A DNA stretch of 64,000 bases, from positions 190 through 64,189 of the forward strand of contig JAJAYD010000114.1 in NCBI GenBank assembly GCA_026786345.1, read 5' to 3'. The notes beneath the pieces are model-generated. The model was not told the DNA's origin. It ran no database searches and saw only the letters and a program-made list of their open reading frames with translations. A program made the translations under genes and the position numbers. The stretch comes from Chitinophagaceae bacterium. GTDB taxonomy: Bacteria; Bacteroidota; Bacteroidia; Chitinophagales; Chitinophagaceae. Below are positions 1-64,000 of the stretch, one piece after another. Numbering within the stretch: the first letter of the stretch is position 1; the number at the start of each line of letters is the position of its first letter.

Positions 1-235
1 AAAATTTTATAAAGTACTTACCCGGTTTTACTTTTTCGAATAAATATTCACCAAGCCTGTCACTTACGGCAGCTTTGTATAGCGAGCTATCCTTTGCTTG
101 TAGTATTGTTACGGTTGCAGCTTCTATTGGTTTGCCGCTTTTATCTTGTATAGTTCCTTTAACTGAAGTGCCGTTTTGCGAGAAACCCGTGAAAGCAAAA
201 AGCAGTAAAACAACAAACGTAAATATCAATTTCAT
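1..235 (-). CDS. 5' part of a TonB-dependent receptor / outer-membrane barrel protein with an N-terminal carboxypeptidase-regulatory-like domain (runs off the window start)
   Basis: Not in the ORF track. Manual translation from ATG at 235: MKLIFTFVVLLLFAFTGFSQNGTSVKGTIQDKSGKPIEAATVTILQAKDSSLYKAAVSDRLGEYLFEKVKPGKYFIKF. This is a signal peptide plus the typical Bacteroidota 'G.I.D..GKPIE.ATV.L' domain. Confidence 0.75.
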   Translation of the reverse strand, partial: MKLIFTFVVLLLFAFTGFSQNGTSVKGTIQDKSGKPIEAATVTILQAKDSSLYKAAVSDRLGEYLFEKVKPGKYFIKF

Positions 236-397
236 ACCTTTTATATTTTGGTGAGGTAAAACTAAAAACACTCAGAACAGCACATTTGTTATAAATAGAT
301 AAGCGGTTATTATTGATGTTAGGAGAAACGACGGGGCTCAAAACAAAAACGGAACAAGCAATACTAAGCCGTACTATTTTATGTTGCTTTGCATGAT

Positions 398-1009
398 ATG
401 TACCTGGTAAAAACTCCGTGGTGGTTAAGAGCATTGTATCCATCACTTGTATGGAGCATTAAAACGGAATCCAAAGAATTGTACCTCACTTTTGATGATG
501 GACCCCACCCCAGTGCAACGCCTTTTGTATTAGATGCATTGGATCATTATAATGCTAAGGCCACCTTTTTTTGCATAGGTAAAAATGTATTGGAGCATTC
601 CGGAATTTTTCACCGCGTTATAGCAGAAGGGCATAGAACAGGCAATCATACGCACAACCATTTAAACGGATGGCAAACTGATGATAATGCATACAGCAAT
701 AATATCCACCATGCAGCAGGGCATATAAACAGTAATTTATTCAGGCCGCCCTATGGAAGAATAAAACGAAGCCAGGTAAAAGACCTTAATAAAGATTATA
801 AAATTATTATGTGGGATGTATTGAGCGGTGATTTTGATTCAGGTTTGCAGGCGCAGAAAAGCTTAGGATATGTTACGAGGTTTTCCAGGCCGGGTTCGAT
901 CATCGTATTTCACGATAGTGCAAAAGCTTTTAAAACCCTGCAGTTTGTATTGCCAAAAGTGTTGGATCATTTTTCCAGGCAAGGATATGTTTTTAAAACT
1001 ATACCCTAA
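398..1009 (+). CDS. Polysaccharide deacetylase (CE4/NodB family)
   Basis: Motifs LTFDDGP, GNHTHNH, FRPPYG and IIVFHD. ATG at 398 (MYLVKTPWW) is a more likely start than TTG at 389. Confidence 0.92.
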   Translation: MYLVKTPWWLRALYPSLVWSIKTESKELYLTFDDGPHPSATPFVLDALDHYNAKATFFCIGKNVLEHSGIFHRVIAEGHRTGNHTHNHLNGWQTDDNAYSNNIHHAAGHINSNLFRPPYGRIKRSQVKDLNKDYKIIMWDVLSGDFDSGLQAQKSLGYVTRFSRPGSIIVFHDSAKAFKTLQFVLPKVLDHFSRQGYVFKTIP

Positions 1010-1150
1010 GCAACATGATTTAAGAAGATGTTTTTTTGTAGCAGGTTGTTGGATGACAAACATTGGGGAGAATAAGGTAGGGGGATTACAACATTTTATG
1101 TATCGTCGTTCCATAATCTATAACAGCAGCACTTAGCATTGGACATGCTC

Positions 1151-1184
1151 AAAAAAAAGAGGGCCGGGGTAGAAACCCCAGCCC
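1151..1184 (-). terminator. Intrinsic terminator downstream of the lipoprotein gene
   Basis: Minus strand reads GGGCTGGGGT-TTCT-ACCCCGGCCC-TC-T8: a 10-bp stem with one G:U pair followed by a U-tract. Confidence 0.85.
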
Positions 1185-1244
1185 GTTTTTAATCCGTACC
1201 CTATGAAAACACTCTTTAATAATTCTAATCGCCATGACCTTTGC

Positions 1245-2147
1245 TTAATGCAAAGTGATGTTGTGTACCTGTCCGTTGATTGTTAGGGTAGCCTGGTCAT
1301 CACAAGACCCATTGCCATAGTCAAATAAACTCGTATTAGTATTCCTTGTAATTCTAATTTGTCCTTTTACTGCCCAACGGCAGGTAAATTTTCTAATGAT
1401 AGGTTCAACAATTGTAGAATTCCATTGTAAAGTTTTATCGTTATACTTTACTGTTCCGTTTGCCTCGCCACGTATGCTGTACACATCATCTTTTATAAAT
1501 TCCGGTGTGCCGTTTCCTTCTGTTTGCGTACGGGTTTTAGTATCGTTCCAGGCAACATAATTGCCACTGGGTTTGGTAAGCTTTCCATTTTCGACCCGCA
1601 CCGTAAAAATTCTATTATTGCTGGTGCTGTTGTTTTGTATAAAATGGTAACCCTCAACTTTTAAACTGTCAACATAATACCCATCAAAAGTTGTAGCAGC
1701 TTTGCTACCCGGTTCAATCATTCTGCCGGTAAAGACTGTTATAACCTTACCCCTGCGTATGTGGCCATCTTTGCCTGTGCAACCAGTTCCAAAATTTATT
1801 GTCACTGTTTTTGGAAAAGCTCCAGGTGCCAATGGTGTAACGGTTGTAGTAAAACATCTTGGGGTGCTGTCAACACCTTCAAACCTTGCCGATGTTTTAA
1901 CCGCCGAACGCCCATATATACCAATACTTCCTCCCAAACCAACTTCACTGTTTGTGCCCATTACATTGTCAAATACATCGTCGTAAAGAACAGTTGCCTC
2001 TGCATCGGATTCCGACGAAACAGTTGCTTGTTCCATCTCAAGTTTTGCTGCTACTTCGGTGTCGTTTGTTTTTTGACAAGCTGTAAACATTGCTGATGCA
2101 GTTAGCAAGGTTATAAACGCCAGACGTACGTTTTTTATTTTTTTCAT
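1245..2147 (-). CDS. Uncharacterised Bacteroidota lipoprotein
   Basis: 300-aa ORF with a basic N-terminus, hydrophobic stretch and lipobox-like FTAC. Beta-rich, with paired Cys motifs (NFGTGC, DYGNGSCD). Confidence 0.8.
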   Translation of the reverse strand: MKKIKNVRLAFITLLTASAMFTACQKTNDTEVAAKLEMEQATVSSESDAEATVLYDDVFDNVMGTNSEVGLGGSIGIYGRSAVKTSARFEGVDSTPRCFTTTVTPLAPGAFPKTVTINFGTGCTGKDGHIRRGKVITVFTGRMIEPGSKAATTFDGYYVDSLKVEGYHFIQNNSTSNNRIFTVRVENGKLTKPSGNYVAWNDTKTRTQTEGNGTPEFIKDDVYSIRGEANGTVKYNDKTLQWNSTIVEPIIRKFTCRWAVKGQIRITRNTNTSLFDYGNGSCDDQATLTINGQVHNITLH

Positions 2148-2248
2148 GTTACAATTAATTTTATTTTTTATTAATTAGGTTGTGGGTTGATTGACCAGCC
2201 TTGTTAACAAAGGTTTAATATCAACCCATAAAATCAGGATTTTATTGT

Positions 2249-3016
2249 ATGCAACTTATAGATACGCACTGCCATTTATATTTAAACGAATTTGATAACG
2301 ACAGGTATGAAGTGATGTCACGTGCAAAAAATGCAGGGGTTACAAAATTTTATCTTCCTTCCATTGATAGCACAACCATGGATGTAATGATGAAGATGGA
2401 AGGAGATTATCAAAATGAGTGTTTTGCCATGATAGGACTTCATCCTTGCTCTGTTAATGAATCTTATTTAGACGAATTGCAAAAGGTAGATCAATGGTTA
2501 CAGCAAAGAAAGTTTGTAGCACTGGGTGAAATTGGACTGGATTTTTATTGGGACAAAACTTTTACAAACGAGCAATATGCAGCCTTTAATCAACAGATGG
2601 AATGGGCCCTGGCGTATAACCTTCCAATTGTAATTCATACACGCCAGGCCATGCAAGAGACAATTGATGCGGTTAAACCCTTTGCAAAAAAAGGTTTAAC
2701 AGGTATTTTCCATTGTTTTGGAGATTCCCTTGAAGCTGCACAACAAATAATTAGTCTGGGTTTTTTGTTGGGTGTCGGCGGAGTAATTACTTATAAGAAT
2801 GCAGGACTTGCCCCGGTGCTGGAAGCTATTCCTTTAGAACATATGGTCCTGGAAACGGATGCACCATACTTATCCCCGGTTCCGCATAGAGGTAAAAGAA
2901 ATGAAAGCAGTTACATTTTTGCAATAGCGCAAAAACTGGCAGAAATAAAAAATGTGAGTGTTGAGGAAGTTGCTTTGGTTACCACCAGCAATGCTGAAAA
3001 AATATTCAATGCATAA
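2249..3016 (+). CDS. tatD: TatD-family DNase/hydrolase
   Basis: Motifs IDTHCH, GLHP, GEIGLD, IHTR, FHCF and LETDAPYL. Confidence 0.95.
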   Translation: MQLIDTHCHLYLNEFDNDRYEVMSRAKNAGVTKFYLPSIDSTTMDVMMKMEGDYQNECFAMIGLHPCSVNESYLDELQKVDQWLQQRKFVALGEIGLDFYWDKTFTNEQYAAFNQQMEWALAYNLPIVIHTRQAMQETIDAVKPFAKKGLTGIFHCFGDSLEAAQQIISLGFLLGVGGVITYKNAGLAPVLEAIPLEHMVLETDAPYLSPVPHRGKRNESSYIFAIAQKLAEIKNVSVEEVALVTTSNAEKIFNA

Positions 3017-3027
3017 TCTTCAACCCT

Positions 3028-3035
3028 TATTTTTG
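3028..3035 (+). promoter_or_regulatory. Bacteroidota sigma-A -7 element upstream of tRNA-Ser
   Basis: TATTTTTG matches TAnnTTTG and lies about 65 nt before the tRNA. Confidence 0.6.
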
Positions 3036-3099
3036 CAACCCCGTTTTTAAAAAGGTGATTCAAACTAACCTCGCAAAAAATTGGGCATCGTTAATTATT

Positions 3100-3186
3100 G
3101 GAGAGTTGTCCGAGTGGTTGAAGGAGCACGCCTGGAAAGTGTGTATACTCGTAAGGGTATCGAGGGTTCGAATCCCTCACTCTCCG
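3100..3186 (+). tRNA. tRNA-Ser(GGA)
   Basis: Acceptor stem GGAGAGT/ACTCTCC, D arm TCCGAGTGGTTGAAGGA, anticodon arm CACGC-CTGGAAA-GTGTG, long variable arm, T arm GAGGG-TTCGAAT-CCCTC, discriminator G. CCA is not encoded. Confidence 0.97.
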
Positions 3187-3707
3187 CTTAAGTATCTTAT
3201 TTTTTTTGTTTTTCCCCCTCTGTTAAAAAGTTTGCAACTTCTTTTATTATGTATTAATATTATAGGGGTTTCAAAAAACAAACTTATAATTTGATGCTGA
3301 GTTGATTCAGTATGCTGCAACTTTTTCATATGAAAAAGAAAATTTATATTGTTTTTTGCTTAAAAAAATTAGAAAAAGCTTAAACTCATTTCAGCAAAAG
3401 GTTTTTTGCAACCTTTTGTAAAAGCCCATTGTCTTGAATGTTCGTAATCTAATGAACTGAATTTTAAGATGGATTGAAATCCAAGCAATCTCTTTTCCTA
3501 TTCTTACAAACCACCCAATCCACATTCTCTGAATGCAAGTTTTTGTCTGAAAGTACATTCAGTACACGATTTCTTTTTATTACGTACCCAATGCGTAGAC
3601 GAGCGAATCGTTGATTGAAAGTTCTAAAGGAATAAGCTTTATTTACCCAATGGCACTTTGCGAGGGTAAATAATTTTTTTGTTGAATTAATACCAATACT
3701 AACTAAT

Positions 3708-6700
3708 ATGAGCTTTTTACCAGGCCTGGCCGTGCCGTGCAAATACCATAGCACGTCACGCACCGAAAAACTACAAGCAACTTTATTTGGGTATAAAACC
3801 CTGGTTTTGTTTACAAGTATTTTACTTCTTTTTAACTCCAATCTTTTTTCGCAAAATGCAATTGTTGCCGAAAATGCTTTACCTGGCAACCCGGCATCTC
3901 AATGGGATATAGCCGGGGCCGGAGACCAATCGATACAAGGTTTCGGCACCGAGTTAAGCGTAAACAAGGGGCAAACAATCCGCTTTAAAATTGCAACTGA
4001 TGCCTCTAATTATACAATAGCAGTATATAGAATTGGATATTACCAGGGTAACGGGGCCAGGTTAGTAGGTACCGGATTAATAACGGCTGTTCTACCACAA
4101 ATACAACCCACGCCTTTATATGAAGCTGCAACAGGTAAAACAGATTGTAGCAATTGGCAAGAGTCGGGCAATTGGGCAGTACCTGCAGATGCAGTTTCGG
4201 GTGTATATATTGCCAAATTAACACGGGGAGATAACGGTGGATCGAGCCATATAATTTTTATAGTAAGAAATGATGCAAGTACTTCAAATTTATTGTACAA
4301 GACTTCGGATGCAACCTGGCAGGCGTATAATAACTTTGGAGGAAACTGTTTTTATGGTTATTTATCTTCTACTCCCGTACCGGGTTTTGAGCAGGCTGTT
4401 AAGGTAAGTTACAACCGACCGTTTAGTACAAGAAGTGGAAGGGTTGGCCTTGGCCAAAGGGAAAGTTTTTTCTTTAATGCCGAGTATGCTATGATCCGGT
4501 GGCTTGAAAGAAATGGTTACGAAGTTTCGTACACTACCCAATTAGATATTTCCAAAACAACAACACCCATTACTACTTCAGCAAACAAAGTGTTACTATC
4601 AGTAGGTCATGATGAATATTGGTCGGCTGAGGAAAGAAAAATATTTGAAGATGCAAGAGCCGGAGGTGTAAACCTGGCTTTTTTTAGTGGAAATGAAGTT
4701 TCATGGAAAACCAGGTGGGAGGATAATTATAGAACTTTAGTATGTTATAAGGAAGGTGGTCAAGGCGAATATTCGTGTGTTGGTAAGTGTGATCCAATAG
4801 TAAATGTCTGGACAGGTCAGTGGAGTTCTGGTTGTTCGTACCCATTAGCAGATGGATGTAAACCAGAAAATGCACTTACTGGCCAAAAAGGTGCAGGTGC
4901 TGAGCTTTCAACTAGTGCTATAAAAGTGCCTTACGATCTTAGAAATCTTCGTTTTTGGAGAAATACTTCAGTTCAGGCTTTAAATCCCGGAGAAACTTTA
5001 TCGTTGGCCTCAGGTTCATTAGGTTATGAATGGGATATTGATGCACCATCATCTACTTATCCAATGGGTCGTTTTGGTTTATCCAAGACTACAATAAATG
5101 GTTTAGACCATAAATTGTCCTTATACCGTCATCCGAACGGGGCATTGGTATTTGGTGCAGGTACAATTTATTGGTCGTATGGGCTTGACCAAATTCATGA
5201 TATTAACTCTTCCATAGAAGATAAAAACATGCAGCAGGCCACAGTTAATCTTTTTGCTGATATGGGCGTGCAACCGGGAAGCATACAATCAAACTTAGTT
5301 GCAGCAACGTCATCGTCTGATGCTCAGCCTCCGGTGTCAACAGTAAATCCTTTGGAAGCCGGCGTAGCCCCCTCAAAAGGGCAGGCAGTTGTTATTACAG
5401 GTACTGCTGCCGATTTTGGCGGTGGTGCCGTAGGTGGAATAGAAATATCTACCGATGGAGGGCTTACCTGGGCTAGTGCAAATGGAACCGAAAATTGGAG
5501 CTATAATTTTATACCGGTCACGGCCGGTGAATTCGACGTTATCTTCAGATCGGTCGACGATCTTGGCAATATTGAAACACTTAAGCCGTCTAATAAAATA
5601 ACTATTTCCGTTTTACCAAGTGCCCTTCCAAGTACCATTTTTAAACCAACAGATGCACCAACAACTACACGCAACGATGGTAAACCTATTGAGGTGGGGC
5701 TTAAATTTAAGTCAAACTTAAATGGCCAAATCAAAAGCATTCGCTATTATAAAAGCGCGGGAAATACGGGTACTATTATTGGTCATTTGTGGCAGACCAC
5801 CGGAACGAGATCCGGCAATTTGCTTTCAGAAGTAACTTTTACCAATCAAACTGCATCGGGATGGCAGGAGAAGCTATTGCCGACGCCTGTATCCATCACC
5901 GCAGGTCAAACATATTCGGTTTCTACCTATAGCTCAAGCGGAGATTATAGTTTTACACGGCCTTATTTTTCAACCGAAAAATTGTCATATCCGTTGGTAG
6001 GTCTGGCCGATAAAACAGGAGACGGTAATGGCGTTTATAACTACACCTTTGGCACTTCGCCTGTGTATCCATATCCATACCTTAGTTATCAGCAATCCAA
6101 TTATTGGGTGGATGTGGTTTTTGAGGATGCACAGGTTTTAGTTTTACCCGTTGTTGTCACCAATCCTACATTAAAAACAATTTGTGAAGGAGCGCAGGTG
6201 GCTTTTAACGCTGAGGCCACAAGCACCGAACCCGTTACTATTCAATGGAAGGTTAGTTCAAATAATATAACCTGGATTAACATCCCCGGCGCAACAGCCC
6301 AAATACTCACTTTTACAACTACCCTTGCTGATAACGGCAAGTATTACAGAGCGGCATTTACCAATAGTGCAGGTACCGTTTATTCCAGGCCAGCTACGTT
6401 AACAGTGGCCAAAGTTTCTGCAATTATTACTACTCAAACTAACCCTGGTTGTAAAGGAACCGACGGAATAATAGAGCTAATTGCAAGTGGGGGCCTTTCT
6501 CCGTACACGTTTAGTATTAACGGAACAGTTTACCAATCATTACCCCTATTTAATAACTTAAGTAGCGGCATTTATAGCTTAAACGTGAAGGATAATAGCG
6601 GATGTACAACAATCATTCCCAATGTTGTACTTTCTCAGGTACCACCTTTAAGCTTATCATCAGCAATAAAATCAGATGTAAGCTGCATCGGAAATGACGG

Positions 6701-9557
6701 ATCCATGACGCTTACTGCTATGGGCGGTACTGCACCGCTGACTTATAGTAAAGATGGCATCACCTACCAGGCACCAAATGTATTTGGTAACCTGTTGCCT
6801 CGAACTTATTCGGTTAGTGTTAAAGATGCCAGAGGGTGTTTGTCTTCATCACTTCCGGTAGTTATAGCAGATTATCAATCTTTAATTTTATCATTAGCAT
6901 CAAAATCTGATATAGGCTGCATTGGAAATGACGGATCCATCACGCTTACTGCTACGGGCGGTATCGCACCGCTGACTTATAGTAACGATGGCATCAATTA
7001 CCAATCATCAAATGTGTTTAGTAACCTGTTGCCTGCAACTTATACGGTTACTGCTAAAGATGCCAAAGGGTGTTTATCTTCATCACTGCCGGTAGTTATA
7101 GCAGCTTATCAACTTTTAAATTTATCATTAGCATCAAAATCCGATGTAGGCTGCATTGGAAATGACGGATCCATCACTGTTGCTGCTTCCGGTGGAATTT
7201 CACCGTTTACATATAGTAGAGATGGCATCAATTATCAATCATCAAATGTGTTCGGTAGCCTGTTGCCTGGAACCTATATAGTTACTGTTAAGGATGTAAA
7301 TGGGTGCGTTTCTACCTCATTTCCGGTAATTATAGCAGCTTACCAACTTTTAAATTTATCAATAACATCAAAATCCGATGTAAGCTGCATTGGAAATGAA
7401 GGATCTATCACGCTTATTGCTACGGGCGGTACTGCACCGCTGACTTATAGTAAAGATGGCATCACTTACCAGGCATCAAACGTGTTTGGTAACTTGCTGG
7501 CCGGAACTTATACGGTTACTGTTAAAGATGCCAAAGGGTGTTTGTCTTCATCACTTCCGGTGGTAATAGCAGCTTATCAACCTTTAAATTTCTCAATAGC
7601 ATCAAAATCGGATGCAACCTGCATCGGAAATGACGGATCCATTATCCTTGCTTCCAGCGGAGGAGTAGCACCTTATTCCTACAGTTTAAACGGGGGTAGT
7701 TTTCAGACTGGAAACAGTTTTACAGCACTGGCACCAAATACTTACAACGTTACCGTCAAAGATGCTAAAGGTTGTACTGCAATTGTATCCGGAATTGTTA
7801 TAAATAAAATTAATACGCTAACGCTGCAATTGTTGTCTACAGCCAATGTTACTTGTGTTAATACGGATGGTACTATAGCGGTTACTGCTTCTGGAGGCGT
7901 TATTCCCTATACGTACAGCATCAATGGTGTTATTTATCAAACCAGTAATATTTTTAATGGTCTTGCGCCCGGAATATATACTGTCACCGTAAAAGATGGA
8001 AAGGGTTGTACTGCCAATGTTACAGGCATAGTTATAGGAGTAAACAATGTACTTTCCCTAACGATTTCAAGTAAAACAGATGCTACTTGTGGGTTAAGTG
8101 ACGGTAAAATAGTAGTTACAGGCTCTTGCGGGGTACCGCCGTACAGGTATGTGTTAAGTACAGGAATATATCAGACAACGGGCACTTTTAGCAACCTGGC
8201 TGCTGGTATTTATAACGTTTATATAATCGACTCCAAGGACAGTAGTGCTGTTGTTTCGGGAATAGTTATATCAGAAATTAAAACGCTTACATTAAATGCA
8301 TCTTCAATTGTAGGCGAAAACTGTACTGCACTCGATGGGTCTGTTACAGTTGCAGCAAGTGGAGGCAAAAGCCCTTATCAATACAAATTGGGAAGTGGAA
8401 TATATAGGACAAGTAATGTTTTTACAAACCTTGGGGTTGGTAGTTATAATTTAACAGTAAAGGATTATAATGGATGCACCACAACCCTGTCTGTAACTGT
8501 TCCAAAATTGGCCTTTACTTTAGCTTTAGCAGTTACAGTCAAAGCAAATGCAACCTGCAAAGGTTTAGATGGATCAATTACAGTTAATGGAACGGGTGGC
8601 GCAGGTTCTTATTCATATAGCCTGAACGGGGGAACCTATCAATCGGCTAATACCTTCAATAATTTGATTGAAGGTGCTTATTCTGTTACCGTTAAAGACA
8701 GTAAAGGCTGTACAGTAATCGTTTCCAACATTATTTTACTACGAATTTCTTTTATAGCAACCCTGGATAGTGTAACAGATGTTAGTTGTAAAGGCAATGA
8801 CGGATCTATTGCTTTGACAAGTGTTGGTGGTACAGCACCCTACACCTACAGTTTAAATGGAGGTAAATATGAAAAAGCAACCAATACATTATTCAATTTA
8901 AAACCCGGAACTTACTATGTTACTGTAAAAGATACGTACGGATGCATATCTGTAGTAAGAGACATAGTTATAATAAAGGCTCCAACATTAAGCGGTACAG
9001 TCACGTCAAAAACAAATGCGTGTAGCAATATAAATAACGGTTCCATTACCACCACTGCTACCGGTGGAATTGCCCCTTATCAATTTAGTTTGAACGGAGG
9101 AGCATATCAAACTTCGAACACATACTCGAACCTTGCACCCGGAAGTTATTCCGTAAAAATTAAGGATGCCAAGGGATGTTTATTTACGCTGTCGGGTATT
9201 ACAATTACCAGGCTAACAACAACCTGTAGCGGGAGAGGTACAGATGCTTATACAATTGGTTCTGTAAAAACAAAAGATGTTGTTTTTGAAAAGGGGATCG
9301 AGGAAAAGGCAACAATGTCCATCTTCCCAAATCCATCTGTGGGAAGTTTTAAATTGAATATTAGAGGCCTAAACGGAAACAAAGCAAATATTGTTATCGT
9401 GGATGCACTTGGAAAGGAAATTTATAAAGTTCAAACGAATATCAGCTCAGATGTTACCATGCTTCCAATAAACCTGGATCGGATTCATAAAGGTGTTTAC
9501 TTTATTAAACTCAGTACAAACAAATTTAGCATGACTGAAAAGTTGGTTATTTATTAG
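3708..9557 (+). CDS. Large T9SS-secreted protein: N,N-dimethylformamidase beta-subunit-like domain, Ig-like domain, DUF4082, Ig, many SprB-like repeats, T9SS type A C-terminal domain
   Basis: Signal-peptide-like LFTSILLLFNSNLFSQ. Head motifs TWQAYN, VSYNRP, SVGHDEYWS, FSGNE and VFGAGT. DUF4082-like 'IEVGLKF...SGWQE...NYWVDVVF'. Repeats of 'C.G.DGSI...GG..PYTYS.NG...F..L..G.Y.V.VKD..GC'. C-terminal 'IFPNP...GVYFIKL...EKLVIY'. Confidence 0.85.
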   Translation: MSFLPGLAVPCKYHSTSRTEKLQATLFGYKTLVLFTSILLLFNSNLFSQNAIVAENALPGNPASQWDIAGAGDQSIQGFGTELSVNKGQTIRFKIATDASNYTIAVYRIGYYQGNGARLVGTGLITAVLPQIQPTPLYEAATGKTDCSNWQESGNWAVPADAVSGVYIAKLTRGDNGGSSHIIFIVRNDASTSNLLYKTSDATWQAYNNFGGNCFYGYLSSTPVPGFEQAVKVSYNRPFSTRSGRVGLGQRESFFFNAEYAMIRWLERNGYEVSYTTQLDISKTTTPITTSANKVLLSVGHDEYWSAEERKIFEDARAGGVNLAFFSGNEVSWKTRWEDNYRTLVCYKEGGQGEYSCVGKCDPIVNVWTGQWSSGCSYPLADGCKPENALTGQKGAGAELSTSAIKVPYDLRNLRFWRNTSVQALNPGETLSLASGSLGYEWDIDAPSSTYPMGRFGLSKTTINGLDHKLSLYRHPNGALVFGAGTIYWSYGLDQIHDINSSIEDKNMQQATVNLFADMGVQPGSIQSNLVAATSSSDAQPPVSTVNPLEAGVAPSKGQAVVITGTAADFGGGAVGGIEISTDGGLTWASANGTENWSYNFIPVTAGEFDVIFRSVDDLGNIETLKPSNKITISVLPSALPSTIFKPTDAPTTTRNDGKPIEVGLKFKSNLNGQIKSIRYYKSAGNTGTIIGHLWQTTGTRSGNLLSEVTFTNQTASGWQEKLLPTPVSITAGQTYSVSTYSSSGDYSFTRPYFSTEKLSYPLVGLADKTGDGNGVYNYTFGTSPVYPYPYLSYQQSNYWVDVVFEDAQVLVLPVVVTNPTLKTICEGAQVAFNAEATSTEPVTIQWKVSSNNITWINIPGATAQILTFTTTLADNGKYYRAAFTNSAGTVYSRPATLTVAKVSAIITTQTNPGCKGTDGIIELIASGGLSPYTFSINGTVYQSLPLFNNLSSGIYSLNVKDNSGCTTIIPNVVLSQVPPLSLSSAIKSDVSCIGNDGSMTLTAMGGTAPLTYSKDGITYQAPNVFGNLLPRTYSVSVKDARGCLSSSLPVVIADYQSLILSLASKSDIGCIGNDGSITLTATGGIAPLTYSNDGINYQSSNVFSNLLPATYTVTAKDAKGCLSSSLPVVIAAYQLLNLSLASKSDVGCIGNDGSITVAASGGISPFTYSRDGINYQSSNVFGSLLPGTYIVTVKDVNGCVSTSFPVIIAAYQLLNLSITSKSDVSCIGNEGSITLIATGGTAPLTYSKDGITYQASNVFGNLLAGTYTVTVKDAKGCLSSSLPVVIAAYQPLNFSIASKSDATCIGNDGSIILASSGGVAPYSYSLNGGSFQTGNSFTALAPNTYNVTVKDAKGCTAIVSGIVINKINTLTLQLLSTANVTCVNTDGTIAVTASGGVIPYTYSINGVIYQTSNIFNGLAPGIYTVTVKDGKGCTANVTGIVIGVNNVLSLTISSKTDATCGLSDGKIVVTGSCGVPPYRYVLSTGIYQTTGTFSNLAAGIYNVYIIDSKDSSAVVSGIVISEIKTLTLNASSIVGENCTALDGSVTVAASGGKSPYQYKLGSGIYRTSNVFTNLGVGSYNLTVKDYNGCTTTLSVTVPKLAFTLALAVTVKANATCKGLDGSITVNGTGGAGSYSYSLNGGTYQSANTFNNLIEGAYSVTVKDSKGCTVIVSNIILLRISFIATLDSVTDVSCKGNDGSIALTSVGGTAPYTYSLNGGKYEKATNTLFNLKPGTYYVTVKDTYGCISVVRDIVIIKAPTLSGTVTSKTNACSNINNGSITTTATGGIAPYQFSLNGGAYQTSNTYSNLAPGSYSVKIKDAKGCLFTLSGITITRLTTTCSGRGTDAYTIGSVKTKDVVFEKGIEEKATMSIFPNPSVGSFKLNIRGLNGNKANIVIVDALGKEIYKVQTNISSDVTMLPINLDRIHKGVYFIKLSTNKFSMTEKLVIY
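6660..7650 (+). repeat. Intragenic tandem repeat with a 234-bp (78-aa) unit; about 4 near-identical copies plus a partial fifth
   Basis: The anchor GGAAATGA recurs at 6690, 6924, 7158, 7392 and 7626 (exact 234-bp spacing) with high DNA identity between units. Confidence 0.9.
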
Positions 9558-9581
9558 AAAGTATTTTAGAATTGAATTCCG

Positions 9582-9616
9582 CAAGCCCTCTTACATAAAA
9601 GAGGGCTTGTAATTTT
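9582..9616 (+). terminator. Intrinsic terminator
   Basis: CAAGCCCTCTT-ACATAA-AAGAGGGCTTG followed by TAATTTTT. Confidence 0.75.
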
Positions 9617-10128
9617 TAAAAGATTTTATCTGGTTGTTTTATCAGTCAGGTTATCTTTTAATTAAACTGAACCCACGTTAATGGTAATTTCCATATACAT
9701 TACAGTTATTTCATGTGGATTGGCAGTGTAGGTTAGCCTTCCTACTTAGTTTTACAAAAGCGATTCTTCCTCTTTTTTAGGCTTGATTAAAGCCAAAATT
9801 TAAAAAATAGTTCGAAATCTTGTCTTTCAGGCACGTACGATTATGTGTTCAATTTTTATGGAATAGTACATGCAGGTAATAAAATCAAGGCATATGCGTT
9901 TTATGTGTGTTAAATATCATTATTGGATTTTAGAAAGATTTACGGAAACATTAATTAGTTTAAAATCAATTTGTTACAGATAATTTTAGATCTTCAAAAC
10001 AAATCAGGAAGATGTTTTTGCAACCATGCCATCACCTAAATCATCTATGGCATACATAAGAAAAGGTAGTTGAGAATAATGTAATATTGTCTAAGTATCG
10101 GTTTCCAATTCTTACTCCAGGTATTTTT

Positions 10129-10136
10129 TAGTTTTG
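10129..10136 (+). promoter_or_regulatory. Putative sigma-A -7 element of the polysaccharide operon
   Basis: TAGTTTTG matches TAnnTTTG, 100 nt upstream of the wzc ATG. Confidence 0.5.
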
Positions 10137-10235
10137 TGACTAAGAAGGGCGAAGCCGTATTACCACTTTTCGATTTACATGAAAAATCAGCCCACATTAA
10201 GATTTTAATTCAAGAATCTTTCAAAAACGAGTAAG

Positions 10236-12608
10236 ATGGACGAGGAAAAAGATTTATTCTCTGAAAAGACAAGTAAAGGCTTGAGCATTAAAGAAATAGC
10301 ATTAAAGTATCTATCTCATTATCCTTTATTCATTATATCGCTGGTAGTATGCCTGGGCGTAGCTTTCTTGTACCTAAGGTATACGGTGCCAAAGTATAAG
10401 GCCTCCACTCTCATAATGGTTAAAGGAAACCAACCTAGTGCTTCGCAACAGCAGGTTAATGATTTGGTAGGCGCTGCTATGAGTTCTCAATTGCAGGGTA
10501 ATCTAAATAATGAATTGATATCGTTACGCTCAACCAGCTTAATGCAAAAAGTAGTTTCCAAAAATGGATTTAATATATCCTACTATCATTTGGGAAAGTT
10601 TCTAAAAACTGATCTTTATTTAGATGCTCCGCTACGGTTGATCCCCAGCAACATCCTTGATAGTTTAAAAACCTTTGAAATAACGACAAAGAAATTAAAT
10701 AATGTAGGTGGTATTATTGATTATGGAACGGTTGATGAACCAAAATCATTAACCTTTAGGTGGAACAAAACCTTTACAATTAATGGGAGTTCTTATATAC
10801 TTTCTCCGGTAGCTGGTGCAACGTTTGACCTAAAAAATAGCTACTCAGTCCGGTGGGTGCCAATATGGGCAGCGTCATCTGAGATTTCGAGTAAAATGGG
10901 GATTTCAATTTTGAGTGAAAAATCAAGTATTTTACAATTAGAGATTTTGATTGAGAATGTAACCCGGGGAAAGGACATACTAAATGCTTTTGTTAAGGAG
11001 TATGACTTATCAGACATTGAAGACAGGAATTTACTTTCCCAATCTACTATCAGGTTTATAAATGAAAGGCTTGGATTAATTGCCGGGGAGTTGAGTGGTG
11101 TTGAAGGTAATTTGGAAAATTATCAATCCAGCAACCAAATAATTGACATGGGCGCCCAGTCGGGCCAGGCTTTTGGTAACTCAAACGATGCAAGTCAAAG
11201 TTTGCAAACCATTAATGTAAAGCAAAACATTGCTAAAATGTTAACCGGGTATTTTACCGGCCCGGATGCGGATGATAAATTGGTTCCTTCTACTATGGGG
11301 CTTGACGATCCAACGCTTTCTGCGCTAATAAGCAGTTACAACGAGTTGCAACTAAAAAGGCAAAAAGAGAGTGCTTTTGCAACAAAAAATAGCATCACTT
11401 TAAAAGATATTAATAACCAGTTGGTTGATGTAAAGGGTAGTATTTTGGAAGCGATAAATAATGTAAATAAAAATTTACGCCTGCAGGAAAGTAGTTTCCA
11501 ACAACAGAATAGTCAAAATAAAAGGTTTCTATCCTCACTTCCCCGAAAGGAAAGAATGATGCAGGAGATTAAAAGAAAACAAAGCATTACTGAAGGTTTG
11601 TACCTGTACCTTTTACAAAAAAGGGAAGAATCTGCCATTACCAGTACATCTGCAAGTCTCTCAAACTATAAGCAAATAGACCCTGCCTGGGGTTATGGCC
11701 CGGTTGAACCAAATTCAACCAATATAAAGTTATACGCTGGCTTGCTAGGCTTATTGTTGCCCATCGGTTTCGTTTACCTGCGTGACATGATGAATGATAA
11801 AATAACCAGCAGGGACGATATATCCAAGAAATTACCTGTACCTGTTTTGGGGGATATTGGTCATGAGATGAAAGGTAAGTTGCAAGGATTTTCGGTTACG
11901 GGCCGCGACATAATTGCTGAGCAATTTAGGATAATCAGAACAGCGCTTTCGCTTATGAAGAGCAGTAACAAACAAAAACAAGTCATATTAGTTACTTCAT
12001 CAGCAGGAGGAGAAGGTAAGTCGTTTGTAAGTACCAACCTGGCCGCTGTATTAGCCATTCCCGGAAGAAAAGTTGCATTGCTTGAATTTGATTTAAGAAA
12101 GCCCGGAATTTTAAAAACGCTCAATATTGAATCAAATGTTCCTGGTATTACCACGTTTATAAAGGGTAAGTCCAATAATATTTCCGAGTTATATATTGAA
12201 ATCGAAGAAATCCCTAGTCTTCATATTTATCCTTCGGGGCCTATACCAGGCAACCCTGGGGACCTGCTCATTAATGAAAGAGTGGAAAAGTTTTTCGAGG
12301 CACTTAAAAAGGAATATGAATACATCATCATTGACACTGCACCTGCAGGTTTGGTGAGTGACTGCTTTATTTTAGGTGAGTACGCCGACATTAGTTTGTA
12401 TGTTATCAGGCAGCGTGTTACCCTTAAAAAACAGCTCGATTTTATCAATGATATTTTTAGAACTGGCAAGCTTAGAAATATGGCTCTTGTTTTAAATGAT
12501 GTGAAGACCGGAGGAAAGTATGGTTATTATGGATATGGTGGTGGTTATGGATATGAAAGTTACATTGAACCGGAAAAAAAGAAAAAGAGGAAGTTTAGCC
12601 TTACTTAA
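10236..12608 (+). CDS. wzc: Polysaccharide co-polymerase / BY tyrosine kinase (Wzc-like)
   Basis: Wzz-like N-terminal TM region, coiled coil, second TM, Walker A SSAGGEGKS, LEFDLRKP, IIIDTAP, and a C-terminal Tyr cluster YGYYGYGGGYGYESY. Confidence 0.93.
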   Translation: MDEEKDLFSEKTSKGLSIKEIALKYLSHYPLFIISLVVCLGVAFLYLRYTVPKYKASTLIMVKGNQPSASQQQVNDLVGAAMSSQLQGNLNNELISLRSTSLMQKVVSKNGFNISYYHLGKFLKTDLYLDAPLRLIPSNILDSLKTFEITTKKLNNVGGIIDYGTVDEPKSLTFRWNKTFTINGSSYILSPVAGATFDLKNSYSVRWVPIWAASSEISSKMGISILSEKSSILQLEILIENVTRGKDILNAFVKEYDLSDIEDRNLLSQSTIRFINERLGLIAGELSGVEGNLENYQSSNQIIDMGAQSGQAFGNSNDASQSLQTINVKQNIAKMLTGYFTGPDADDKLVPSTMGLDDPTLSALISSYNELQLKRQKESAFATKNSITLKDINNQLVDVKGSILEAINNVNKNLRLQESSFQQQNSQNKRFLSSLPRKERMMQEIKRKQSITEGLYLYLLQKREESAITSTSASLSNYKQIDPAWGYGPVEPNSTNIKLYAGLLGLLLPIGFVYLRDMMNDKITSRDDISKKLPVPVLGDIGHEMKGKLQGFSVTGRDIIAEQFRIIRTALSLMKSSNKQKQVILVTSSAGGEGKSFVSTNLAAVLAIPGRKVALLEFDLRKPGILKTLNIESNVPGITTFIKGKSNNISELYIEIEEIPSLHIYPSGPIPGNPGDLLINERVEKFFEALKKEYEYIIIDTAPAGLVSDCFILGEYADISLYVIRQRVTLKKQLDFINDIFRTGKLRNMALVLNDVKTGGKYGYYGYGGGYGYESYIEPEKKKKRKFSLT

Positions 12609-12660
12609 ACAAGTATAAATTTTACAATAACTAGTAAGGAGATATTTACTGGAATACAGC

Positions 12661-13530
12661 ATGGTGAAATTATATTTAATGACTAAAAAAGGCTATGAAG
12701 TTTTAAATTTTTTAGTCAATAATGGGTTCACTAATCATATTGCTGCTGTTATTTCGTCAAACGATCGCAATGTAGTAAAAGATTATTACGATGAAATAAA
12801 GGTGCTTTGTACAAAGGCCGGAATTAAGTTTGCAAACCGAACCGAAAATATTGGTAATATAAATTGTGAATTGTCAGTCGCAATTTCATGGCGCTGGTTA
12901 ATCAATGAAAACGAGCTCATAGTATTTCATGACTCAATACTACCAAAGTATCGGGGATTTTCTCCTCTTGTTAATATGTTGATTAACGGTGAACAAAATA
13001 TAGGTGTTACGGCACTTTTTGCAAATGAAGAATATGATAAAGGAGATATCATTTCGCAGTCTGTCCAAAAAATCAAGTATCCGATTACTATCGAAAAAGC
13101 GATTGAACAAATTACTAAAAATTATATTGAATTAGCTTCTCATATTTTTCAGGCAGTTTCTAAGAATGAAAAAATTGTGGGTAAAAAACAGTTAGATGAA
13201 AATGCCAGTTATAGTTTGTGGCGCGATGAAAAGGACTATTTTATTGACTGGACGGGAGACTCTGCTGGAATTAAAAGATTTGTTGATGCGGTGGGCTTTC
13301 CATTCAAGGGAGCATCTACCACATGTGATGGAAAGTCTATAAAAATATTGAGCGTTATTGAACAACATGATGTAACAATTGAGAATCGTCTTCCTGGAAA
13401 AGTTATTTTTTTAAAACAAGGCAAGCCGGTTGTTGTATGTGGAAGTGGACTGATTCTAATAGGAGAGATGAGACTGGCCGAGTCTAACGAACTCTTTCAA
13501 ATTAAGAAGTTTAGAACCCGTTTTCAATAA
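12661..13530 (+). CDS. Formyltransferase family protein, probably an NDP-amino-sugar N-formyltransferase
   Basis: HDSILPKYRG and EYDKGDII motifs, an Fmt-like C-terminal domain, and position inside a polysaccharide operon. Confidence 0.8.
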   Translation: MVKLYLMTKKGYEVLNFLVNNGFTNHIAAVISSNDRNVVKDYYDEIKVLCTKAGIKFANRTENIGNINCELSVAISWRWLINENELIVFHDSILPKYRGFSPLVNMLINGEQNIGVTALFANEEYDKGDIISQSVQKIKYPITIEKAIEQITKNYIELASHIFQAVSKNEKIVGKKQLDENASYSLWRDEKDYFIDWTGDSAGIKRFVDAVGFPFKGASTTCDGKSIKILSVIEQHDVTIENRLPGKVIFLKQGKPVVVCGSGLILIGEMRLAESNELFQIKKFRTRFQ

Positions 13531-13656
13531 GTAATTTCCTTTTTCATTTGCATCCTTTTCCCCAACTGCCGAACCTGTTCTTGCCATCTGCACTTCAATA
13601 ATTAATTTTTCGCTAAACGCGTTAGTCAACTTTACCTAAACACAAAAAAAAGATTA

Positions 13657-14517
13657 ATGGATGATGTTATAATTGTAGATCAAAAATGGGATCTTGAAAT
13701 AAAGCCCACAAACAGCATTTTTAATTTACAACTTAAGGATGTTTGGAACTACCGCGACTTACTTTGGTTATTAGTCAGAAGGGATTTTGTTTCATTTTAT
13801 AAGCAAACAATTCTCGGGCCTCTATGGTTTTTTATTCAGCCCCTCTTTACTACCATTATATTTACGCTTGTCTTTGGACAAATGGGTGGTTTTTCTACCG
13901 ATAGTCTTCCACAGCCCCTTTTTTATATGGCAGGGATAACTGCCTGGAATTATTTTGCTGAATGCCTTACAAAAACAAGTACGGTGTTTAGTGTAAATGC
14001 AGCCATTTTTGGCAAAGTATATTTTCCTCGTTTAATAATGCCATTAAGTATAGTGGTAAGCAACCTTGTTAGATTTGGTGTTCAGTTATTATTGTTTTTA
14101 ATGGTAATGGGTTTTTACTGGTACCAGGGGGCAAGATTCAACATTACGTGGGCCATTGCCTTATTTCCTATTATCGTTGTATTAATGGCATTGTTAGGTT
14201 TGGGCGGTGGAATGATTATATCTTCTCTTACTACCAAATATCGCGATCTCGCCTTTCTCTTTACTTTTGCAGTACAGCTTTTAATGTATGCTACAACGGT
14301 AATTTATCCATTGTCTTCCGCACCTGAAAAATATAAGTGGTTAATTGAACTTAATCCAATGACTGCAATCATCGAGACCTTTCGTTATGGATTTCTCGGT
14401 CAGGGATCTTTTACATGGTACTCTTTTGGCTATTCAAGTTTGGTAACATGTGGGTTGGTTGTTTTTGGTGTAATAATTTTTAATAAAGTCGAAAAAAACT
14501 TTATAGATACTGTTTAG
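13657..14517 (+). CDS. wzm: ABC-2 polysaccharide exporter permease (Wzm)
   Basis: RDFVSFYKQTILGPLW, KVYFPRL, YRDL and LNPM motifs; about 6 TM segments. Confidence 0.92.
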   Translation: MDDVIIVDQKWDLEIKPTNSIFNLQLKDVWNYRDLLWLLVRRDFVSFYKQTILGPLWFFIQPLFTTIIFTLVFGQMGGFSTDSLPQPLFYMAGITAWNYFAECLTKTSTVFSVNAAIFGKVYFPRLIMPLSIVVSNLVRFGVQLLLFLMVMGFYWYQGARFNITWAIALFPIIVVLMALLGLGGGMIISSLTTKYRDLAFLFTFAVQLLMYATTVIYPLSSAPEKYKWLIELNPMTAIIETFRYGFLGQGSFTWYSFGYSSLVTCGLVVFGVIIFNKVEKNFIDTV

Positions 14518-14560
14518 TTCTAAACGTTGTTCACTCTAAAAACATACTAAAATTTAAATT

Positions 14561-15832
14561 ATGGCCAAAGCCATTAAAGTTGAAAATATTTCGAAAGCAT
14601 ACCAATTGGGTTCAATTGGCACAGGAACGCTCTCTCGCGATATTGAACGTTGGTATGCCCGCATTAGAGGTAAAGAAGATCCATTTTTAAAGATTGGGGA
14701 AGCTAATGACAGATCAATTAAAGGCACCAGCAATATTGTCTGGAGTTTGAAAGATATTAATTTCGAAATAAATGAAGGGGATGCTGTTGGAATAATAGGA
14801 AGAAACGGTGCTGGAAAAAGTACTTTATTAAAAATACTTAGCCGGGTTACTGCGCCCACTACCGGCAGCATAAAAGTCAAGGGAAGAATTGCCAGCCTAT
14901 TGGAGGTGGGAACGGGATTTCATCCTGAGCTGACAGGTAAAGAGAATATCTATCTTAACGGGGCTATTCTTGGCATGAGAAAAAAAGAAATTTCACGAAA
15001 GTTTGATGAGATTGTTGACTTTTCAGGTGTAGAGCGTTACATAGATACCCCTGTAAAAAGATACTCATCGGGTATGTATGTCAGGCTTGCTTTTGCGGTG
15101 GCTGCTTATTTGGAATCTGAAACATTAATTGTTGATGAGGTTTTAGCTGTAGGCGATGCAGAGTTTCAACGAAAGTGTTTAGGTAAAATGGGTGAAGTTA
15201 GTAAAGGACAAGGCCGCACCGTGTTGTTTGTAAGTCATAATATGAGCGCTGTTTCTCAATTATGTACTAAAGGCATAGTCTTAAAAAACGGTGCCATTAT
15301 ATATAATGGCAGCAGTGAGGGAGCAATTCACAACTACCTTAGTAATAATGCTCAAATTTCAACTTATACAGCCCAAAATAATAATCAACCAATACAAATA
15401 CTGGATGCTGCTATAACCAACGAAAATGAAGAAGTTACCAATAGTTTTAGACACGATGAAAACATATGTGTAATTCTTAGAGTGCGACATAATTCGTTTG
15501 AGACAGGCGTCAGATGTGCAATTAATGTGTTAGACACTATGGAAAAGCTAATTATGGTACATCGAATTAGCATAACTTCTAAATCGGGCGAAACAGCGTA
15601 TAAAGTAACGATACCGGCAAGCTTTTTAGTTCCAAATAATTTTAAAATATTATTATCACTCTATATACCGCAGGTTAAGGCTATTGAAATTTTAAAAGAC
15701 TATTTGTCATTTGAAGTAATTGATACAGGATCGGAAAAAGTACATGCAGGAGAAAATCATGAAGGACTTGTTTTCTCAAATATGCATTCGGAGGTCATCA
15801 ACAAGGAAACCTTGACAAAATCTATCCGGTAA
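14561..15832 (+). CDS. wzt: ABC polysaccharide exporter ATPase with a C-terminal Wzt_C-like domain
   Basis: GRNGAGKST, YSSGMYVRLAF, VDEVLAVGD and VSH motifs, plus a ~150-aa C-terminal extension. Confidence 0.93.
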   Translation: MAKAIKVENISKAYQLGSIGTGTLSRDIERWYARIRGKEDPFLKIGEANDRSIKGTSNIVWSLKDINFEINEGDAVGIIGRNGAGKSTLLKILSRVTAPTTGSIKVKGRIASLLEVGTGFHPELTGKENIYLNGAILGMRKKEISRKFDEIVDFSGVERYIDTPVKRYSSGMYVRLAFAVAAYLESETLIVDEVLAVGDAEFQRKCLGKMGEVSKGQGRTVLFVSHNMSAVSQLCTKGIVLKNGAIIYNGSSEGAIHNYLSNNAQISTYTAQNNNQPIQILDAAITNENEEVTNSFRHDENICVILRVRHNSFETGVRCAINVLDTMEKLIMVHRISITSKSGETAYKVTIPASFLVPNNFKILLSLYIPQVKAIEILKDYLSFEVIDTGSEKVHAGENHEGLVFSNMHSEVINKETLTKSIR

Positions 15833-15863
15833 ATTTTGTCAAAACTTCAAGCACACATAGTAA

Positions 15864-17180
15864 ATGGCAGGTAAAAATATTTTGTTGTTGTCCTATAGAG
15901 ACCATAGGGGCGATGGAGTGGCAGCCTTTAACATAGGTAAATATTTACATGACAGTAAGTATAACGTTAAGATGGTTGTTTCCGAAAAAACAAAAACGGA
16001 TACGTTTATAGTTACTCCATCTCCTTCAAACAAAAGCAAGTCGCTAACTAATACTTTATACAAGAAATTAATTAAAAAAATCAGCAAAAAATTTCTGCGA
16101 ACTTATCAATATCAGTATAAGGATTTTGATGACAAGTATGATTTCTTTTTGGATCAGGAGGTCAACGAGCATTTTTCAGCAGAATCAATATTAAACGCTA
16201 TTACATTTACTCCTGATTTAATCCTGGTTGCTTCAATACACGATTTGATTAATACAACGGAACTTGCGAAAATCAGACTGCAAACACTGGCTCCGGTTTA
16301 TTTTCTTATGATGGATATGTTTCCACTTACAGGTGGATGCCATCATGCCTGGGATTGCGAAGGCTATAAATCGGGTTGCAAAAATTGTCCTGCAATACTA
16401 AACGATCAAATCAAAGACAGGGCAGGAAAAAATTTTGAAATTAAGTCTAAAAACATCAGACAGACAGGTATGAATGTAATAGCACTGTCTGGAAGAACGT
16501 TGGAGCAGGCAAAACAGTCTCTTATTTTTAAAGATCAAAAAATATTTTATAATATAAATGGTTTTGTTGACCAGGGAATTTTTAACGACTACAGCAGGGA
16601 TTATGCTAAACATCTTTTTAAATTAAGCAAAAACGATAAAGTTATTTTTACAGGTGCAGAACATGTATCGAATGAAAGAAAGGGCTTTAAATATTTTATA
16701 GAGGCGATCAAAATCCTTCATGGTTTACTTTCGGACGAAGAAAGATCAGGTGTAGTTGTTATGATTGCAGCTAAACCAGAACAAAATGAGGAATTGTTAA
16801 GACAAATTCCTTTTAGAACAAAACTGTTAGAGTTTATTCAAGACGATCGTTTACTATCGGTTGCTTACCAGGCAGCAGATGTTTTTGTTTGCTCTTCAAT
16901 TGAAGATCCCGGGCCTATTACAGTTTCTCAGGCCTTGGCTTGCGGCACCCCGGTGGCAGGATTTTATATGGGCTCAATTTCTAATTTAGTAAAAAATAAT
17001 GTGAACGGATATAAAGCTCCTCTTCGAAATAGTGAAGAACTGGCGTTTGGAATTGCAAAGCTTTTGAAACTTAATGAAGAAGAATTCAAGTTATATTCAA
17101 ATAATGCAATAGAAGAAGTTTCAAAATTTTCCTCAAAAAATAACTTCTTAAAAACCGTTGAAGAAATATTAAATAATTAA
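15864..17180 (+). CDS. GT4 glycosyltransferase (WcaC-like)
   Basis: LTGGCH...C..CP, RKG and YQAADVFV...ACGTPV motifs. Confidence 0.85.
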   Translation: MAGKNILLLSYRDHRGDGVAAFNIGKYLHDSKYNVKMVVSEKTKTDTFIVTPSPSNKSKSLTNTLYKKLIKKISKKFLRTYQYQYKDFDDKYDFFLDQEVNEHFSAESILNAITFTPDLILVASIHDLINTTELAKIRLQTLAPVYFLMMDMFPLTGGCHHAWDCEGYKSGCKNCPAILNDQIKDRAGKNFEIKSKNIRQTGMNVIALSGRTLEQAKQSLIFKDQKIFYNINGFVDQGIFNDYSRDYAKHLFKLSKNDKVIFTGAEHVSNERKGFKYFIEAIKILHGLLSDEERSGVVVMIAAKPEQNEELLRQIPFRTKLLEFIQDDRLLSVAYQAADVFVCSSIEDPGPITVSQALACGTPVAGFYMGSISNLVKNNVNGYKAPLRNSEELAFGIAKLLKLNEEEFKLYSNNAIEEVSKFSSKNNFLKTVEEILNN

Positions 17181-17433
17181 AAAATAACTTTTTAAAGTTG
17201 TTTTGATTTTACAAAATGAGAGCCGTTTCTACAATCTATTTTTTGTTTTAATTTATCTTGTTTTTTCGATAATTTATTAGGCCACGTTTAATTCTTTTAA
17301 AATACTGGTATTGTTCCTGCGGTGTCGTGTATAGAAATACAACACAGTTTAAAACAGTAATATTTCTTATGAAATGTCAGTTATGATATTTATAGTTAAC
17401 CTTATCGTTCATTAAATACTTATTTAATCTTTT

Positions 17434-18630
17434 TTGATGTTGATACCTTTTAATAAGCCTTTTTTAACAGGCCTTGAAACTAAGTATATAGTAGAGGCTG
17501 TAGATTCTGGAAAAATTTCAGGCGATTGTATTTTTACAAAGAAGTGCCATAGCTTTTTTGAGACTTCCTTCGGGTTTAAAAAAGTGCTGTTAACCACCTC
17601 TTGCACTCATGCGTTGGAGATGGCTGCTATATTAATTGATTTACAACCCGGCGATGAGGTAATTATACCGAGTTATACTTTTGTTTCAACAGCCAATGCG
17701 TTTATTTTAAGAGGGGCAAAGGTTGTTTTTGCAGATAGCCAGACGTGCAATCCAAATATCGATGCGTCACTTTTAGAAAGTTTGATTACTTCTAAAACAA
17801 AAGCAATTGTTCCAGTGCATTACGCAGGTATATCTTGCGATATGGATGTAATAATGGATTTGGCAGCTAAATACAATCTTTGGGTGGTTGAAGATGCAGC
17901 CCAGGCAATCGATAGTTACTATAAAGGAAGAGATGGCATTAAAAAGCCTTTAGGATCTATAGGTCATTTATCGGCTTTTTCTTTTCACGAAACTAAAAAT
18001 ATAATAGCAGGTGAGGGGGGTATGTTGGCCATAAACGACAATCGTTTTATAACACGGTCCGAGATAATTCGCGAAAAGGGTACCAACCGTTCTGAATTTT
18101 TTAGGGGCGAGGTTGATAAATATGGTTGGGTTGATATTGGATCATCGTACCTGCCATCAGAAGTAATTGCCGCCTTTTTATTTGCGCAGCTTGAAAATTT
18201 AAATCACATTCAACTAAAGCGTAAAAGCTTATGGGAACGCTACAGTGAAAATCTTTCTGATTTTGCAGCAATCTTTAATCTGCAACTGCCCTATGTTAAT
18301 TCTTATGCTACTAATAATGCTCACATGTTTTATATTGTTTGCAACAACCTCAGGCAAAGAAGCGCATTAATAGATTTTTTGAAAAGTAAAAGCATACTCT
18401 CTGTATTTCATTATTTATCGCTCCACTCAAGCCAGTATTTTAAAGGAAAACATGATGACAGAGCTTTAATTGAAAGTGACCGTTATTCAGATTGTCTTCT
18501 AAGGCTTCCTATGTATTATGAGCTTACTATAATGCAGGTTGATTTAATTTGCGATTACATAAAAGAGTTTTTTAACCTGCAAAAAGATCCAATTTCAACC
18601 TTAAAAACTCAAGAAACTTCAATGGTATAA
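17434..18630 (+). CDS. rffA: dTDP-4-amino-4,6-dideoxygalactose transaminase (WecE/RffA-like, DegT family)
   Basis: IPFNKP, TTSCTHALEM, VEDAAQ, FSFHETKN (PLP lysine), EKGTNRS.F.RG.VDKY.W and LLRLP motifs. Confidence 0.9.
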   Translation: MMLIPFNKPFLTGLETKYIVEAVDSGKISGDCIFTKKCHSFFETSFGFKKVLLTTSCTHALEMAAILIDLQPGDEVIIPSYTFVSTANAFILRGAKVVFADSQTCNPNIDASLLESLITSKTKAIVPVHYAGISCDMDVIMDLAAKYNLWVVEDAAQAIDSYYKGRDGIKKPLGSIGHLSAFSFHETKNIIAGEGGMLAINDNRFITRSEIIREKGTNRSEFFRGEVDKYGWVDIGSSYLPSEVIAAFLFAQLENLNHIQLKRKSLWERYSENLSDFAAIFNLQLPYVNSYATNNAHMFYIVCNNLRQRSALIDFLKSKSILSVFHYLSLHSSQYFKGKHDDRALIESDRYSDCLLRLPMYYELTIMQVDLICDYIKEFFNLQKDPISTLKTQETSMV

Positions 18631-18691
18631 GACTGGATTATTCAGTTGAAGTAAACATTTTCCATCTCCATTTATCCTTAAAAACAGTTAC

Positions 18692-19816
18692 GTGAGTCTT
18701 GTAAGATCAATAGCCTTTTATCTACCCCAGTTTCATCCAATACCCGAAAACGATGAGTGGTGGGGTAAGGGATTTACTGAATGGACAAATGTTGTTAAAG
18801 CCAAACCGTTGTTTAAAGGTCACTATCAACCAAAGTTACCTACTGAATTAGGTCTTTATGATTTGCGGGTTCCTGAAGTTAGAGAGCAGCAAGCCAATCT
18901 GGCTAAAGAATATGGCATTGAGGGCTTTTGTTATTGGCATTATTGGTTTGGTAATGGCCGGCGTATTTTGGAGAGGCCTTTTAATGAAGTACTTGACAGC
19001 GGTAAGCCTGATTTTCCATTTTGCCTTGCCTGGGCAAACGAAACCTGGACAGGCATTTGGCATGGGTTAAACAACGAAATTTTGATGGAGCAGACGTATC
19101 CCGGTAGGGATGACTATTTAGCTCACTTCCATTGTCTGCTAAAGGCTTTTAAAGATAAAAGATACATGAGGGTTGATGATAAGCCCATATTTGTTGTGTA
19201 TCGTCCCAAAGCTATTCCCGATATAAAATTATTTGTAGACATTTTTCAAGAGCAAGCTGTACAGAATGGCTTAAAAGGTGTGTACCTGATAGCTACTAAT
19301 GTTAATACAGATTGGGATGCCCAGGCAAATGGTTTTGATGCAATAACGCCCTCTAACCACGACAAGCTTGCTTATGTGCGATCAGAGAGTAATGTTAAAA
19401 ACTTTTATCGTAGGCAATTAAACCGAAAGAGGGTCTCAAAAGTATTTAAAAAGATATTTAAGAAGCCTACGCATGTTTACGAATATAAAGAGGCCATGAA
19501 ATGGTTTGTAAAGGATGAAAATTCAAAATCGATGATTTATCCAATGGTAATACCTAATTGGGATAACACGGCGAGAAGTGGGGTTAATGGTTTTGTGCTG
19601 CATAATTCAACTCCTGATTTATTTAAGCAGGTAATGCAAAAGGCAATCAATAAGGTCAGGGATTTGCCTGCTGATAAAAGAATTGTATTTATAAAGTCGT
19701 GGAACGAATGGGCAGAAGGCAATTATATTGAGCCTGATAAAAAATATGGAAGAAAATATTTGGAAGTGATAAAAGAGTTGATAGCTAACAATAGCTCTGA
19801 AAGCCCGGTAAAATGA
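18692..19816 (+). CDS. WbsX-family glycosyltransferase (GH99-like domain protein)
   Basis: AFYLPQFHPIPENDEWWGKGFTEW, WANETW, PNWDNTAR and SWNEWAEG motifs. Confidence 0.88.
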   Translation: MSLVRSIAFYLPQFHPIPENDEWWGKGFTEWTNVVKAKPLFKGHYQPKLPTELGLYDLRVPEVREQQANLAKEYGIEGFCYWHYWFGNGRRILERPFNEVLDSGKPDFPFCLAWANETWTGIWHGLNNEILMEQTYPGRDDYLAHFHCLLKAFKDKRYMRVDDKPIFVVYRPKAIPDIKLFVDIFQEQAVQNGLKGVYLIATNVNTDWDAQANGFDAITPSNHDKLAYVRSESNVKNFYRRQLNRKRVSKVFKKIFKKPTHVYEYKEAMKWFVKDENSKSMIYPMVIPNWDNTARSGVNGFVLHNSTPDLFKQVMQKAINKVRDLPADKRIVFIKSWNEWAEGNYIEPDKKYGRKYLEVIKELIANNSSESPVK

Positions 19817-20850
19817 AAATAAACGTATTAAGCGATAAGATTGGTTGGTTTGGTAAATACTCAGGCTATGAATGTTTACCCGACTATTATCCTAAAAGTG
19901 TTGAAAAAACGATAAATATTGCCACCTACAACATATATAACAAAGTACTTGGTAAGTTTTACAAAGTTCAAAACAAGGTAAACAGCAGGTCCGAGGATAT
20001 TTTTAATGAAATAAAATTCTTACGGAAAGCATCATCCAGTGATGCCTCTCATATTTTGTACCTCGAATCTCACATGCATCTTCTTAACGAAATTACACCT
20101 CGCAAAAAGGTGTTTGGTACCATACATCTGCCAGTTTCGACGTGGAGTAAAAACAGGTTATTGATGCTTGAGAATCTTGAAAATGTAATATTACTTTATA
20201 ATGAAGAAGTTGATATTTTCAAGCAATATGTTCCTTCTCAGAAAATTCATGTTATTAAACATGGTGTAGATATTGATTTTTTTAAACCGGGCAACCCGGC
20301 AAGCGTAATAAAAAATAGAATTCTTTTTGTTGGTCATTTTTTGAGAAATTTTGAAATGACGCTGCAGGTTTTTACTACTATAAGAAAGGAAATTTCAAAC
20401 AACCTGGAATTTCATTTTATAATTCCTGCAGCCTTTAGAAATACTCCAGTTATTCAAAAAATTCAACAATTCGATAAGGTTTTTTTCCACGAAAAGCTTT
20501 CTGATGAGGAACTACTGGAGCAATATCAAACAAGCAATTTATTAGTAATGCCAATGGAAGATAGTGGTGCTAATACAGCCATCATACAGGCACTTTCAGT
20601 TGGCCTTCCTATTATAACAACAAATGTGGGAGGTATAAAATCTTATGGTGGTGGAAATGTCTTTCCTATTATTCAAAATAATGATGTTATAGGAATGTGC
20701 GAACTGATATTTAAATATCTTGATAATGACAATTTTAGAAACGAAGTGTCAGCCGATCAAAGAGAGTTTTCTAAAAAATTCCTGGACTGGCACCTGGTAG
20801 CCAAACAACATATAGAGCTATATAAACAGAAAACCCTGCAATTTTCGTAA
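19813..20850 (+). CDS. GT4 glycosyltransferase
   Basis: HGVDIDFF, ILFVG and 'GLPIITTNVGG' motifs; ATGA overlap with the upstream gene. Confidence 0.85.
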   Translation: MKINVLSDKIGWFGKYSGYECLPDYYPKSVEKTINIATYNIYNKVLGKFYKVQNKVNSRSEDIFNEIKFLRKASSSDASHILYLESHMHLLNEITPRKKVFGTIHLPVSTWSKNRLLMLENLENVILLYNEEVDIFKQYVPSQKIHVIKHGVDIDFFKPGNPASVIKNRILFVGHFLRNFEMTLQVFTTIRKEISNNLEFHFIIPAAFRNTPVIQKIQQFDKVFFHEKLSDEELLEQYQTSNLLVMPMEDSGANTAIIQALSVGLPIITTNVGGIKSYGGGNVFPIIQNNDVIGMCELIFKYLDNDNFRNEVSADQREFSKKFLDWHLVAKQHIELYKQKTLQFS

Positions 20851-20925
20851 TAAGATTTTGCCTTCTTTATTGTGTGCTTAAAGGTCTCTATTTATGGCAC
20901 CAAAGCCCAATAACATTTTAACAGC

Positions 20926-21909
20926 ATGATTTCAAGTATTTGTACTCTTTTTGAAGGTCATTATCACTTTGGTGTGGCAGCATTGGCTAATTCTCTAAAT
21001 TATCAGGGATATAAAGGTGTTTTATATGCAGGGTATAGGGGGAAGTTGCCGGATTGGTGTAACAATGGAAATGACAAGAGTGAGCTGACCTGGAAAGGTG
21101 CAACGAAATTTAAAGTGGCCGAAGAATTTTCGATTCAGTTTTTGCCCCTGGATACAGATTATCACTTCACCAATTATAAGCCTGATTTCATGCTGGATCT
21201 TTTGGACGGTCCGTGCAAACAGGTGGAGTCAATCTTCTATTTCGATCCGGATATTGTAATAACAGCAGATTGGAGTTCTTTTGAAGATTGGGTGGATTGT
21301 GGTGTTGCCTTATGTGAAGATGTAAATTCGCCATTGGCTGAAAATCATCCAAGGCGAGCCGCCTGGCGGAGCTACTTTAATCCAAAAGGCTACACGTTAA
21401 AATTTAAAGATAGCATTTATGCTAATGGTGGTTTTATTGGCGTGAATATAGAAAATAGGAGCTTTTTGGACCTTTGGAAAAATATTCAAATAGAAATGGC
21501 TCCACGGGTAGGCGGACTAAATAGGTCTGCACTTAGTGGAAAAAAAATTCCAAAAGAAGAACGCGGCCCTTTTTCTCCATTTTCTAAAACCGACCAGGAT
21601 GCACTCAACGCAGCTATAGAGGCATGGCAAGGTAAAGTTAGTTTATTAGGTAAAGAAGCCATGGGTTTTGCTTCGGGCTTAACCATAATGCCGCATGCAT
21701 TAGGCCATCCCAAACCATGGAAATGGAAAACTCTATCCCAGGTTTTAAACGGGGCTCCTCCCCGCCTGGTTGACAGGGAATATTGGAAAGCAGTTAATGG
21801 GCCTATTATAACGCATTCGGCCGGGATGGTTAGAAGAAGAAAAATATTTATAGATTTGGCAGCTTTTGTTGGCAGGTTCTATAGGCGGGGTGGAAATTCG
21901 TTGTATTAG
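20926..21909 (+). CDS. Hypothetical protein with GT-A/GT8-like motifs
   Basis: YFDPDIV (DxD), ANGGFIG, DQDALN and H..G.PKPW resemble GT8-like signatures. Confidence 0.6.
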   Translation: MISSICTLFEGHYHFGVAALANSLNYQGYKGVLYAGYRGKLPDWCNNGNDKSELTWKGATKFKVAEEFSIQFLPLDTDYHFTNYKPDFMLDLLDGPCKQVESIFYFDPDIVITADWSSFEDWVDCGVALCEDVNSPLAENHPRRAAWRSYFNPKGYTLKFKDSIYANGGFIGVNIENRSFLDLWKNIQIEMAPRVGGLNRSALSGKKIPKEERGPFSPFSKTDQDALNAAIEAWQGKVSLLGKEAMGFASGLTIMPHALGHPKPWKWKTLSQVLNGAPPRLVDREYWKAVNGPIITHSAGMVRRRKIFIDLAAFVGRFYRRGGNSLY

Positions 21910-21939
21910 GTACATAAATAATTCAGACCTTTTTTATAG

Positions 21940-23085
21940 ATGACCATTGTTTTTTTGTGTGGATCAATTGAGCCAGGTTGCGATGGTGTAGGAGATTATA
22001 CAAGAAGATTATCAAAGGAACTCTTAATAAATCACAAAGTTTCTATAATAGGCTTGAATGATCGATACGTGTCAGCGGTCCAACAAAGGGCAAGCAGAGA
22101 TCGTGCTCAAATTGGAGAATATAGAATTCCAGCAAGTATTACTACGAAGAATAGAATTGCTTTAGCTAAAGACTGGATTAATCAAATTAATCCTGACGTA
22201 ATTAGCCTGCAATTTGTTATCTACTCATTTCATGAAAAGGGTTTACCATTTGGTTTTAAAAATACTATTGGTAATATTTGCAATGAAAGGTTTTTGCATA
22301 TAATGTTTCATGAAACGTGGTTAGGAGTTACCAAATCAGCGTCCTTTAAAGATAAAATATATGGTTTTCTGCAGAAGAGAATAATTTTATCATTAGTTAA
22401 GACTTCGCAACCTCGTCTCATTACAACAACTAATGGTTTATATAAAACCTTATTGAGCGAAGTGAATATTACCGCAAAAATAGTTCCTTTATTTAGCAAT
22501 ATTTCTATTGCTGATAAAGATGAAGTGTTTTTAAAAAAAATATATTCCGAGTTAAATCTGGATGTAAATAGGTCTTATTATATAGTAGGTGTGTTTGGTA
22601 ATATTTATAATGACAGCAATATAAGGGATGGTATTATTGAATTTGAAAACAGTAAAAAAAGTGAGAATATTACAACGGTTGTATTAGGTTTTGGAAAAAT
22701 TAGCGAAAGGGCAGCTTCAATATTTCAGCAACTACATTTTGAATTTTCAAACAGAATTATTATTAAACATTTGGGCGAATTTGAGCCGAAGCAATTGAGT
22801 AATTTAATTCAAATTTTAGATGTTGCAATTTCTCCTACTCCTGCTAAGCACATTGGTAAAAGTGGTGTCTATGCAGCTTTGCGATTGCACGGTAAAGCAG
22901 TAATTATACCTAATACTAAATTATTTCCTGAGTATGAGCATGAAATTATGGATTTTAATAAACAATTGGAATTAAGATCAGCGGAGTCTTTTGATGTAGC
23001 TAATGTTGCAAAAGATTTTTCAAGGCTTATCTCCCAGGCAATTCAAAATTCAAATTCAAATAAGAAACTAAGTACAACTTTTTAG
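21940..23085 (+). CDS. Divergent GT4-like glycosyltransferase
   Basis: N-terminal 'DGVGDYTRRL', MFHETW and KSGVYAA motifs; operon context. Confidence 0.7.
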   Translation: MTIVFLCGSIEPGCDGVGDYTRRLSKELLINHKVSIIGLNDRYVSAVQQRASRDRAQIGEYRIPASITTKNRIALAKDWINQINPDVISLQFVIYSFHEKGLPFGFKNTIGNICNERFLHIMFHETWLGVTKSASFKDKIYGFLQKRIILSLVKTSQPRLITTTNGLYKTLLSEVNITAKIVPLFSNISIADKDEVFLKKIYSELNLDVNRSYYIVGVFGNIYNDSNIRDGIIEFENSKKSENITTVVLGFGKISERAASIFQQLHFEFSNRIIIKHLGEFEPKQLSNLIQILDVAISPTPAKHIGKSGVYAALRLHGKAVIIPNTKLFPEYEHEIMDFNKQLELRSAESFDVANVAKDFSRLISQAIQNSNSNKKLSTTF

Positions 23086-23105
23086 GGTTAACAAATTAGG
23101 TAAAA

Positions 23106-24116
23106 ATGAAAGTATCCGTTTGCATTCCAACTTTTAACCAGGCATCATACATTGAGCAAACTATTAAAAGTTGTACGCAACAAACGCTTAAGCCATTCGA
23201 AATAATAGTCTCCAACGATTGCAGTACCGATAATACTTCAGAAGTTTTAAACAGGCTTTCCCGCGAAATAAGTATTTTAAAAGTAATTAATCAACCTGGG
23301 AATAGAGGGATGGTTCCGAACACCGACGCTGTTTTAAGAGCGGCTTCCGGCGACTATATTGTTAAGCTTGATTCCGATGATTATTTGGCTTCAACTTATA
23401 TAGAAAAACTTTCAGGCTTGTTAGATATACATTCTACTGCCGGATACGCTCATGGCGCAGTTCAGGAAATTGACGGAAAAGGAGAATTTAAGAAGCAAAG
23501 AATTCTTGCACGCAAAACCGGTTTTTATGATTCAAGTAAGGCTTTAAGAAATGCTATTTACGGATACCAGGTAGCAGCAAATATTATCATGTTTCGGAGA
23601 AATGCGTTGGAAAAGGTTGGATTTATTACTGCCAAAACCAACTTTGCGGAAGACTTTTACTTATCTGCCCAATTAGCCGCTGCAAATTATGGTAACGTTT
23701 ATTTTAGTGAAATTCTTTCGTTTTATAGAGTTTGGGAAGATGATGGGAAAGTTCGTCAGCGTAGAAAGCTTGCCGAAATTATTGCCCTAAGAAAGGTTTT
23801 TGAAGAAGTAATTGAGCCGGCTTTCAAAAAGAGAAATTGGGGAATGGAAAATTTATATGCCAGCAAAGCAAATTTTGCTTGTAACCAGGCCGATTGTTTA
23901 GGATGGAAGTTGTATACACGTCCGGAAAAGGATGAGTTAGCGGAAGAATTGGCCAAATTATCTTCTGCGCCCAGGGTTAGGTTGTATATGAAAATGTATT
24001 TAAACCAGTTTGGGGGAATTATAAAAGCAGGAAAAAAAGTGATTACTGCGCCGAAGTTAATTCTCAAAACCGCTTACTTTTTTTACACATCCCGCTTAAG
24101 AAGTTTAAAAAGCTAA
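23106..24116 (+). CDS. GT2 glycosyltransferase
   Basis: VSVCIPTFN, NDCSTD, LDSDD and AED motifs. Confidence 0.9.
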   Translation: MKVSVCIPTFNQASYIEQTIKSCTQQTLKPFEIIVSNDCSTDNTSEVLNRLSREISILKVINQPGNRGMVPNTDAVLRAASGDYIVKLDSDDYLASTYIEKLSGLLDIHSTAGYAHGAVQEIDGKGEFKKQRILARKTGFYDSSKALRNAIYGYQVAANIIMFRRNALEKVGFITAKTNFAEDFYLSAQLAAANYGNVYFSEILSFYRVWEDDGKVRQRRKLAEIIALRKVFEEVIEPAFKKRNWGMENLYASKANFACNQADCLGWKLYTRPEKDELAEELAKLSSAPRVRLYMKMYLNQFGGIIKAGKKVITAPKLILKTAYFFYTSRLRSLKS

Positions 24117-24123
24117 ACATATC

Positions 24124-25380
24124 TTGTCAGTAATTATTTCACATCCTACCGGTAACAAAAATGTAAGAGCCGTACTGGAAGGATTAGATAGTGAGGGCTT
24201 ACTTGAAGAATTTCATACTACCCTACTTGCTGATGCACATTCAGCCTGGGTAAAATTATTACCTGCTTCGTTTCGTAATGAATGGCTGCGTAAAACATAC
24301 CCGGTTGGTAGCAATAAAGTTATCACGCATCCTGCGTTAGAAATAGCCAGAATGCTATTTTTAAAATTAGGAATTAAGGGACCCATACGAACGGAGTACG
24401 GATGGGCAAGTGTTGATGCGGTGTACCACAATTTGGATACCGTTGTGTCGAAAAGAATTTCAGAACTTAAGAAACAGAAGGATATAAAAGCAGTATACGC
24501 CTATGAAGACGGCGCACTTTCGACTTTTAAAGTTGCCAAAAAATTAGGTATAAAGTGTATTTACGATTTACCCATTGCTTATTGGGAAACCAGCCTGAAA
24601 CTATTAAAGGAGGAAGCTAACCGATTACCCCAATGGGCCGCTACAATAGGAGGCGGAACTACAGCTTCAGAAGCTAAGCTGGAGCGTAAAATACAAGAAT
24701 TAGAACTTGCAGATACCGTTGTATGCCCGGGAACTTTCGTAAGAAATTCAATTCCCATATGGGCTTTAAACAAACAAATCATTATGTCCCCCTTTGGTTC
24801 GCCGCAAAACGTAAGCAAGGCCCCGGTTTCTAACGAAAGAAAAGGAAAGCCATTGCGTGTTTTGTTTGCCGGTTCTATGGGTCAACGTAAAGGTCTTGGC
24901 GATTTATTTGCCGCTTTTCGATTACTCAATACTGATAAAGTTGAGTTAGTTGTAATGGGCTCTCCGCTGGCATCGATGGATTTTTATAAAAGTGAGTTTA
25001 ATAATTTTACTTACGAGCCGGGGCGCCAGCATGAAAAGGTTTTAGAGTTAATGCGTTCATGTGATGTTTTATGCCTGCCATCCATTGTTGAGGGACGAGC
25101 ACTTGTTATGCAAGAGGCAATGAGCCAGGGATTACCAGTGCTAATAACCCCTAATACAGGGGGTGAAGATCTTATAATTGAAGGCAGCACAGGTTTCCTT
25201 GTGCCAATAAGATCACCAGAGGTTATTGCAGAAAAAATTTCATGGCTGCTTGATAATCGTGACTCAATCTCAGAAATGGGAAATATGGCACGTCAACATG
25301 CTTTGAGTTATACATGGGAAAAATACCAGCAAAATATCATCCAAAGTTTACGATCAGATTTTCATTTCGTTTATAATTGA
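24124..25380 (+). CDS. GT4 glycosyltransferase
   Basis: LFAGSMGQRKG and PSIVEG...EAMSQGLPV motifs; TTG start. Confidence 0.88.
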   Translation: MSVIISHPTGNKNVRAVLEGLDSEGLLEEFHTTLLADAHSAWVKLLPASFRNEWLRKTYPVGSNKVITHPALEIARMLFLKLGIKGPIRTEYGWASVDAVYHNLDTVVSKRISELKKQKDIKAVYAYEDGALSTFKVAKKLGIKCIYDLPIAYWETSLKLLKEEANRLPQWAATIGGGTTASEAKLERKIQELELADTVVCPGTFVRNSIPIWALNKQIIMSPFGSPQNVSKAPVSNERKGKPLRVLFAGSMGQRKGLGDLFAAFRLLNTDKVELVVMGSPLASMDFYKSEFNNFTYEPGRQHEKVLELMRSCDVLCLPSIVEGRALVMQEAMSQGLPVLITPNTGGEDLIIEGSTGFLVPIRSPEVIAEKISWLLDNRDSISEMGNMARQHALSYTWEKYQQNIIQSLRSDFHFVYN

Positions 25381-25500
25381 TATATTAGTATCTGTTTGTT
25401 GACTATTTGCCACACTAAATACTGCTTTTTTCCTTAGTGTATAACACAGTAAATTTGTACAATTGGCATAGCAAACAGTTAAGAAAAGTTACTGCGTTTA

Positions 25501-26898
25501 TTGACCAATATTTTTGATTTTAGAATGAATTCTATAGATACATCAGTACAACCGACCAATTTCGAAACAAAGTTTTCGGAAATGCAGCATACAACAAATA
25601 TGCTTTATAAAAAGTCAAATGCTGAAACAAGTCTGCTACTCAAAAAGGGAATTTGGATGTACCTGTTTCTTTTAATTTTTGAAGGTGCCTTAAGAAAGTG
25701 GGTACTTCCGGGCCTGGCTACACCATTACTTATTATCAGAGATCCTTTAGCTGTTTGGATGTTAGTTATGGCATATCAAAATGGATTATTTAAAATGAAC
25801 TCTTTTGTTATGTGGATGGGGGCTATTGGTATAATCGGAATTTTTACAGCCGTTTTGTTTGGACATGGAAACCTTTTTGTTGCGCTTTTCGGTGCTAGAA
25901 TCCTGCTTATTCATTTCCCTTTGATTTTTTTGATAGGCAAGGTTTTCAATTATGAAGATGTTGTAAAAATGGGTAAAACCATACTCTTTATATCTATACC
26001 AATGGCTCTTTTAGTTATTATGCAGTTCTATAGTCCTCAATCAGCTTGGGTAAACAGGGGTGTTGGAGGGGATATGAGTGGTGCAGGGTTTGACGGAGCC
26101 ATGGGGTTTTTTAGGCCACCTGCAACTTTTTCTTTTATAACAGGTACCGTATCTTACTATACATTGTCTGCTAGTTATGTTGTTTTTTTCTGGCTAAATA
26201 AAAAAGGGATCAATCCGCTGGTTTTGTATGCCGCCACAGCAGCTTTAATCATTGTAATACCTTTATCAATAAGCCGAAGTTTATTTTTTGGCGTTGCATT
26301 GTGTCTTGTTTTTACTGCAATAGCCATTTCCAGAAAATCTGAGTATGTAGGCAAAATGATATTTGGAGCAACCATTGTTTTTCTAGTTTTGTCTTACTTA
26401 GCAAGCAAAAGCTTTTTTGCAACAGGAACCGCAGCTTTTACCAGTCGATTTGAAACAGCTAATGTTTCCGAAGGGGGTTTAAACGGAGTTTTAATCGATC
26501 GGTTTTTTGGGGGTATGTTTGGAGCATTAAAACAATCCTGGGAGCAATCTTTTTTTGGCTTGGGTCAAGGGTTAGGTACAAATGTTGGCAGTATGCTAAC
26601 AACAGGTGGTATGTCTTTTTTGGTTGCCGAAGGGGAATGGGGTAGGGTAATTGGTGAAATGGGGCCTTTAATGGGCCTGATTATTATTGTAACCAGGTTA
26701 AATCTCAGCCTTAAAATTGCAATTGCTTCGTATACTAGTTTGGCAAAGGGCAATCTTTTACCCTGGATGCTATTAAGTATAATACTTATTAATTTGCCGC
26801 AAGGTCAATGGGCTCAACCTTCTATATTAGGGTTTAGCGTATTGGTTTGCGGCCTGGCAGTCGCAGCTATCAAAGGACCAACTAAAAAACTTACTTAA
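25501..26898 (+). CDS. Multi-pass membrane protein, Wzy polymerase / O-antigen ligase-like
   Basis: About 10-12 TM segments; FEGALRKW, RP.ATFSF, SISRS, G.GLG and E.G..G motifs typical of Wzy_C-like proteins. The start may be a downstream ATG. Confidence 0.7.
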   Translation: MTNIFDFRMNSIDTSVQPTNFETKFSEMQHTTNMLYKKSNAETSLLLKKGIWMYLFLLIFEGALRKWVLPGLATPLLIIRDPLAVWMLVMAYQNGLFKMNSFVMWMGAIGIIGIFTAVLFGHGNLFVALFGARILLIHFPLIFLIGKVFNYEDVVKMGKTILFISIPMALLVIMQFYSPQSAWVNRGVGGDMSGAGFDGAMGFFRPPATFSFITGTVSYYTLSASYVVFFWLNKKGINPLVLYAATAALIIVIPLSISRSLFFGVALCLVFTAIAISRKSEYVGKMIFGATIVFLVLSYLASKSFFATGTAAFTSRFETANVSEGGLNGVLIDRFFGGMFGALKQSWEQSFFGLGQGLGTNVGSMLTTGGMSFLVAEGEWGRVIGEMGPLMGLIIIVTRLNLSLKIAIASYTSLAKGNLLPWMLLSIILINLPQGQWAQPSILGFSVLVCGLAVAAIKGPTKKLT

Positions 26899-26911
26899 CT
26901 ATTTTGTTACT

Positions 26912-28219
26912 ATGAACCTGGTTTTATTTACACATCCTGAATTTCTTTCGCAACAGAGTATGCCTCGTTATGCAAAAATGATTCAGGATGGTATGATTAA
27001 AAGAGGTCACACAGTTGAAATTTGGACTCCAACAAGCCGGGTCTATAAATTACCTTTTGGAAAAAGTTTTAAAAAATGGCTGGGATATGTTGACCAGTTT
27101 TTAATTTTTCCATTCGAAGTAAAAAACAGGTTAAAGAAGTTACCTGTGGATACTTTATTCGTTTTTACCGACCATGCCCTTGGGCCATGGGTACCCCTGG
27201 TAAAAAACAGGTTGCAAATAATACATTGTCATGATTTTTTGGCTCAGCATTCTGCGCTGGGAACTGTACCAGAAAATCGCACAAGCTGGACAGGGCGTTT
27301 GTATCAAAAAATTATCAGAAAAGGATATGTAAAAGGGAGGAATTTTATTTCCGTTTCTCAAAATACCCGGTACGATTTACATAAATTTCTTAGTCGCGTT
27401 CCAAAAATTTCTGAGGTGGTTTATAACGGATTGAACCAGTGTTTTGAGTGTGGAGATGTTTATGTAGCAAGGGAACATTTCAGTACTTTGATAAATAGGG
27501 ATTTATCTCAAGGGTATCTTTTGCATATTGGTGGAAACAATTGGTATAAAAATCGTGGGGGTGTAATTGAAATTTATTGTGGGTGGAGAAAGGACAGCAA
27601 ATACAAATTGCCTTTATTATTAGTAGGATCTTCGCCGTCTAAATCGTTAATTGACCAACGGAATGAATCGCCATACAAAAACGATATATTTTTTTTAAAC
27701 GATATTGACGACAATGGACTAAAACTGGCTTATCATGGCGCAAGTTTATTTTTATTTCCATCGTTGGCCGAAGGCTTTGGATGGCCAATTGCTGAAGCTA
27801 TGGCTTCGGGGTGTCCGGTACTAACAACTAACCGGGCACCTATGACAGAAGTTGCGGGTACCGCTGCTTTTTTAATTCCGCGCATGCCTGCAGATCCGGG
27901 TTTAGTTAAAGACTGGGTTTGTAAAGCCAGAGAGGTTATTGATTTAGTTTTGAATCTCGATACTGAAGAAAGAAACAAAATTGTTAGTTCTGGTCTTATA
28001 AATGCTTTAAGGTTCAATACAGAATATGCATTGGATAAGATTGAAAATATCTATTTAGAAGTAATACAAGGGCAAAAATTAAAAGGTAAAGAAACTTCAA
28101 CCCATTCAAAAATAGCATTAACACCTCAGGAAAACTATAAAGGTCCATTTGTAATCCCCATTATATTGGTCTGTATTTTTGGTATAGAAATGATTGAGTT
28201 TTCATGCCGTATATTTTAA
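26912..28219 (+). CDS. GT4 glycosyltransferase
   Basis: YKNR, FPSLAEGFGWPIAEAMASGCPV and EVAG motifs. Confidence 0.9.
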   Translation: MNLVLFTHPEFLSQQSMPRYAKMIQDGMIKRGHTVEIWTPTSRVYKLPFGKSFKKWLGYVDQFLIFPFEVKNRLKKLPVDTLFVFTDHALGPWVPLVKNRLQIIHCHDFLAQHSALGTVPENRTSWTGRLYQKIIRKGYVKGRNFISVSQNTRYDLHKFLSRVPKISEVVYNGLNQCFECGDVYVAREHFSTLINRDLSQGYLLHIGGNNWYKNRGGVIEIYCGWRKDSKYKLPLLLVGSSPSKSLIDQRNESPYKNDIFFLNDIDDNGLKLAYHGASLFLFPSLAEGFGWPIAEAMASGCPVLTTNRAPMTEVAGTAAFLIPRMPADPGLVKDWVCKAREVIDLVLNLDTEERNKIVSSGLINALRFNTEYALDKIENIYLEVIQGQKLKGKETSTHSKIALTPQENYKGPFVIPIILVCIFGIEMIEFSCRIF

Positions 28220-28405
28220 TTTGTATAAACAAAATTAAAAAAGTTTAAGGCATTGTCTTTCAACAAATTTTTAATTTTTCCGTCTATACACTTTTATTTA
28301 TAATTCATTTTTATTTATAAATTTCTTCTAAAAAAAGAGCCTTCGTTTAGGTTTGTTTTATTAATTTATTTTGGAAGTTAACGCTTTGATCAAAACCCGA
28401 ATAAG

Positions 28406-30217
28406 ATGTGCGGTATAGTTGGAAAAATAAGTTTCAATGAACAGCTTTGTGAGCTCCCTTCTTTGGAAGATATTAAACATAGAGGACCAGACGGAAATGG
28501 AGAGTGGTTTAACCCCGAAAAAACTATTTATTTTGGCCATACCAGGTTGGCAATATTAGAGCCAACACCGGCAGGTCATCAACCAATGCATAGTAATGGC
28601 GGCAGGTATACCATTGTTTTTAATGGAGAAATATACAACCACCAGAAGTTAAGAGCTTATGTTCCAGGTTTTAATTGGATCGGTAATTCAGATACAGAAA
28701 CACTATTAGAGCTATTTAAAGTAAAAGGATTGGAAACATTAAACCTATTGAAAGGAATGTTTGCTTTTGCTTTGTACGACGAATCTGATAAATCAGTACT
28801 CTTGGTTCGCGATCGGCTTGGAATAAAACCACTGTGGGTAAAAACATCTGAAAGCGATCTGTCATTTTGTTCAGAGATACTTGCATTAATTGATAATACT
28901 ACAGGTAACTTATGCGATAGGGCACTAAGTGAGTACATTGGATTTGGACATTTACCTGCAAGTGGGCAGGTATTTAAAAATGTTGAAGCCCTTTTGCCCG
29001 GAAGTTTCATGAAAATTTCGAATGATGGCAAAATAATTCAGGAGCAGTGGTGGCCTAAAAACAATTTTTTAAATACCGGCGTTAAGAATAAAATAAAGGC
29101 AACAAGCCTGGTTAAAAAGTTAGTTACAACAGCCATTGAAGAACATTTAATAAGCGATGTAGGAGTGGGTGCATTTTTAAGTGGAGGAATTGATTCTAGT
29201 ATTGTAGCCTTGGTAGCAGGTAAAGTTTTAGGTAAAAATCTTCAAACATTTACAGTCGGTTTTCCTCAAAGCGGTTTTGATGAGCGATTGATTGCCAGAA
29301 AAGTAGCCAGGCTTTGTGGCTCTGAGCATTTTGAATTGGAAATCACTGAAAATGATTGCCTCTCATCTGTACAACAAGCTGTAGAATGCCTCGATGTTCC
29401 CTCGGTTGATGCAATTAACACTTTTATAGTATCGAAGGCTGTTAGACAAACTGGATTAAAAGTTGCCCTGTCTGGTTTGGGCGGCGATGAGCTCTTTGGA
29501 GGTTATCCAAGTTTTAAAAGTGTTCCAGTCATCGATAAATTAAGTATTTTACCTCCTGCGGTTCAACAATTAATTTTAAATCTTTTACCAGTTAGTGCAA
29601 AAGAAAAACTAGGAGGAATTGAGCATTTATCTCCCGAGGAAATAACAATTTCGAGAAGAAGATTTATGTCGATTAAGCAACTCAAAGAAAATGGGCTTGG
29701 GAACGGTCTTCCTTCTATCTTAAATATGCCCCACGGTTTAGACACAATGGGTAAAATTTCCTGGGCTGAAATGCAGGGATATATGGGTCCCATGCTGTTG
29801 CGTGATAGCGATCAAATGAGCATGGCTGTTGGTTTAGAGCTTAGGGTTCCATTTTTAGATCATGAATTGGTTGAGGAGGTGCTGAGCCTGCCCCAGAGAT
29901 ATAAAAAGGGCATAGGTGTTAAGCCACTGCTCGTAAAAGCATTCAGCGATATTTTACCGGTTGAAGTTTACAATCGTCCCAAACAAGGATTTGCATTGCC
30001 CATGGAAGATTGGATTAAAGGCCCGTTATATGATTTTACGCTTCAGGGCTTAAAGGCTGCTGTCGAATTTACAGGCATCAAAGCACCTTTATTGCAACTT
30101 CAAAAATTTGAACAAGGCAACCAACACTGGACAAGGGTTTGGAAATGGAGTGTATTGGGCCATTGGCTCCTAAAGCAGCATTCATTATCTACTAATTCTT
30201 GTTTGGCCGAGGTATAG
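28406..30217 (+). CDS. asnB: Asparagine-synthase-like glutamine amidotransferase (probably amidates a uronic acid in the polysaccharide)
   Basis: MCGI (Ntn Cys), HRGPD, FNGEIYN, LSGGIDSS, SGLGGDELF and RVPFLD motifs. Confidence 0.9.
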   Translation: MCGIVGKISFNEQLCELPSLEDIKHRGPDGNGEWFNPEKTIYFGHTRLAILEPTPAGHQPMHSNGGRYTIVFNGEIYNHQKLRAYVPGFNWIGNSDTETLLELFKVKGLETLNLLKGMFAFALYDESDKSVLLVRDRLGIKPLWVKTSESDLSFCSEILALIDNTTGNLCDRALSEYIGFGHLPASGQVFKNVEALLPGSFMKISNDGKIIQEQWWPKNNFLNTGVKNKIKATSLVKKLVTTAIEEHLISDVGVGAFLSGGIDSSIVALVAGKVLGKNLQTFTVGFPQSGFDERLIARKVARLCGSEHFELEITENDCLSSVQQAVECLDVPSVDAINTFIVSKAVRQTGLKVALSGLGGDELFGGYPSFKSVPVIDKLSILPPAVQQLILNLLPVSAKEKLGGIEHLSPEEITISRRRFMSIKQLKENGLGNGLPSILNMPHGLDTMGKISWAEMQGYMGPMLLRDSDQMSMAVGLELRVPFLDHELVEEVLSLPQRYKKGIGVKPLLVKAFSDILPVEVYNRPKQGFALPMEDWIKGPLYDFTLQGLKAAVEFTGIKAPLLQLQKFEQGNQHWTRVWKWSVLGHWLLKQHSLSTNSCLAEV

Positions 30218-30243
30218 CTGCCCGTAAAAACTCCCTTTACTAA

Positions 30244-31491
30244 GTGAATATATTACGTATTATAGCCAGTATGAACCCTGCCTCGGGAGGGCCGTGCCAG
30301 GGCATAAGAAATTCAATACCTGAATTAGAAAAAATAGGTGCACACAACGAAGTAGTATGCCTGGATGATCCGCAGGAATCCTTTATAAAAAAGGACAATT
30401 TTAAAATTTATGCGCTCGGATCAGGCAAAACTGCATGGCGTTACAACAATAAATTAGTTCCGTGGTTGCAGAATAATCTTATGCGTTTCGACGTGATTAT
30501 TGTACATGGGTTATGGCTGTATAATGGTTTTGCAACTTTAAAAGCAATAAAATCCCTTCAAAAACAGCATGGCGAAAAAATTCCCAGGCTATTTGTAATG
30601 CCGCATGGTATGTTGGATCCTTACTTTCAATTAACCTCAGGTAGAAAATTTAAAGCCTTACGAAATAACGTTTATTGGAGGTTTATTGAAAGCAAACTGA
30701 TAGAAAGGGCAGATGGTGTTTTATTTACTACAGAAACAGAACTGCTTTTGGCCCGGACAACCTTTAAAACTTATAAGCCTAAAAAGGAATTAAATGTTGG
30801 TTATGGCATACAGGAACCACCTCAATTTAAAACAATTACAACTCAGCAGTTTTACAACAAATTTCCTTTATTAAAAAACAAGTCATTTTTTCTTTTCTTA
30901 AGCAGGATACATAATAAGAAAGGCGTTGATCTTTTACTAAAAGCTTATGATAAAATTCTTCAACAGAAAAGAGCCTTAAAAAAGTTAACTCCCACAGTTG
31001 AACTGTTTGAGCCGATGGAAGGGCAGGATAATAAATTGCCGTTATTGGTTATTGCAGGTCCGGGCCTGGAAAGTGCATATGGAATTAGAATGGCAAAAAT
31101 GGTTACATCTTCCAAACGCCTTACCAATTCAGTAGTTTTTACCGGTATGCTTTCAGGCAATATGAAATGGGAAGCATTTTACAATTGCGAAGCAATGATT
31201 TTGCCAAGTCACCAGGAGAATTTTGGAATTGCAGTTATTGAAGCCCTTGCATGCAGCAAGCCTGTATTAATTTCTAACCAGGTTAATACCTGGCGGGAGA
31301 TACAGCAACATAAAGCAGGTATTGTTGCACCAAATACATTAAAGGGCACTCTGGATCTTTTAGACCAATGGAATTCGCTTACCGGCGATCAAAAAACACA
31401 GATGGGTGAAAATGCAAAAGAATGTTTTTACGAAAATTTTGCAATACAACCCGCAGCCCGTCGCTTGTACAAAGTTTTAAAAGACGAGTAA
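30244..31491 (+). CDS. GT4 glycosyltransferase
   Basis: GGP, PHGML, LSRIHNKKG and PSHQENFGIAVIEALA motifs. Confidence 0.9.
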   Translation: MNILRIIASMNPASGGPCQGIRNSIPELEKIGAHNEVVCLDDPQESFIKKDNFKIYALGSGKTAWRYNNKLVPWLQNNLMRFDVIIVHGLWLYNGFATLKAIKSLQKQHGEKIPRLFVMPHGMLDPYFQLTSGRKFKALRNNVYWRFIESKLIERADGVLFTTETELLLARTTFKTYKPKKELNVGYGIQEPPQFKTITTQQFYNKFPLLKNKSFFLFLSRIHNKKGVDLLLKAYDKILQQKRALKKLTPTVELFEPMEGQDNKLPLLVIAGPGLESAYGIRMAKMVTSSKRLTNSVVFTGMLSGNMKWEAFYNCEAMILPSHQENFGIAVIEALACSKPVLISNQVNTWREIQQHKAGIVAPNTLKGTLDLLDQWNSLTGDQKTQMGENAKECFYENFAIQPAARRLYKVLKDE

Positions 31492-31513
31492 TTTTTTTTA
31501 GAGCTGATTTTAC

Positions 31514-32137
31514 GTGCATAATACAGATACTCATACCGGCCCCTCCTTTTCACTTAAAAATAGAATAGGCAGAATGACCTGGAATATTATTTACGCTGTC
31601 TTTTTTAGGATGTCCCCTAAGCCATTACATGCTTTCAGGTGTTTTCTTTTGCGCTTATACGGAGCAAAAGTTGGTAAAGGCGTTCATGTTTACCCTGGTG
31701 TAAAAATCTGGGCTCCATGGAATGTAGTACTGAACGATGAATGTGGTATTGCCAACGGCGCTATTCTATATTCGCAGGGAAAAATAAGCATAGGTAAAAG
31801 GGCGGTTATATCTCAGGGTGCACACTTATGTGCAGGTACCCACGATTATAACGATCCGGGATTTCGCTTAATTACGATGCCGATTACAATAGGCGACCAC
31901 GCATGGGTGGCGGCCGAGGCATTCGTTCATCCCGGCATTGAAATTGGCGAAGGATGTGTTATTGGCGCAAGATCGGTAGTTACTAAAAATATGCCTGCAT
32001 GGATGGTATGCTCCGGGCATCCCTGCATGCCTATAAAAGAAAGAGCTTTTACAATTAACTCACAGATTAGTCCAATAAACGACTCCATTTCATCCTTGAA
32101 TCCATTAAAAGAGTTTACCCGGGAAAGCAAACAATGA
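31514..32137 (+). CDS. wcaF: Hexapeptide-repeat polysaccharide acetyltransferase (WcaF-like)
   Basis: IWAPWN, ISQGAHLCAGTHDY and IGARSVV left-handed beta-helix motifs. Confidence 0.85.
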   Translation: MHNTDTHTGPSFSLKNRIGRMTWNIIYAVFFRMSPKPLHAFRCFLLRLYGAKVGKGVHVYPGVKIWAPWNVVLNDECGIANGAILYSQGKISIGKRAVISQGAHLCAGTHDYNDPGFRLITMPITIGDHAWVAAEAFVHPGIEIGEGCVIGARSVVTKNMPAWMVCSGHPCMPIKERAFTINSQISPINDSISSLNPLKEFTRESKQ

Positions 32138-32964
32138 GTGATCAGCTTAATGTAACCATCGCAATTCCTGTTAAAAATGAGGAGAAAAATCTTCCGGGAT
32201 GTTTGGCGGCCATAGGAAACGATTTTGTAAAGTCTATTGTAATAATAGATTCTGGAAGTACCGATCAAACCAGGGCTATAGCAAACCAGCATGGTATTGA
32301 AGTAGTAGATTTTAAGTGGGATGGTAAGTTTCCTAAAAAAAGGAATTGGTTTTTAAGAAACTATTCTTTACAAACTGAGTGGATCCTTTTTTTAGATGCC
32401 GATGAATACATAAATGAAGATTTTAAAAGCGAACTCCGCTCTAAATTATCGCAATCGGATAAAGCGGGCTATTGGTTAAACTATACAATTTACTTTTTAG
32501 GTAAAGAACTAAAGGGAGGTTATCCCTTAAAAAAATTGGCTCTTTTTAAAGTTGGTTCCGGAGAGTATGAGCTTATTGATGAAAACCAATGGAGCAATTT
32601 AGACATGGAAGTACATGAGCATCCGCAGTTACATGGCGACGTTGGGATAATTAAAAGTAAAATAGATCACCAGGACTTTAGGGGGGTATCGCATTATGTA
32701 ATAAAGCATAATGAGTATGCTGGATGGGAAGCAGCCAGGTTTCTTAAAGCTTCCAACAACGGCGCAATAGCAGCAACGTGGACATGGAAACAACGATTAA
32801 AATACGCCCTGATGAAAAGCCCATTTGTTGGGCCAGCTTATTTTTTAGGAAGTTTCTTTTTGTTGGGTGGTTTTAGAGATGGTGGCAGGGGATTGGCATT
32901 TGCAATTTTAAAAATGTCATATTTCACCCAGGTTTATTGTAAAATACGGGAGCAGAAAGTTTGA
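32134..32964 (+). CDS. GT2 glycosyltransferase
   Basis: IPVKNEE, DSGSTD, LDADE and VHEH motifs. Confidence 0.9.
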   Translation: MSDQLNVTIAIPVKNEEKNLPGCLAAIGNDFVKSIVIIDSGSTDQTRAIANQHGIEVVDFKWDGKFPKKRNWFLRNYSLQTEWILFLDADEYINEDFKSELRSKLSQSDKAGYWLNYTIYFLGKELKGGYPLKKLALFKVGSGEYELIDENQWSNLDMEVHEHPQLHGDVGIIKSKIDHQDFRGVSHYVIKHNEYAGWEAARFLKASNNGAIAATWTWKQRLKYALMKSPFVGPAYFLGSFFLLGGFRDGGRGLAFAILKMSYFTQVYCKIREQKV

Positions 32965-34280
32965 AAGCAAGTCAAAATATTGTTACAGGATTGAAAAAAA
33001 GAATTTTGTTGATAGGGGGTAATTATTCGCCCGAACTTACCGGCATAGGAAAGTACAATGGTGAAATGATTGAATGGTTGGCGAATCATGGATGCGAATG
33101 TTCGGTTATCACAACTTATCCTTATTATCCACAGTGGAGGGTTCAGGAGCCGTATACCAGGTCGGCTAATTGGTACAGAAAAGAAATTAGTAAGGGTGAT
33201 CATCCGTTGTCAATCATTCGTTGTCCGCACTATGTGCCTCAAAACCCAACAGGGCTTAAAAGATTGCTATCTGATCTTTCCATATTTGTTTCCACTTTTT
33301 TTGCTCTTTTTCCACTGCTGTTTAAAACGAAATTCGATTATGTAATTACGGTTGCTCCTCCCTTTACATTGGGACTTTTAGGCTATTTATATAAAAAATT
33401 AAAAGGTGCAACATTCATTTATCATGTGCAGGATTTACAGGTAGATGCAGCAAAGGAACTAGGAATGATAAAATCTTCATCTTTATTGTACCTGTTGTTT
33501 AAGGTCGAAAAATTAATACTCAGAAAGGCAAATGTTGTCAGCACAATTTCCAGTGGTATGATGCAAAAGCTGGAAAATATATGTCAAAAGACAACCAGCT
33601 TTTTTCCAAATTGGGTTGATGTAAATGCATTTTATCCTATACCGGACAAAACAACACTCAAAATTCAGTTTGGGTTTGAAGCCACCGATAAAGTCATCCT
33701 TTATTCAGGAGCTATCGGTGAAAAGCAAGGGCTTGAAATGATTTTGCATGCAGCGAAAGAATTGCAATTTACAACTGGTGTCAAATTTGTTATTTGTGGT
33801 CACGGCCCCTATCAACAAAAATTGATCACACTACAAAAAGAGCTGAACGTTAACAACGTTTATTTTTTACCTCTCCAGCCATACCATCTTTTCAACCAGT
33901 TTTTAAATATGGCCGATGTTCACCTGGTTATTCAAAAAGGTAATGCAAGTGACCTTGTTTTACCTTCAAAGCTGTCCACCATATTAGCCGTGGGGGGTGT
34001 ATCCATTGTAATGGCAAACCCTGGTACTAGTTTGTATAAACTTATGCAAACATCCGACATGGGTTATGTTATTGTACCCCAGGATCAAATGGTGTTTAAC
34101 AGTGCAATTCTCCTGGCAGTAGCATCAGATAATTCGGCAAAAGCACACAACGCAAGAATATATGCCGAAAACCGACTTTCTCAAGAGTTTATATTATCAA
34201 CCTTCTCTCAGCAAATTTTACATGCTCCCCCAAACAAAAGTGCCACACTTCGTATATCCAAAGTATTTGAATCGGTTTAA
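32961..34280 (+). CDS. wcaI: WcaI-like GT4 glycosyltransferase
   Basis: NYSPELTGIGKY, PYYPQW, HVQDLQVDAA, YSGAIGEKQGLE and VLPSKL motifs. Confidence 0.85.
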   Translation: MKASQNIVTGLKKRILLIGGNYSPELTGIGKYNGEMIEWLANHGCECSVITTYPYYPQWRVQEPYTRSANWYRKEISKGDHPLSIIRCPHYVPQNPTGLKRLLSDLSIFVSTFFALFPLLFKTKFDYVITVAPPFTLGLLGYLYKKLKGATFIYHVQDLQVDAAKELGMIKSSSLLYLLFKVEKLILRKANVVSTISSGMMQKLENICQKTTSFFPNWVDVNAFYPIPDKTTLKIQFGFEATDKVILYSGAIGEKQGLEMILHAAKELQFTTGVKFVICGHGPYQQKLITLQKELNVNNVYFLPLQPYHLFNQFLNMADVHLVIQKGNASDLVLPSKLSTILAVGGVSIVMANPGTSLYKLMQTSDMGYVIVPQDQMVFNSAILLAVASDNSAKAHNARIYAENRLSQEFILSTFSQQILHAPPNKSATLRISKVFESV

Positions 34281-34372
34281 GTTTTAAGCTTAAGGAAATC
34301 AGGGAAGTCGTTTTTATAAATTAGGGCTTTCTCCACCAAACAAACATTAATAACTTATAACTATTCAGTTAA

Positions 34373-35497
34373 TTGAAAAAGGGCATTAGTGGTTTAACAA
34401 GCATTATCCTGGATCTTTTAAGATTGGGAGCGGCTTTGACCGTATTTTTTAGTCATGCAGAAGATCTATGGTATCCCATAAAAAAGCATAACCCAAATGA
34501 ACCGTTTGACGGGGCACACACTGCCGTTATTATCTTTTTTGTTTTATCAGGATATGTAATCGGACTATCCACAAGCAATAACAACCGTGGGTTTTCTCAT
34601 TATGCCCAGGCACGTTTAAGTAGGTTGAGTTCAGTTTTAATCCCGGCCCTGGTTGTTACGGCCATCGTGGAAATAGGCGTTTATTTTTTATCTCCTTCGT
34701 TAAAAGCCGAATTTTCAAGGGGATTTTCGTTACCAAGGTATTTTATCACGGGTGCTTTTATAAATGAAATATGGTTTTTTAGTTCTGCGCCACCCATTAA
34801 CCGGCCGTTATGGTCTTTAAGTTTTGAGTTTTGGTACTACGCAATTTTTGGTCTCTTTTATTTTAAAGGAGCGGGCAAGAAGTCGTTAATTCTTCCTTTG
34901 TTGGCTTGTTTAATTGCAGGCCCCAAAATATTACTGATGATGCCTATTTGGCTGCTGGGTTATTTTGCCTATCGTATTCCAAAACAAGCAATCAGCAAAT
35001 CAACTTCAATAGTTTTAATGATTATTGCTTTTATACTTGCAGGTCTTGCTGTACGATATTTAGTACCATTTCCATATCCATTGGGTACCTATCCTTTTCA
35101 TTTCGCCAGTCAATTTCTTACCGATTTTGTAATTGGTTGTTGTTTTGCATTCGGTTTGTGGGTTATGCCCGGCTTTCATGAAGTACCAATTAATAATCGT
35201 ATTGTTTCATGGGTTAGAAAATGGGCTGATCTAACTTTTCCAATCTACGTTTTTCACTTTCCCCTATTTATTCTATGGCAGGCTTTGTTTTCAAACAACC
35301 CTGTATTTTATAATGTTTGGGTGGCTATACTCTTTGTGTTGCTTACATGTAGTGTTTTAGGGCTTATGCTGGACAAGCAAAGAAAGTACTGGAATATGTT
35401 TTTTAAATGGCTTATAGGAAATCTTAAAATGAGTTCTTTAAAATTAAAAGGTATTTTTTTAAGCGACTTAAAAGTTAAACCAACCTATACTGACTAA
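34373..35497 (+). CDS. Acyltransferase-3 family membrane O-acyltransferase
   Basis: LDLLR, FFVLSGY, LWSLSFEFWYY and YVFHFP motifs; many TM segments. Confidence 0.9.
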   Translation: MKKGISGLTSIILDLLRLGAALTVFFSHAEDLWYPIKKHNPNEPFDGAHTAVIIFFVLSGYVIGLSTSNNNRGFSHYAQARLSRLSSVLIPALVVTAIVEIGVYFLSPSLKAEFSRGFSLPRYFITGAFINEIWFFSSAPPINRPLWSLSFEFWYYAIFGLFYFKGAGKKSLILPLLACLIAGPKILLMMPIWLLGYFAYRIPKQAISKSTSIVLMIIAFILAGLAVRYLVPFPYPLGTYPFHFASQFLTDFVIGCCFAFGLWVMPGFHEVPINNRIVSWVRKWADLTFPIYVFHFPLFILWQALFSNNPVFYNVWVAILFVLLTCSVLGLMLDKQRKYWNMFFKWLIGNLKMSSLKLKGIFLSDLKVKPTYTD

Positions 35498-35624
35498 ATG
35501 CTTCAGCCAACTGTTAGAAGTTTTGATTATCTGCATAAAAATGAATTTTACTTTGAGTTCCTAACTCTATATTCGTTCCACTTGTAAGATTTTAGTAGCC
35601 AGTTTAGGAATTTTATACTACCAG

Positions 35625-35651
35625 ACCCGGAGATTTTCTCCGGGTTTTTTT
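35625..35651 (+). terminator. Intrinsic terminator ending the polysaccharide operon
   Basis: ACCCGGAGA-TTT-TCTCCGGGT followed by a T-run. Confidence 0.85.
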
Positions 35652-35865
35652 ATTTCGTTCACTCAAATTTTTACAAATGCATACTAATCAACCAGGTATT
35701 GATTTGGTCTCTAAAATTGGGAAAATTACCATTTTTAATTCTGTCTGATTTGGGCATTAGGATAACCCTGCTTCGAAAATAAGTTTTTTGTAAGAGAGTT
35801 TTTTAGATACGGTCACACTAAGGCGCAGTAACAAATGTGCTTTAGCCAAATTAAAACCAGTATCT

Positions 35866-38800
35866 ATGTTCAATCTCCTTAAGCTTATTTTATTAATTAT
35901 TCTGCATTTCGTTGCATTAAGCTCCTTTTCACAAGTTATAGAGTCGGCAAGCTTTAAAAGTTCAAAAAAAATTCTTTTTAAGTTCGATTTAAAGAACGAA
36001 GCGCTTACCAGTGCGGGTGTCTATAAAAAGGATGGCACATTACTCCGGACAATATGGAGTGGCGTAAAATACAAAGCAGGAAGCGACACAGCTAAATGGG
36101 ATGGTCTTGACGATTTAGGTCAACCGGTGGCGGATAGCAAAATAGACATCAAGGTGCTGACTTCTAATGTTAAATACGAGTGGGAAGGAGCCTACATCGG
36201 AAATTCATCATCAGCAGGTAGCGGTGATACAAGGTTTCGAATCTTTGACGATAACGGTTTACAAGGTGTTACCAGCACAGGAGGCAAGACCTATGTAGCA
36301 AGTGGCTATGCAGAAGGTTGGCCTGCTGAATTTCGGTTTGATACGGCAACAGCAAATTCGAAGGTTTGGGTTGGTCAAACAGGAATAACCGGAAGTAATA
36401 CCACCTTTGTAGCTACCGATGGAACTAAAGTATACTGGGCCGGATTTGATCCATTCCAAAATACAGAGAGTTTTGTATTTGCAACCAATGTAAGTAACGA
36501 TGCAGAAGTAACATTTAGCAGTGGCACTAACATTCACATGGAATGGGATAATACATCGAACGTTACTTACAACGCCATTTCAGTAAAAAATGAGGCTAAT
36601 GCAATTGTATCAGGATTGGCTGTGCAAAAAGTAGGTGATAAGTTATTTATAAGCCGTTCACAGCAAAATGAATTGCAGGTAAGAAATAAAACTACGGGAG
36701 CTTTACTTCAAACATTGACAATTTCTGGAGTTACTTATTTAGGCATGGATAACAGCGATAACCTTTGGGCAGCACATGGCTCAACACTTGAAAAGTACAA
36801 GGTTAATTCTGATGGAACCATAACAACTACAGGTGTAACCATTAAAGGCATTGCAACTATTGGTGGCTTTGGCTTTTCGCCCAATGGAACAACCATTGCG
36901 GTATGCGACATAACAAACCAGGTAGTTAAAGGCTATTCAACTTCAGCCGGAATATTAAGCTGGACATTGGGAACACCCGGAGGTTACCTTAGCAATTCAA
37001 TAGTAAGCAACGACAAGTTTTATTTTAGAGATGTAAGAATCACAATGCCTACATACCTTCATTACCTGGCAGATGGCAGTTTTTATGTAGGGGATGGGGC
37101 TAATTTCAGGATACAACATTATAATGCAGATCGCAGCTTTAAACGAAGCATTATGATGCTTTCTACCAATTACAGATCGCAGGTCATTAAAAGTCAACCT
37201 ACACGCTTATTTAGCGATTATTTGGAGTTTGAAATAGATTACACACAAGCACTTGGCGCAACTACAGGATGGAAGCTCAAAAGAAATTGGAGAGCTAAGA
37301 TCACATCAACTTATTTCAGTACTTATAAGATACAAAACATTATAACATTTTCAAATGGCAGAACATATGGGAGACTTATGATAAACGGCGTTACGTACGA
37401 ACTGGTGGAGTTAGTTAACAACGGAGTTGTGAGGTATACCGGCATTAAGTTGGGTCAGTATGGCTATTTAAACGAGGACGGATCAAAGATGGTAATGGAA
37501 AATCAAAGTGCTTACAAAAAATATACATTAACTGGCTACGATGTCAGTAACAATCCTTTGTGGTCAGGTACAGGCACTTATCTGTCAAACGTAAATGCAG
37601 GTACAAATGACACTAAAATATACAGCAACCAGTATGAATATCCTGTAACCCAAAGTGGCAAACTTATATACTTCAATTGCTCCCGGATAGACAATAGTAT
37701 TGGTAATGAATACCATTTAGGTGCAGTTAATAAAGGTGATACATCTTATTTGTGGCAGACTGCAAGAGGGACACAACGATCTTATGGTGGGGAGTTTCCC
37801 AGGGATGGAGCATTCGATAACGGCAACGGTGTAGAAAGTGCCAATAGGGCCGGAGGATCATTCTCCATTTATTTAAACAATATATTTTGGGGCTATCATG
37901 GTGAGTTTTGGAAACAAAGCCAAACCAATATATGGAACCATGTTGATGGTAATTCCGGTTTATTTGTTGGACAGTTTGGTGCTATCAAAAAAGACTTTGG
38001 TATGGCAGAAGCTCCGGCAGCAGTAGCAGGTAATGTATTTGGAGGTACGGTGGTAGAGGTAAATGGAATTGTATACTTATACCATAATGATGAAGGAGTA
38101 AACAACGGTGTACACCGTTGGAAAATATCAGGATTGAGTACAGTAGAAATTCAAACAGCAACCCGTTTAAAAGAAAATATTTTTTTAAAGCAAGGAGTTG
38201 ATTTGCTTGAAGGTATTACACGGAATTTAAGCACGCTGCCAAACAATTTTCATGGCTGGACCAGAGTTCCTGAATCCAATTCAAGCGGTACTAATATCTC
38301 TGTTGGCAATACCAGCTACGATAAATTTAAACCCGCAAATCTTGAATTTATTTTTAACCAGCCAAAAGGAAACAGCGCCACATTTTCACGCGATTTGGGA
38401 AATAACACCAAATTGAATGACTGGAGTTTAAAAGGAAAAATGAATTACCAATACAATAGAATGAGTGAATTTGATTTATCGGCTGCTTCATTTTTAGATG
38501 TTGTGGATGGAGCCGGCAGGCAAATTGCCAGGTTCGATTTCAGGCAATCTGCAAATCAAAGTGGTACTTACAATTTAAGAGGAAACAATGTTGTATTAAG
38601 TGGGGGAACTACATCAAAAACTGTATATGCTTCAAGAGGGGAAGACTTTGAAATGAACTATTCAAATGGTACCATCACCTTCCGTTTTTCTGATTACACT
38701 GCTACCACAAAAAATAAGGCAGAAGCAACAGCAGATGCAACCAATCCAAAGTATTTTAGATTTTATGCTTATAACAACGGTTACCAGACTTCAAAATATG

Positions 38801-40941
38801 TAAGTATACAAGAGTTGCGGTTTTTTGGAGCGGAAGAGCCAGGGATTTATTACAAATCAATTTCAAACGGAGATTGGAGCAATGTAGCCACCTGGCAATT
38901 TTCAAACAATAATAAGAATTGGGAACCTTCAACAACCCTTCCCGATACAAGTGCAAACAGCATTATCATTAAAGACGGAAATAATGTTGTAATCACGACG
39001 GATGTATTAACTGATAACCTGGTTATTGAGACAAATGCAACATTAAACGTTAAGCCCGGTGGAATGATAAGGGTAAATGATGGTATTGGAGTTGACATAA
39101 CAATTCTACAAGGTGCAAAAATGATTGTTCAGTCTGACTCTACTGGCACTGGCATTATTGGACAGTCTACCGGTACAATTACAGGCGATGTGGAAGTACA
39201 GCGTTACCTGCCGGCAAAAGAAAATGCAGGTTACCAATTGTTGGCGCCATCGGTCAACTCCAACGCTACCATAAATGACAATTGGCAGGAAGGCGTTCAC
39301 AATACCAACACCAAACACAATATAAATCCTGCACAAGGCTACGGAACGCATATTACAGGCTCCGTTTCAGGCTCTAACGGATTTGATGCATCTACAACAG
39401 GACAGGCGTCGCTGTTTACTTTCAACTGGCAAACTAATACCCCTGTTTGGATACCTATTGCTAATACCAATGTAAATAAACTCGATGCCAAAAGTAGTTA
39501 CCTGCTATATGTTATTGGCGACAGAAGTATTGATCTCAACAACGGCCCTAACCAATCAGGTAACACAATTTTACGGGCTACAGGTTCTGTAGTTACCGGT
39601 ACCGTTAATTACAGTTCTTTACTGAATGATGGAAAGAACAGTGCGATTGCAAATCCTTATGCTTCGCCTCTTAATTGGAATAAACTACAAGAAGCCAATA
39701 GTACTCAGTTCGAAAATTATTATACAATGTGGGATCCTAATGTGGGTAACAAGGGCGGCTATGTAACAGTAGATGCTACGGGAATAAAAAGTGTAAGAAC
39801 TTCTAAGGCTACAACAGATATTCAAAGTGGGCAGGCCTTTATAGTAAAAGCAAAAAAGGGAACAACATCAGCCAACTTTGTTATAACGGAAGCCGATAAA
39901 TCACGGGTTAACAATCCTGCGGTCTTTAGAGGGGCAACTGTTACACCAAAATTATATACAAGCCTGTATTATGTTGACAACAATACTGGTAAAAGAAATC
40001 TTGCAGATGGTATCTTATCTCGTTTCGACGATACATATCTTGAAACAGTTAATGGCGATGATGCCGAGGACATTTCAAACTTTGAAGAAAATCTTTCATT
40101 AAGCCGGAATGCAAAAAATTTAAGTATCGAGAGCAGGCCTTTGCCAAAAGCCAACGATACTTTGTATTTAAGCATGACCAATATGAAACAACAGGCTTAT
40201 GAGTGGCAGTTCGATGCTTCAGATTTTAATACATCAGCCTCAATTCATGCATTTTTAATAGATAGTTATCTAAACACAGAAATACCTGTAGAAATTGATG
40301 GTCCAACGGTAGTAATATTTGCAGTAACGTCCGATCCTAAAAGTTACCGCCAGGATCGTTTTAAGGTAGTATTCGATCAGTTGAAAACCTTACCACTTTC
40401 TTTACTTTCCATCAATGCTACCAAATATAACAATGGGGTAAATGTGGAATGGAAAACAACAAACGAGCTCAATCTTGACAAGTACATTGTTGAACGGTCT
40501 GTGGATGGACAAAATTTTGATAAGATCGCCGTTGTACAGCCGGTAGGGACATTTACATCAGTAAATAACTATCTGTGGTACGATAATAACCCGGTCAATA
40601 CTTACAATTACTATCGTATCAGGTCGGTAAATAAAGATGGTACATATGAGTATACCAAAACTGTAAGGGTTCTTATAGATAAGCAAACTGGCAAGTTGAA
40701 TGTTTACCCCAATCCAATCCCAGATAAAGGCTTTGAAGTATTAGTAAACAATCTGCCCAAAGGAGAATACAATTTTCAATTGTTTAACTATGTAGGCCAA
40801 CTAATGGCTACCAAACAGGTAAAACATGCCGGTGGAGATTTAAAAGACCATTTTGAAACAGGCATTATTATAAAGGGCATGTATAAATTTTCTATCAAAT
40901 CCCTTAATTATAGTACCACGCAAAATTTAATAAAATTATAA
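35866..40941 (+). CDS. T9SS cargo protein A: FlgD-Ig-like domain, beta-propeller-like uncharacterised head, beta-rich tail, T9SS C-terminal domain
   Basis: Signal peptide; 'TSAGVY..DGTLLRT.W.....WDGLDD' (FlgD-Ig-like); propeller-like repeats; 'TLPL.L....A....V.V.W.T..E' followed by VYPNP in the CTD. Confidence 0.8.
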   Translation: MFNLLKLILLIILHFVALSSFSQVIESASFKSSKKILFKFDLKNEALTSAGVYKKDGTLLRTIWSGVKYKAGSDTAKWDGLDDLGQPVADSKIDIKVLTSNVKYEWEGAYIGNSSSAGSGDTRFRIFDDNGLQGVTSTGGKTYVASGYAEGWPAEFRFDTATANSKVWVGQTGITGSNTTFVATDGTKVYWAGFDPFQNTESFVFATNVSNDAEVTFSSGTNIHMEWDNTSNVTYNAISVKNEANAIVSGLAVQKVGDKLFISRSQQNELQVRNKTTGALLQTLTISGVTYLGMDNSDNLWAAHGSTLEKYKVNSDGTITTTGVTIKGIATIGGFGFSPNGTTIAVCDITNQVVKGYSTSAGILSWTLGTPGGYLSNSIVSNDKFYFRDVRITMPTYLHYLADGSFYVGDGANFRIQHYNADRSFKRSIMMLSTNYRSQVIKSQPTRLFSDYLEFEIDYTQALGATTGWKLKRNWRAKITSTYFSTYKIQNIITFSNGRTYGRLMINGVTYELVELVNNGVVRYTGIKLGQYGYLNEDGSKMVMENQSAYKKYTLTGYDVSNNPLWSGTGTYLSNVNAGTNDTKIYSNQYEYPVTQSGKLIYFNCSRIDNSIGNEYHLGAVNKGDTSYLWQTARGTQRSYGGEFPRDGAFDNGNGVESANRAGGSFSIYLNNIFWGYHGEFWKQSQTNIWNHVDGNSGLFVGQFGAIKKDFGMAEAPAAVAGNVFGGTVVEVNGIVYLYHNDEGVNNGVHRWKISGLSTVEIQTATRLKENIFLKQGVDLLEGITRNLSTLPNNFHGWTRVPESNSSGTNISVGNTSYDKFKPANLEFIFNQPKGNSATFSRDLGNNTKLNDWSLKGKMNYQYNRMSEFDLSAASFLDVVDGAGRQIARFDFRQSANQSGTYNLRGNNVVLSGGTTSKTVYASRGEDFEMNYSNGTITFRFSDYTATTKNKAEATADATNPKYFRFYAYNNGYQTSKYVSIQELRFFGAEEPGIYYKSISNGDWSNVATWQFSNNNKNWEPSTTLPDTSANSIIIKDGNNVVITTDVLTDNLVIETNATLNVKPGGMIRVNDGIGVDITILQGAKMIVQSDSTGTGIIGQSTGTITGDVEVQRYLPAKENAGYQLLAPSVNSNATINDNWQEGVHNTNTKHNINPAQGYGTHITGSVSGSNGFDASTTGQASLFTFNWQTNTPVWIPIANTNVNKLDAKSSYLLYVIGDRSIDLNNGPNQSGNTILRATGSVVTGTVNYSSLLNDGKNSAIANPYASPLNWNKLQEANSTQFENYYTMWDPNVGNKGGYVTVDATGIKSVRTSKATTDIQSGQAFIVKAKKGTTSANFVITEADKSRVNNPAVFRGATVTPKLYTSLYYVDNNTGKRNLADGILSRFDDTYLETVNGDDAEDISNFEENLSLSRNAKNLSIESRPLPKANDTLYLSMTNMKQQAYEWQFDASDFNTSASIHAFLIDSYLNTEIPVEIDGPTVVIFAVTSDPKSYRQDRFKVVFDQLKTLPLSLLSINATKYNNGVNVEWKTTNELNLDKYIVERSVDGQNFDKIAVVQPVGTFTSVNNYLWYDNNPVNTYNYYRIRSVNKDGTYEYTKTVRVLIDKQTGKLNVYPNPIPDKGFEVLVNNLPKGEYNFQLFNYVGQLMATKQVKHAGGDLKDHFETGIIIKGMYKFSIKSLNYSTTQNLIKL

Positions 40942-40959
40942 TATCAAAATTGCATCTCG

Positions 40960-40990
40960 AAAACTCCTTTGAAACCAAAGGAGTTTTTTT
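40960..40990 (+). terminator. Intrinsic terminator
   Basis: AAAACTCCTTTG-AAAC-CAAAGGAGTTTT followed by a T-run. Confidence 0.85.
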
Positions 40991-41298
40991 ATTGATTATT
41001 TTTTTTTAAAAGGTTGCACACTAAAAAAAATATTTTATCCACACCATTCATCAGTACTTAATTTAAATTGAAACGTTTAAACATTACCCTTTAATAAATG
41101 TGACGTTTTCGTTCCTTTTGGGTTGTTCATAAATTGTATTTTAGTTTCCGGCTCATTATTTTCGCCATCGTTAAGAAATCCACCCTCTCCTAATATCCGT
41201 GTAAAAATTATCTCAACTAACATGCGATAACTTTATATTATATTATTTTATAATAAAAAGAGTTTGCTTTTGAATATCATTCAAAAACAAAAATTTCT

Positions 41299-44200
41299 AT
41301 GCCCAAACTTAAAAAACTGCCCTACTTCTTTGCCGCTTTATGCCTGTTCGTCAACGTTTCTCAGGCTCAAACTCAAAAATCAATCTCCAGATCATTTTCG
41401 TTTGATTTAAAAAGTGCTTCTCCTACCAGTGCTGGGGTATACAAAAAAGACGGTACATTACTCCGGACACTTTGGGGTGGGGTTAAGTATAAAGCTGGTA
41501 CCAATACCGCAAAATGGGATGGTCTTGATGACCAGGCTAAAACTGTTGTAGATAGCGACATAGAAATCAAGGTGCTGACTTCTAATGTAAAATACGAGTG
41601 GGAAGGAGCCTACATCGGAAATTCTTCTTCAGCAGGTAATGGAGATACCCGTTTCAGGGTATTTGATTTTGACGGCGTACAAAATGTAATAGTATCGGGT
41701 AATGATGCATTTGTAGCAAGTGGCTATGCTGAAGGTTGGCCGGCAGAGTTTCGATTTAAAACTGCTTCGCCTGCAAAAAAAACATGGGTTGGGCAAACGG
41801 GTATTACGGGTTCAAACACAACATTCGTAGCTACTGATGGAAATAAAGTGTATTGGGCAGGTTTCGACCCTTTTGAAAACACGGAAACCTTTGTTTTTGC
41901 TTCTAACATCAATAACAACGCAGAAATCAAGTTTTCAAAGGGAGTAAACATCCACATGGAATGGGACAATACAAGCGATGTTACCTATTCAGCAATCTCC
42001 TACAAAAATGCACCAGGTACAATCATCTCCGGATTGGCAGTACAAAAAACGGGAAACTATCTATTTGTAAGCCGAATTTCACAAAACGAGTTGCAGGTTT
42101 TAGATAAAACAACCGGTGCTTTGGTTCGAAATATAACTATGACCGCAGTTTCAAAACTCGGGGTAGATGATAACGATAATCTTTGGATAGTTCAGGATGG
42201 CACTTTGCAGAAGTATGTGGTCAATACAAATGGAACTATATCTTCTTCGAATATAAAAATTACAAGCATTCCCTCTGTTGGTGGCTTTGATTTTTCACCC
42301 GATGGCTCCACCATTGCCATATGTGATGTAACCAACCAGGTTGTAAAGGGTTTTAATGCTAAAACAGGTGCTTTAAGCTGGACATTAGGTACACCCGGTG
42401 GATATTTAAAAAATTCAACGGTAAGCAATGACAAATTTTATTTTAGAGATGTGCGTAAGGAGATGCTTACCTATTTAACCTATTTGCCCGATGGCAGTTT
42501 TTATGTAGGCGATAATGGCAACTTAAGGATCCAACATTTTGCCGCAAACAGAACTTTTATCAGAAGCATCATGATGTTGTCAACAAATTATCGGTCGCAG
42601 GTTGATAAAAATGTACCTACCCGGTTATATGCCGATTATCTTGAGTTTGAAATTGATTACTCAAAACCTTTGGCAGCCGACAACGGATCCTGGAAATTAA
42701 AAAGAAACTGGCGGGCGAATTTTGGGTCTGCCTACGACTTCAACTATAAGATCATAAACATAGTAACCTTTGCCAATGGCAGAACATATGCCAGAGTAAA
42801 GATTAACGGAGTTACATACGAATTAGTGGAATTGGTAAAAGAGGGCGTAATCCGGTTTACAGGCATCATGTTGGGGCAATATGGTTTTCTAAACGACGAT
42901 GGTTCCAAGATGACGATTGGCTACCCAACAACACATATGAGGTATGCGCTAACCGGATTTGATGCATTAAATAATCCGGTATGGACTACAACACCGGAAT
43001 ACCTGGCAAACCTAAAAACTTTTGGCGATAATGATCCTCTTCCTTTCAATAACCAGTACGAAGAACCGGTTACCGAATCGGGTAAAGTAATTTATTTTAA
43101 TTGCAGAAGAGTAGACGATAAGAATGGTGACGAATTTCATTTAGGGGCAGTAAATAAAGGAGGAACAGGATTTTTATGGCGAACCGCCAGGGGAACGCAA
43201 AACTCTTATGAAGGCGAGTTTCCAAGAGATGGCGCATTTGACAATGGCAATGGAGTGGAGAGCGATTTTAGAGCTGGCGGATCGGCCCTAACTTTTAAGG
43301 ATCATATATTCTGGGGTTATCATGGAGAGTTTTGGAAACAAAGCCAAACCAATATCTGGAACCATGTAGATGGCAATACTGGTTTATTTGTTGGGCAGTT
43401 TGGCGCTATCAAAAAAGACTTTGGCATGGCAGAAGCCCCGGCAGAAGTAGCCGGAAATGTATTTGGAGGTACGGTGGTAGAGGTAAATGGAAACGTTTAC
43501 TTATACCATAACGATGAAGGAATAAATAACGGCGTACACCGTTGGAAAATATCAGGTTTGAGTACAGTAGAAATTCAAACTGCAACCTTAAATACTCCGC
43601 AACCGGATGAAGATACATTGAAAGGAATTGACCTGATGGTGGGCCTTCCAAGAAACGGCGTTCCGCTGGTTAGCGGAAATTCTGGTTGGACACGCACTCC
43701 AAAGCTTGATATAACCAAGGATATATTTGCTGACTACTGGACAGTTAAATCGGGTCTTCAGTCGTACGATAAATTTAAACCTGTTGATGTAAGTGTTTTA
43801 TACAGGCAGGAAAAAGTTGATATGAGTGTTGAAAGAACGCTGGAAAATACCAAAGTGCTGACAGATTGGGAATTGTTTGGAAAGATAAGTTTTGAAGGAA
43901 ATGAAGCCAACCAGGCAGATTTAAAAGCGGGCAGTTATTTTGAAGTGCTGGATTTTAAGAACAAAACTATTGCCCGGTTTTATATGGGTAAAGACAAAGA
44001 TGGGGGGCTGAATGCCATTGGTAACGATAAAATTATTGCACATTTTGATCAGGGCGTGTTTCAAATAATGGATAAAAGACAATGGCCCATTAGCATAAGT
44101 GCAAAGGACGATGTTATAACTTTTAAGTATAGTGACTATCCAATACAGCAAACAAAAGTGTTGGCAGATAAAAATGCAGATTGGTCCAAACCTGCAAAAC

Positions 44201-45933
44201 TGAAGATGTACTTTTTTAATAAGCCCCGAGACAATTATTATAGAATGATGGCTATTTCAGAAATGAGATTTGCTTCAAATAAACAAATAGCAACTACTGG
44301 CCAGGCTGTACAACAAAGCTGTGCAAATGTGGGTAGCATAAGTTGGGATTTATGGACGAACATTCCCGGACATAAAATCTCAAATATTAAGTTAGATCAA
44401 ACAGTGTCCTCTACTAAAACCATTACAACGTTTCAAACCCCTTACTATTTTGGCGACAATTATGGTTCACGGGTCCGTGGTTTTATTTGTGTACCTCAAA
44501 CAGGAAACTATACATTTTTTATAGCATCCGATGATAATGGAGAATTATGGTTAAGTACAGATGCAAATCCTGCAAATGAAGAACGAATTGCTTTTGTTTC
44601 GGGATGGACTGCTCCTAATCAATATGATAAATCCAGGTCTCAAAAATCTAAATCGATATATTTAAAACAAGGTGAAAAATATTATATAGAAGCCTTGCAC
44701 AAGGAAGGAAATGGGGGCGATCATCTTTCAGTAGCCTGGCAATTACCTGATGGTACAATGGAAGCACCAATTCCTGGTAAACGCCTGGTACCCTTTGAGG
44801 AGATTACTCAAATTTTACCACCCCAGGTTACAATAACCTCTCCATTAAATAATGTCCTTTTTGCAACAAATTCAGTTACCATCGAAACCAGGGTAACCGA
44901 TGTAGAAAGCATTGTAGACCGGGTGGATTTTTACAACGGCGATACAAAAATTGGAGAAGCATATAATAAACCATACAGCATTACCTGGAGTGATCTTACA
45001 GATGGAACCTATCCATTGATTGCAAAAATTATAACAGATAATGGCGAAGAAATAACTTCTGAACAGATAATCATTACGATAAAACTTCCGGTACCTGAAA
45101 TATGCCCTGGTACAGGTGGTTTAAACTGGGACTATTGGGGTGGTGTAGCAGGTAATAATTTAGCGCAAATACCTTTCAATTATCCGGTAACTTCAAACAC
45201 TTTAACCCCTTCATTTGCAACACCAACGTTATTTGGAGATTACTACGGCTCAAGATTGAAAGGGTACATTTGCGTTGCCAAAAGTGGGAACTATACTTTT
45301 TATTTAGCTGCTGATGATGTAGGAGCTTTGTATTTAAGCCCCGATGTAAATGCTATAAGAAAACAGTTAATAGCCCAGGTCACGGCTCCTACTTTGCCAG
45401 AGGAGTATACCCGTTACCCATCTCAAAAATCAAAGAAAATTTATTTGCTTGCAGGTCAGCGATATTATGTTGAAGCAATTCATAAAGAGTGGACCGGTGC
45501 AGATCACCTTTCTGTAGCATGGCAGTATGAAGATTCTTCAATAGAATCGCCTATTCCCGGAAACAGATTACTCCCCTATGTTGAAACAAGAAATTTGGCA
45601 AGGGCAGCCGCCACACCAACCCCAAAAGAAAGTAAAAAGGTTGTAAGAGATTCCAAATCTTTATACACCATCACAAACCTTGAACTTAAGGCTTTTCCTA
45701 ATCCATTCGTTAGTTCACTCAATTTAGAATGTTACATACCGGAGGAAAGTAATTACAGCCTTCAATTATTTACCGTTCAGGGAATGTTGTTAAAAACAAT
45801 TTTTACAGGAAATCTTAAAGCTGGAATTGCCAGGTTTAATTTTAATGCAAGCAATATGTCTGCAGGAGTTTACATATGCAGACTTATTTCGGGTAAAAAA
45901 ATCATTAACAAGCAGATCACACTTGTAAAATAG
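41299..45933 (+). CDS. T9SS cargo protein B: paralogous head to protein A, PA14-Ig-PA14 tail, T9SS C-terminal domain
   Basis: First ~760 aa clearly align with protein A. Two PA14-like domains (TGNYTFFIASDDNG; SGNYTFYLAADDVG) flank a bacterial Ig-like domain (PPQVTITSP...VDFYNG). CTD AFPNPF...GVYICRL. Confidence 0.85.
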   Translation: MPKLKKLPYFFAALCLFVNVSQAQTQKSISRSFSFDLKSASPTSAGVYKKDGTLLRTLWGGVKYKAGTNTAKWDGLDDQAKTVVDSDIEIKVLTSNVKYEWEGAYIGNSSSAGNGDTRFRVFDFDGVQNVIVSGNDAFVASGYAEGWPAEFRFKTASPAKKTWVGQTGITGSNTTFVATDGNKVYWAGFDPFENTETFVFASNINNNAEIKFSKGVNIHMEWDNTSDVTYSAISYKNAPGTIISGLAVQKTGNYLFVSRISQNELQVLDKTTGALVRNITMTAVSKLGVDDNDNLWIVQDGTLQKYVVNTNGTISSSNIKITSIPSVGGFDFSPDGSTIAICDVTNQVVKGFNAKTGALSWTLGTPGGYLKNSTVSNDKFYFRDVRKEMLTYLTYLPDGSFYVGDNGNLRIQHFAANRTFIRSIMMLSTNYRSQVDKNVPTRLYADYLEFEIDYSKPLAADNGSWKLKRNWRANFGSAYDFNYKIINIVTFANGRTYARVKINGVTYELVELVKEGVIRFTGIMLGQYGFLNDDGSKMTIGYPTTHMRYALTGFDALNNPVWTTTPEYLANLKTFGDNDPLPFNNQYEEPVTESGKVIYFNCRRVDDKNGDEFHLGAVNKGGTGFLWRTARGTQNSYEGEFPRDGAFDNGNGVESDFRAGGSALTFKDHIFWGYHGEFWKQSQTNIWNHVDGNTGLFVGQFGAIKKDFGMAEAPAEVAGNVFGGTVVEVNGNVYLYHNDEGINNGVHRWKISGLSTVEIQTATLNTPQPDEDTLKGIDLMVGLPRNGVPLVSGNSGWTRTPKLDITKDIFADYWTVKSGLQSYDKFKPVDVSVLYRQEKVDMSVERTLENTKVLTDWELFGKISFEGNEANQADLKAGSYFEVLDFKNKTIARFYMGKDKDGGLNAIGNDKIIAHFDQGVFQIMDKRQWPISISAKDDVITFKYSDYPIQQTKVLADKNADWSKPAKLKMYFFNKPRDNYYRMMAISEMRFASNKQIATTGQAVQQSCANVGSISWDLWTNIPGHKISNIKLDQTVSSTKTITTFQTPYYFGDNYGSRVRGFICVPQTGNYTFFIASDDNGELWLSTDANPANEERIAFVSGWTAPNQYDKSRSQKSKSIYLKQGEKYYIEALHKEGNGGDHLSVAWQLPDGTMEAPIPGKRLVPFEEITQILPPQVTITSPLNNVLFATNSVTIETRVTDVESIVDRVDFYNGDTKIGEAYNKPYSITWSDLTDGTYPLIAKIITDNGEEITSEQIIITIKLPVPEICPGTGGLNWDYWGGVAGNNLAQIPFNYPVTSNTLTPSFATPTLFGDYYGSRLKGYICVAKSGNYTFYLAADDVGALYLSPDVNAIRKQLIAQVTAPTLPEEYTRYPSQKSKKIYLLAGQRYYVEAIHKEWTGADHLSVAWQYEDSSIESPIPGNRLLPYVETRNLARAAATPTPKESKKVVRDSKSLYTITNLELKAFPNPFVSSLNLECYIPEESNYSLQLFTVQGMLLKTIFTGNLKAGIARFNFNASNMSAGVYICRLISGKKIINKQITLVK

Positions 45934-45956
45934 TTACTGCCTTCAATAGCTACAAT

Positions 45957-45990
45957 AACCGGCAACTCACCACGGGTTGCCGGTTTTTTT
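45957..45990 (+). terminator. Intrinsic terminator
   Basis: AACCGGCAACTC-ACCAC-GGGTTGCCGGTT followed by a T-run. Confidence 0.85.
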
Positions 45991-46059
45991 GGTTTCAAAG
46001 GCTGTTTATTACAACGATCACCTGACCTTTGAAATTACCCAACCAATTTCTCCATTTGC

Positions 46060-46692
46060 ATGGTCCACGTTTTCTATACCACATTTACTAACAAACTGCC
46101 GGCAGACAAGTACCAACAATTACTTGCTCAACTACCACCTATAATGCAGCAGCAGGTATCGGGATTTAGAAAATGGGAAGATGCACACAGAAGTGTATTG
46201 GGAAAGGCATTGTTGATAGAAGGCTTGAAAGAGTATAACCTTGGTTCCGTTTCGCTGGCAGATTTAAACTATACCGTCTTTCTAAAACCATTTTTTATTA
46301 ATGGCATTCATTTTAATATTTCGCATTCAGGAAATTGCATTGTTTGTGCCATTGGTACAACTGAGGTGGGTGTTGATGTTGAAGAAATAAAGGAAATACC
46401 TCTGTCTGATTTTAAAGAACTTTTCTCTCCGGAGGAATTGAAGCTCATTTTTGAAGACCCTTACGATTATGCGCCATTCTATACTTTATGGACACAAAAA
46501 GAGGCATTTTTAAAAGCAGTAGGAGTCGGGTTAAACATGCCGCTAAATAAAGTGATCATCCGAAACAATACCATTGAATACAACGGTAACACCTGGTATC
46601 TGAAACAATTGAGCATTCAAGAACGGTATATATGCCATGTTGCCTCCCCTATTTTAAATGTTCAGGTAAACCTTAAGGAACTACATTTTTAG
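46060..46692 (+). CDS. Sfp-type 4'-phosphopantetheinyl transferase
   Basis: KP, FNISHSG, VGVDVE and WTQKEAFLKAVG motifs. Confidence 0.93.
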   Translation: MVHVFYTTFTNKLPADKYQQLLAQLPPIMQQQVSGFRKWEDAHRSVLGKALLIEGLKEYNLGSVSLADLNYTVFLKPFFINGIHFNISHSGNCIVCAIGTTEVGVDVEEIKEIPLSDFKELFSPEELKLIFEDPYDYAPFYTLWTQKEAFLKAVGVGLNMPLNKVIIRNNTIEYNGNTWYLKQLSIQERYICHVASPILNVQVNLKELHF

Positions 46693-46927
46693 CTAACATT
46701 GTAGAATCCTCCCTCCATAAAAAATTACAGCATAGGTTACTGAATATCGTCAACCTGCCTCTCATCAATGATTAAAATCATTATATGCAGTTATTTTATT
46801 ATTTAAATTGTGGCTCAGTCTATCAACCTTGTAGGGCATTTTAACGTCATATAGTTGCTAAGCTGAAATAACTTTTAAGTTAAAAACGGTTCGTTTAGGT
46901 TTTCTTCCAAAAAGCTGGTAAGTTGAT

Positions 46928-47662
46928 ATGGTTTCTATGAAAAAAAATATAAATCTGTTCTGCCTTCATTTTGCGGGTGGTAATAAATATTCCTATCGGC
47001 AATATGTTGAAAAGGCGCCTCCCTTTTTAAACCTGATTGCCCTTGAATCTCCTGGCAGAGGTGCCCGTATGCGGGAACCCCTTATTGCAGACATTCATGC
47101 CCTTGTAAATGATATGTATAGGCAAATAAGCAACGTGGTTGAAGATGTTCCTTATGCCATTTATGGACACAGTATGGGGGGGTTGGTAGCTTATCTTTTA
47201 TCAGTAAAACTAAAGAAGAACCATCACAAGCCACCCTTACAACTTTTCATTACCGGCACTTCGGGCCCGTCCTCCACATCACGCTCAGAAAAAAAACGAC
47301 ACCTGTTAGAAAAGATTGAATTTCTTCAGGAAGTGAAGGATTTGGGAGGTATGCCTGACGAAATTTTGGAAAATGACGAATTACTTCAATATTTTGAACC
47401 TATTCTTCGTTCAGATTTCATGCTTTCTGAGAATTACGTTTATGAAGATCATGCACCTTTAAATATTCCCATTACAGTAATTACCGGCACCGGCGAAGAC
47501 CTTACCTTGGAAGATATTAACCTCTGGCAAAAGGAATCTACTTTTCCGGTTGATTTTAAAAGGTTACCCGGCAACCATTTTTTTATTTATAAATATGCAC
47601 AGGAGATCGTCGATATTATTTCGCGCAAATTATACAACCATATTAAAGTTGAACAATTATGA
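46928..47662 (+). CDS. Type II (editing) thioesterase
   Basis: LFCLHFAGG, PGRG.R, GHSMG and GNHFF motifs. ATGA overlap with the next gene. Alternative start ATG at 46937. Confidence 0.92.
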   Translation: MVSMKKNINLFCLHFAGGNKYSYRQYVEKAPPFLNLIALESPGRGARMREPLIADIHALVNDMYRQISNVVEDVPYAIYGHSMGGLVAYLLSVKLKKNHHKPPLQLFITGTSGPSSTSRSEKKRHLLEKIEFLQEVKDLGGMPDEILENDELLQYFEPILRSDFMLSENYVYEDHAPLNIPITVITGTGEDLTLEDINLWQKESTFPVDFKRLPGNHFFIYKYAQEIVDIISRKLYNHIKVEQL

Positions 47663-49287
47663 ATAACAAGCAAGTATACCTTAAACCTAATGTAGTGTTG
47701 GAGCCTTTGGTAGACAAGTGGTATGCATGGAGCCATCTTATTTCTCCGGCAACTGCTGCAATGAACATTGTAAACCGTCACCTGAGTATAATCGATTCTT
47801 ATCTATCTGCCCCTTCTATACATGCCGAAGCAGTATTAAATCCAAAAATGCGGGGTGGTCCTTTTATGGATTTTGGTGGTAAAAGAGTTGATGAGGTTGA
47901 GGCATTACAAAAAGATACTCATGAAAAACATGAGCTGATTGTTCAGTTTGCAAAGGCAATAAAGGATCTTGACAAAATGCTTGCTACCGAAGCAAAAGGT
48001 TTTGGTCTTGAAACATTGTATGAAAAAGTACCGGAAATTTTAAAAGGATATGTTGAGCTGTATTACGATAGGCAGAACACCCCGGGCTTTAGATTTTTTG
48101 AATCACTTTTATATAACAGCGGGTTGTATAAAAAAGATATGCAAAGCATATCTATGTGGTTAACCAATAATGACGAAAGGCCGTTTTGCCTGAGTACACC
48201 GCGCCTTCAGGAAAAAGAAGTGATCAACTTAAACATCACCTTTGACAACCCGGTAATTGATGAGTTATCTAAAATGAAAAGGACCCCTCAATCATTGGGT
48301 TACATCAAGGCCATGTTGGGCATTCCTTCATCAAAGGAAGATTTGTTTGATTCATTTTTTACCGAAACGCCACCACCGCCTTACAAAAAGTATACGGGTG
48401 ACAAAATCAGAATGCGCTATTTCGGTCATGCCTGTATTCTTGTAGAAACAAAAGACATCAGCATATTAGTCGATCCGTTAATCAGCTATTATGGTTACCA
48501 TTCTGATGTGCAACATTTCTCCGACTGCGATCTGCCCGACATGATTGATTATGTTCTCATCACACACAATCACCAGGACCATATTTTATTTGAAACACTG
48601 TTACCGCTTAGGCACAAGATCAAAAACCTCATCGTTCCCCGCACCAACAGCGGTAAACTGGAGGATCCTGATCTTAAGTTGATGTTCGACAATATAGGTT
48701 TCAGCAATGTGTTTGCGCTGGATGAAATGGAAACCATTAAGTTTAGCGATGCTACCATAACGGGTCTGCCATTTATTGGAGAGCATAGTGATTTAAACAT
48801 ACTTACCAAGTCGTGCTTCCTTGTAAAAATTGGTGACTTTAAACTCTTATTCCTGGCAGATTCACGAATTGTAGAATCGAGGCTGTATAAACACATTTAT
48901 AAGCAGATTGGCGATGTAGACGTGATGTTTATAGGTATGGAGTGCGATGGTGCACCGCTTACCTGGTTGTACGGTCCTTTACTTACCAAAAAGTTAGCCC
49001 GCGATATGGACGGCAGCCGCAGGTTGGCCGGCTCCGATTGCGACAAAGGATTATCGCTGGTAGATATTTTTAACCCCAAAGAATTGTACGTGTATGCAAT
49101 GGGCCAGGAGCCCTGGTGTGAGTTCATCAGCAGCATAAAATATACTGATGAGTCAAACCCAATTGTTCAGTCGGATAAGCTGGTAAAAATTTGCCGCAAC
49201 AGGGGTATGATAGCAGAGCGCTTATATGGAGAGAAAGAATTGTTATACGATAAGCAGGCAGGTGCAGTTACTACTATCCAGATATAA
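47659..49287 (+). CDS. CmlA-like di-iron beta-hydroxylase (MBL fold) acting on NRPS-tethered amino acids
   Basis: N-terminal EPLV..WYAW.HL..P...GGP domain; GHAC, ITHNHQDH.LFETLL, PF.GEH.DL, FLADS, FIGME.GA.W.YGPL and YAMG.EPW. This motif series matches chloramphenicol CmlA as I recall it. Confidence 0.85.
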   Translation: MNNKQVYLKPNVVLEPLVDKWYAWSHLISPATAAMNIVNRHLSIIDSYLSAPSIHAEAVLNPKMRGGPFMDFGGKRVDEVEALQKDTHEKHELIVQFAKAIKDLDKMLATEAKGFGLETLYEKVPEILKGYVELYYDRQNTPGFRFFESLLYNSGLYKKDMQSISMWLTNNDERPFCLSTPRLQEKEVINLNITFDNPVIDELSKMKRTPQSLGYIKAMLGIPSSKEDLFDSFFTETPPPPYKKYTGDKIRMRYFGHACILVETKDISILVDPLISYYGYHSDVQHFSDCDLPDMIDYVLITHNHQDHILFETLLPLRHKIKNLIVPRTNSGKLEDPDLKLMFDNIGFSNVFALDEMETIKFSDATITGLPFIGEHSDLNILTKSCFLVKIGDFKLLFLADSRIVESRLYKHIYKQIGDVDVMFIGMECDGAPLTWLYGPLLTKKLARDMDGSRRLAGSDCDKGLSLVDIFNPKELYVYAMGQEPWCEFISSIKYTDESNPIVQSDKLVKICRNRGMIAERLYGEKELLYDKQAGAVTTIQI

Positions 49288-49473
49288 TAGTTCGGTTGGC
49301 GGGGTTAATACGGAAGGTGATTATTTGGAGGCAAGCGGCGAATTAAATAGCAACATTGTTTTGGCTCCCCCGTCAATTTTGCGGGGTCACTCACTTTTAC
49401 TGTTAGTATTACATGAAGCAATTGTGCCATTTATAGCAGGCTAAAATCTAACCAAACCAACCTGATCAACTAA

Positions 49474-49613
49474 GAGGCTGTCTAAATTTAATTTAAACTT
49501 TGATTTTGAAACTGAAGATGCCCTATTTACAACAGATAAAAGGATTGCGACGCAACAATGAAGCTATGGAAAACTTCAGTTGGTATAATAAAACATCATT
49601 TTTAGACAGTTTC
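49474..49613. mobile_element. Putative 140-bp MITE (non-autonomous, IS5-like ends) with TAA target duplication
   Basis: Left end GAGGCTGTCTAAA; right end reverse complement GAAACTGTCTAAA (11/13 match). TAA at 49471-49473 and 49614-49616. Internal inverted pair AACTGAAG/CTTCAGTT. Confidence 0.6.
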
Positions 49614-49668
49614 TAAGGGATAATAATATCGTAAGCGTTTAAAGTAATTTAAAGGTCAGTGAGAAAAC

Positions 49669-52600
49669 ATGCATACAGTTACAATCCCTTTACATCCTGC
49701 GCAGCACGATGTTTATACAGATCAACTCGTTAAAGGTAATAGCCCCTTATATAATGTAGGGGGCTATATCTGCTTAAAGGGAAAACTAAACAAGACATTA
49801 TTTAAAAAAGTTGTTACGGATGGGCCACGTTATTTCGATGCTTTTCATATGCGGTTCAACTTACAGGCCGCCGACTTTCAAACTTACATAGACAAGGATA
49901 CCGTACACTTAAAGGTGGATGAACTGGATTTTACCTCGCAGCCTAACCCGGCAGCCGCTGCTTTGGTATACATGCAGGAACGTTTCAATCAACCTTTCAA
50001 TTTTGAAATTGAAGCACCATTAACTGACCAGGCACTCCTGAAAATTTCTGAAAACGAACATTGGTTTTATGGTAAATACCACCACCTTATAACAGATGGA
50101 TATGGCTTTATTGTATGGATAAAATACCTGGCCGATACCTACAATGCCATGTCTTCGGGTCGGGAGCTAACAATTGATTATCCTCCTTACCAGCCCCAAA
50201 TAGAACAGGCAGCTAATTTTTATCAATCAGAAGCGTATAAAAAGCAAGGGGAATATTGGAAGCAAAAATTGGCAAAAAAGCAAGCGCAATTATTTCGTAA
50301 AAAGTATACGCCACCTTCAGCCACTCAAAATAAAAGTACCTCTTTTGTTGTTGAAACCAGCGAAGAGCAAATGGCTTTACTGGAGCAGGTTAAGCAACAA
50401 ACCAATGCCGGAATATTGCAATTAACGCTTGCTGCAATTGCTGTTTATTTTGGAAAGGCAACAGGCGAAAGCGAATTTGTTGTTGGAGTTCCTATACACA
50501 AAAGGGGTTCACGACACCTGCGAAACATAGTAGGAATGTTTAGTGGCATTTTGCCTTTTAAAAATATTTACCAACCGGCGTTTTCAGTACAACAGGCTTT
50601 AAACGATATATCCCGATCATTAAAAGATGATCTTAAAAACCAGCAATACATTTTAGGTGATATTGCCAAAGACCTGTCATTGCTACCCGGCGATAAATTG
50701 TTCGACGTTGTAGTTAATTACGAACCATTTAATTTCCAGGTCGACTTTGGAACCCATCTGCAGGCAAGTGTGTTTCAGTTGGCAAGCAACCAGGCCGATC
50801 ATGCATTGCAGTTTACATGGCAAGACCATGGAAAACAGCAGCCATTAATTTTGCAGGTAGATTACCAGCAACAATATTTTATTGAAACGGACATTCGTTT
50901 CATGGTTGATAGCCTGTTTAAAATATTCTGGCAATTCAGCAACAATACCACTGCCCGGCTTTCGGGTATTAATATTTTAGGCGATGAAGAGTTAAAGACA
51001 TTATCGTCTTTTGCTAATGCATCACAAGCGCCACTTGCAGAGGCAAACATGACTTCTTTGTTCGACCACCAGGCTTTACAAACGCCTGGTGCAATAGCGT
51101 TGATACACGATGATTCAAGCATTACTTATCAAAAGTTGCACGAACGCTCCAACCAGGTGGCTAACTACTTATTGTCGCTCAAACTGGCACCTGAAACCTT
51201 AATACCTGTTTGCATAGAAAGAGGTATTGAAATGGTTATCGGAATTTTAGGCATTCTTAAAGCAGGTGCAGCTTATGTACCCATTGATCCGGCCTATCCT
51301 GCAGACCGTATTCAATATATGTTGACTGACACAAGTGCAACGTTTGTGTTCAGCAATGTTTCGGGTAAAAAATACTTGCCTTCAACCGGCAATTTTCAAA
51401 TAATTGAACTGGACGATCCAACGCTGTTTGAATCATTCCCATCAACAGTAGCGGCCATACAAATACATCCTAATCAGCTTGCTTACGTTATCTATACTTC
51501 CGGTTCAACTGGAAAGCCAAAGGGAGTCTTGATTGAGCATCGAAATGCTTCGGCTTTTCTCAATTGGTGTCAGCAAGAGTTTTCGCCTGATGCTTTTGAA
51601 ATGGTATATGCCTGCACGTCCATTTGCTTCGATCTATCCATATTCGAACTGTTTTATCCATTGCGTATTGGCAAACCTATTCGCATTGTAGAAAATGGAT
51701 TGCACATTGCAAAGTATCTTCCCTTTGATAAAAAGGTATTTCTTAATACCGTACCAACGGTTATTGAAAACCTGTTGAATGAGAAGGTAAGTTTACAGAA
51801 TGTTACTGTAATAAATATGGCCGGAGAGCCGGTGCCTCAACAAGTTTTACAAGGGCTCGATACCCATAATATTGAAGTTAGAAATTTGTATGGTCCTACT
51901 GAGGATACAACCTACAGCACCGTGTTCAGGCTACATAAAAATCAACCTGTTTTAATTGGTAAGCCAATTACTAATTCCAGCATTTACCTGCTCAACAGGC
52001 AAAACGGGTTGGTGCCATTGGGCATGCCCGGTGAAATATGCATTGGCGGAGCAGGCCTTGCAAGAGGTTACCTAAACCGGCCTGAGTTAACTGCTGAAAA
52101 ATTCATTTCAAGTCCATTTTCAGAAGGCGAAAAATTATATAAAACCGGCGACCTTGGTTGCCGGACCAGCGATGGCAATATTCAATACCTGGGCCGTATG
52201 GATAACCAGGTAAAACTAAGAGGCTACCGTATTGAATTGGGTGAAATTGAAAATGTGATTCAGCAAAGCGGCATGGTGCAAAATGCTGTGGTTGTAGTTT
52301 ACCAGGATAGAGAAAATAATAAAATGCTGATTGCCTATGCTACAGCCGATCAATCCATTGATATCGACAGCCTGAATAATTATCTCAGGAGCAAGCTGCC
52401 CGATTACATGATACCTGCCCGATGGATGCAGCTTGACAAAATACCCCTGACACCAAACGGAAAAGTAGACAGAAAAAACCTTCCCGAACCTGGTGCAATA
52501 CTGGCGGCCGATAAGCCATTTGAAGCACCTGCCAACGAAATGGAGCAAGTGCTTTGTAATATTTGGAAAGAAGTTTTAGCAATAGACACCATCAGTGTTA

Positions 52601-55600
52601 ACGACAATTTTTTTGAACTGGGTGGCCATAGCATCAAGGCAATCCAGGTACTATCGCGTTTGCATAAAAGCCTCGAAATAAAAATTGATTTCAGTCTTTT
52701 TGCTTTGCACCCCACCATCAGGCAATTTGCAAATGCCATTCAAAGCCAGGTAAAGTCAACTTATACCAGTATTCAGAAAGTGCCCGACAGCGATTTGTAT
52801 GAGCTGTCTCATGCGCAAAAGCGTATGTATGTGCTGTGCCAGCTACAAGGCGGGTCAGTAAGTTTTAACAGCCCGGCAGCATTTGAAATTAGCGGCACAT
52901 TGGATGCTGGAGTTTTAAACCAGGTATTGCAATTTTTAATTGACCGCCACGAAAGTTTACGAACAGTATTTATAGAAAAGGATGGTGAGCCAAAGCAAAA
53001 AATTCTAAAGCCTGAGGAGGTTCCGTTTCACTTGCAAACATTGGATGTTTCGAACGACCATCATGCTGCTGATACCTTGCAGTCGTTTATTAATAAGGAA
53101 GCAACTACTGAATTCGATTTGGCAAAGGGGCCATTATTCAAAGCAATATTAATTGCCCAGTCACAGCAGCGACATACGTTATTTTTCAACATGCACCACA
53201 TCATCAGCGATGGTTGGTCAAAAGGAATCCTCATCAACGATTTCATTCAAACACTCTCTGGTCTACATCGGCAGCAAGCACCGGCATTACCGCCATTATT
53301 GGTTACTTATAAAGATTATGCAGCCTGGCAAAAGACAATAATTGAAAGCCAGCATAAATTCTGGGAACAGGCTTTAATACACCAGGCACCGGTTTTAAAT
53401 TTCCCTGCTGATTTTGAAAGACCTGCGGTGGTTACCTTCTCAGGCCAACTGTTGCAAACAGTGTTACCTGCTGAAACTACCAGTCAATTACAGGCATTTT
53501 GCGTTGCTCATAACATCACCCTAAATAATCTTTTATTTGCGCTTTATGGTTTAATGGTGGCGCATTACAGCAAACAACAGCAGGTTGTTATAGGCACACT
53601 TACTTCAGGCAGAAGCCACGCTGACCTTGAACAGGTGGTTGGATTGTTCATCAATTTCCTGCCCATTACGCTTCAAATTGATGGTGAAGCTTCCGTGTCG
53701 AAATACCTGCAGTCATGCCAGCAAACTCTTGCACTAGCTTACTCACACCAGGATTACCCGTTTGATTTAATGGTGGAGCATTTTGTGGCAACAAGAGATT
53801 TTTCCCGCAACCCATTATTTGATACAATGGTCAATTTTCATTCTGAGAATGAACTTGCTACGGAATACAAGATCGACCAGGAGATTTCTTCCCGGCAATT
53901 AACAATTAGTCCACTGCCCCAGTTTAAAGAAAACCTGTTTCAATCTAATCTTGACTTTAAGCTGGATATAGAACCGCTCGAACATTCACTCCTCTTCAAC
54001 CTTACTTACAATACCGGGTTGTTTACTAAAAAGCGGATGGAAAATTTTCTTAGCGAATTTAAAATGCTGGTGGAGAAAATAGCAACTAAGCCGTTAAGTA
54101 TCACCGCAGATTATATGACCATGCCTGTAGAGCCTGGTATTGCCACACAAAATACTACGCCTGAAACTGAATTTCCGGTTTGCATCAGTGGCACCTTTGT
54201 ATGCGAACCCCTTCTTGAATACATCTCTTACTGGGGCGATGAATACGATCTGAACCTGGATGTAAAATTTGCAGATTACAACCAGGTCTTTCAACAACTT
54301 CTTAATCCTGCAAGTATTATAAACACCAATAAGGGCATCAATGTAATTTTCATTCGCATGTACGATTGGCTTCGCGAAAAAAGTAATCTTTCTGAAAAGG
54401 GTACCGTTGATTACCTAAACCGTACTTATGAAGAGTTGTTACAGGCATTGGAGTTTTCAGCAACACGCAACTATGTGCCCATGTTGGTGGGTATTGTTTC
54501 GTTGCAGTATCATGCAGGCCTTTCTCAGGAAATAAACGACCATATCAGCCAGCTAAATCAAAAACTGAAAGACTGGTTACAGCAGCAAAATCCTTTCGTT
54601 TTACTCGATCTAAATAAAGCTGCAACCCTCTACGAAGTAGAAACTATTTTAGACGAAGCTGCTGATGAAATGGGGCATATTCCCTTTACACAGGAATATT
54701 TTGCTGCCCTCGGAACATATATAGCCCGTAAAATACGTTCTTATAGGTCGAAGGTGTATAAAGTGATTGCGCTTGACTGCGACAATACCTTGTGGAAAGG
54801 CATTGTGGGAGAATTGGGCTGTATGCAGGTGAGTGTAAATGAACACTTTGAGTACGTACAGCATTTTCTGATTGAAAAATACCAGGAGGGTTTTCTGCTG
54901 GTTTTATGCAGCAAAAATAATGAGCCGGATGTGTGGGAAGTATTTGATAAAAACCCGGCAATGAAGTTGAAAAGGAAGCATATTGCTGCTCACCGAATTA
55001 ACTGGAGCGACAAACCGCAAAATATTGCAGCGATAGCCAATGAGTTGAATGTAGGTTTAAACAGTTTTATTTTTATTGACGATAGCCAGTTTGAAGTTGA
55101 GCAAATGTCAATGGCCTGTCCGGAAGTACTGTCGTTGTTTTTGCCGGAGGATGAGAATGAATTAAAAAGTTTTGTTGACCATACCTGGGAGTTTGATGTA
55201 TTTAAAACAACCAGGGAAGATGTGCAGCGCAACCAGATGTATCAAACTGAAAAATCGCGTAAAGATGAGGAAACCAAACATGGTTCGCTGAAAGATTTTA
55301 TGAAATCGCTTGACATACAGGTGAATGTGCGTAATGTTGAGCAAACCGACCTGGACAGAAGTGTTCAGTTAAGCCTGCGTACCAACCAGTTTAACATGAA
55401 CGGCATCAGGCGGACAGCAGAAGAAATAACAAGCCGATTAAAACAACCATCGCACCTGAACTGGATTGTGGAGGTAAGCGACCGGTTTGGCGATTATGGA
55501 ATGGTAGGTTTATTGTTAGGTAGCCAAAAAGAGCAGGTCTTACAACTTGATACTTTTTTATTGAGCTGCAGGGTATTAGGGCGTGGGGTAGAAGAGCTGG

Positions 55601-55785
55601 TGTTGGAACAACTAAAGACCTATTGCCTGGCAAACAATTGCCGGGAGATAATGGCCCATTACCAGGTTACTGCTAAGAACAGGCCTTTTGAAGTATTTTT
55701 GAACAAAGCAGGATGGCAGCAAGATTCAAAAGGCGAAAACTGCCATTTGAAAATTAAATATTCTAAAGAAGAAATTTCGTTATAG
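49669..55785 (+). CDS. NRPS1: C(starter)-A(Ala)-T-C-FkbH (HAD-IIIC glyceryl transferase)
   Basis: HHLITDG (~50080); A-domain cores YTSGSTGKPKG, YGPTE, TGD and NGK; T motif LGGHS (~52621); HHIISDG (~53194); FkbH-like region with DCDNTLWKG (~54775), FIDD, RTNQFN and LSCRVLGRGVE (~55564). Hand-read A-domain code DLFNNALTYK. Confidence 0.92.
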   Translation: MHTVTIPLHPAQHDVYTDQLVKGNSPLYNVGGYICLKGKLNKTLFKKVVTDGPRYFDAFHMRFNLQAADFQTYIDKDTVHLKVDELDFTSQPNPAAAALVYMQERFNQPFNFEIEAPLTDQALLKISENEHWFYGKYHHLITDGYGFIVWIKYLADTYNAMSSGRELTIDYPPYQPQIEQAANFYQSEAYKKQGEYWKQKLAKKQAQLFRKKYTPPSATQNKSTSFVVETSEEQMALLEQVKQQTNAGILQLTLAAIAVYFGKATGESEFVVGVPIHKRGSRHLRNIVGMFSGILPFKNIYQPAFSVQQALNDISRSLKDDLKNQQYILGDIAKDLSLLPGDKLFDVVVNYEPFNFQVDFGTHLQASVFQLASNQADHALQFTWQDHGKQQPLILQVDYQQQYFIETDIRFMVDSLFKIFWQFSNNTTARLSGINILGDEELKTLSSFANASQAPLAEANMTSLFDHQALQTPGAIALIHDDSSITYQKLHERSNQVANYLLSLKLAPETLIPVCIERGIEMVIGILGILKAGAAYVPIDPAYPADRIQYMLTDTSATFVFSNVSGKKYLPSTGNFQIIELDDPTLFESFPSTVAAIQIHPNQLAYVIYTSGSTGKPKGVLIEHRNASAFLNWCQQEFSPDAFEMVYACTSICFDLSIFELFYPLRIGKPIRIVENGLHIAKYLPFDKKVFLNTVPTVIENLLNEKVSLQNVTVINMAGEPVPQQVLQGLDTHNIEVRNLYGPTEDTTYSTVFRLHKNQPVLIGKPITNSSIYLLNRQNGLVPLGMPGEICIGGAGLARGYLNRPELTAEKFISSPFSEGEKLYKTGDLGCRTSDGNIQYLGRMDNQVKLRGYRIELGEIENVIQQSGMVQNAVVVVYQDRENNKMLIAYATADQSIDIDSLNNYLRSKLPDYMIPARWMQLDKIPLTPNGKVDRKNLPEPGAILAADKPFEAPANEMEQVLCNIWKEVLAIDTISVNDNFFELGGHSIKAIQVLSRLHKSLEIKIDFSLFALHPTIRQFANAIQSQVKSTYTSIQKVPDSDLYELSHAQKRMYVLCQLQGGSVSFNSPAAFEISGTLDAGVLNQVLQFLIDRHESLRTVFIEKDGEPKQKILKPEEVPFHLQTLDVSNDHHAADTLQSFINKEATTEFDLAKGPLFKAILIAQSQQRHTLFFNMHHIISDGWSKGILINDFIQTLSGLHRQQAPALPPLLVTYKDYAAWQKTIIESQHKFWEQALIHQAPVLNFPADFERPAVVTFSGQLLQTVLPAETTSQLQAFCVAHNITLNNLLFALYGLMVAHYSKQQQVVIGTLTSGRSHADLEQVVGLFINFLPITLQIDGEASVSKYLQSCQQTLALAYSHQDYPFDLMVEHFVATRDFSRNPLFDTMVNFHSENELATEYKIDQEISSRQLTISPLPQFKENLFQSNLDFKLDIEPLEHSLLFNLTYNTGLFTKKRMENFLSEFKMLVEKIATKPLSITADYMTMPVEPGIATQNTTPETEFPVCISGTFVCEPLLEYISYWGDEYDLNLDVKFADYNQVFQQLLNPASIINTNKGINVIFIRMYDWLREKSNLSEKGTVDYLNRTYEELLQALEFSATRNYVPMLVGIVSLQYHAGLSQEINDHISQLNQKLKDWLQQQNPFVLLDLNKAATLYEVETILDEAADEMGHIPFTQEYFAALGTYIARKIRSYRSKVYKVIALDCDNTLWKGIVGELGCMQVSVNEHFEYVQHFLIEKYQEGFLLVLCSKNNEPDVWEVFDKNPAMKLKRKHIAAHRINWSDKPQNIAAIANELNVGLNSFIFIDDSQFEVEQMSMACPEVLSLFLPEDENELKSFVDHTWEFDVFKTTREDVQRNQMYQTEKSRKDEETKHGSLKDFMKSLDIQVNVRNVEQTDLDRSVQLSLRTNQFNMNGIRRTAEEITSRLKQPSHLNWIVEVSDRFGDYGMVGLLLGSQKEQVLQLDTFLLSCRVLGRGVEELVLEQLKTYCLANNCREIMAHYQVTAKNRPFEVFLNKAGWQQDSKGENCHLKIKYSKEEISL

Positions 55786-55788
55786 TTG

Positions 55789-58700
55789 ATGATCAATCCT
55801 AACAAAAGCAACCCTAAAGCACGAACGGGCAAGGATATTTTTAACCTTATAAAGGCAAAGCAACAAGCACCTGCTGAAGTTAAGATACCCAGGCCAATAG
55901 GTGATGTACAAGAGGCATTGGTAGTGCTATGGAACAAGGTTTTGACTGCGTCAAATTTTGATACAAACGATGATTTTTTTAAATCGGGCGGCAATAGTAT
56001 AAAAGCGGTACAACTGGCAAGCCAGGTAGCCAAACATTTTGGTGTTCCAATTGAGCTGACTGACATTTTCCTAAATACTTCCATTACCAGCCAGGCTGTT
56101 TTAATTCAGCAAAAGCAACAACAGGCTTCAATAAACACTCCCATACAACCACAGGAACGGCCCGAACTAATACCGCTATCTTTTAGCCAGGAACGTTTAT
56201 GGTTTATCGAAAAACTGGAAGGCAGTATACAGTATCATATTCCCCTGGTATTTTCTTTTAAAGGCGAGCTAAACATTGAGGCGCTTGAAGCTTCATTAAA
56301 AGAAATTGTAGAACGCCACGAAGTTCTCCGAACAGTTATTAAGGAAGAAGATGGTAAACCTTTTCAATGTATAAACAGTGTAAATGATTGGCAGCTTGAA
56401 AGGCAAACCATACCCGATTCTTCCGAAATCGAATCAAATGCAGCCATCAACCAGCTTGTAAATAAGCCATTTAATCTTGCCGGCGATTACATGCTGCGGG
56501 CTACTTTAATTGCCGAAGGTGGTAACGATCATTTACTTGTTTTGGTCATCCACCACATTGCATCCGACGGGTGGTCCATGTCAATAATGGCAGGCGAGTT
56601 AATTCAACTCTATCAACAACATAGTGGCGTAAATGTAGTGCTGTTACCTGCGCTTCCTTTGCAATATGCTGACTATGCATTATGGCAAAAGAAACACATT
56701 AGTCAGCAGCAACAAGCCAATAAACTGCTGTTTTGGAAGGATACAATGGAGGGGTTGAATCCCTTGTCATTTCCAACGGATTTTGCAAGACCCGTTACCC
56801 AAAGCACCAGGGGCGCACTGCTCGAATTTACTTTGCCAACCCAACTGGCCGCTGCCATAGCTGCACTAAGTAACCAGCAAGGGGTTACGTTGTTTAATAC
56901 ATTGCTGGCCGCATTCAATGTGCTTCTTTACCGGTACACCAACCAGGCCGATGTTTGTGTGGGTACTGTTGTAGCAAACCGCCCGGTCGAAGATTTGGAA
57001 AATCTTATAGGATTTTTTACCAACACCCTACCCATTCGAAACGAAGTGAAGGGTACGGAAAGTTTTACCGATTTTGTCCAACGGGTTAAGGCTACCACGC
57101 TTCGGGCTTTTGCCAACCAGGATGTGCCTGTCGAAAAAATAATCGACACCGTTGTTACCGAAAGAGATCTCAGCAGGCATCCCCTGTTTAACATCGTATT
57201 TGTATTACAAAACACACCGGATATTCCTGCTTTGGAAATAGGTGATTTGCGACTTTCACAAATTCCGTATCACCAGAATACCACAAAGTTCGACATCACC
57301 TTTAACCTGAAAGAAACGGCCAATGGTATTGAAGGTGAAGTGGAATATTGCATTGATCTCTTTACTCCACCAACCATCCATCGTTTTGTTCAGCATTATA
57401 TTTTGTTGCTTGAATCGATTGTAAAAGAACCTGCAACAGCTATTGCCGGTTTAAATATTTTAGGCGAAGACGAGCGGTATAAATTGATTACTGCCTTTAA
57501 CGATAACAGGTTTGACTTTGCCGAAGGCCAAACAATGGTGAGTCTTTTTGAAAAACAGGCTGCAAAAAATCCGACGGCTACAGCGCTGGTATTTCAAGAC
57601 GGGCAGTTGACGTATGGGCAGCTAAATACAAAGGCCAATCAACTGGCGCATTACCTGCAAACCAAAGGTGTACAGTCCCAAACGTTGGTACCTTTTTGTA
57701 TGGACCGTTGTACCGATATGATCGTAAGTATTCTGGGTATTCTTAAAGCAGGAGGCGCTTATGTTCCCATCGATCCCGCATACCCGCAGGAGCGAATTCG
57801 ATACATGCTGGACGATACCGGCGCCGCCCTCATTCTAACCAAAACTAAAAACAAGCAGGTAATTCCTGCCAATGATAACCTTACAGTAATTGACCTTGAT
57901 GAAAATAACAGGGAAATACAACTAAAGCCAGAAGAAAATATTGGCTGTAAGCTAACAGGAAGCAGTCTTGCTTATATCATTTATACCTCCGGTTCTACCG
58001 GTAGGCCTAAGGGGGTTATGATTGAGCACGGGAGCGTGGTTAACGAAGCCTTATACCAGGTTAAAGAGTTTGGTATCAATGCAAGTGAAAAGATCCTTCA
58101 ATTTTCAAATATTGCTTTTGATGCTTCTGTTGAGCAATATATGCTGGCCTTTACTTCGGGGGCAACACTGGTGCTGATCGATAAGGCAGTTATCAGCGAT
58201 CAGCAACAATTGTTCTCGCTGTTAAAAAAAGAAGCCATAACACATTTGCATGCAACGCCCAGCTTTTTAGAAGTTTTGCCTGCACAAAAATATGGTTCAT
58301 TAAAAAGGGTGATCGCCGGGGGCGAACAATGCTCACTTGCATTAGCTGCTAACTGGAGTAAACATGTAGCGTTTTACAATGAGTATGGGCCAACTGAAAC
58401 CACTATTACAATTACGGAGTGCCGGTTTTCTAATGACTTACCTGCTTCTGTAATGCCCATCGGTAAACCCCTGGCCAATAGCCAGGTGTATATTCTGGAT
58501 ACTCATGGCAATGTTGTTCCTATAGGCGTTGCAGGAGAAATTTATATAGGTGGGGCCCAGGTAGGCAGGGGATATTTAAATATGCCCGACCTGACAGCAG
58601 AGAAATTTATAAGCGATCCTTTCAGCAATAAAGCTGGAGCAAGGTTGTATAAAACCGGTGATCTTGGTCGCTGGATGGCAGACGGAAACCTGGAATACCT

Positions 58701-61700
58701 GGGCAGGATGGATGACCAGGTAAAGATCAGGGGATACCGCATAGAACTTGGCGAAATCGAAAGTGCAGTTTTACAAAGTAAACTGGTTAAGCAGGTGTTG
58801 GTTATTGCAGGCGATAAAGCCAAAGGCCTTCAACAGCAATTGGTTGCTTATGTGGTACCAGGTGAGCATTATAACAAGCAATCATTGCTGGACTATATAA
58901 GAAAGTACTTACCCGATTTCATGGTGCCCGCTATCTGGATAGAATTGGATGCGTTACCATTAAATGCCAACGGTAAGGTCGACAAAAAAGCTTTACCCGA
59001 TTACCAGCCCGACAAATTATCGGCCCGCAAATATGTTGCACCGGAAACGCCTTTGCAAAAAGCAATTGCCGAAACCTGGCAGGATTTGCTGGGTGTACAT
59101 CAAATAGGTATAGAAGATAACTTTTTTGAAAAGGGAGGAGATTCCATTTTAACCATACAGGTTGTAAGCAGGCTAAAACGATTGGGATATTCTATACAGC
59201 CTAAAGACATTTTTTTACACCAAACCATTAACAAGCTTGCACATGCAATAATAAACCGGATAAAAGAAGAAGATAAAGCAGAGCAGGATACCTTAAACGG
59301 CCCTGCAGGTTTACTGCCGGTGCAACAGTCCTGGTTAAGCGAAGCACAGCCTGTGCCATCGTATTTTAATCAAAGTGTGATGGTATCCATCGATAAAAAA
59401 GTTCCGGTTGAGTGGATACAAACTATTACGCACTCATTGGTAAACCACCACGATGCACTGCGCTTTAGATATAGTGAAAACGGTGGTCAATGGATACAGG
59501 AATATGGAGATTTTAGGGGAAGTGTTGAGGTGGAAGTTGTAGAAAACAACACGCAAAATTTTGAAGCAGCAATACAACAGGTAAGTTTAAAATACCAGGC
59601 TCAATTATCCATTGAAAAGGGTGAAATCATAAAAGTTGTTTTCATTAATACGCTTGAAAGCGAAGTAACAAACAAAGTGCTTATCATCATCCATCACCTT
59701 GCGGTAGATGGAATTTCGTGGCGTATCCTGCTTGAAGATTTTGAAAGAGGTTTGGCTACGTTATCTGGTGGAAATTCCCTTGATCTTCAGCGTAAAACCT
59801 ACTCATACCGCCAATGGTTTACCGCCCTTGTTCAATACGGTTCAACAGCCAGGCTGCTTCATCAAAAAGCATTTTGGAAAAAGTTGGTTGATAACATTCA
59901 ACCACTGCAAACCGACTTTATATATAACCAAAATGTATTGGTAAAAGAGACTCAAACAGTAACCGTGTCTCTTAACCAGGATTATACGGATCGTTTATTA
60001 AAACAGGATCCGCTTGCCTACAGAATTGAGGTAACTGAAATACTGATAGGTGCGTTGTATTTAACGCTTTCGAAATGGTATAAAAGCAATTCGATTACCA
60101 TTTGGTTGGAAGGTCATGGAAGAGAAACTTTTCAACACAGTGTGGATGTAAGTAGTACGGTAGGTTGGTTTACCACCATGTTTCCCCTGTTGTTACAATC
60201 TGACAACGACGACCTTGCTGAAGTTTTGGATGGAATAAAAGAGCATGTAAGGCAAATTCCGGATAAGGGTATCGGCTATGGTATACTTAAATATTTAATT
60301 AAAGAAGAAGCATTACAAGGCAGTCATCCTGTTGATTTATTATTTAACTACCTCGGCCAGTTGGATAATATACTGCCGACCGGCCAATGGTTACAGGTAG
60401 ACGAAAATTCGTTGAAAGCAGAAAGTGCTCCCAATAATTTCTTTAAGCAAAAAATCTCTATTGGCGCCTTTGTAAGTAAAGGTAAATTACAAGTTAACTG
60501 GCTATTTAGTACCAGGCACTTTCATGCTGAAACCATACAATTGCTCTCCGGCCAGTTTGTAAATAATTTGGTTGCGCTCCTCGATTTTTATGCTAAAAAA
60601 CCTGCCACCCATTTTATACCATCCGACTTTTTTTTAAGCGATGTTGTAAGCCCCGGCGAGCTGGATAGCTTTCTTGAAAAGCCATATAATAACGGATATA
60701 TAAGCGACTATATAAGCGATGTTTATAAGTTAAGTGGTTTGCAACAGGGCATGCTGTTTCATACCATATATGAACCGGCTTCAGGCGCTTACATCAATCA
60801 ATTTTTTGCCAATTTAACCAACCCCAATACAGAGGTTTTAAGTAAGGCTTGGCAACACTTAATTGCTGAACACAGCATTTTGCGTAGTGCCTTTTTTAAT
60901 AATGATTTTAACATTCCCGTCCAGGGTGTTTTCCGCCAGGTGGTATTACCGGTAAATGAGGTAGATGTAAGCAATCTTAATGCAGAGCAGCAAAAAAACT
61001 ATCTGAATAATTTTGTTGAAAGCGATCGCACTGCAGGCTTTGATATTGAGGTGCCGCCATTGATGCGTTTGTCACTGTTTCGCTTAAATCAGACTACATT
61101 CAAAATGGTATGGACAAGCCACCATATTTTATTTGATGGTTGGTCGCTGCACATACTCTTCTACAAGTTTTTACAGGCGTACGAAAAACTGTCGTCAGGC
61201 AGGCAACTCTCCATAATTAACGAAGACCCTTTTAGCGATTACATACATTATCTTGATAACAGGGATGCTTCGCCTGAAGAAGATTATTGGCGTTCCTATG
61301 TAAAGGGAGTTGAAGATGGAACAACGCTTCCCGTTAACCAGGTGGCTAAAAAGCACAATGAAAAAGTATTAGAGTATAAAAAGCATGTGTTGCCTATATC
61401 TCCATCAATTAGCGCAAGCCTGCAAAAATTTGCCCGCGAACATAAGATTACTATAAACACAATTTTCCAGGCAACCTGGGCTTACCTGTTGCATACATAT
61501 ACACACAATCAAACGGTATTTTTTGGGGTTACAGTATCGGGCAGGCCACCTGAATTTGCTAATGTAGAAAGTAGGGTCGGAATGTACATTAATACGGTTC
61601 CCCTGAAGTCTGTTATTGATGATGACACAGTAATTGCAGTTTGGCTGCAGAACATTCAGCAGGAGCAGGCCTACGCCCAACAGTTTCAATATACCCCTAT

Positions 61701-64000
61701 ACAAAACATACAGGAGTGGTCAGGTGTACGGTCAGGGCTATTCGATACCTTGCTGGTTTTCGAAAATTATCCCTTTAATAAACAAATACAGTCGGAGCAG
61801 TGGAGTTTACATATTAGTGACGTGGAAATGGACGAACGAACCAATTATCCGCTTACAATAGGTGTAACCAATTATGATCAATTGCTGGTCTCTTTTAATT
61901 ACAATTCCAACGTACTATGCGAGGAATACATCCAAAATATTGGGCGGCATTTTCAGCGTGTACTCGAACAAATAATTGATAGTCATTCTGTAAAAGATAT
62001 AAAGATATTATCAGCAGCCGAAGAGCATCATTTGCTGGTCGATTTTAATAATACCGACATCCGGTTTCCGCAATTTAAAAACCTGGCTGAAGCATTTAAT
62101 TACCAGGTAGAAAGACAGCCTGGTGCAATAGCTGTAATGTTTGATAACACCGGTGTAACCTATCAGCAGCTTAATGAAAAAGCCAACCGCATAGCCCACT
62201 TTTTAAAGCAACAGGGAATAGGTTTGCAAACTCTCGTACCTATTTGTGTTGGGCGTGGTGTTGATATGATTGCAGGATTGCTGGGTATATTAAAGGCAGG
62301 TGCCGCTTACATACCAATAGACCCCGATTATCCACAGGAACGTATAAATTTTGTATTAAAAGATAGTGATGCTACTCACGTTCTTTGCAACAACAATACA
62401 ATCTCAAAGTTTGCTCTTTTACCCGGCTTACAGGCTTTAAACATTGACGAGTACAGTGCGGAAATTAAACGCCAGCCGGCAAATGAGCTTAACCTCAACA
62501 TCCTGTCACATCATTTGGCATACATTATTTATACTTCGGGTTCAACCGGTTTGCCAAAAGGGGTTATGGTAGAGCATGGTGGTGTGGTAAACCTTGCATA
62601 TAGCCAGGCTACCCCGTTGTGGTTACAACCCGGTACACGTACGCTTCAATTTGCATCGTACAGTTTCGACGCCTCGTGCTACGAAATTTTTAATACCCTG
62701 TTGAGCGGTGGGCAATTGGTCATTCCGCAAAAAGAAGATCTTTCTTCGCCGCAGGCATTTAACGGGTTTATAAGTAAACATAAAGTGCAGGTTGCCGTTT
62801 TACCGCCTACGTTTTTGCAGTTGGTAGCAGACTATACGGCCACACTGCAAACCATAGTTTCAGCAGGCGAAGCTTTAAACCCTTTAACTTATCTACAGCT
62901 TAAGGCCAAAGGCATACGTTTTATAAACGCTTATGGCCCTACCGAGACAACGGTTTGCGCTACCCTTACTGACCATCCCATTACAGCAGAAAATATCATT
63001 ACGATTGGTAAGCCGGTTTCCAATGTAAAAATTCGCATTTTAAACGATAAAGGGCAACTGGTACCTGTTAATGTAAGCGGCGAAATTTGTGTAGCAGGTG
63101 TACAGGTTGCACGAGGTTATTTAAACCGGCCGGATATAAACGAAAAGAAGTTTGTTAAAGATCCTTTTGGCGGTGGCAGAATGTATAAAACAGGCGACGT
63201 GGGTCGCTGGTTACCCGATGGAAATATTGAATACCTTGGAAGGATTGATGACCAGGTTAAAATAAGGGGATTAAGAATTGAACCTGGTGAGATAGAAAAT
63301 ACATTGCTGCAATACAAGGGCATTACCCAGGCTATTGTTCTTACAAAACAGCTTAATAACGATAAGGTATTGGTGGCGTATTATGTGCCTTCAAACGTGG
63401 TAGATAGCAGCACTTTGAAAAACTTTTTATCCGAAAAGTTGCCTGCTTTTATGGTGCCCGAATTCATAATGGGCATCGATCAGGTTCCGGTTACCATAAG
63501 TGGCAAGGTTGATAAAAAATTACTGCCTGCGCCAAGAATTGAAGATGGTTCAGGAGGGTATTCGGCACCAGTCACCGTGCTACAAAAACAACTTGCCGGT
63601 TTATGGCATAGCATACTTGGCTACGAAAAAATAAGCATCGATACCGACTTCTTTAGTGTGGGAGGAAATTCTATTTCAGCTATGCGTTTTGTTTCAGCGC
63701 TTCGCAAAGAGTTGAACATTGAACTACCTATTAAAGAGTTGTTTTTACATCCCTCCATTCAAGAACTGGCTACCATTATTGAGACCTCTCAAAGCAAAAA
63801 TCTGCTTCCTGCTATTCTTGCAAAAGAACGGCCTGAATTTATTCCGCTTGCATTTAGCCAGGCAAGGCTATGGTTCATTCATCAATTACAGGGTACGCAA
63901 TCATACCATTTACCTGCTGCGCTCCAATTAAAAGGAACTTTAAATATCGACGCACTTGAAAAAGCTATAAGAAGTGTTATTGATCGTCATGAAGTGCTGC
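55789..64000 (+). CDS. NRPS2 (partial, runs off the window end): T-C-A-T-E-C-A-T-C...
   Basis: Absent from the ORF track because there is no stop in the window. From ATG at 55789 the frame holds at every point I checked: GGNS (55987), HHIASDG (56551), A domain, GGDS (~59133), E domain HHLAVDG (59692) with EGHGRE, VGWFT and FNYLGQ, HHILFDG (61120), A domain, GGNS (63661), then PLAFSQARLWF...RHEVL at the window end. Confidence 0.92.
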   Translation, partial: MINPNKSNPKARTGKDIFNLIKAKQQAPAEVKIPRPIGDVQEALVVLWNKVLTASNFDTNDDFFKSGGNSIKAVQLASQVAKHFGVPIELTDIFLNTSITSQAVLIQQKQQQASINTPIQPQERPELIPLSFSQERLWFIEKLEGSIQYHIPLVFSFKGELNIEALEASLKEIVERHEVLRTVIKEEDGKPFQCINSVNDWQLERQTIPDSSEIESNAAINQLVNKPFNLAGDYMLRATLIAEGGNDHLLVLVIHHIASDGWSMSIMAGELIQLYQQHSGVNVVLLPALPLQYADYALWQKKHISQQQQANKLLFWKDTMEGLNPLSFPTDFARPVTQSTRGALLEFTLPTQLAAAIAALSNQQGVTLFNTLLAAFNVLLYRYTNQADVCVGTVVANRPVEDLENLIGFFTNTLPIRNEVKGTESFTDFVQRVKATTLRAFANQDVPVEKIIDTVVTERDLSRHPLFNIVFVLQNTPDIPALEIGDLRLSQIPYHQNTTKFDITFNLKETANGIEGEVEYCIDLFTPPTIHRFVQHYILLLESIVKEPATAIAGLNILGEDERYKLITAFNDNRFDFAEGQTMVSLFEKQAAKNPTATALVFQDGQLTYGQLNTKANQLAHYLQTKGVQSQTLVPFCMDRCTDMIVSILGILKAGGAYVPIDPAYPQERIRYMLDDTGAALILTKTKNKQVIPANDNLTVIDLDENNREIQLKPEENIGCKLTGSSLAYIIYTSGSTGRPKGVMIEHGSVVNEALYQVKEFGINASEKILQFSNIAFDASVEQYMLAFTSGATLVLIDKAVISDQQQLFSLLKKEAITHLHATPSFLEVLPAQKYGSLKRVIAGGEQCSLALAANWSKHVAFYNEYGPTETTITITECRFSNDLPASVMPIGKPLANSQVYILDTHGNVVPIGVAGEIYIGGAQVGRGYLNMPDLTAEKFISDPFSNKAGARLYKTGDLGRWMADGNLEYLGRMDDQVKIRGYRIELGEIESAVLQSKLVKQVLVIAGDKAKGLQQQLVAYVVPGEHYNKQSLLDYIRKYLPDFMVPAIWIELDALPLNANGKVDKKALPDYQPDKLSARKYVAPETPLQKAIAETWQDLLGVHQIGIEDNFFEKGGDSILTIQVVSRLKRLGYSIQPKDIFLHQTINKLAHAIINRIKEEDKAEQDTLNGPAGLLPVQQSWLSEAQPVPSYFNQSVMVSIDKKVPVEWIQTITHSLVNHHDALRFRYSENGGQWIQEYGDFRGSVEVEVVENNTQNFEAAIQQVSLKYQAQLSIEKGEIIKVVFINTLESEVTNKVLIIIHHLAVDGISWRILLEDFERGLATLSGGNSLDLQRKTYSYRQWFTALVQYGSTARLLHQKAFWKKLVDNIQPLQTDFIYNQNVLVKETQTVTVSLNQDYTDRLLKQDPLAYRIEVTEILIGALYLTLSKWYKSNSITIWLEGHGRETFQHSVDVSSTVGWFTTMFPLLLQSDNDDLAEVLDGIKEHVRQIPDKGIGYGILKYLIKEEALQGSHPVDLLFNYLGQLDNILPTGQWLQVDENSLKAESAPNNFFKQKISIGAFVSKGKLQVNWLFSTRHFHAETIQLLSGQFVNNLVALLDFYAKKPATHFIPSDFFLSDVVSPGELDSFLEKPYNNGYISDYISDVYKLSGLQQGMLFHTIYEPASGAYINQFFANLTNPNTEVLSKAWQHLIAEHSILRSAFFNNDFNIPVQGVFRQVVLPVNEVDVSNLNAEQQKNYLNNFVESDRTAGFDIEVPPLMRLSLFRLNQTTFKMVWTSHHILFDGWSLHILFYKFLQAYEKLSSGRQLSIINEDPFSDYIHYLDNRDASPEEDYWRSYVKGVEDGTTLPVNQVAKKHNEKVLEYKKHVLPISPSISASLQKFAREHKITINTIFQATWAYLLHTYTHNQTVFFGVTVSGRPPEFANVESRVGMYINTVPLKSVIDDDTVIAVWLQNIQQEQAYAQQFQYTPIQNIQEWSGVRSGLFDTLLVFENYPFNKQIQSEQWSLHISDVEMDERTNYPLTIGVTNYDQLLVSFNYNSNVLCEEYIQNIGRHFQRVLEQIIDSHSVKDIKILSAAEEHHLLVDFNNTDIRFPQFKNLAEAFNYQVERQPGAIAVMFDNTGVTYQQLNEKANRIAHFLKQQGIGLQTLVPICVGRGVDMIAGLLGILKAGAAYIPIDPDYPQERINFVLKDSDATHVLCNNNTISKFALLPGLQALNIDEYSAEIKRQPANELNLNILSHHLAYIIYTSGSTGLPKGVMVEHGGVVNLAYSQATPLWLQPGTRTLQFASYSFDASCYEIFNTLLSGGQLVIPQKEDLSSPQAFNGFISKHKVQVAVLPPTFLQLVADYTATLQTIVSAGEALNPLTYLQLKAKGIRFINAYGPTETTVCATLTDHPITAENIITIGKPVSNVKIRILNDKGQLVPVNVSGEICVAGVQVARGYLNRPDINEKKFVKDPFGGGRMYKTGDVGRWLPDGNIEYLGRIDDQVKIRGLRIEPGEIENTLLQYKGITQAIVLTKQLNNDKVLVAYYVPSNVVDSSTLKNFLSEKLPAFMVPEFIMGIDQVPVTISGKVDKKLLPAPRIEDGSGGYSAPVTVLQKQLAGLWHSILGYEKISIDTDFFSVGGNSISAMRFVSALRKELNIELPIKELFLHPSIQELATIIETSQSKNLLPAILAKERPEFIPLAFSQARLWFIHQLQGTQSYHLPAALQLKGTLNIDALEKAIRSVIDRHEVL

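What the first reader, a model, noticed from the sequence alone, without database searches (positions are those of the whole stretch)
49669..64000. NRPS line with an internal FkbH glycerate module: candidate new glycerate-containing lipodepsipeptide from Bacteroidota
Seen: Cstarter-A-T-C-FkbH | T-C-A-T-E-C-A-T-C..., with intact HHxxxDG in the four complete C domains and intact DxDxT and SCR motifs in FkbH. The first A code, DLFNNALTYK, is an Ala signature. Known: FkbH-like domains load glycerate from 1,3-bisphosphoglycerate onto carrier proteins, and in vioprolide biosynthesis a C domain esterifies such a glyceryl unit with a fatty acid. Inference: here FkbH replaces the A domain of module 2. 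Because glycerate has no amine, the C domain should form an ester to an (acyl-)Ala donor, giving acyl-Ala-O-glyceryl-D-Xaa-(beta-OH)Phe-.... I know of no described Bacteroidota product with this start.
Basis: partly seen in the sequence, partly recalled or inferred. Interest (0 to 1): 0.85.

Follow-up and report, generated by a model that had tools for sequence, protein, structure and literature searches.

The report
Glycerate-ester starter cassette in Chitinophagaceae NRPS
These two genes begin a peptide assembly line that likely joins a fatty-acyl-alanine cap by an ester bond to glycerate; this kind of module is already described, but this start recurs in dozens of undescribed Bacteroidota clusters and the cap may be a removable pro-drug handle.

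Summary
Observation confirmed: NRPS1 (49669-55785) is C-A-T-C-FkbH; NRPS2 (55786 onward) is T-C-A-T-E-C-A-T-C; all cited motifs are intact. The ester mechanism is well supported, but its novelty was overstated. An internal C-FkbH-T module with a peptidyl donor is described for cystomanamide. An FkbH in place of an A domain is in print for a Flavobacterium cluster. The same split C-A-T-C-FkbH | T layout sits in a Bacteroidota monobactam-type cluster (G475), and the producer of SQ 28,332 encodes a C-A-T-C-FkbH protein. What I did not find described is the starter-C version: 60 of the 77 best homologs have it, with a variable first residue (Ala, basic, Ser-like), beside a CmlA hydroxylase, feeding very different peptides through a carrier with a conserved RTGKD leader. 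Cap-less relatives exist. Best reading: acyl-Ala-O-glyceroyl-peptide assembly (0.7). About even odds that the cap is later cut off, as in vioprolide. The product is unknown and the line is broken across contigs. The scan noted an in-line C-FkbH-T in another Bacteroidota genome before (e1-4601062), but no look-alike of this sequence. New variant of a known kind; interest 0.45.

The parts
46060..46692 (+). Sfp-type phosphopantetheinyl transferase
   Evidence: PF01648 + PF22624
46928..47662 (+). Type II thioesterase (GHSMG)
   Evidence: PF00975 E 3e-39; motif
47659..49287 (+). CmlA-type di-iron beta-hydroxylase (HNHQDH); target residue uncertain
   Evidence: PF18456 E 3e-91; 72% identical to the CmlA of the G475 monobactam-type cluster
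49669..55785 (+). NRPS1, 2038 aa: Cstarter-A(Ala)-T-C-FkbH
49675..50976 (+). Starter-type C domain (HHLITDG), predicted to N-acylate Ala
   Evidence: best solved relatives 7C1K/7C1H (E 4e-34; recalled as the rhizomide starter C) and EntF; own long-branch clade
51061..52473 (+). A domain, code DLFNNALTYK (Ala predicted)
   Evidence: best single-domain solved relative McyA 8JBR, 445 bits; Ala assignment of this code and of McyA module 2 is recalled
52543..52746 (+). T1 (GGHSI)
52789..54120 (+). Pre-FkbH C domain (HHIISDG), LCL-derived, predicted ester-forming
   Evidence: best solved relative TycC 2JGP; clade with other Bacteroidota pre-FkbH C domains 100/100; 44% to P0121 and 43% to G475 versus 30% to the next C of its own line
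54205..55755 (+). FkbH: N-terminal domain + HAD (DCDNT) + GNAT-like domain (LSCR)
   Evidence: TIGR01686; model pLDDT 84.5 matches BF1531 3SLR and GNAT folds
55786..64000 (+). NRPS2, open at 3' end: leader-T-C-A-T-E-C-A-T-C...
55789..55908 (+). Conserved N-terminal leader (R/K)TGKD(I/L)xxL of the T-first partner; candidate docking element
   Evidence: K and D invariant in 11 of 11 aligned partners; 20 more by regex and 5 variants among 27 T-first hits
55909..56112 (+). N-terminal T (GGNSI), predicted glyceryl carrier
56161..60609 (+). Module 3: C-A(DAEHIGEITK, basic residue predicted)-T-E
   Evidence: 8 of 10 positions match the Arg consensus of PMC12283262; ApnA A1 second among single-domain solved relatives
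60715..63786 (+). Module 4: DCL-type C-A(DAYVVAAVCK, aromatic residue predicted)-T
   Evidence: TycA/GrsA rank just below 8XJZ among single-domain solved relatives; groups with post-E C domains
63832..64000 (+). Start of module 5 C domain; the contig continues into a partial A (DATKVGEVG, Asn-type) and ends

Best explanation
NRPS1 and the N-terminal carrier of NRPS2 form a two-gene start cassette that likely builds a fatty-acyl-Ala cap, likely loads glycerate onto that carrier through FkbH, and is predicted to join the two by an ester bond before ordinary peptide extension. Steps: (1) A1 activates Ala onto T1 and the starter C acylates it (inferred). (2) FkbH takes 1,3-bisphosphoglycerate, removes the phosphate, and passes glycerate via its Cys to the GGNSI carrier of NRPS2 (inferred from family chemistry); the RTGKD leader probably helps the two proteins meet (untested). 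(3) The pre-FkbH C transfers acyl-Ala to a glycerate hydroxyl; the 2-OH is the vioprolide precedent (inferred). (4) NRPS2 adds a D-basic residue, an aromatic residue, an Asn-type residue and more. By synteny the line ends on contig C233 with ...Arg-type, Asp, D-Xaa and a Cys-type thioesterase. I put the odds that the cap is then hydrolysed off, leaving a glyceroyl-peptide as the active form, at about even. The confidence figure covers the assembly chemistry.
For: Intact domains and motifs. Precedent for FkbH standing in for A and for an ester-forming C (PMC8949500; PMC9581180; PMC10099666; PMC7383572). 72 of the 77 best homologs are C-A-T-C-FkbH and all 72 keep HHxxxDG in the pre-FkbH C. Those C domains form one clade apart from the line's own elongation C domains (27 rows, SH 100; 9 rows, 100/100). 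A T-first gene with the RTGKD leader follows FkbH in the window, L001, L002, L032, L034, L035, L036, L041 and L042, and lies elsewhere in the cluster in G422 and G475. No other NRPS of the complete G061 line starts this way. With balanced training, 78% of 36 such T domains score as FkbH-type, against 76% of fused FkbH-T domains left out in turn and 7% of held-out A-type T domains. There is no separate ACP in the complete G061 cluster.
Against: No product, loading or ester is shown; the host is an uncultured, 72% complete genome and the line is broken across contigs. The C-domain clade is partly a product of selection, because homologs were gathered with the C-FkbH region. Pre-FkbH C domains overall are not one clade (at least 3 changes), so the tree does not prove ester chemistry. 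With unbalanced training only 19 of 36 split T domains scored FkbH-type (window +4.6). In L038 and L040 no T-first gene follows FkbH. For cap removal: no esterase or exporter was seen in the flanks of G000, G005, G012 or G061; module 1 has no E domain; the capped residue varies; cystomanamide B keeps its ester.
Confidence: 0.7

Rival explanations
1. Same assembly, but the acyl-Ala-O-glyceroyl start is permanent and the final product is a stable lipodepsipeptide. This is one of the two fates inside the best explanation.
For: Cystomanamide B retains Phe-glycerate-Tyr. No dedicated hydrolase in four related clusters. The first residue varies among 60 homologs: 32 DAE(H/E), 19 Ala, 7 Ser-like, 2 Asp/Asn, unlike a fixed pro-motif. 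Minimal lines T-C-A(Gly or Asn)-T-TE exist (P0143, P0144), whose products would be mostly cap.
Against: Vioprolide loses its acyl group from glycerate and corramycin is proposed to. Cystomanamide A lacks glycerate-Tyr. Cap-less relatives exist (L002, P0066).
Confidence: 0.35
2. FkbH acts as an independent starter giving an N-glyceroyl peptide; the Cstarter-A-T-C part is bypassed or acylates something else.
For: L002 has a stand-alone FkbH directly before the T-first gene, no C remnant upstream, and no pre-FkbH-type C in its genome (best 98 bits versus 215-311 in the four others). P0066 begins FkbH-T-C.
Against: The pre-FkbH C keeps its catalytic motif in all 72 C-A-T-C-FkbH homologs and is inherited with FkbH. 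G062 is fragmented, so not finding the C there is weak.
Confidence: 0.12
3. FkbH serves the surrounding polysaccharide locus (glyceryl decoration through another carrier) or loads a modified C3 unit, and does not put plain glycerate in the peptide.
For: The cluster is embedded in an exopolysaccharide locus. Stand-alone FkbH genes sit in polysaccharide loci of relatives G025, G032 and G037.
Against: Those stand-alone FkbHs are only 26-30% identical, against 46-55% for NRPS-fused ones. The cassette occurs without polysaccharide genes in G422, G475, L037 and L041. NRPS2's first T has no A domain of its own. No FkbK/FkbI-type dehydrogenases were seen in the complete G061 cluster.
Confidence: 0.1

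Closest known systems
Cystomanamide NRPS (Cystobacter fuscus; Etzbach 2014, seen only through review passages in PMC9581180 and PMC8949500)
   Same: Internal C-FkbH-T module in place of C-A-T, with a peptidyl donor; lipopeptide with beta-hydroxy residues; the line ends in T-E-TE, as on C233 and in G061.
   Different: There it is module 4 after an epimerising module. Here it is module 2 after an L-configured acyl-amino acid, it is split between two genes, and the peptide is unrelated and longer.
Vioprolide VioA and corramycin ComK starts (FAAL-ACP-C-FkbH-T; PMC10099666, PMC7383572, PMC12397197 passages)
   Same: A lipid-bearing donor in module 1 is esterified to glycerate in module 2; possible later hydrolysis of the ester.
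   Different: The donor here is acyl-amino acid from Cstarter-A-T, not a fatty acid from FAAL-ACP; host is Bacteroidota; split genes.
Bacteroidota monobactam-type clusters (Flavobacterium Leaf82 in PMC11298585; G475; P0121/AQX14458.1 of [Flexibacter] sp. ATCC 35208, the SQ 28,332 producer)
   Same: Same pre-FkbH C clade and same C-A-T-C-FkbH gene end. In G475, the same T-first partner with the RTGKD leader (T-C-A-T-E then C-A-T-C-A-T) and a 72% identical CmlA.
   Different: Their first C is degenerate and fed by upstream modules (Asp-rich leader). G475 ends in a SulM-type TE (QCN) with a sulfotransferase and has SbnA/B and a PF00144 hydrolase; none of these was seen for this cluster. That P0121 lies in the deposited monobactam cluster KY502195.1 is likely but not shown.
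Chitinopeptin clusters (Chitinophaga; PMC9248904 section 8)
   Same: Chitinophagaceae starter-C lipopeptide NRPS with a CmlA-type hydroxylase.
   Different: No FkbH (0 occurrences in text and supplements searched); the ester there is the TE-made macrolactone.
Colibactin/xenocoumacin acyl-D-Asn pro-drug modules (recalled)
   Same: An acyl-amino-acid first module that could act as a removable cap.
   Different: Amide not ester; fixed D-Asn with an E domain and a dedicated peptidase; none of these is present here.

Membership tests
In-line FkbH glycerate module (C-FkbH-T) | FkbH stands in place of an A domain between a C and a T | tested here: met
   C-FkbH ends NRPS1 and a T opens NRPS2
In-line FkbH glycerate module (C-FkbH-T) | Intact HAD motifs and acceptor Cys | tested here: met
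   DCDNT, CSKN, FIDDS, LSCR; invariant in 12 aligned relatives
In-line FkbH glycerate module (C-FkbH-T) | Catalytic HHxxxDG in the upstream C and Ser in the T | tested here: met
   HHIISDG; GGNSI
In-line FkbH glycerate module (C-FkbH-T) | The T is the cognate carrier of FkbH | tested here: inconclusive
   Supported by gene order and by the profile test (78% versus 7%); the linker homology test was inconclusive
In-line FkbH glycerate module (C-FkbH-T) | Glyceryl loading and ester formation shown biochemically | not testable with these tools
   needs protein MS and in vitro assay
Vioprolide/corramycin start | FAAL-ACP fatty-acyl donor in module 1 | tested here: not met
   Module 1 is C-A(amino acid; TIGR01733 and D235-type code)-T
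Cystomanamide cluster | Peptidyl donor to the FkbH module | tested here: met
   A-T precedes the pre-FkbH C
Cystomanamide cluster | Five-module Asn-Asn-Phe-GA-Tyr line with FkbH fourth | tested here: not met
   FkbH is second and the codes differ
Sulfazecin-type monobactam cluster | Terminal Dap module, SulM-type TE with QCN, sulfotransferase | tested here: not met
   The inferred end (C233) is T-E-TE with GHCTGG and no sulfotransferase domain; the C114-C233 link is by synteny only. The features are met in G475.
Starter-C lipopeptide NRPS | N-terminal C of starter type | tested here: met
   Best solved relatives are starter-type (identity of 7C1K recalled); separate clade
Starter-C lipopeptide NRPS | N-acylation and nature of the acyl group | not testable with these tools
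   no product known
Acyl-D-Asn pro-drug module (recalled features) | C-A(Asn)-T-E first module plus dedicated peptidase | tested here: not met
   Ala code, no E in module 1, no peptidase seen in the flanks

The most novel reading that the evidence does not exclude
A portable Bacteroidota pro-drug cassette: [cap]-C-FkbH plus an RTGKD-leader carrier hangs a swappable cap on glycerate by an ester, so that one hydrolysis releases a glyceroyl-peptide. The cap would be acyl-Ala, acyl-basic or acyl-Ser in dozens of Chitinophagaceae lines and an Asp-rich peptide in monobactam clusters. This would be the ester counterpart of the acyl-D-Asn pro-drug module. It would explain why Bacteroidota monobactams such as PB-5266 and SQ 28,332 begin with glyceric acid (structures recalled, not checked) although clusters of this type carry several upstream modules.
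Probability: 0.35. Interest if true: 0.7.

Novelty: new variant of a known kind. Interest (0 to 1): 0.45.

Why it matters
The module chemistry is known, so this single cluster is not a surprise. The family is the useful part. It is a recurrent start cassette on many unrelated peptides in a phylum with few known products, and it gives a search signature (pre-FkbH C clade, RTGKD leader). It warns that product predictions must allow for loss of everything upstream of glycerate. It also offers cultured test cases: Flavitalea antarctica for the starter-C type, and Pedobacter and Chitinophaga for the monobactam type. A split C-FkbH | T junction that tolerates many donors and downstream residues could serve as an ester-inserting part for NRPS engineering.

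Tried and rejected
Complex prediction of FkbH with the leader-T fragment: no answer (score 0.06, mark 0.32, controls not folded); not evidence either way. Test that the RTGKD leader is the remnant of the fused FkbH-T linker: the register and look agree, but a profile of 44 fused linkers scored 11 split leaders at a median of 1.9 bits against 0.9 for 165 A-T linkers; only G475 scored high (13.4), the window 1.9; inconclusive. No contig overlap joins C114 to C233 and the laid contigs did not close the gap. C30 ends in a different TE and was rejected as the end of this line. No RNA holder listed. No genome with a near-identical copy of P0121 was found among 300 family genomes, 7 of genus g149 or 103 of genus g34 (best 56%). 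The TE-sulfotransferase search returned no ATCC 35208 protein in the length range searched. The structures of SQ 28,332 and PB-5266 could not be checked: searches gave only citations. The primary papers tried (Li 2017, Etzbach 2014) are not held. A-domain codes were not found in PMC12283262 or its supplement, apart from one DAED passage. The promoter scan was below chance (9 versus 13.2). In the metagenome scan 46 of 73 loci had no FkbH and were set aside. The first tree run did not finish. Look-ups in earlier findings by full word list, by sequence and by place were empty.

Full report
Observation. The window holds PPTase, type II thioesterase and CmlA genes (46060-49287), then NRPS1 (49669-55785, 2038 aa) and NRPS2 (55786 to beyond the window). 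The FkbH model (pLDDT 84.5) has an N-terminal plus HAD part matching BF1531 and a GNAT-like C-terminal part carrying LSCR. The first C is closest to starter-type solved structures and the second to an LCL domain. Codes are DLFNNALTYK (Ala; assignment recalled, McyA best single-domain match), DAEHIGEITK (basic) and DAYVVAAVCK (aromatic). T9SS cargo genes and the names of the best homologs place the host in Bacteroidota. The genome is a 72% complete assembly whose DNA is held by glacier and aquatic metagenome runs (11 runs, 6 studies).

The rest of the line. Contig C114 ends 2.2 kb past the window inside an Asn-type A domain. Contig C233 carries E-C-A(Arg-type)-T, then C-A(Asp)-T-C-A-T-E-TE, followed by wza and wcaJ. 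The complete cluster of G061 and fragments of G005 and G012 end with the same last gene and the same neighbours, so C233 is the likely end; no overlap proves it. G061 has 16 units (Ala, glycerate, then 14 residues). The internal codes differ among G000, G005, G012 and G061: start and end are conserved, the middle is not.

The family. The C-FkbH region found 1984 proteins, of which 120 were listed. Among the best 77, 72 are C-A-T-C-FkbH. Of these, 60 have an intact first C (the window included; one, P0075, looks like an elongation C) and 12 have a degenerate or truncated one. Named ones come from Ferruginibacter, Ginsengibacter, Flavitalea antarctica, Ignavibacteria, Pedobacter and [Flexibacter] sp. 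ATCC 35208. Among the 60, the first code is DAE(H/E) in 32, Ala in 19, Ser-like in 7 and Asp/Asn in 2. The cassette is patchy: 5 of 29 genomes of the own genus (one is the unpublished G021, without it 4 of 28), 1 of 400 sampled from the family, 6 of 103 in genus g34, mostly fused forms. In a metagenome scan 27 of 73 loci had FkbH. Twelve were of this type, most directly after cmlA where the flank is present; others had fused A-T-C-FkbH-T modules. So in-line FkbH modules are common in sequence data.

Which carrier. In six metagenome loci, L001 and L002 a T-first gene follows FkbH directly; in G422 and G475 it lies elsewhere in the cluster; in L038 and L040 other genes follow. All 11 aligned partners share a leader with invariant KD, typically RTGKDIxNL, which the other NRPSs of G061 lack. 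A profile search found 27 T-first proteins among 77 hits; 20 have the motif by regex and 5 carry variants, and the next residue varies widely. These T domains scored as FkbH-type in 78% of cases with balanced training (fused left out 76%, A-type 7%), but only 19 of 36 with unbalanced training. Homology of the leader to the fused linker was inconclusive. The pre-FkbH C groups with its Bacteroidota counterparts at 100/100, apart from the line's own elongation C domains. Homologs were selected with this region, and pre-FkbH C domains as a whole are not monophyletic.

Prior art. [quoted passage not shown] PMC8949500 (passages) states that FkbH stands in place of A domains and that an ester-forming C links glycerate in vioprolide. 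[quoted passage not shown] PMC7383572 (passages) puts the acyl group on the secondary hydroxyl. [quoted passage not shown] PMC9248904 (passages, section 8, supplement search) cites a monobactam cluster deposit for ATCC 35208 and has no mention of FkbH. PMC12397197, PMC11837247, PMC7440613 and PMC12283262 were seen as passages. The primary papers were not seen. Ten searches found no described product with an acyl-amino-acid-O-glyceroyl start. The library lacks most subscription journals and bioRxiv supplements are closed, so this is weak evidence of absence.

The monobactam link. G475, a closed genome, carries C*-A(Asp)-T-C-FkbH, 56% identical to P0121. It also has T-C-A(Gly)-T-E with the RTGKD leader, and C-A(Asn)-T-C-A-T-TE-sulfotransferase whose TE matches SulM (8W2D, E 2e-65, QCN motif). 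SbnA/B homologs, CmlA, TauD, a PF00144 hydrolase and three further upstream A modules complete the cluster. Named Chitinophaga filiformis proteins fall in the 90% clusters of homologs of the two downstream NRPSs. I recall that PB-5266 and SQ 28,332 begin with glyceric acid and that PB-5266 has a small residue and dehydroasparagine before the lactam, which would fit the modules after FkbH. I could not check this. If right, everything upstream of glycerate is cut off in that branch. Cap-less relatives (L002, with no pre-FkbH-type C found in its fragmented genome; P0066) point the same way. Against it: no hydrolase was seen beside the window's cluster or three close relatives, although G422 has an alpha/beta hydrolase and L041 a penicillin-amidase gene next to theirs; the capped residue varies; cystomanamide B keeps its ester.

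Verdict. Shown: architecture, intact motifs, conserved split, leader motif, family spread, residue variation, shared clade with monobactam-type clusters. Inferred: acylation, glyceryl loading, ester formation, the C233 ending, cap removal. The cluster works like the cystomanamide and vioprolide glycerate modules and passes their sequence tests, but it is not a member of those clusters nor of the monobactam family. It is a new variant of a known kind with an unknown product. Interest 0.45 rather than 0.85; the removable-cap reading (probability 0.35) would deserve 0.7.

Noticed in passing
window 49471-49620: A ~150-bp dispersed element with inverted ends between cmlA and NRPS1; 109 blastn hits on 73 contigs of the genome, 36 near full length. 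MITE- or REP-like.
   Followed up: partly
window 10236-45933 and G000:C233:13460-16023: The NRPS cluster sits inside an exopolysaccharide locus: wzc and glycosyltransferases, two T9SS cargo genes, then the NRPS, with wza and wcaJ after the terminal TE; the wza-wcaJ neighbours are the same in G005, G012 and G061.
   Followed up: partly
G000:C233:4442-13258; G061:C1:59281-68121; L133; L138: The terminal thioesterase has Cys in place of Ser (GHCTGG) and directly follows an E domain in four genomes; other TEs of G000 also have Cys (GHCIGG, GYCFG).
   Followed up: no
L137:1152-13694 (G012:C75); L025:1-468 (G422): A second T-first NRPS with the RTGKD leader lies away from any FkbH gene in G012, and the T-first gene is divergent in G422; FkbH may load carriers in trans.
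   Followed up: no
P0143, P0144: Minimal partners T-C-A(Gly or Asn)-T-TE; with the cassette they would give very small acyl-Xaa-O-glyceroyl-amino acids, lipid-like in size.
   Followed up: no
G475:C1:7176024-7221891: Complete monobactam-type cluster with a SulM-type TE fused to a sulfotransferase and a C-FkbH | T junction; predicted core glyceroyl-Gly-Asn-Dap.
   Followed up: partly
L019, L021, L022 (G032, G037, G025): Stand-alone FkbH genes in polysaccharide loci, next to genes that look like MBOAT acyltransferases (by eye) and in G037 a small carrier, 26-30% identical to the NRPS-fused FkbH.
   Followed up: no
G481:C6, G493:C1, G471:C10, G508:C34: Other large clusters in genus g34 with fused C-FkbH-T modules, some with an extra ~330-430 aa domain beside FkbH.
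   Followed up: no
G000:C220:6984-11010: A second starter-C-A-T-TE gene with an Ala-like code is split into two frames at about 7470; frameshift or assembly error.
   Followed up: no
window 35866-40941: 1691-aa T9SS cargo protein with no Pfam match.
   Followed up: no
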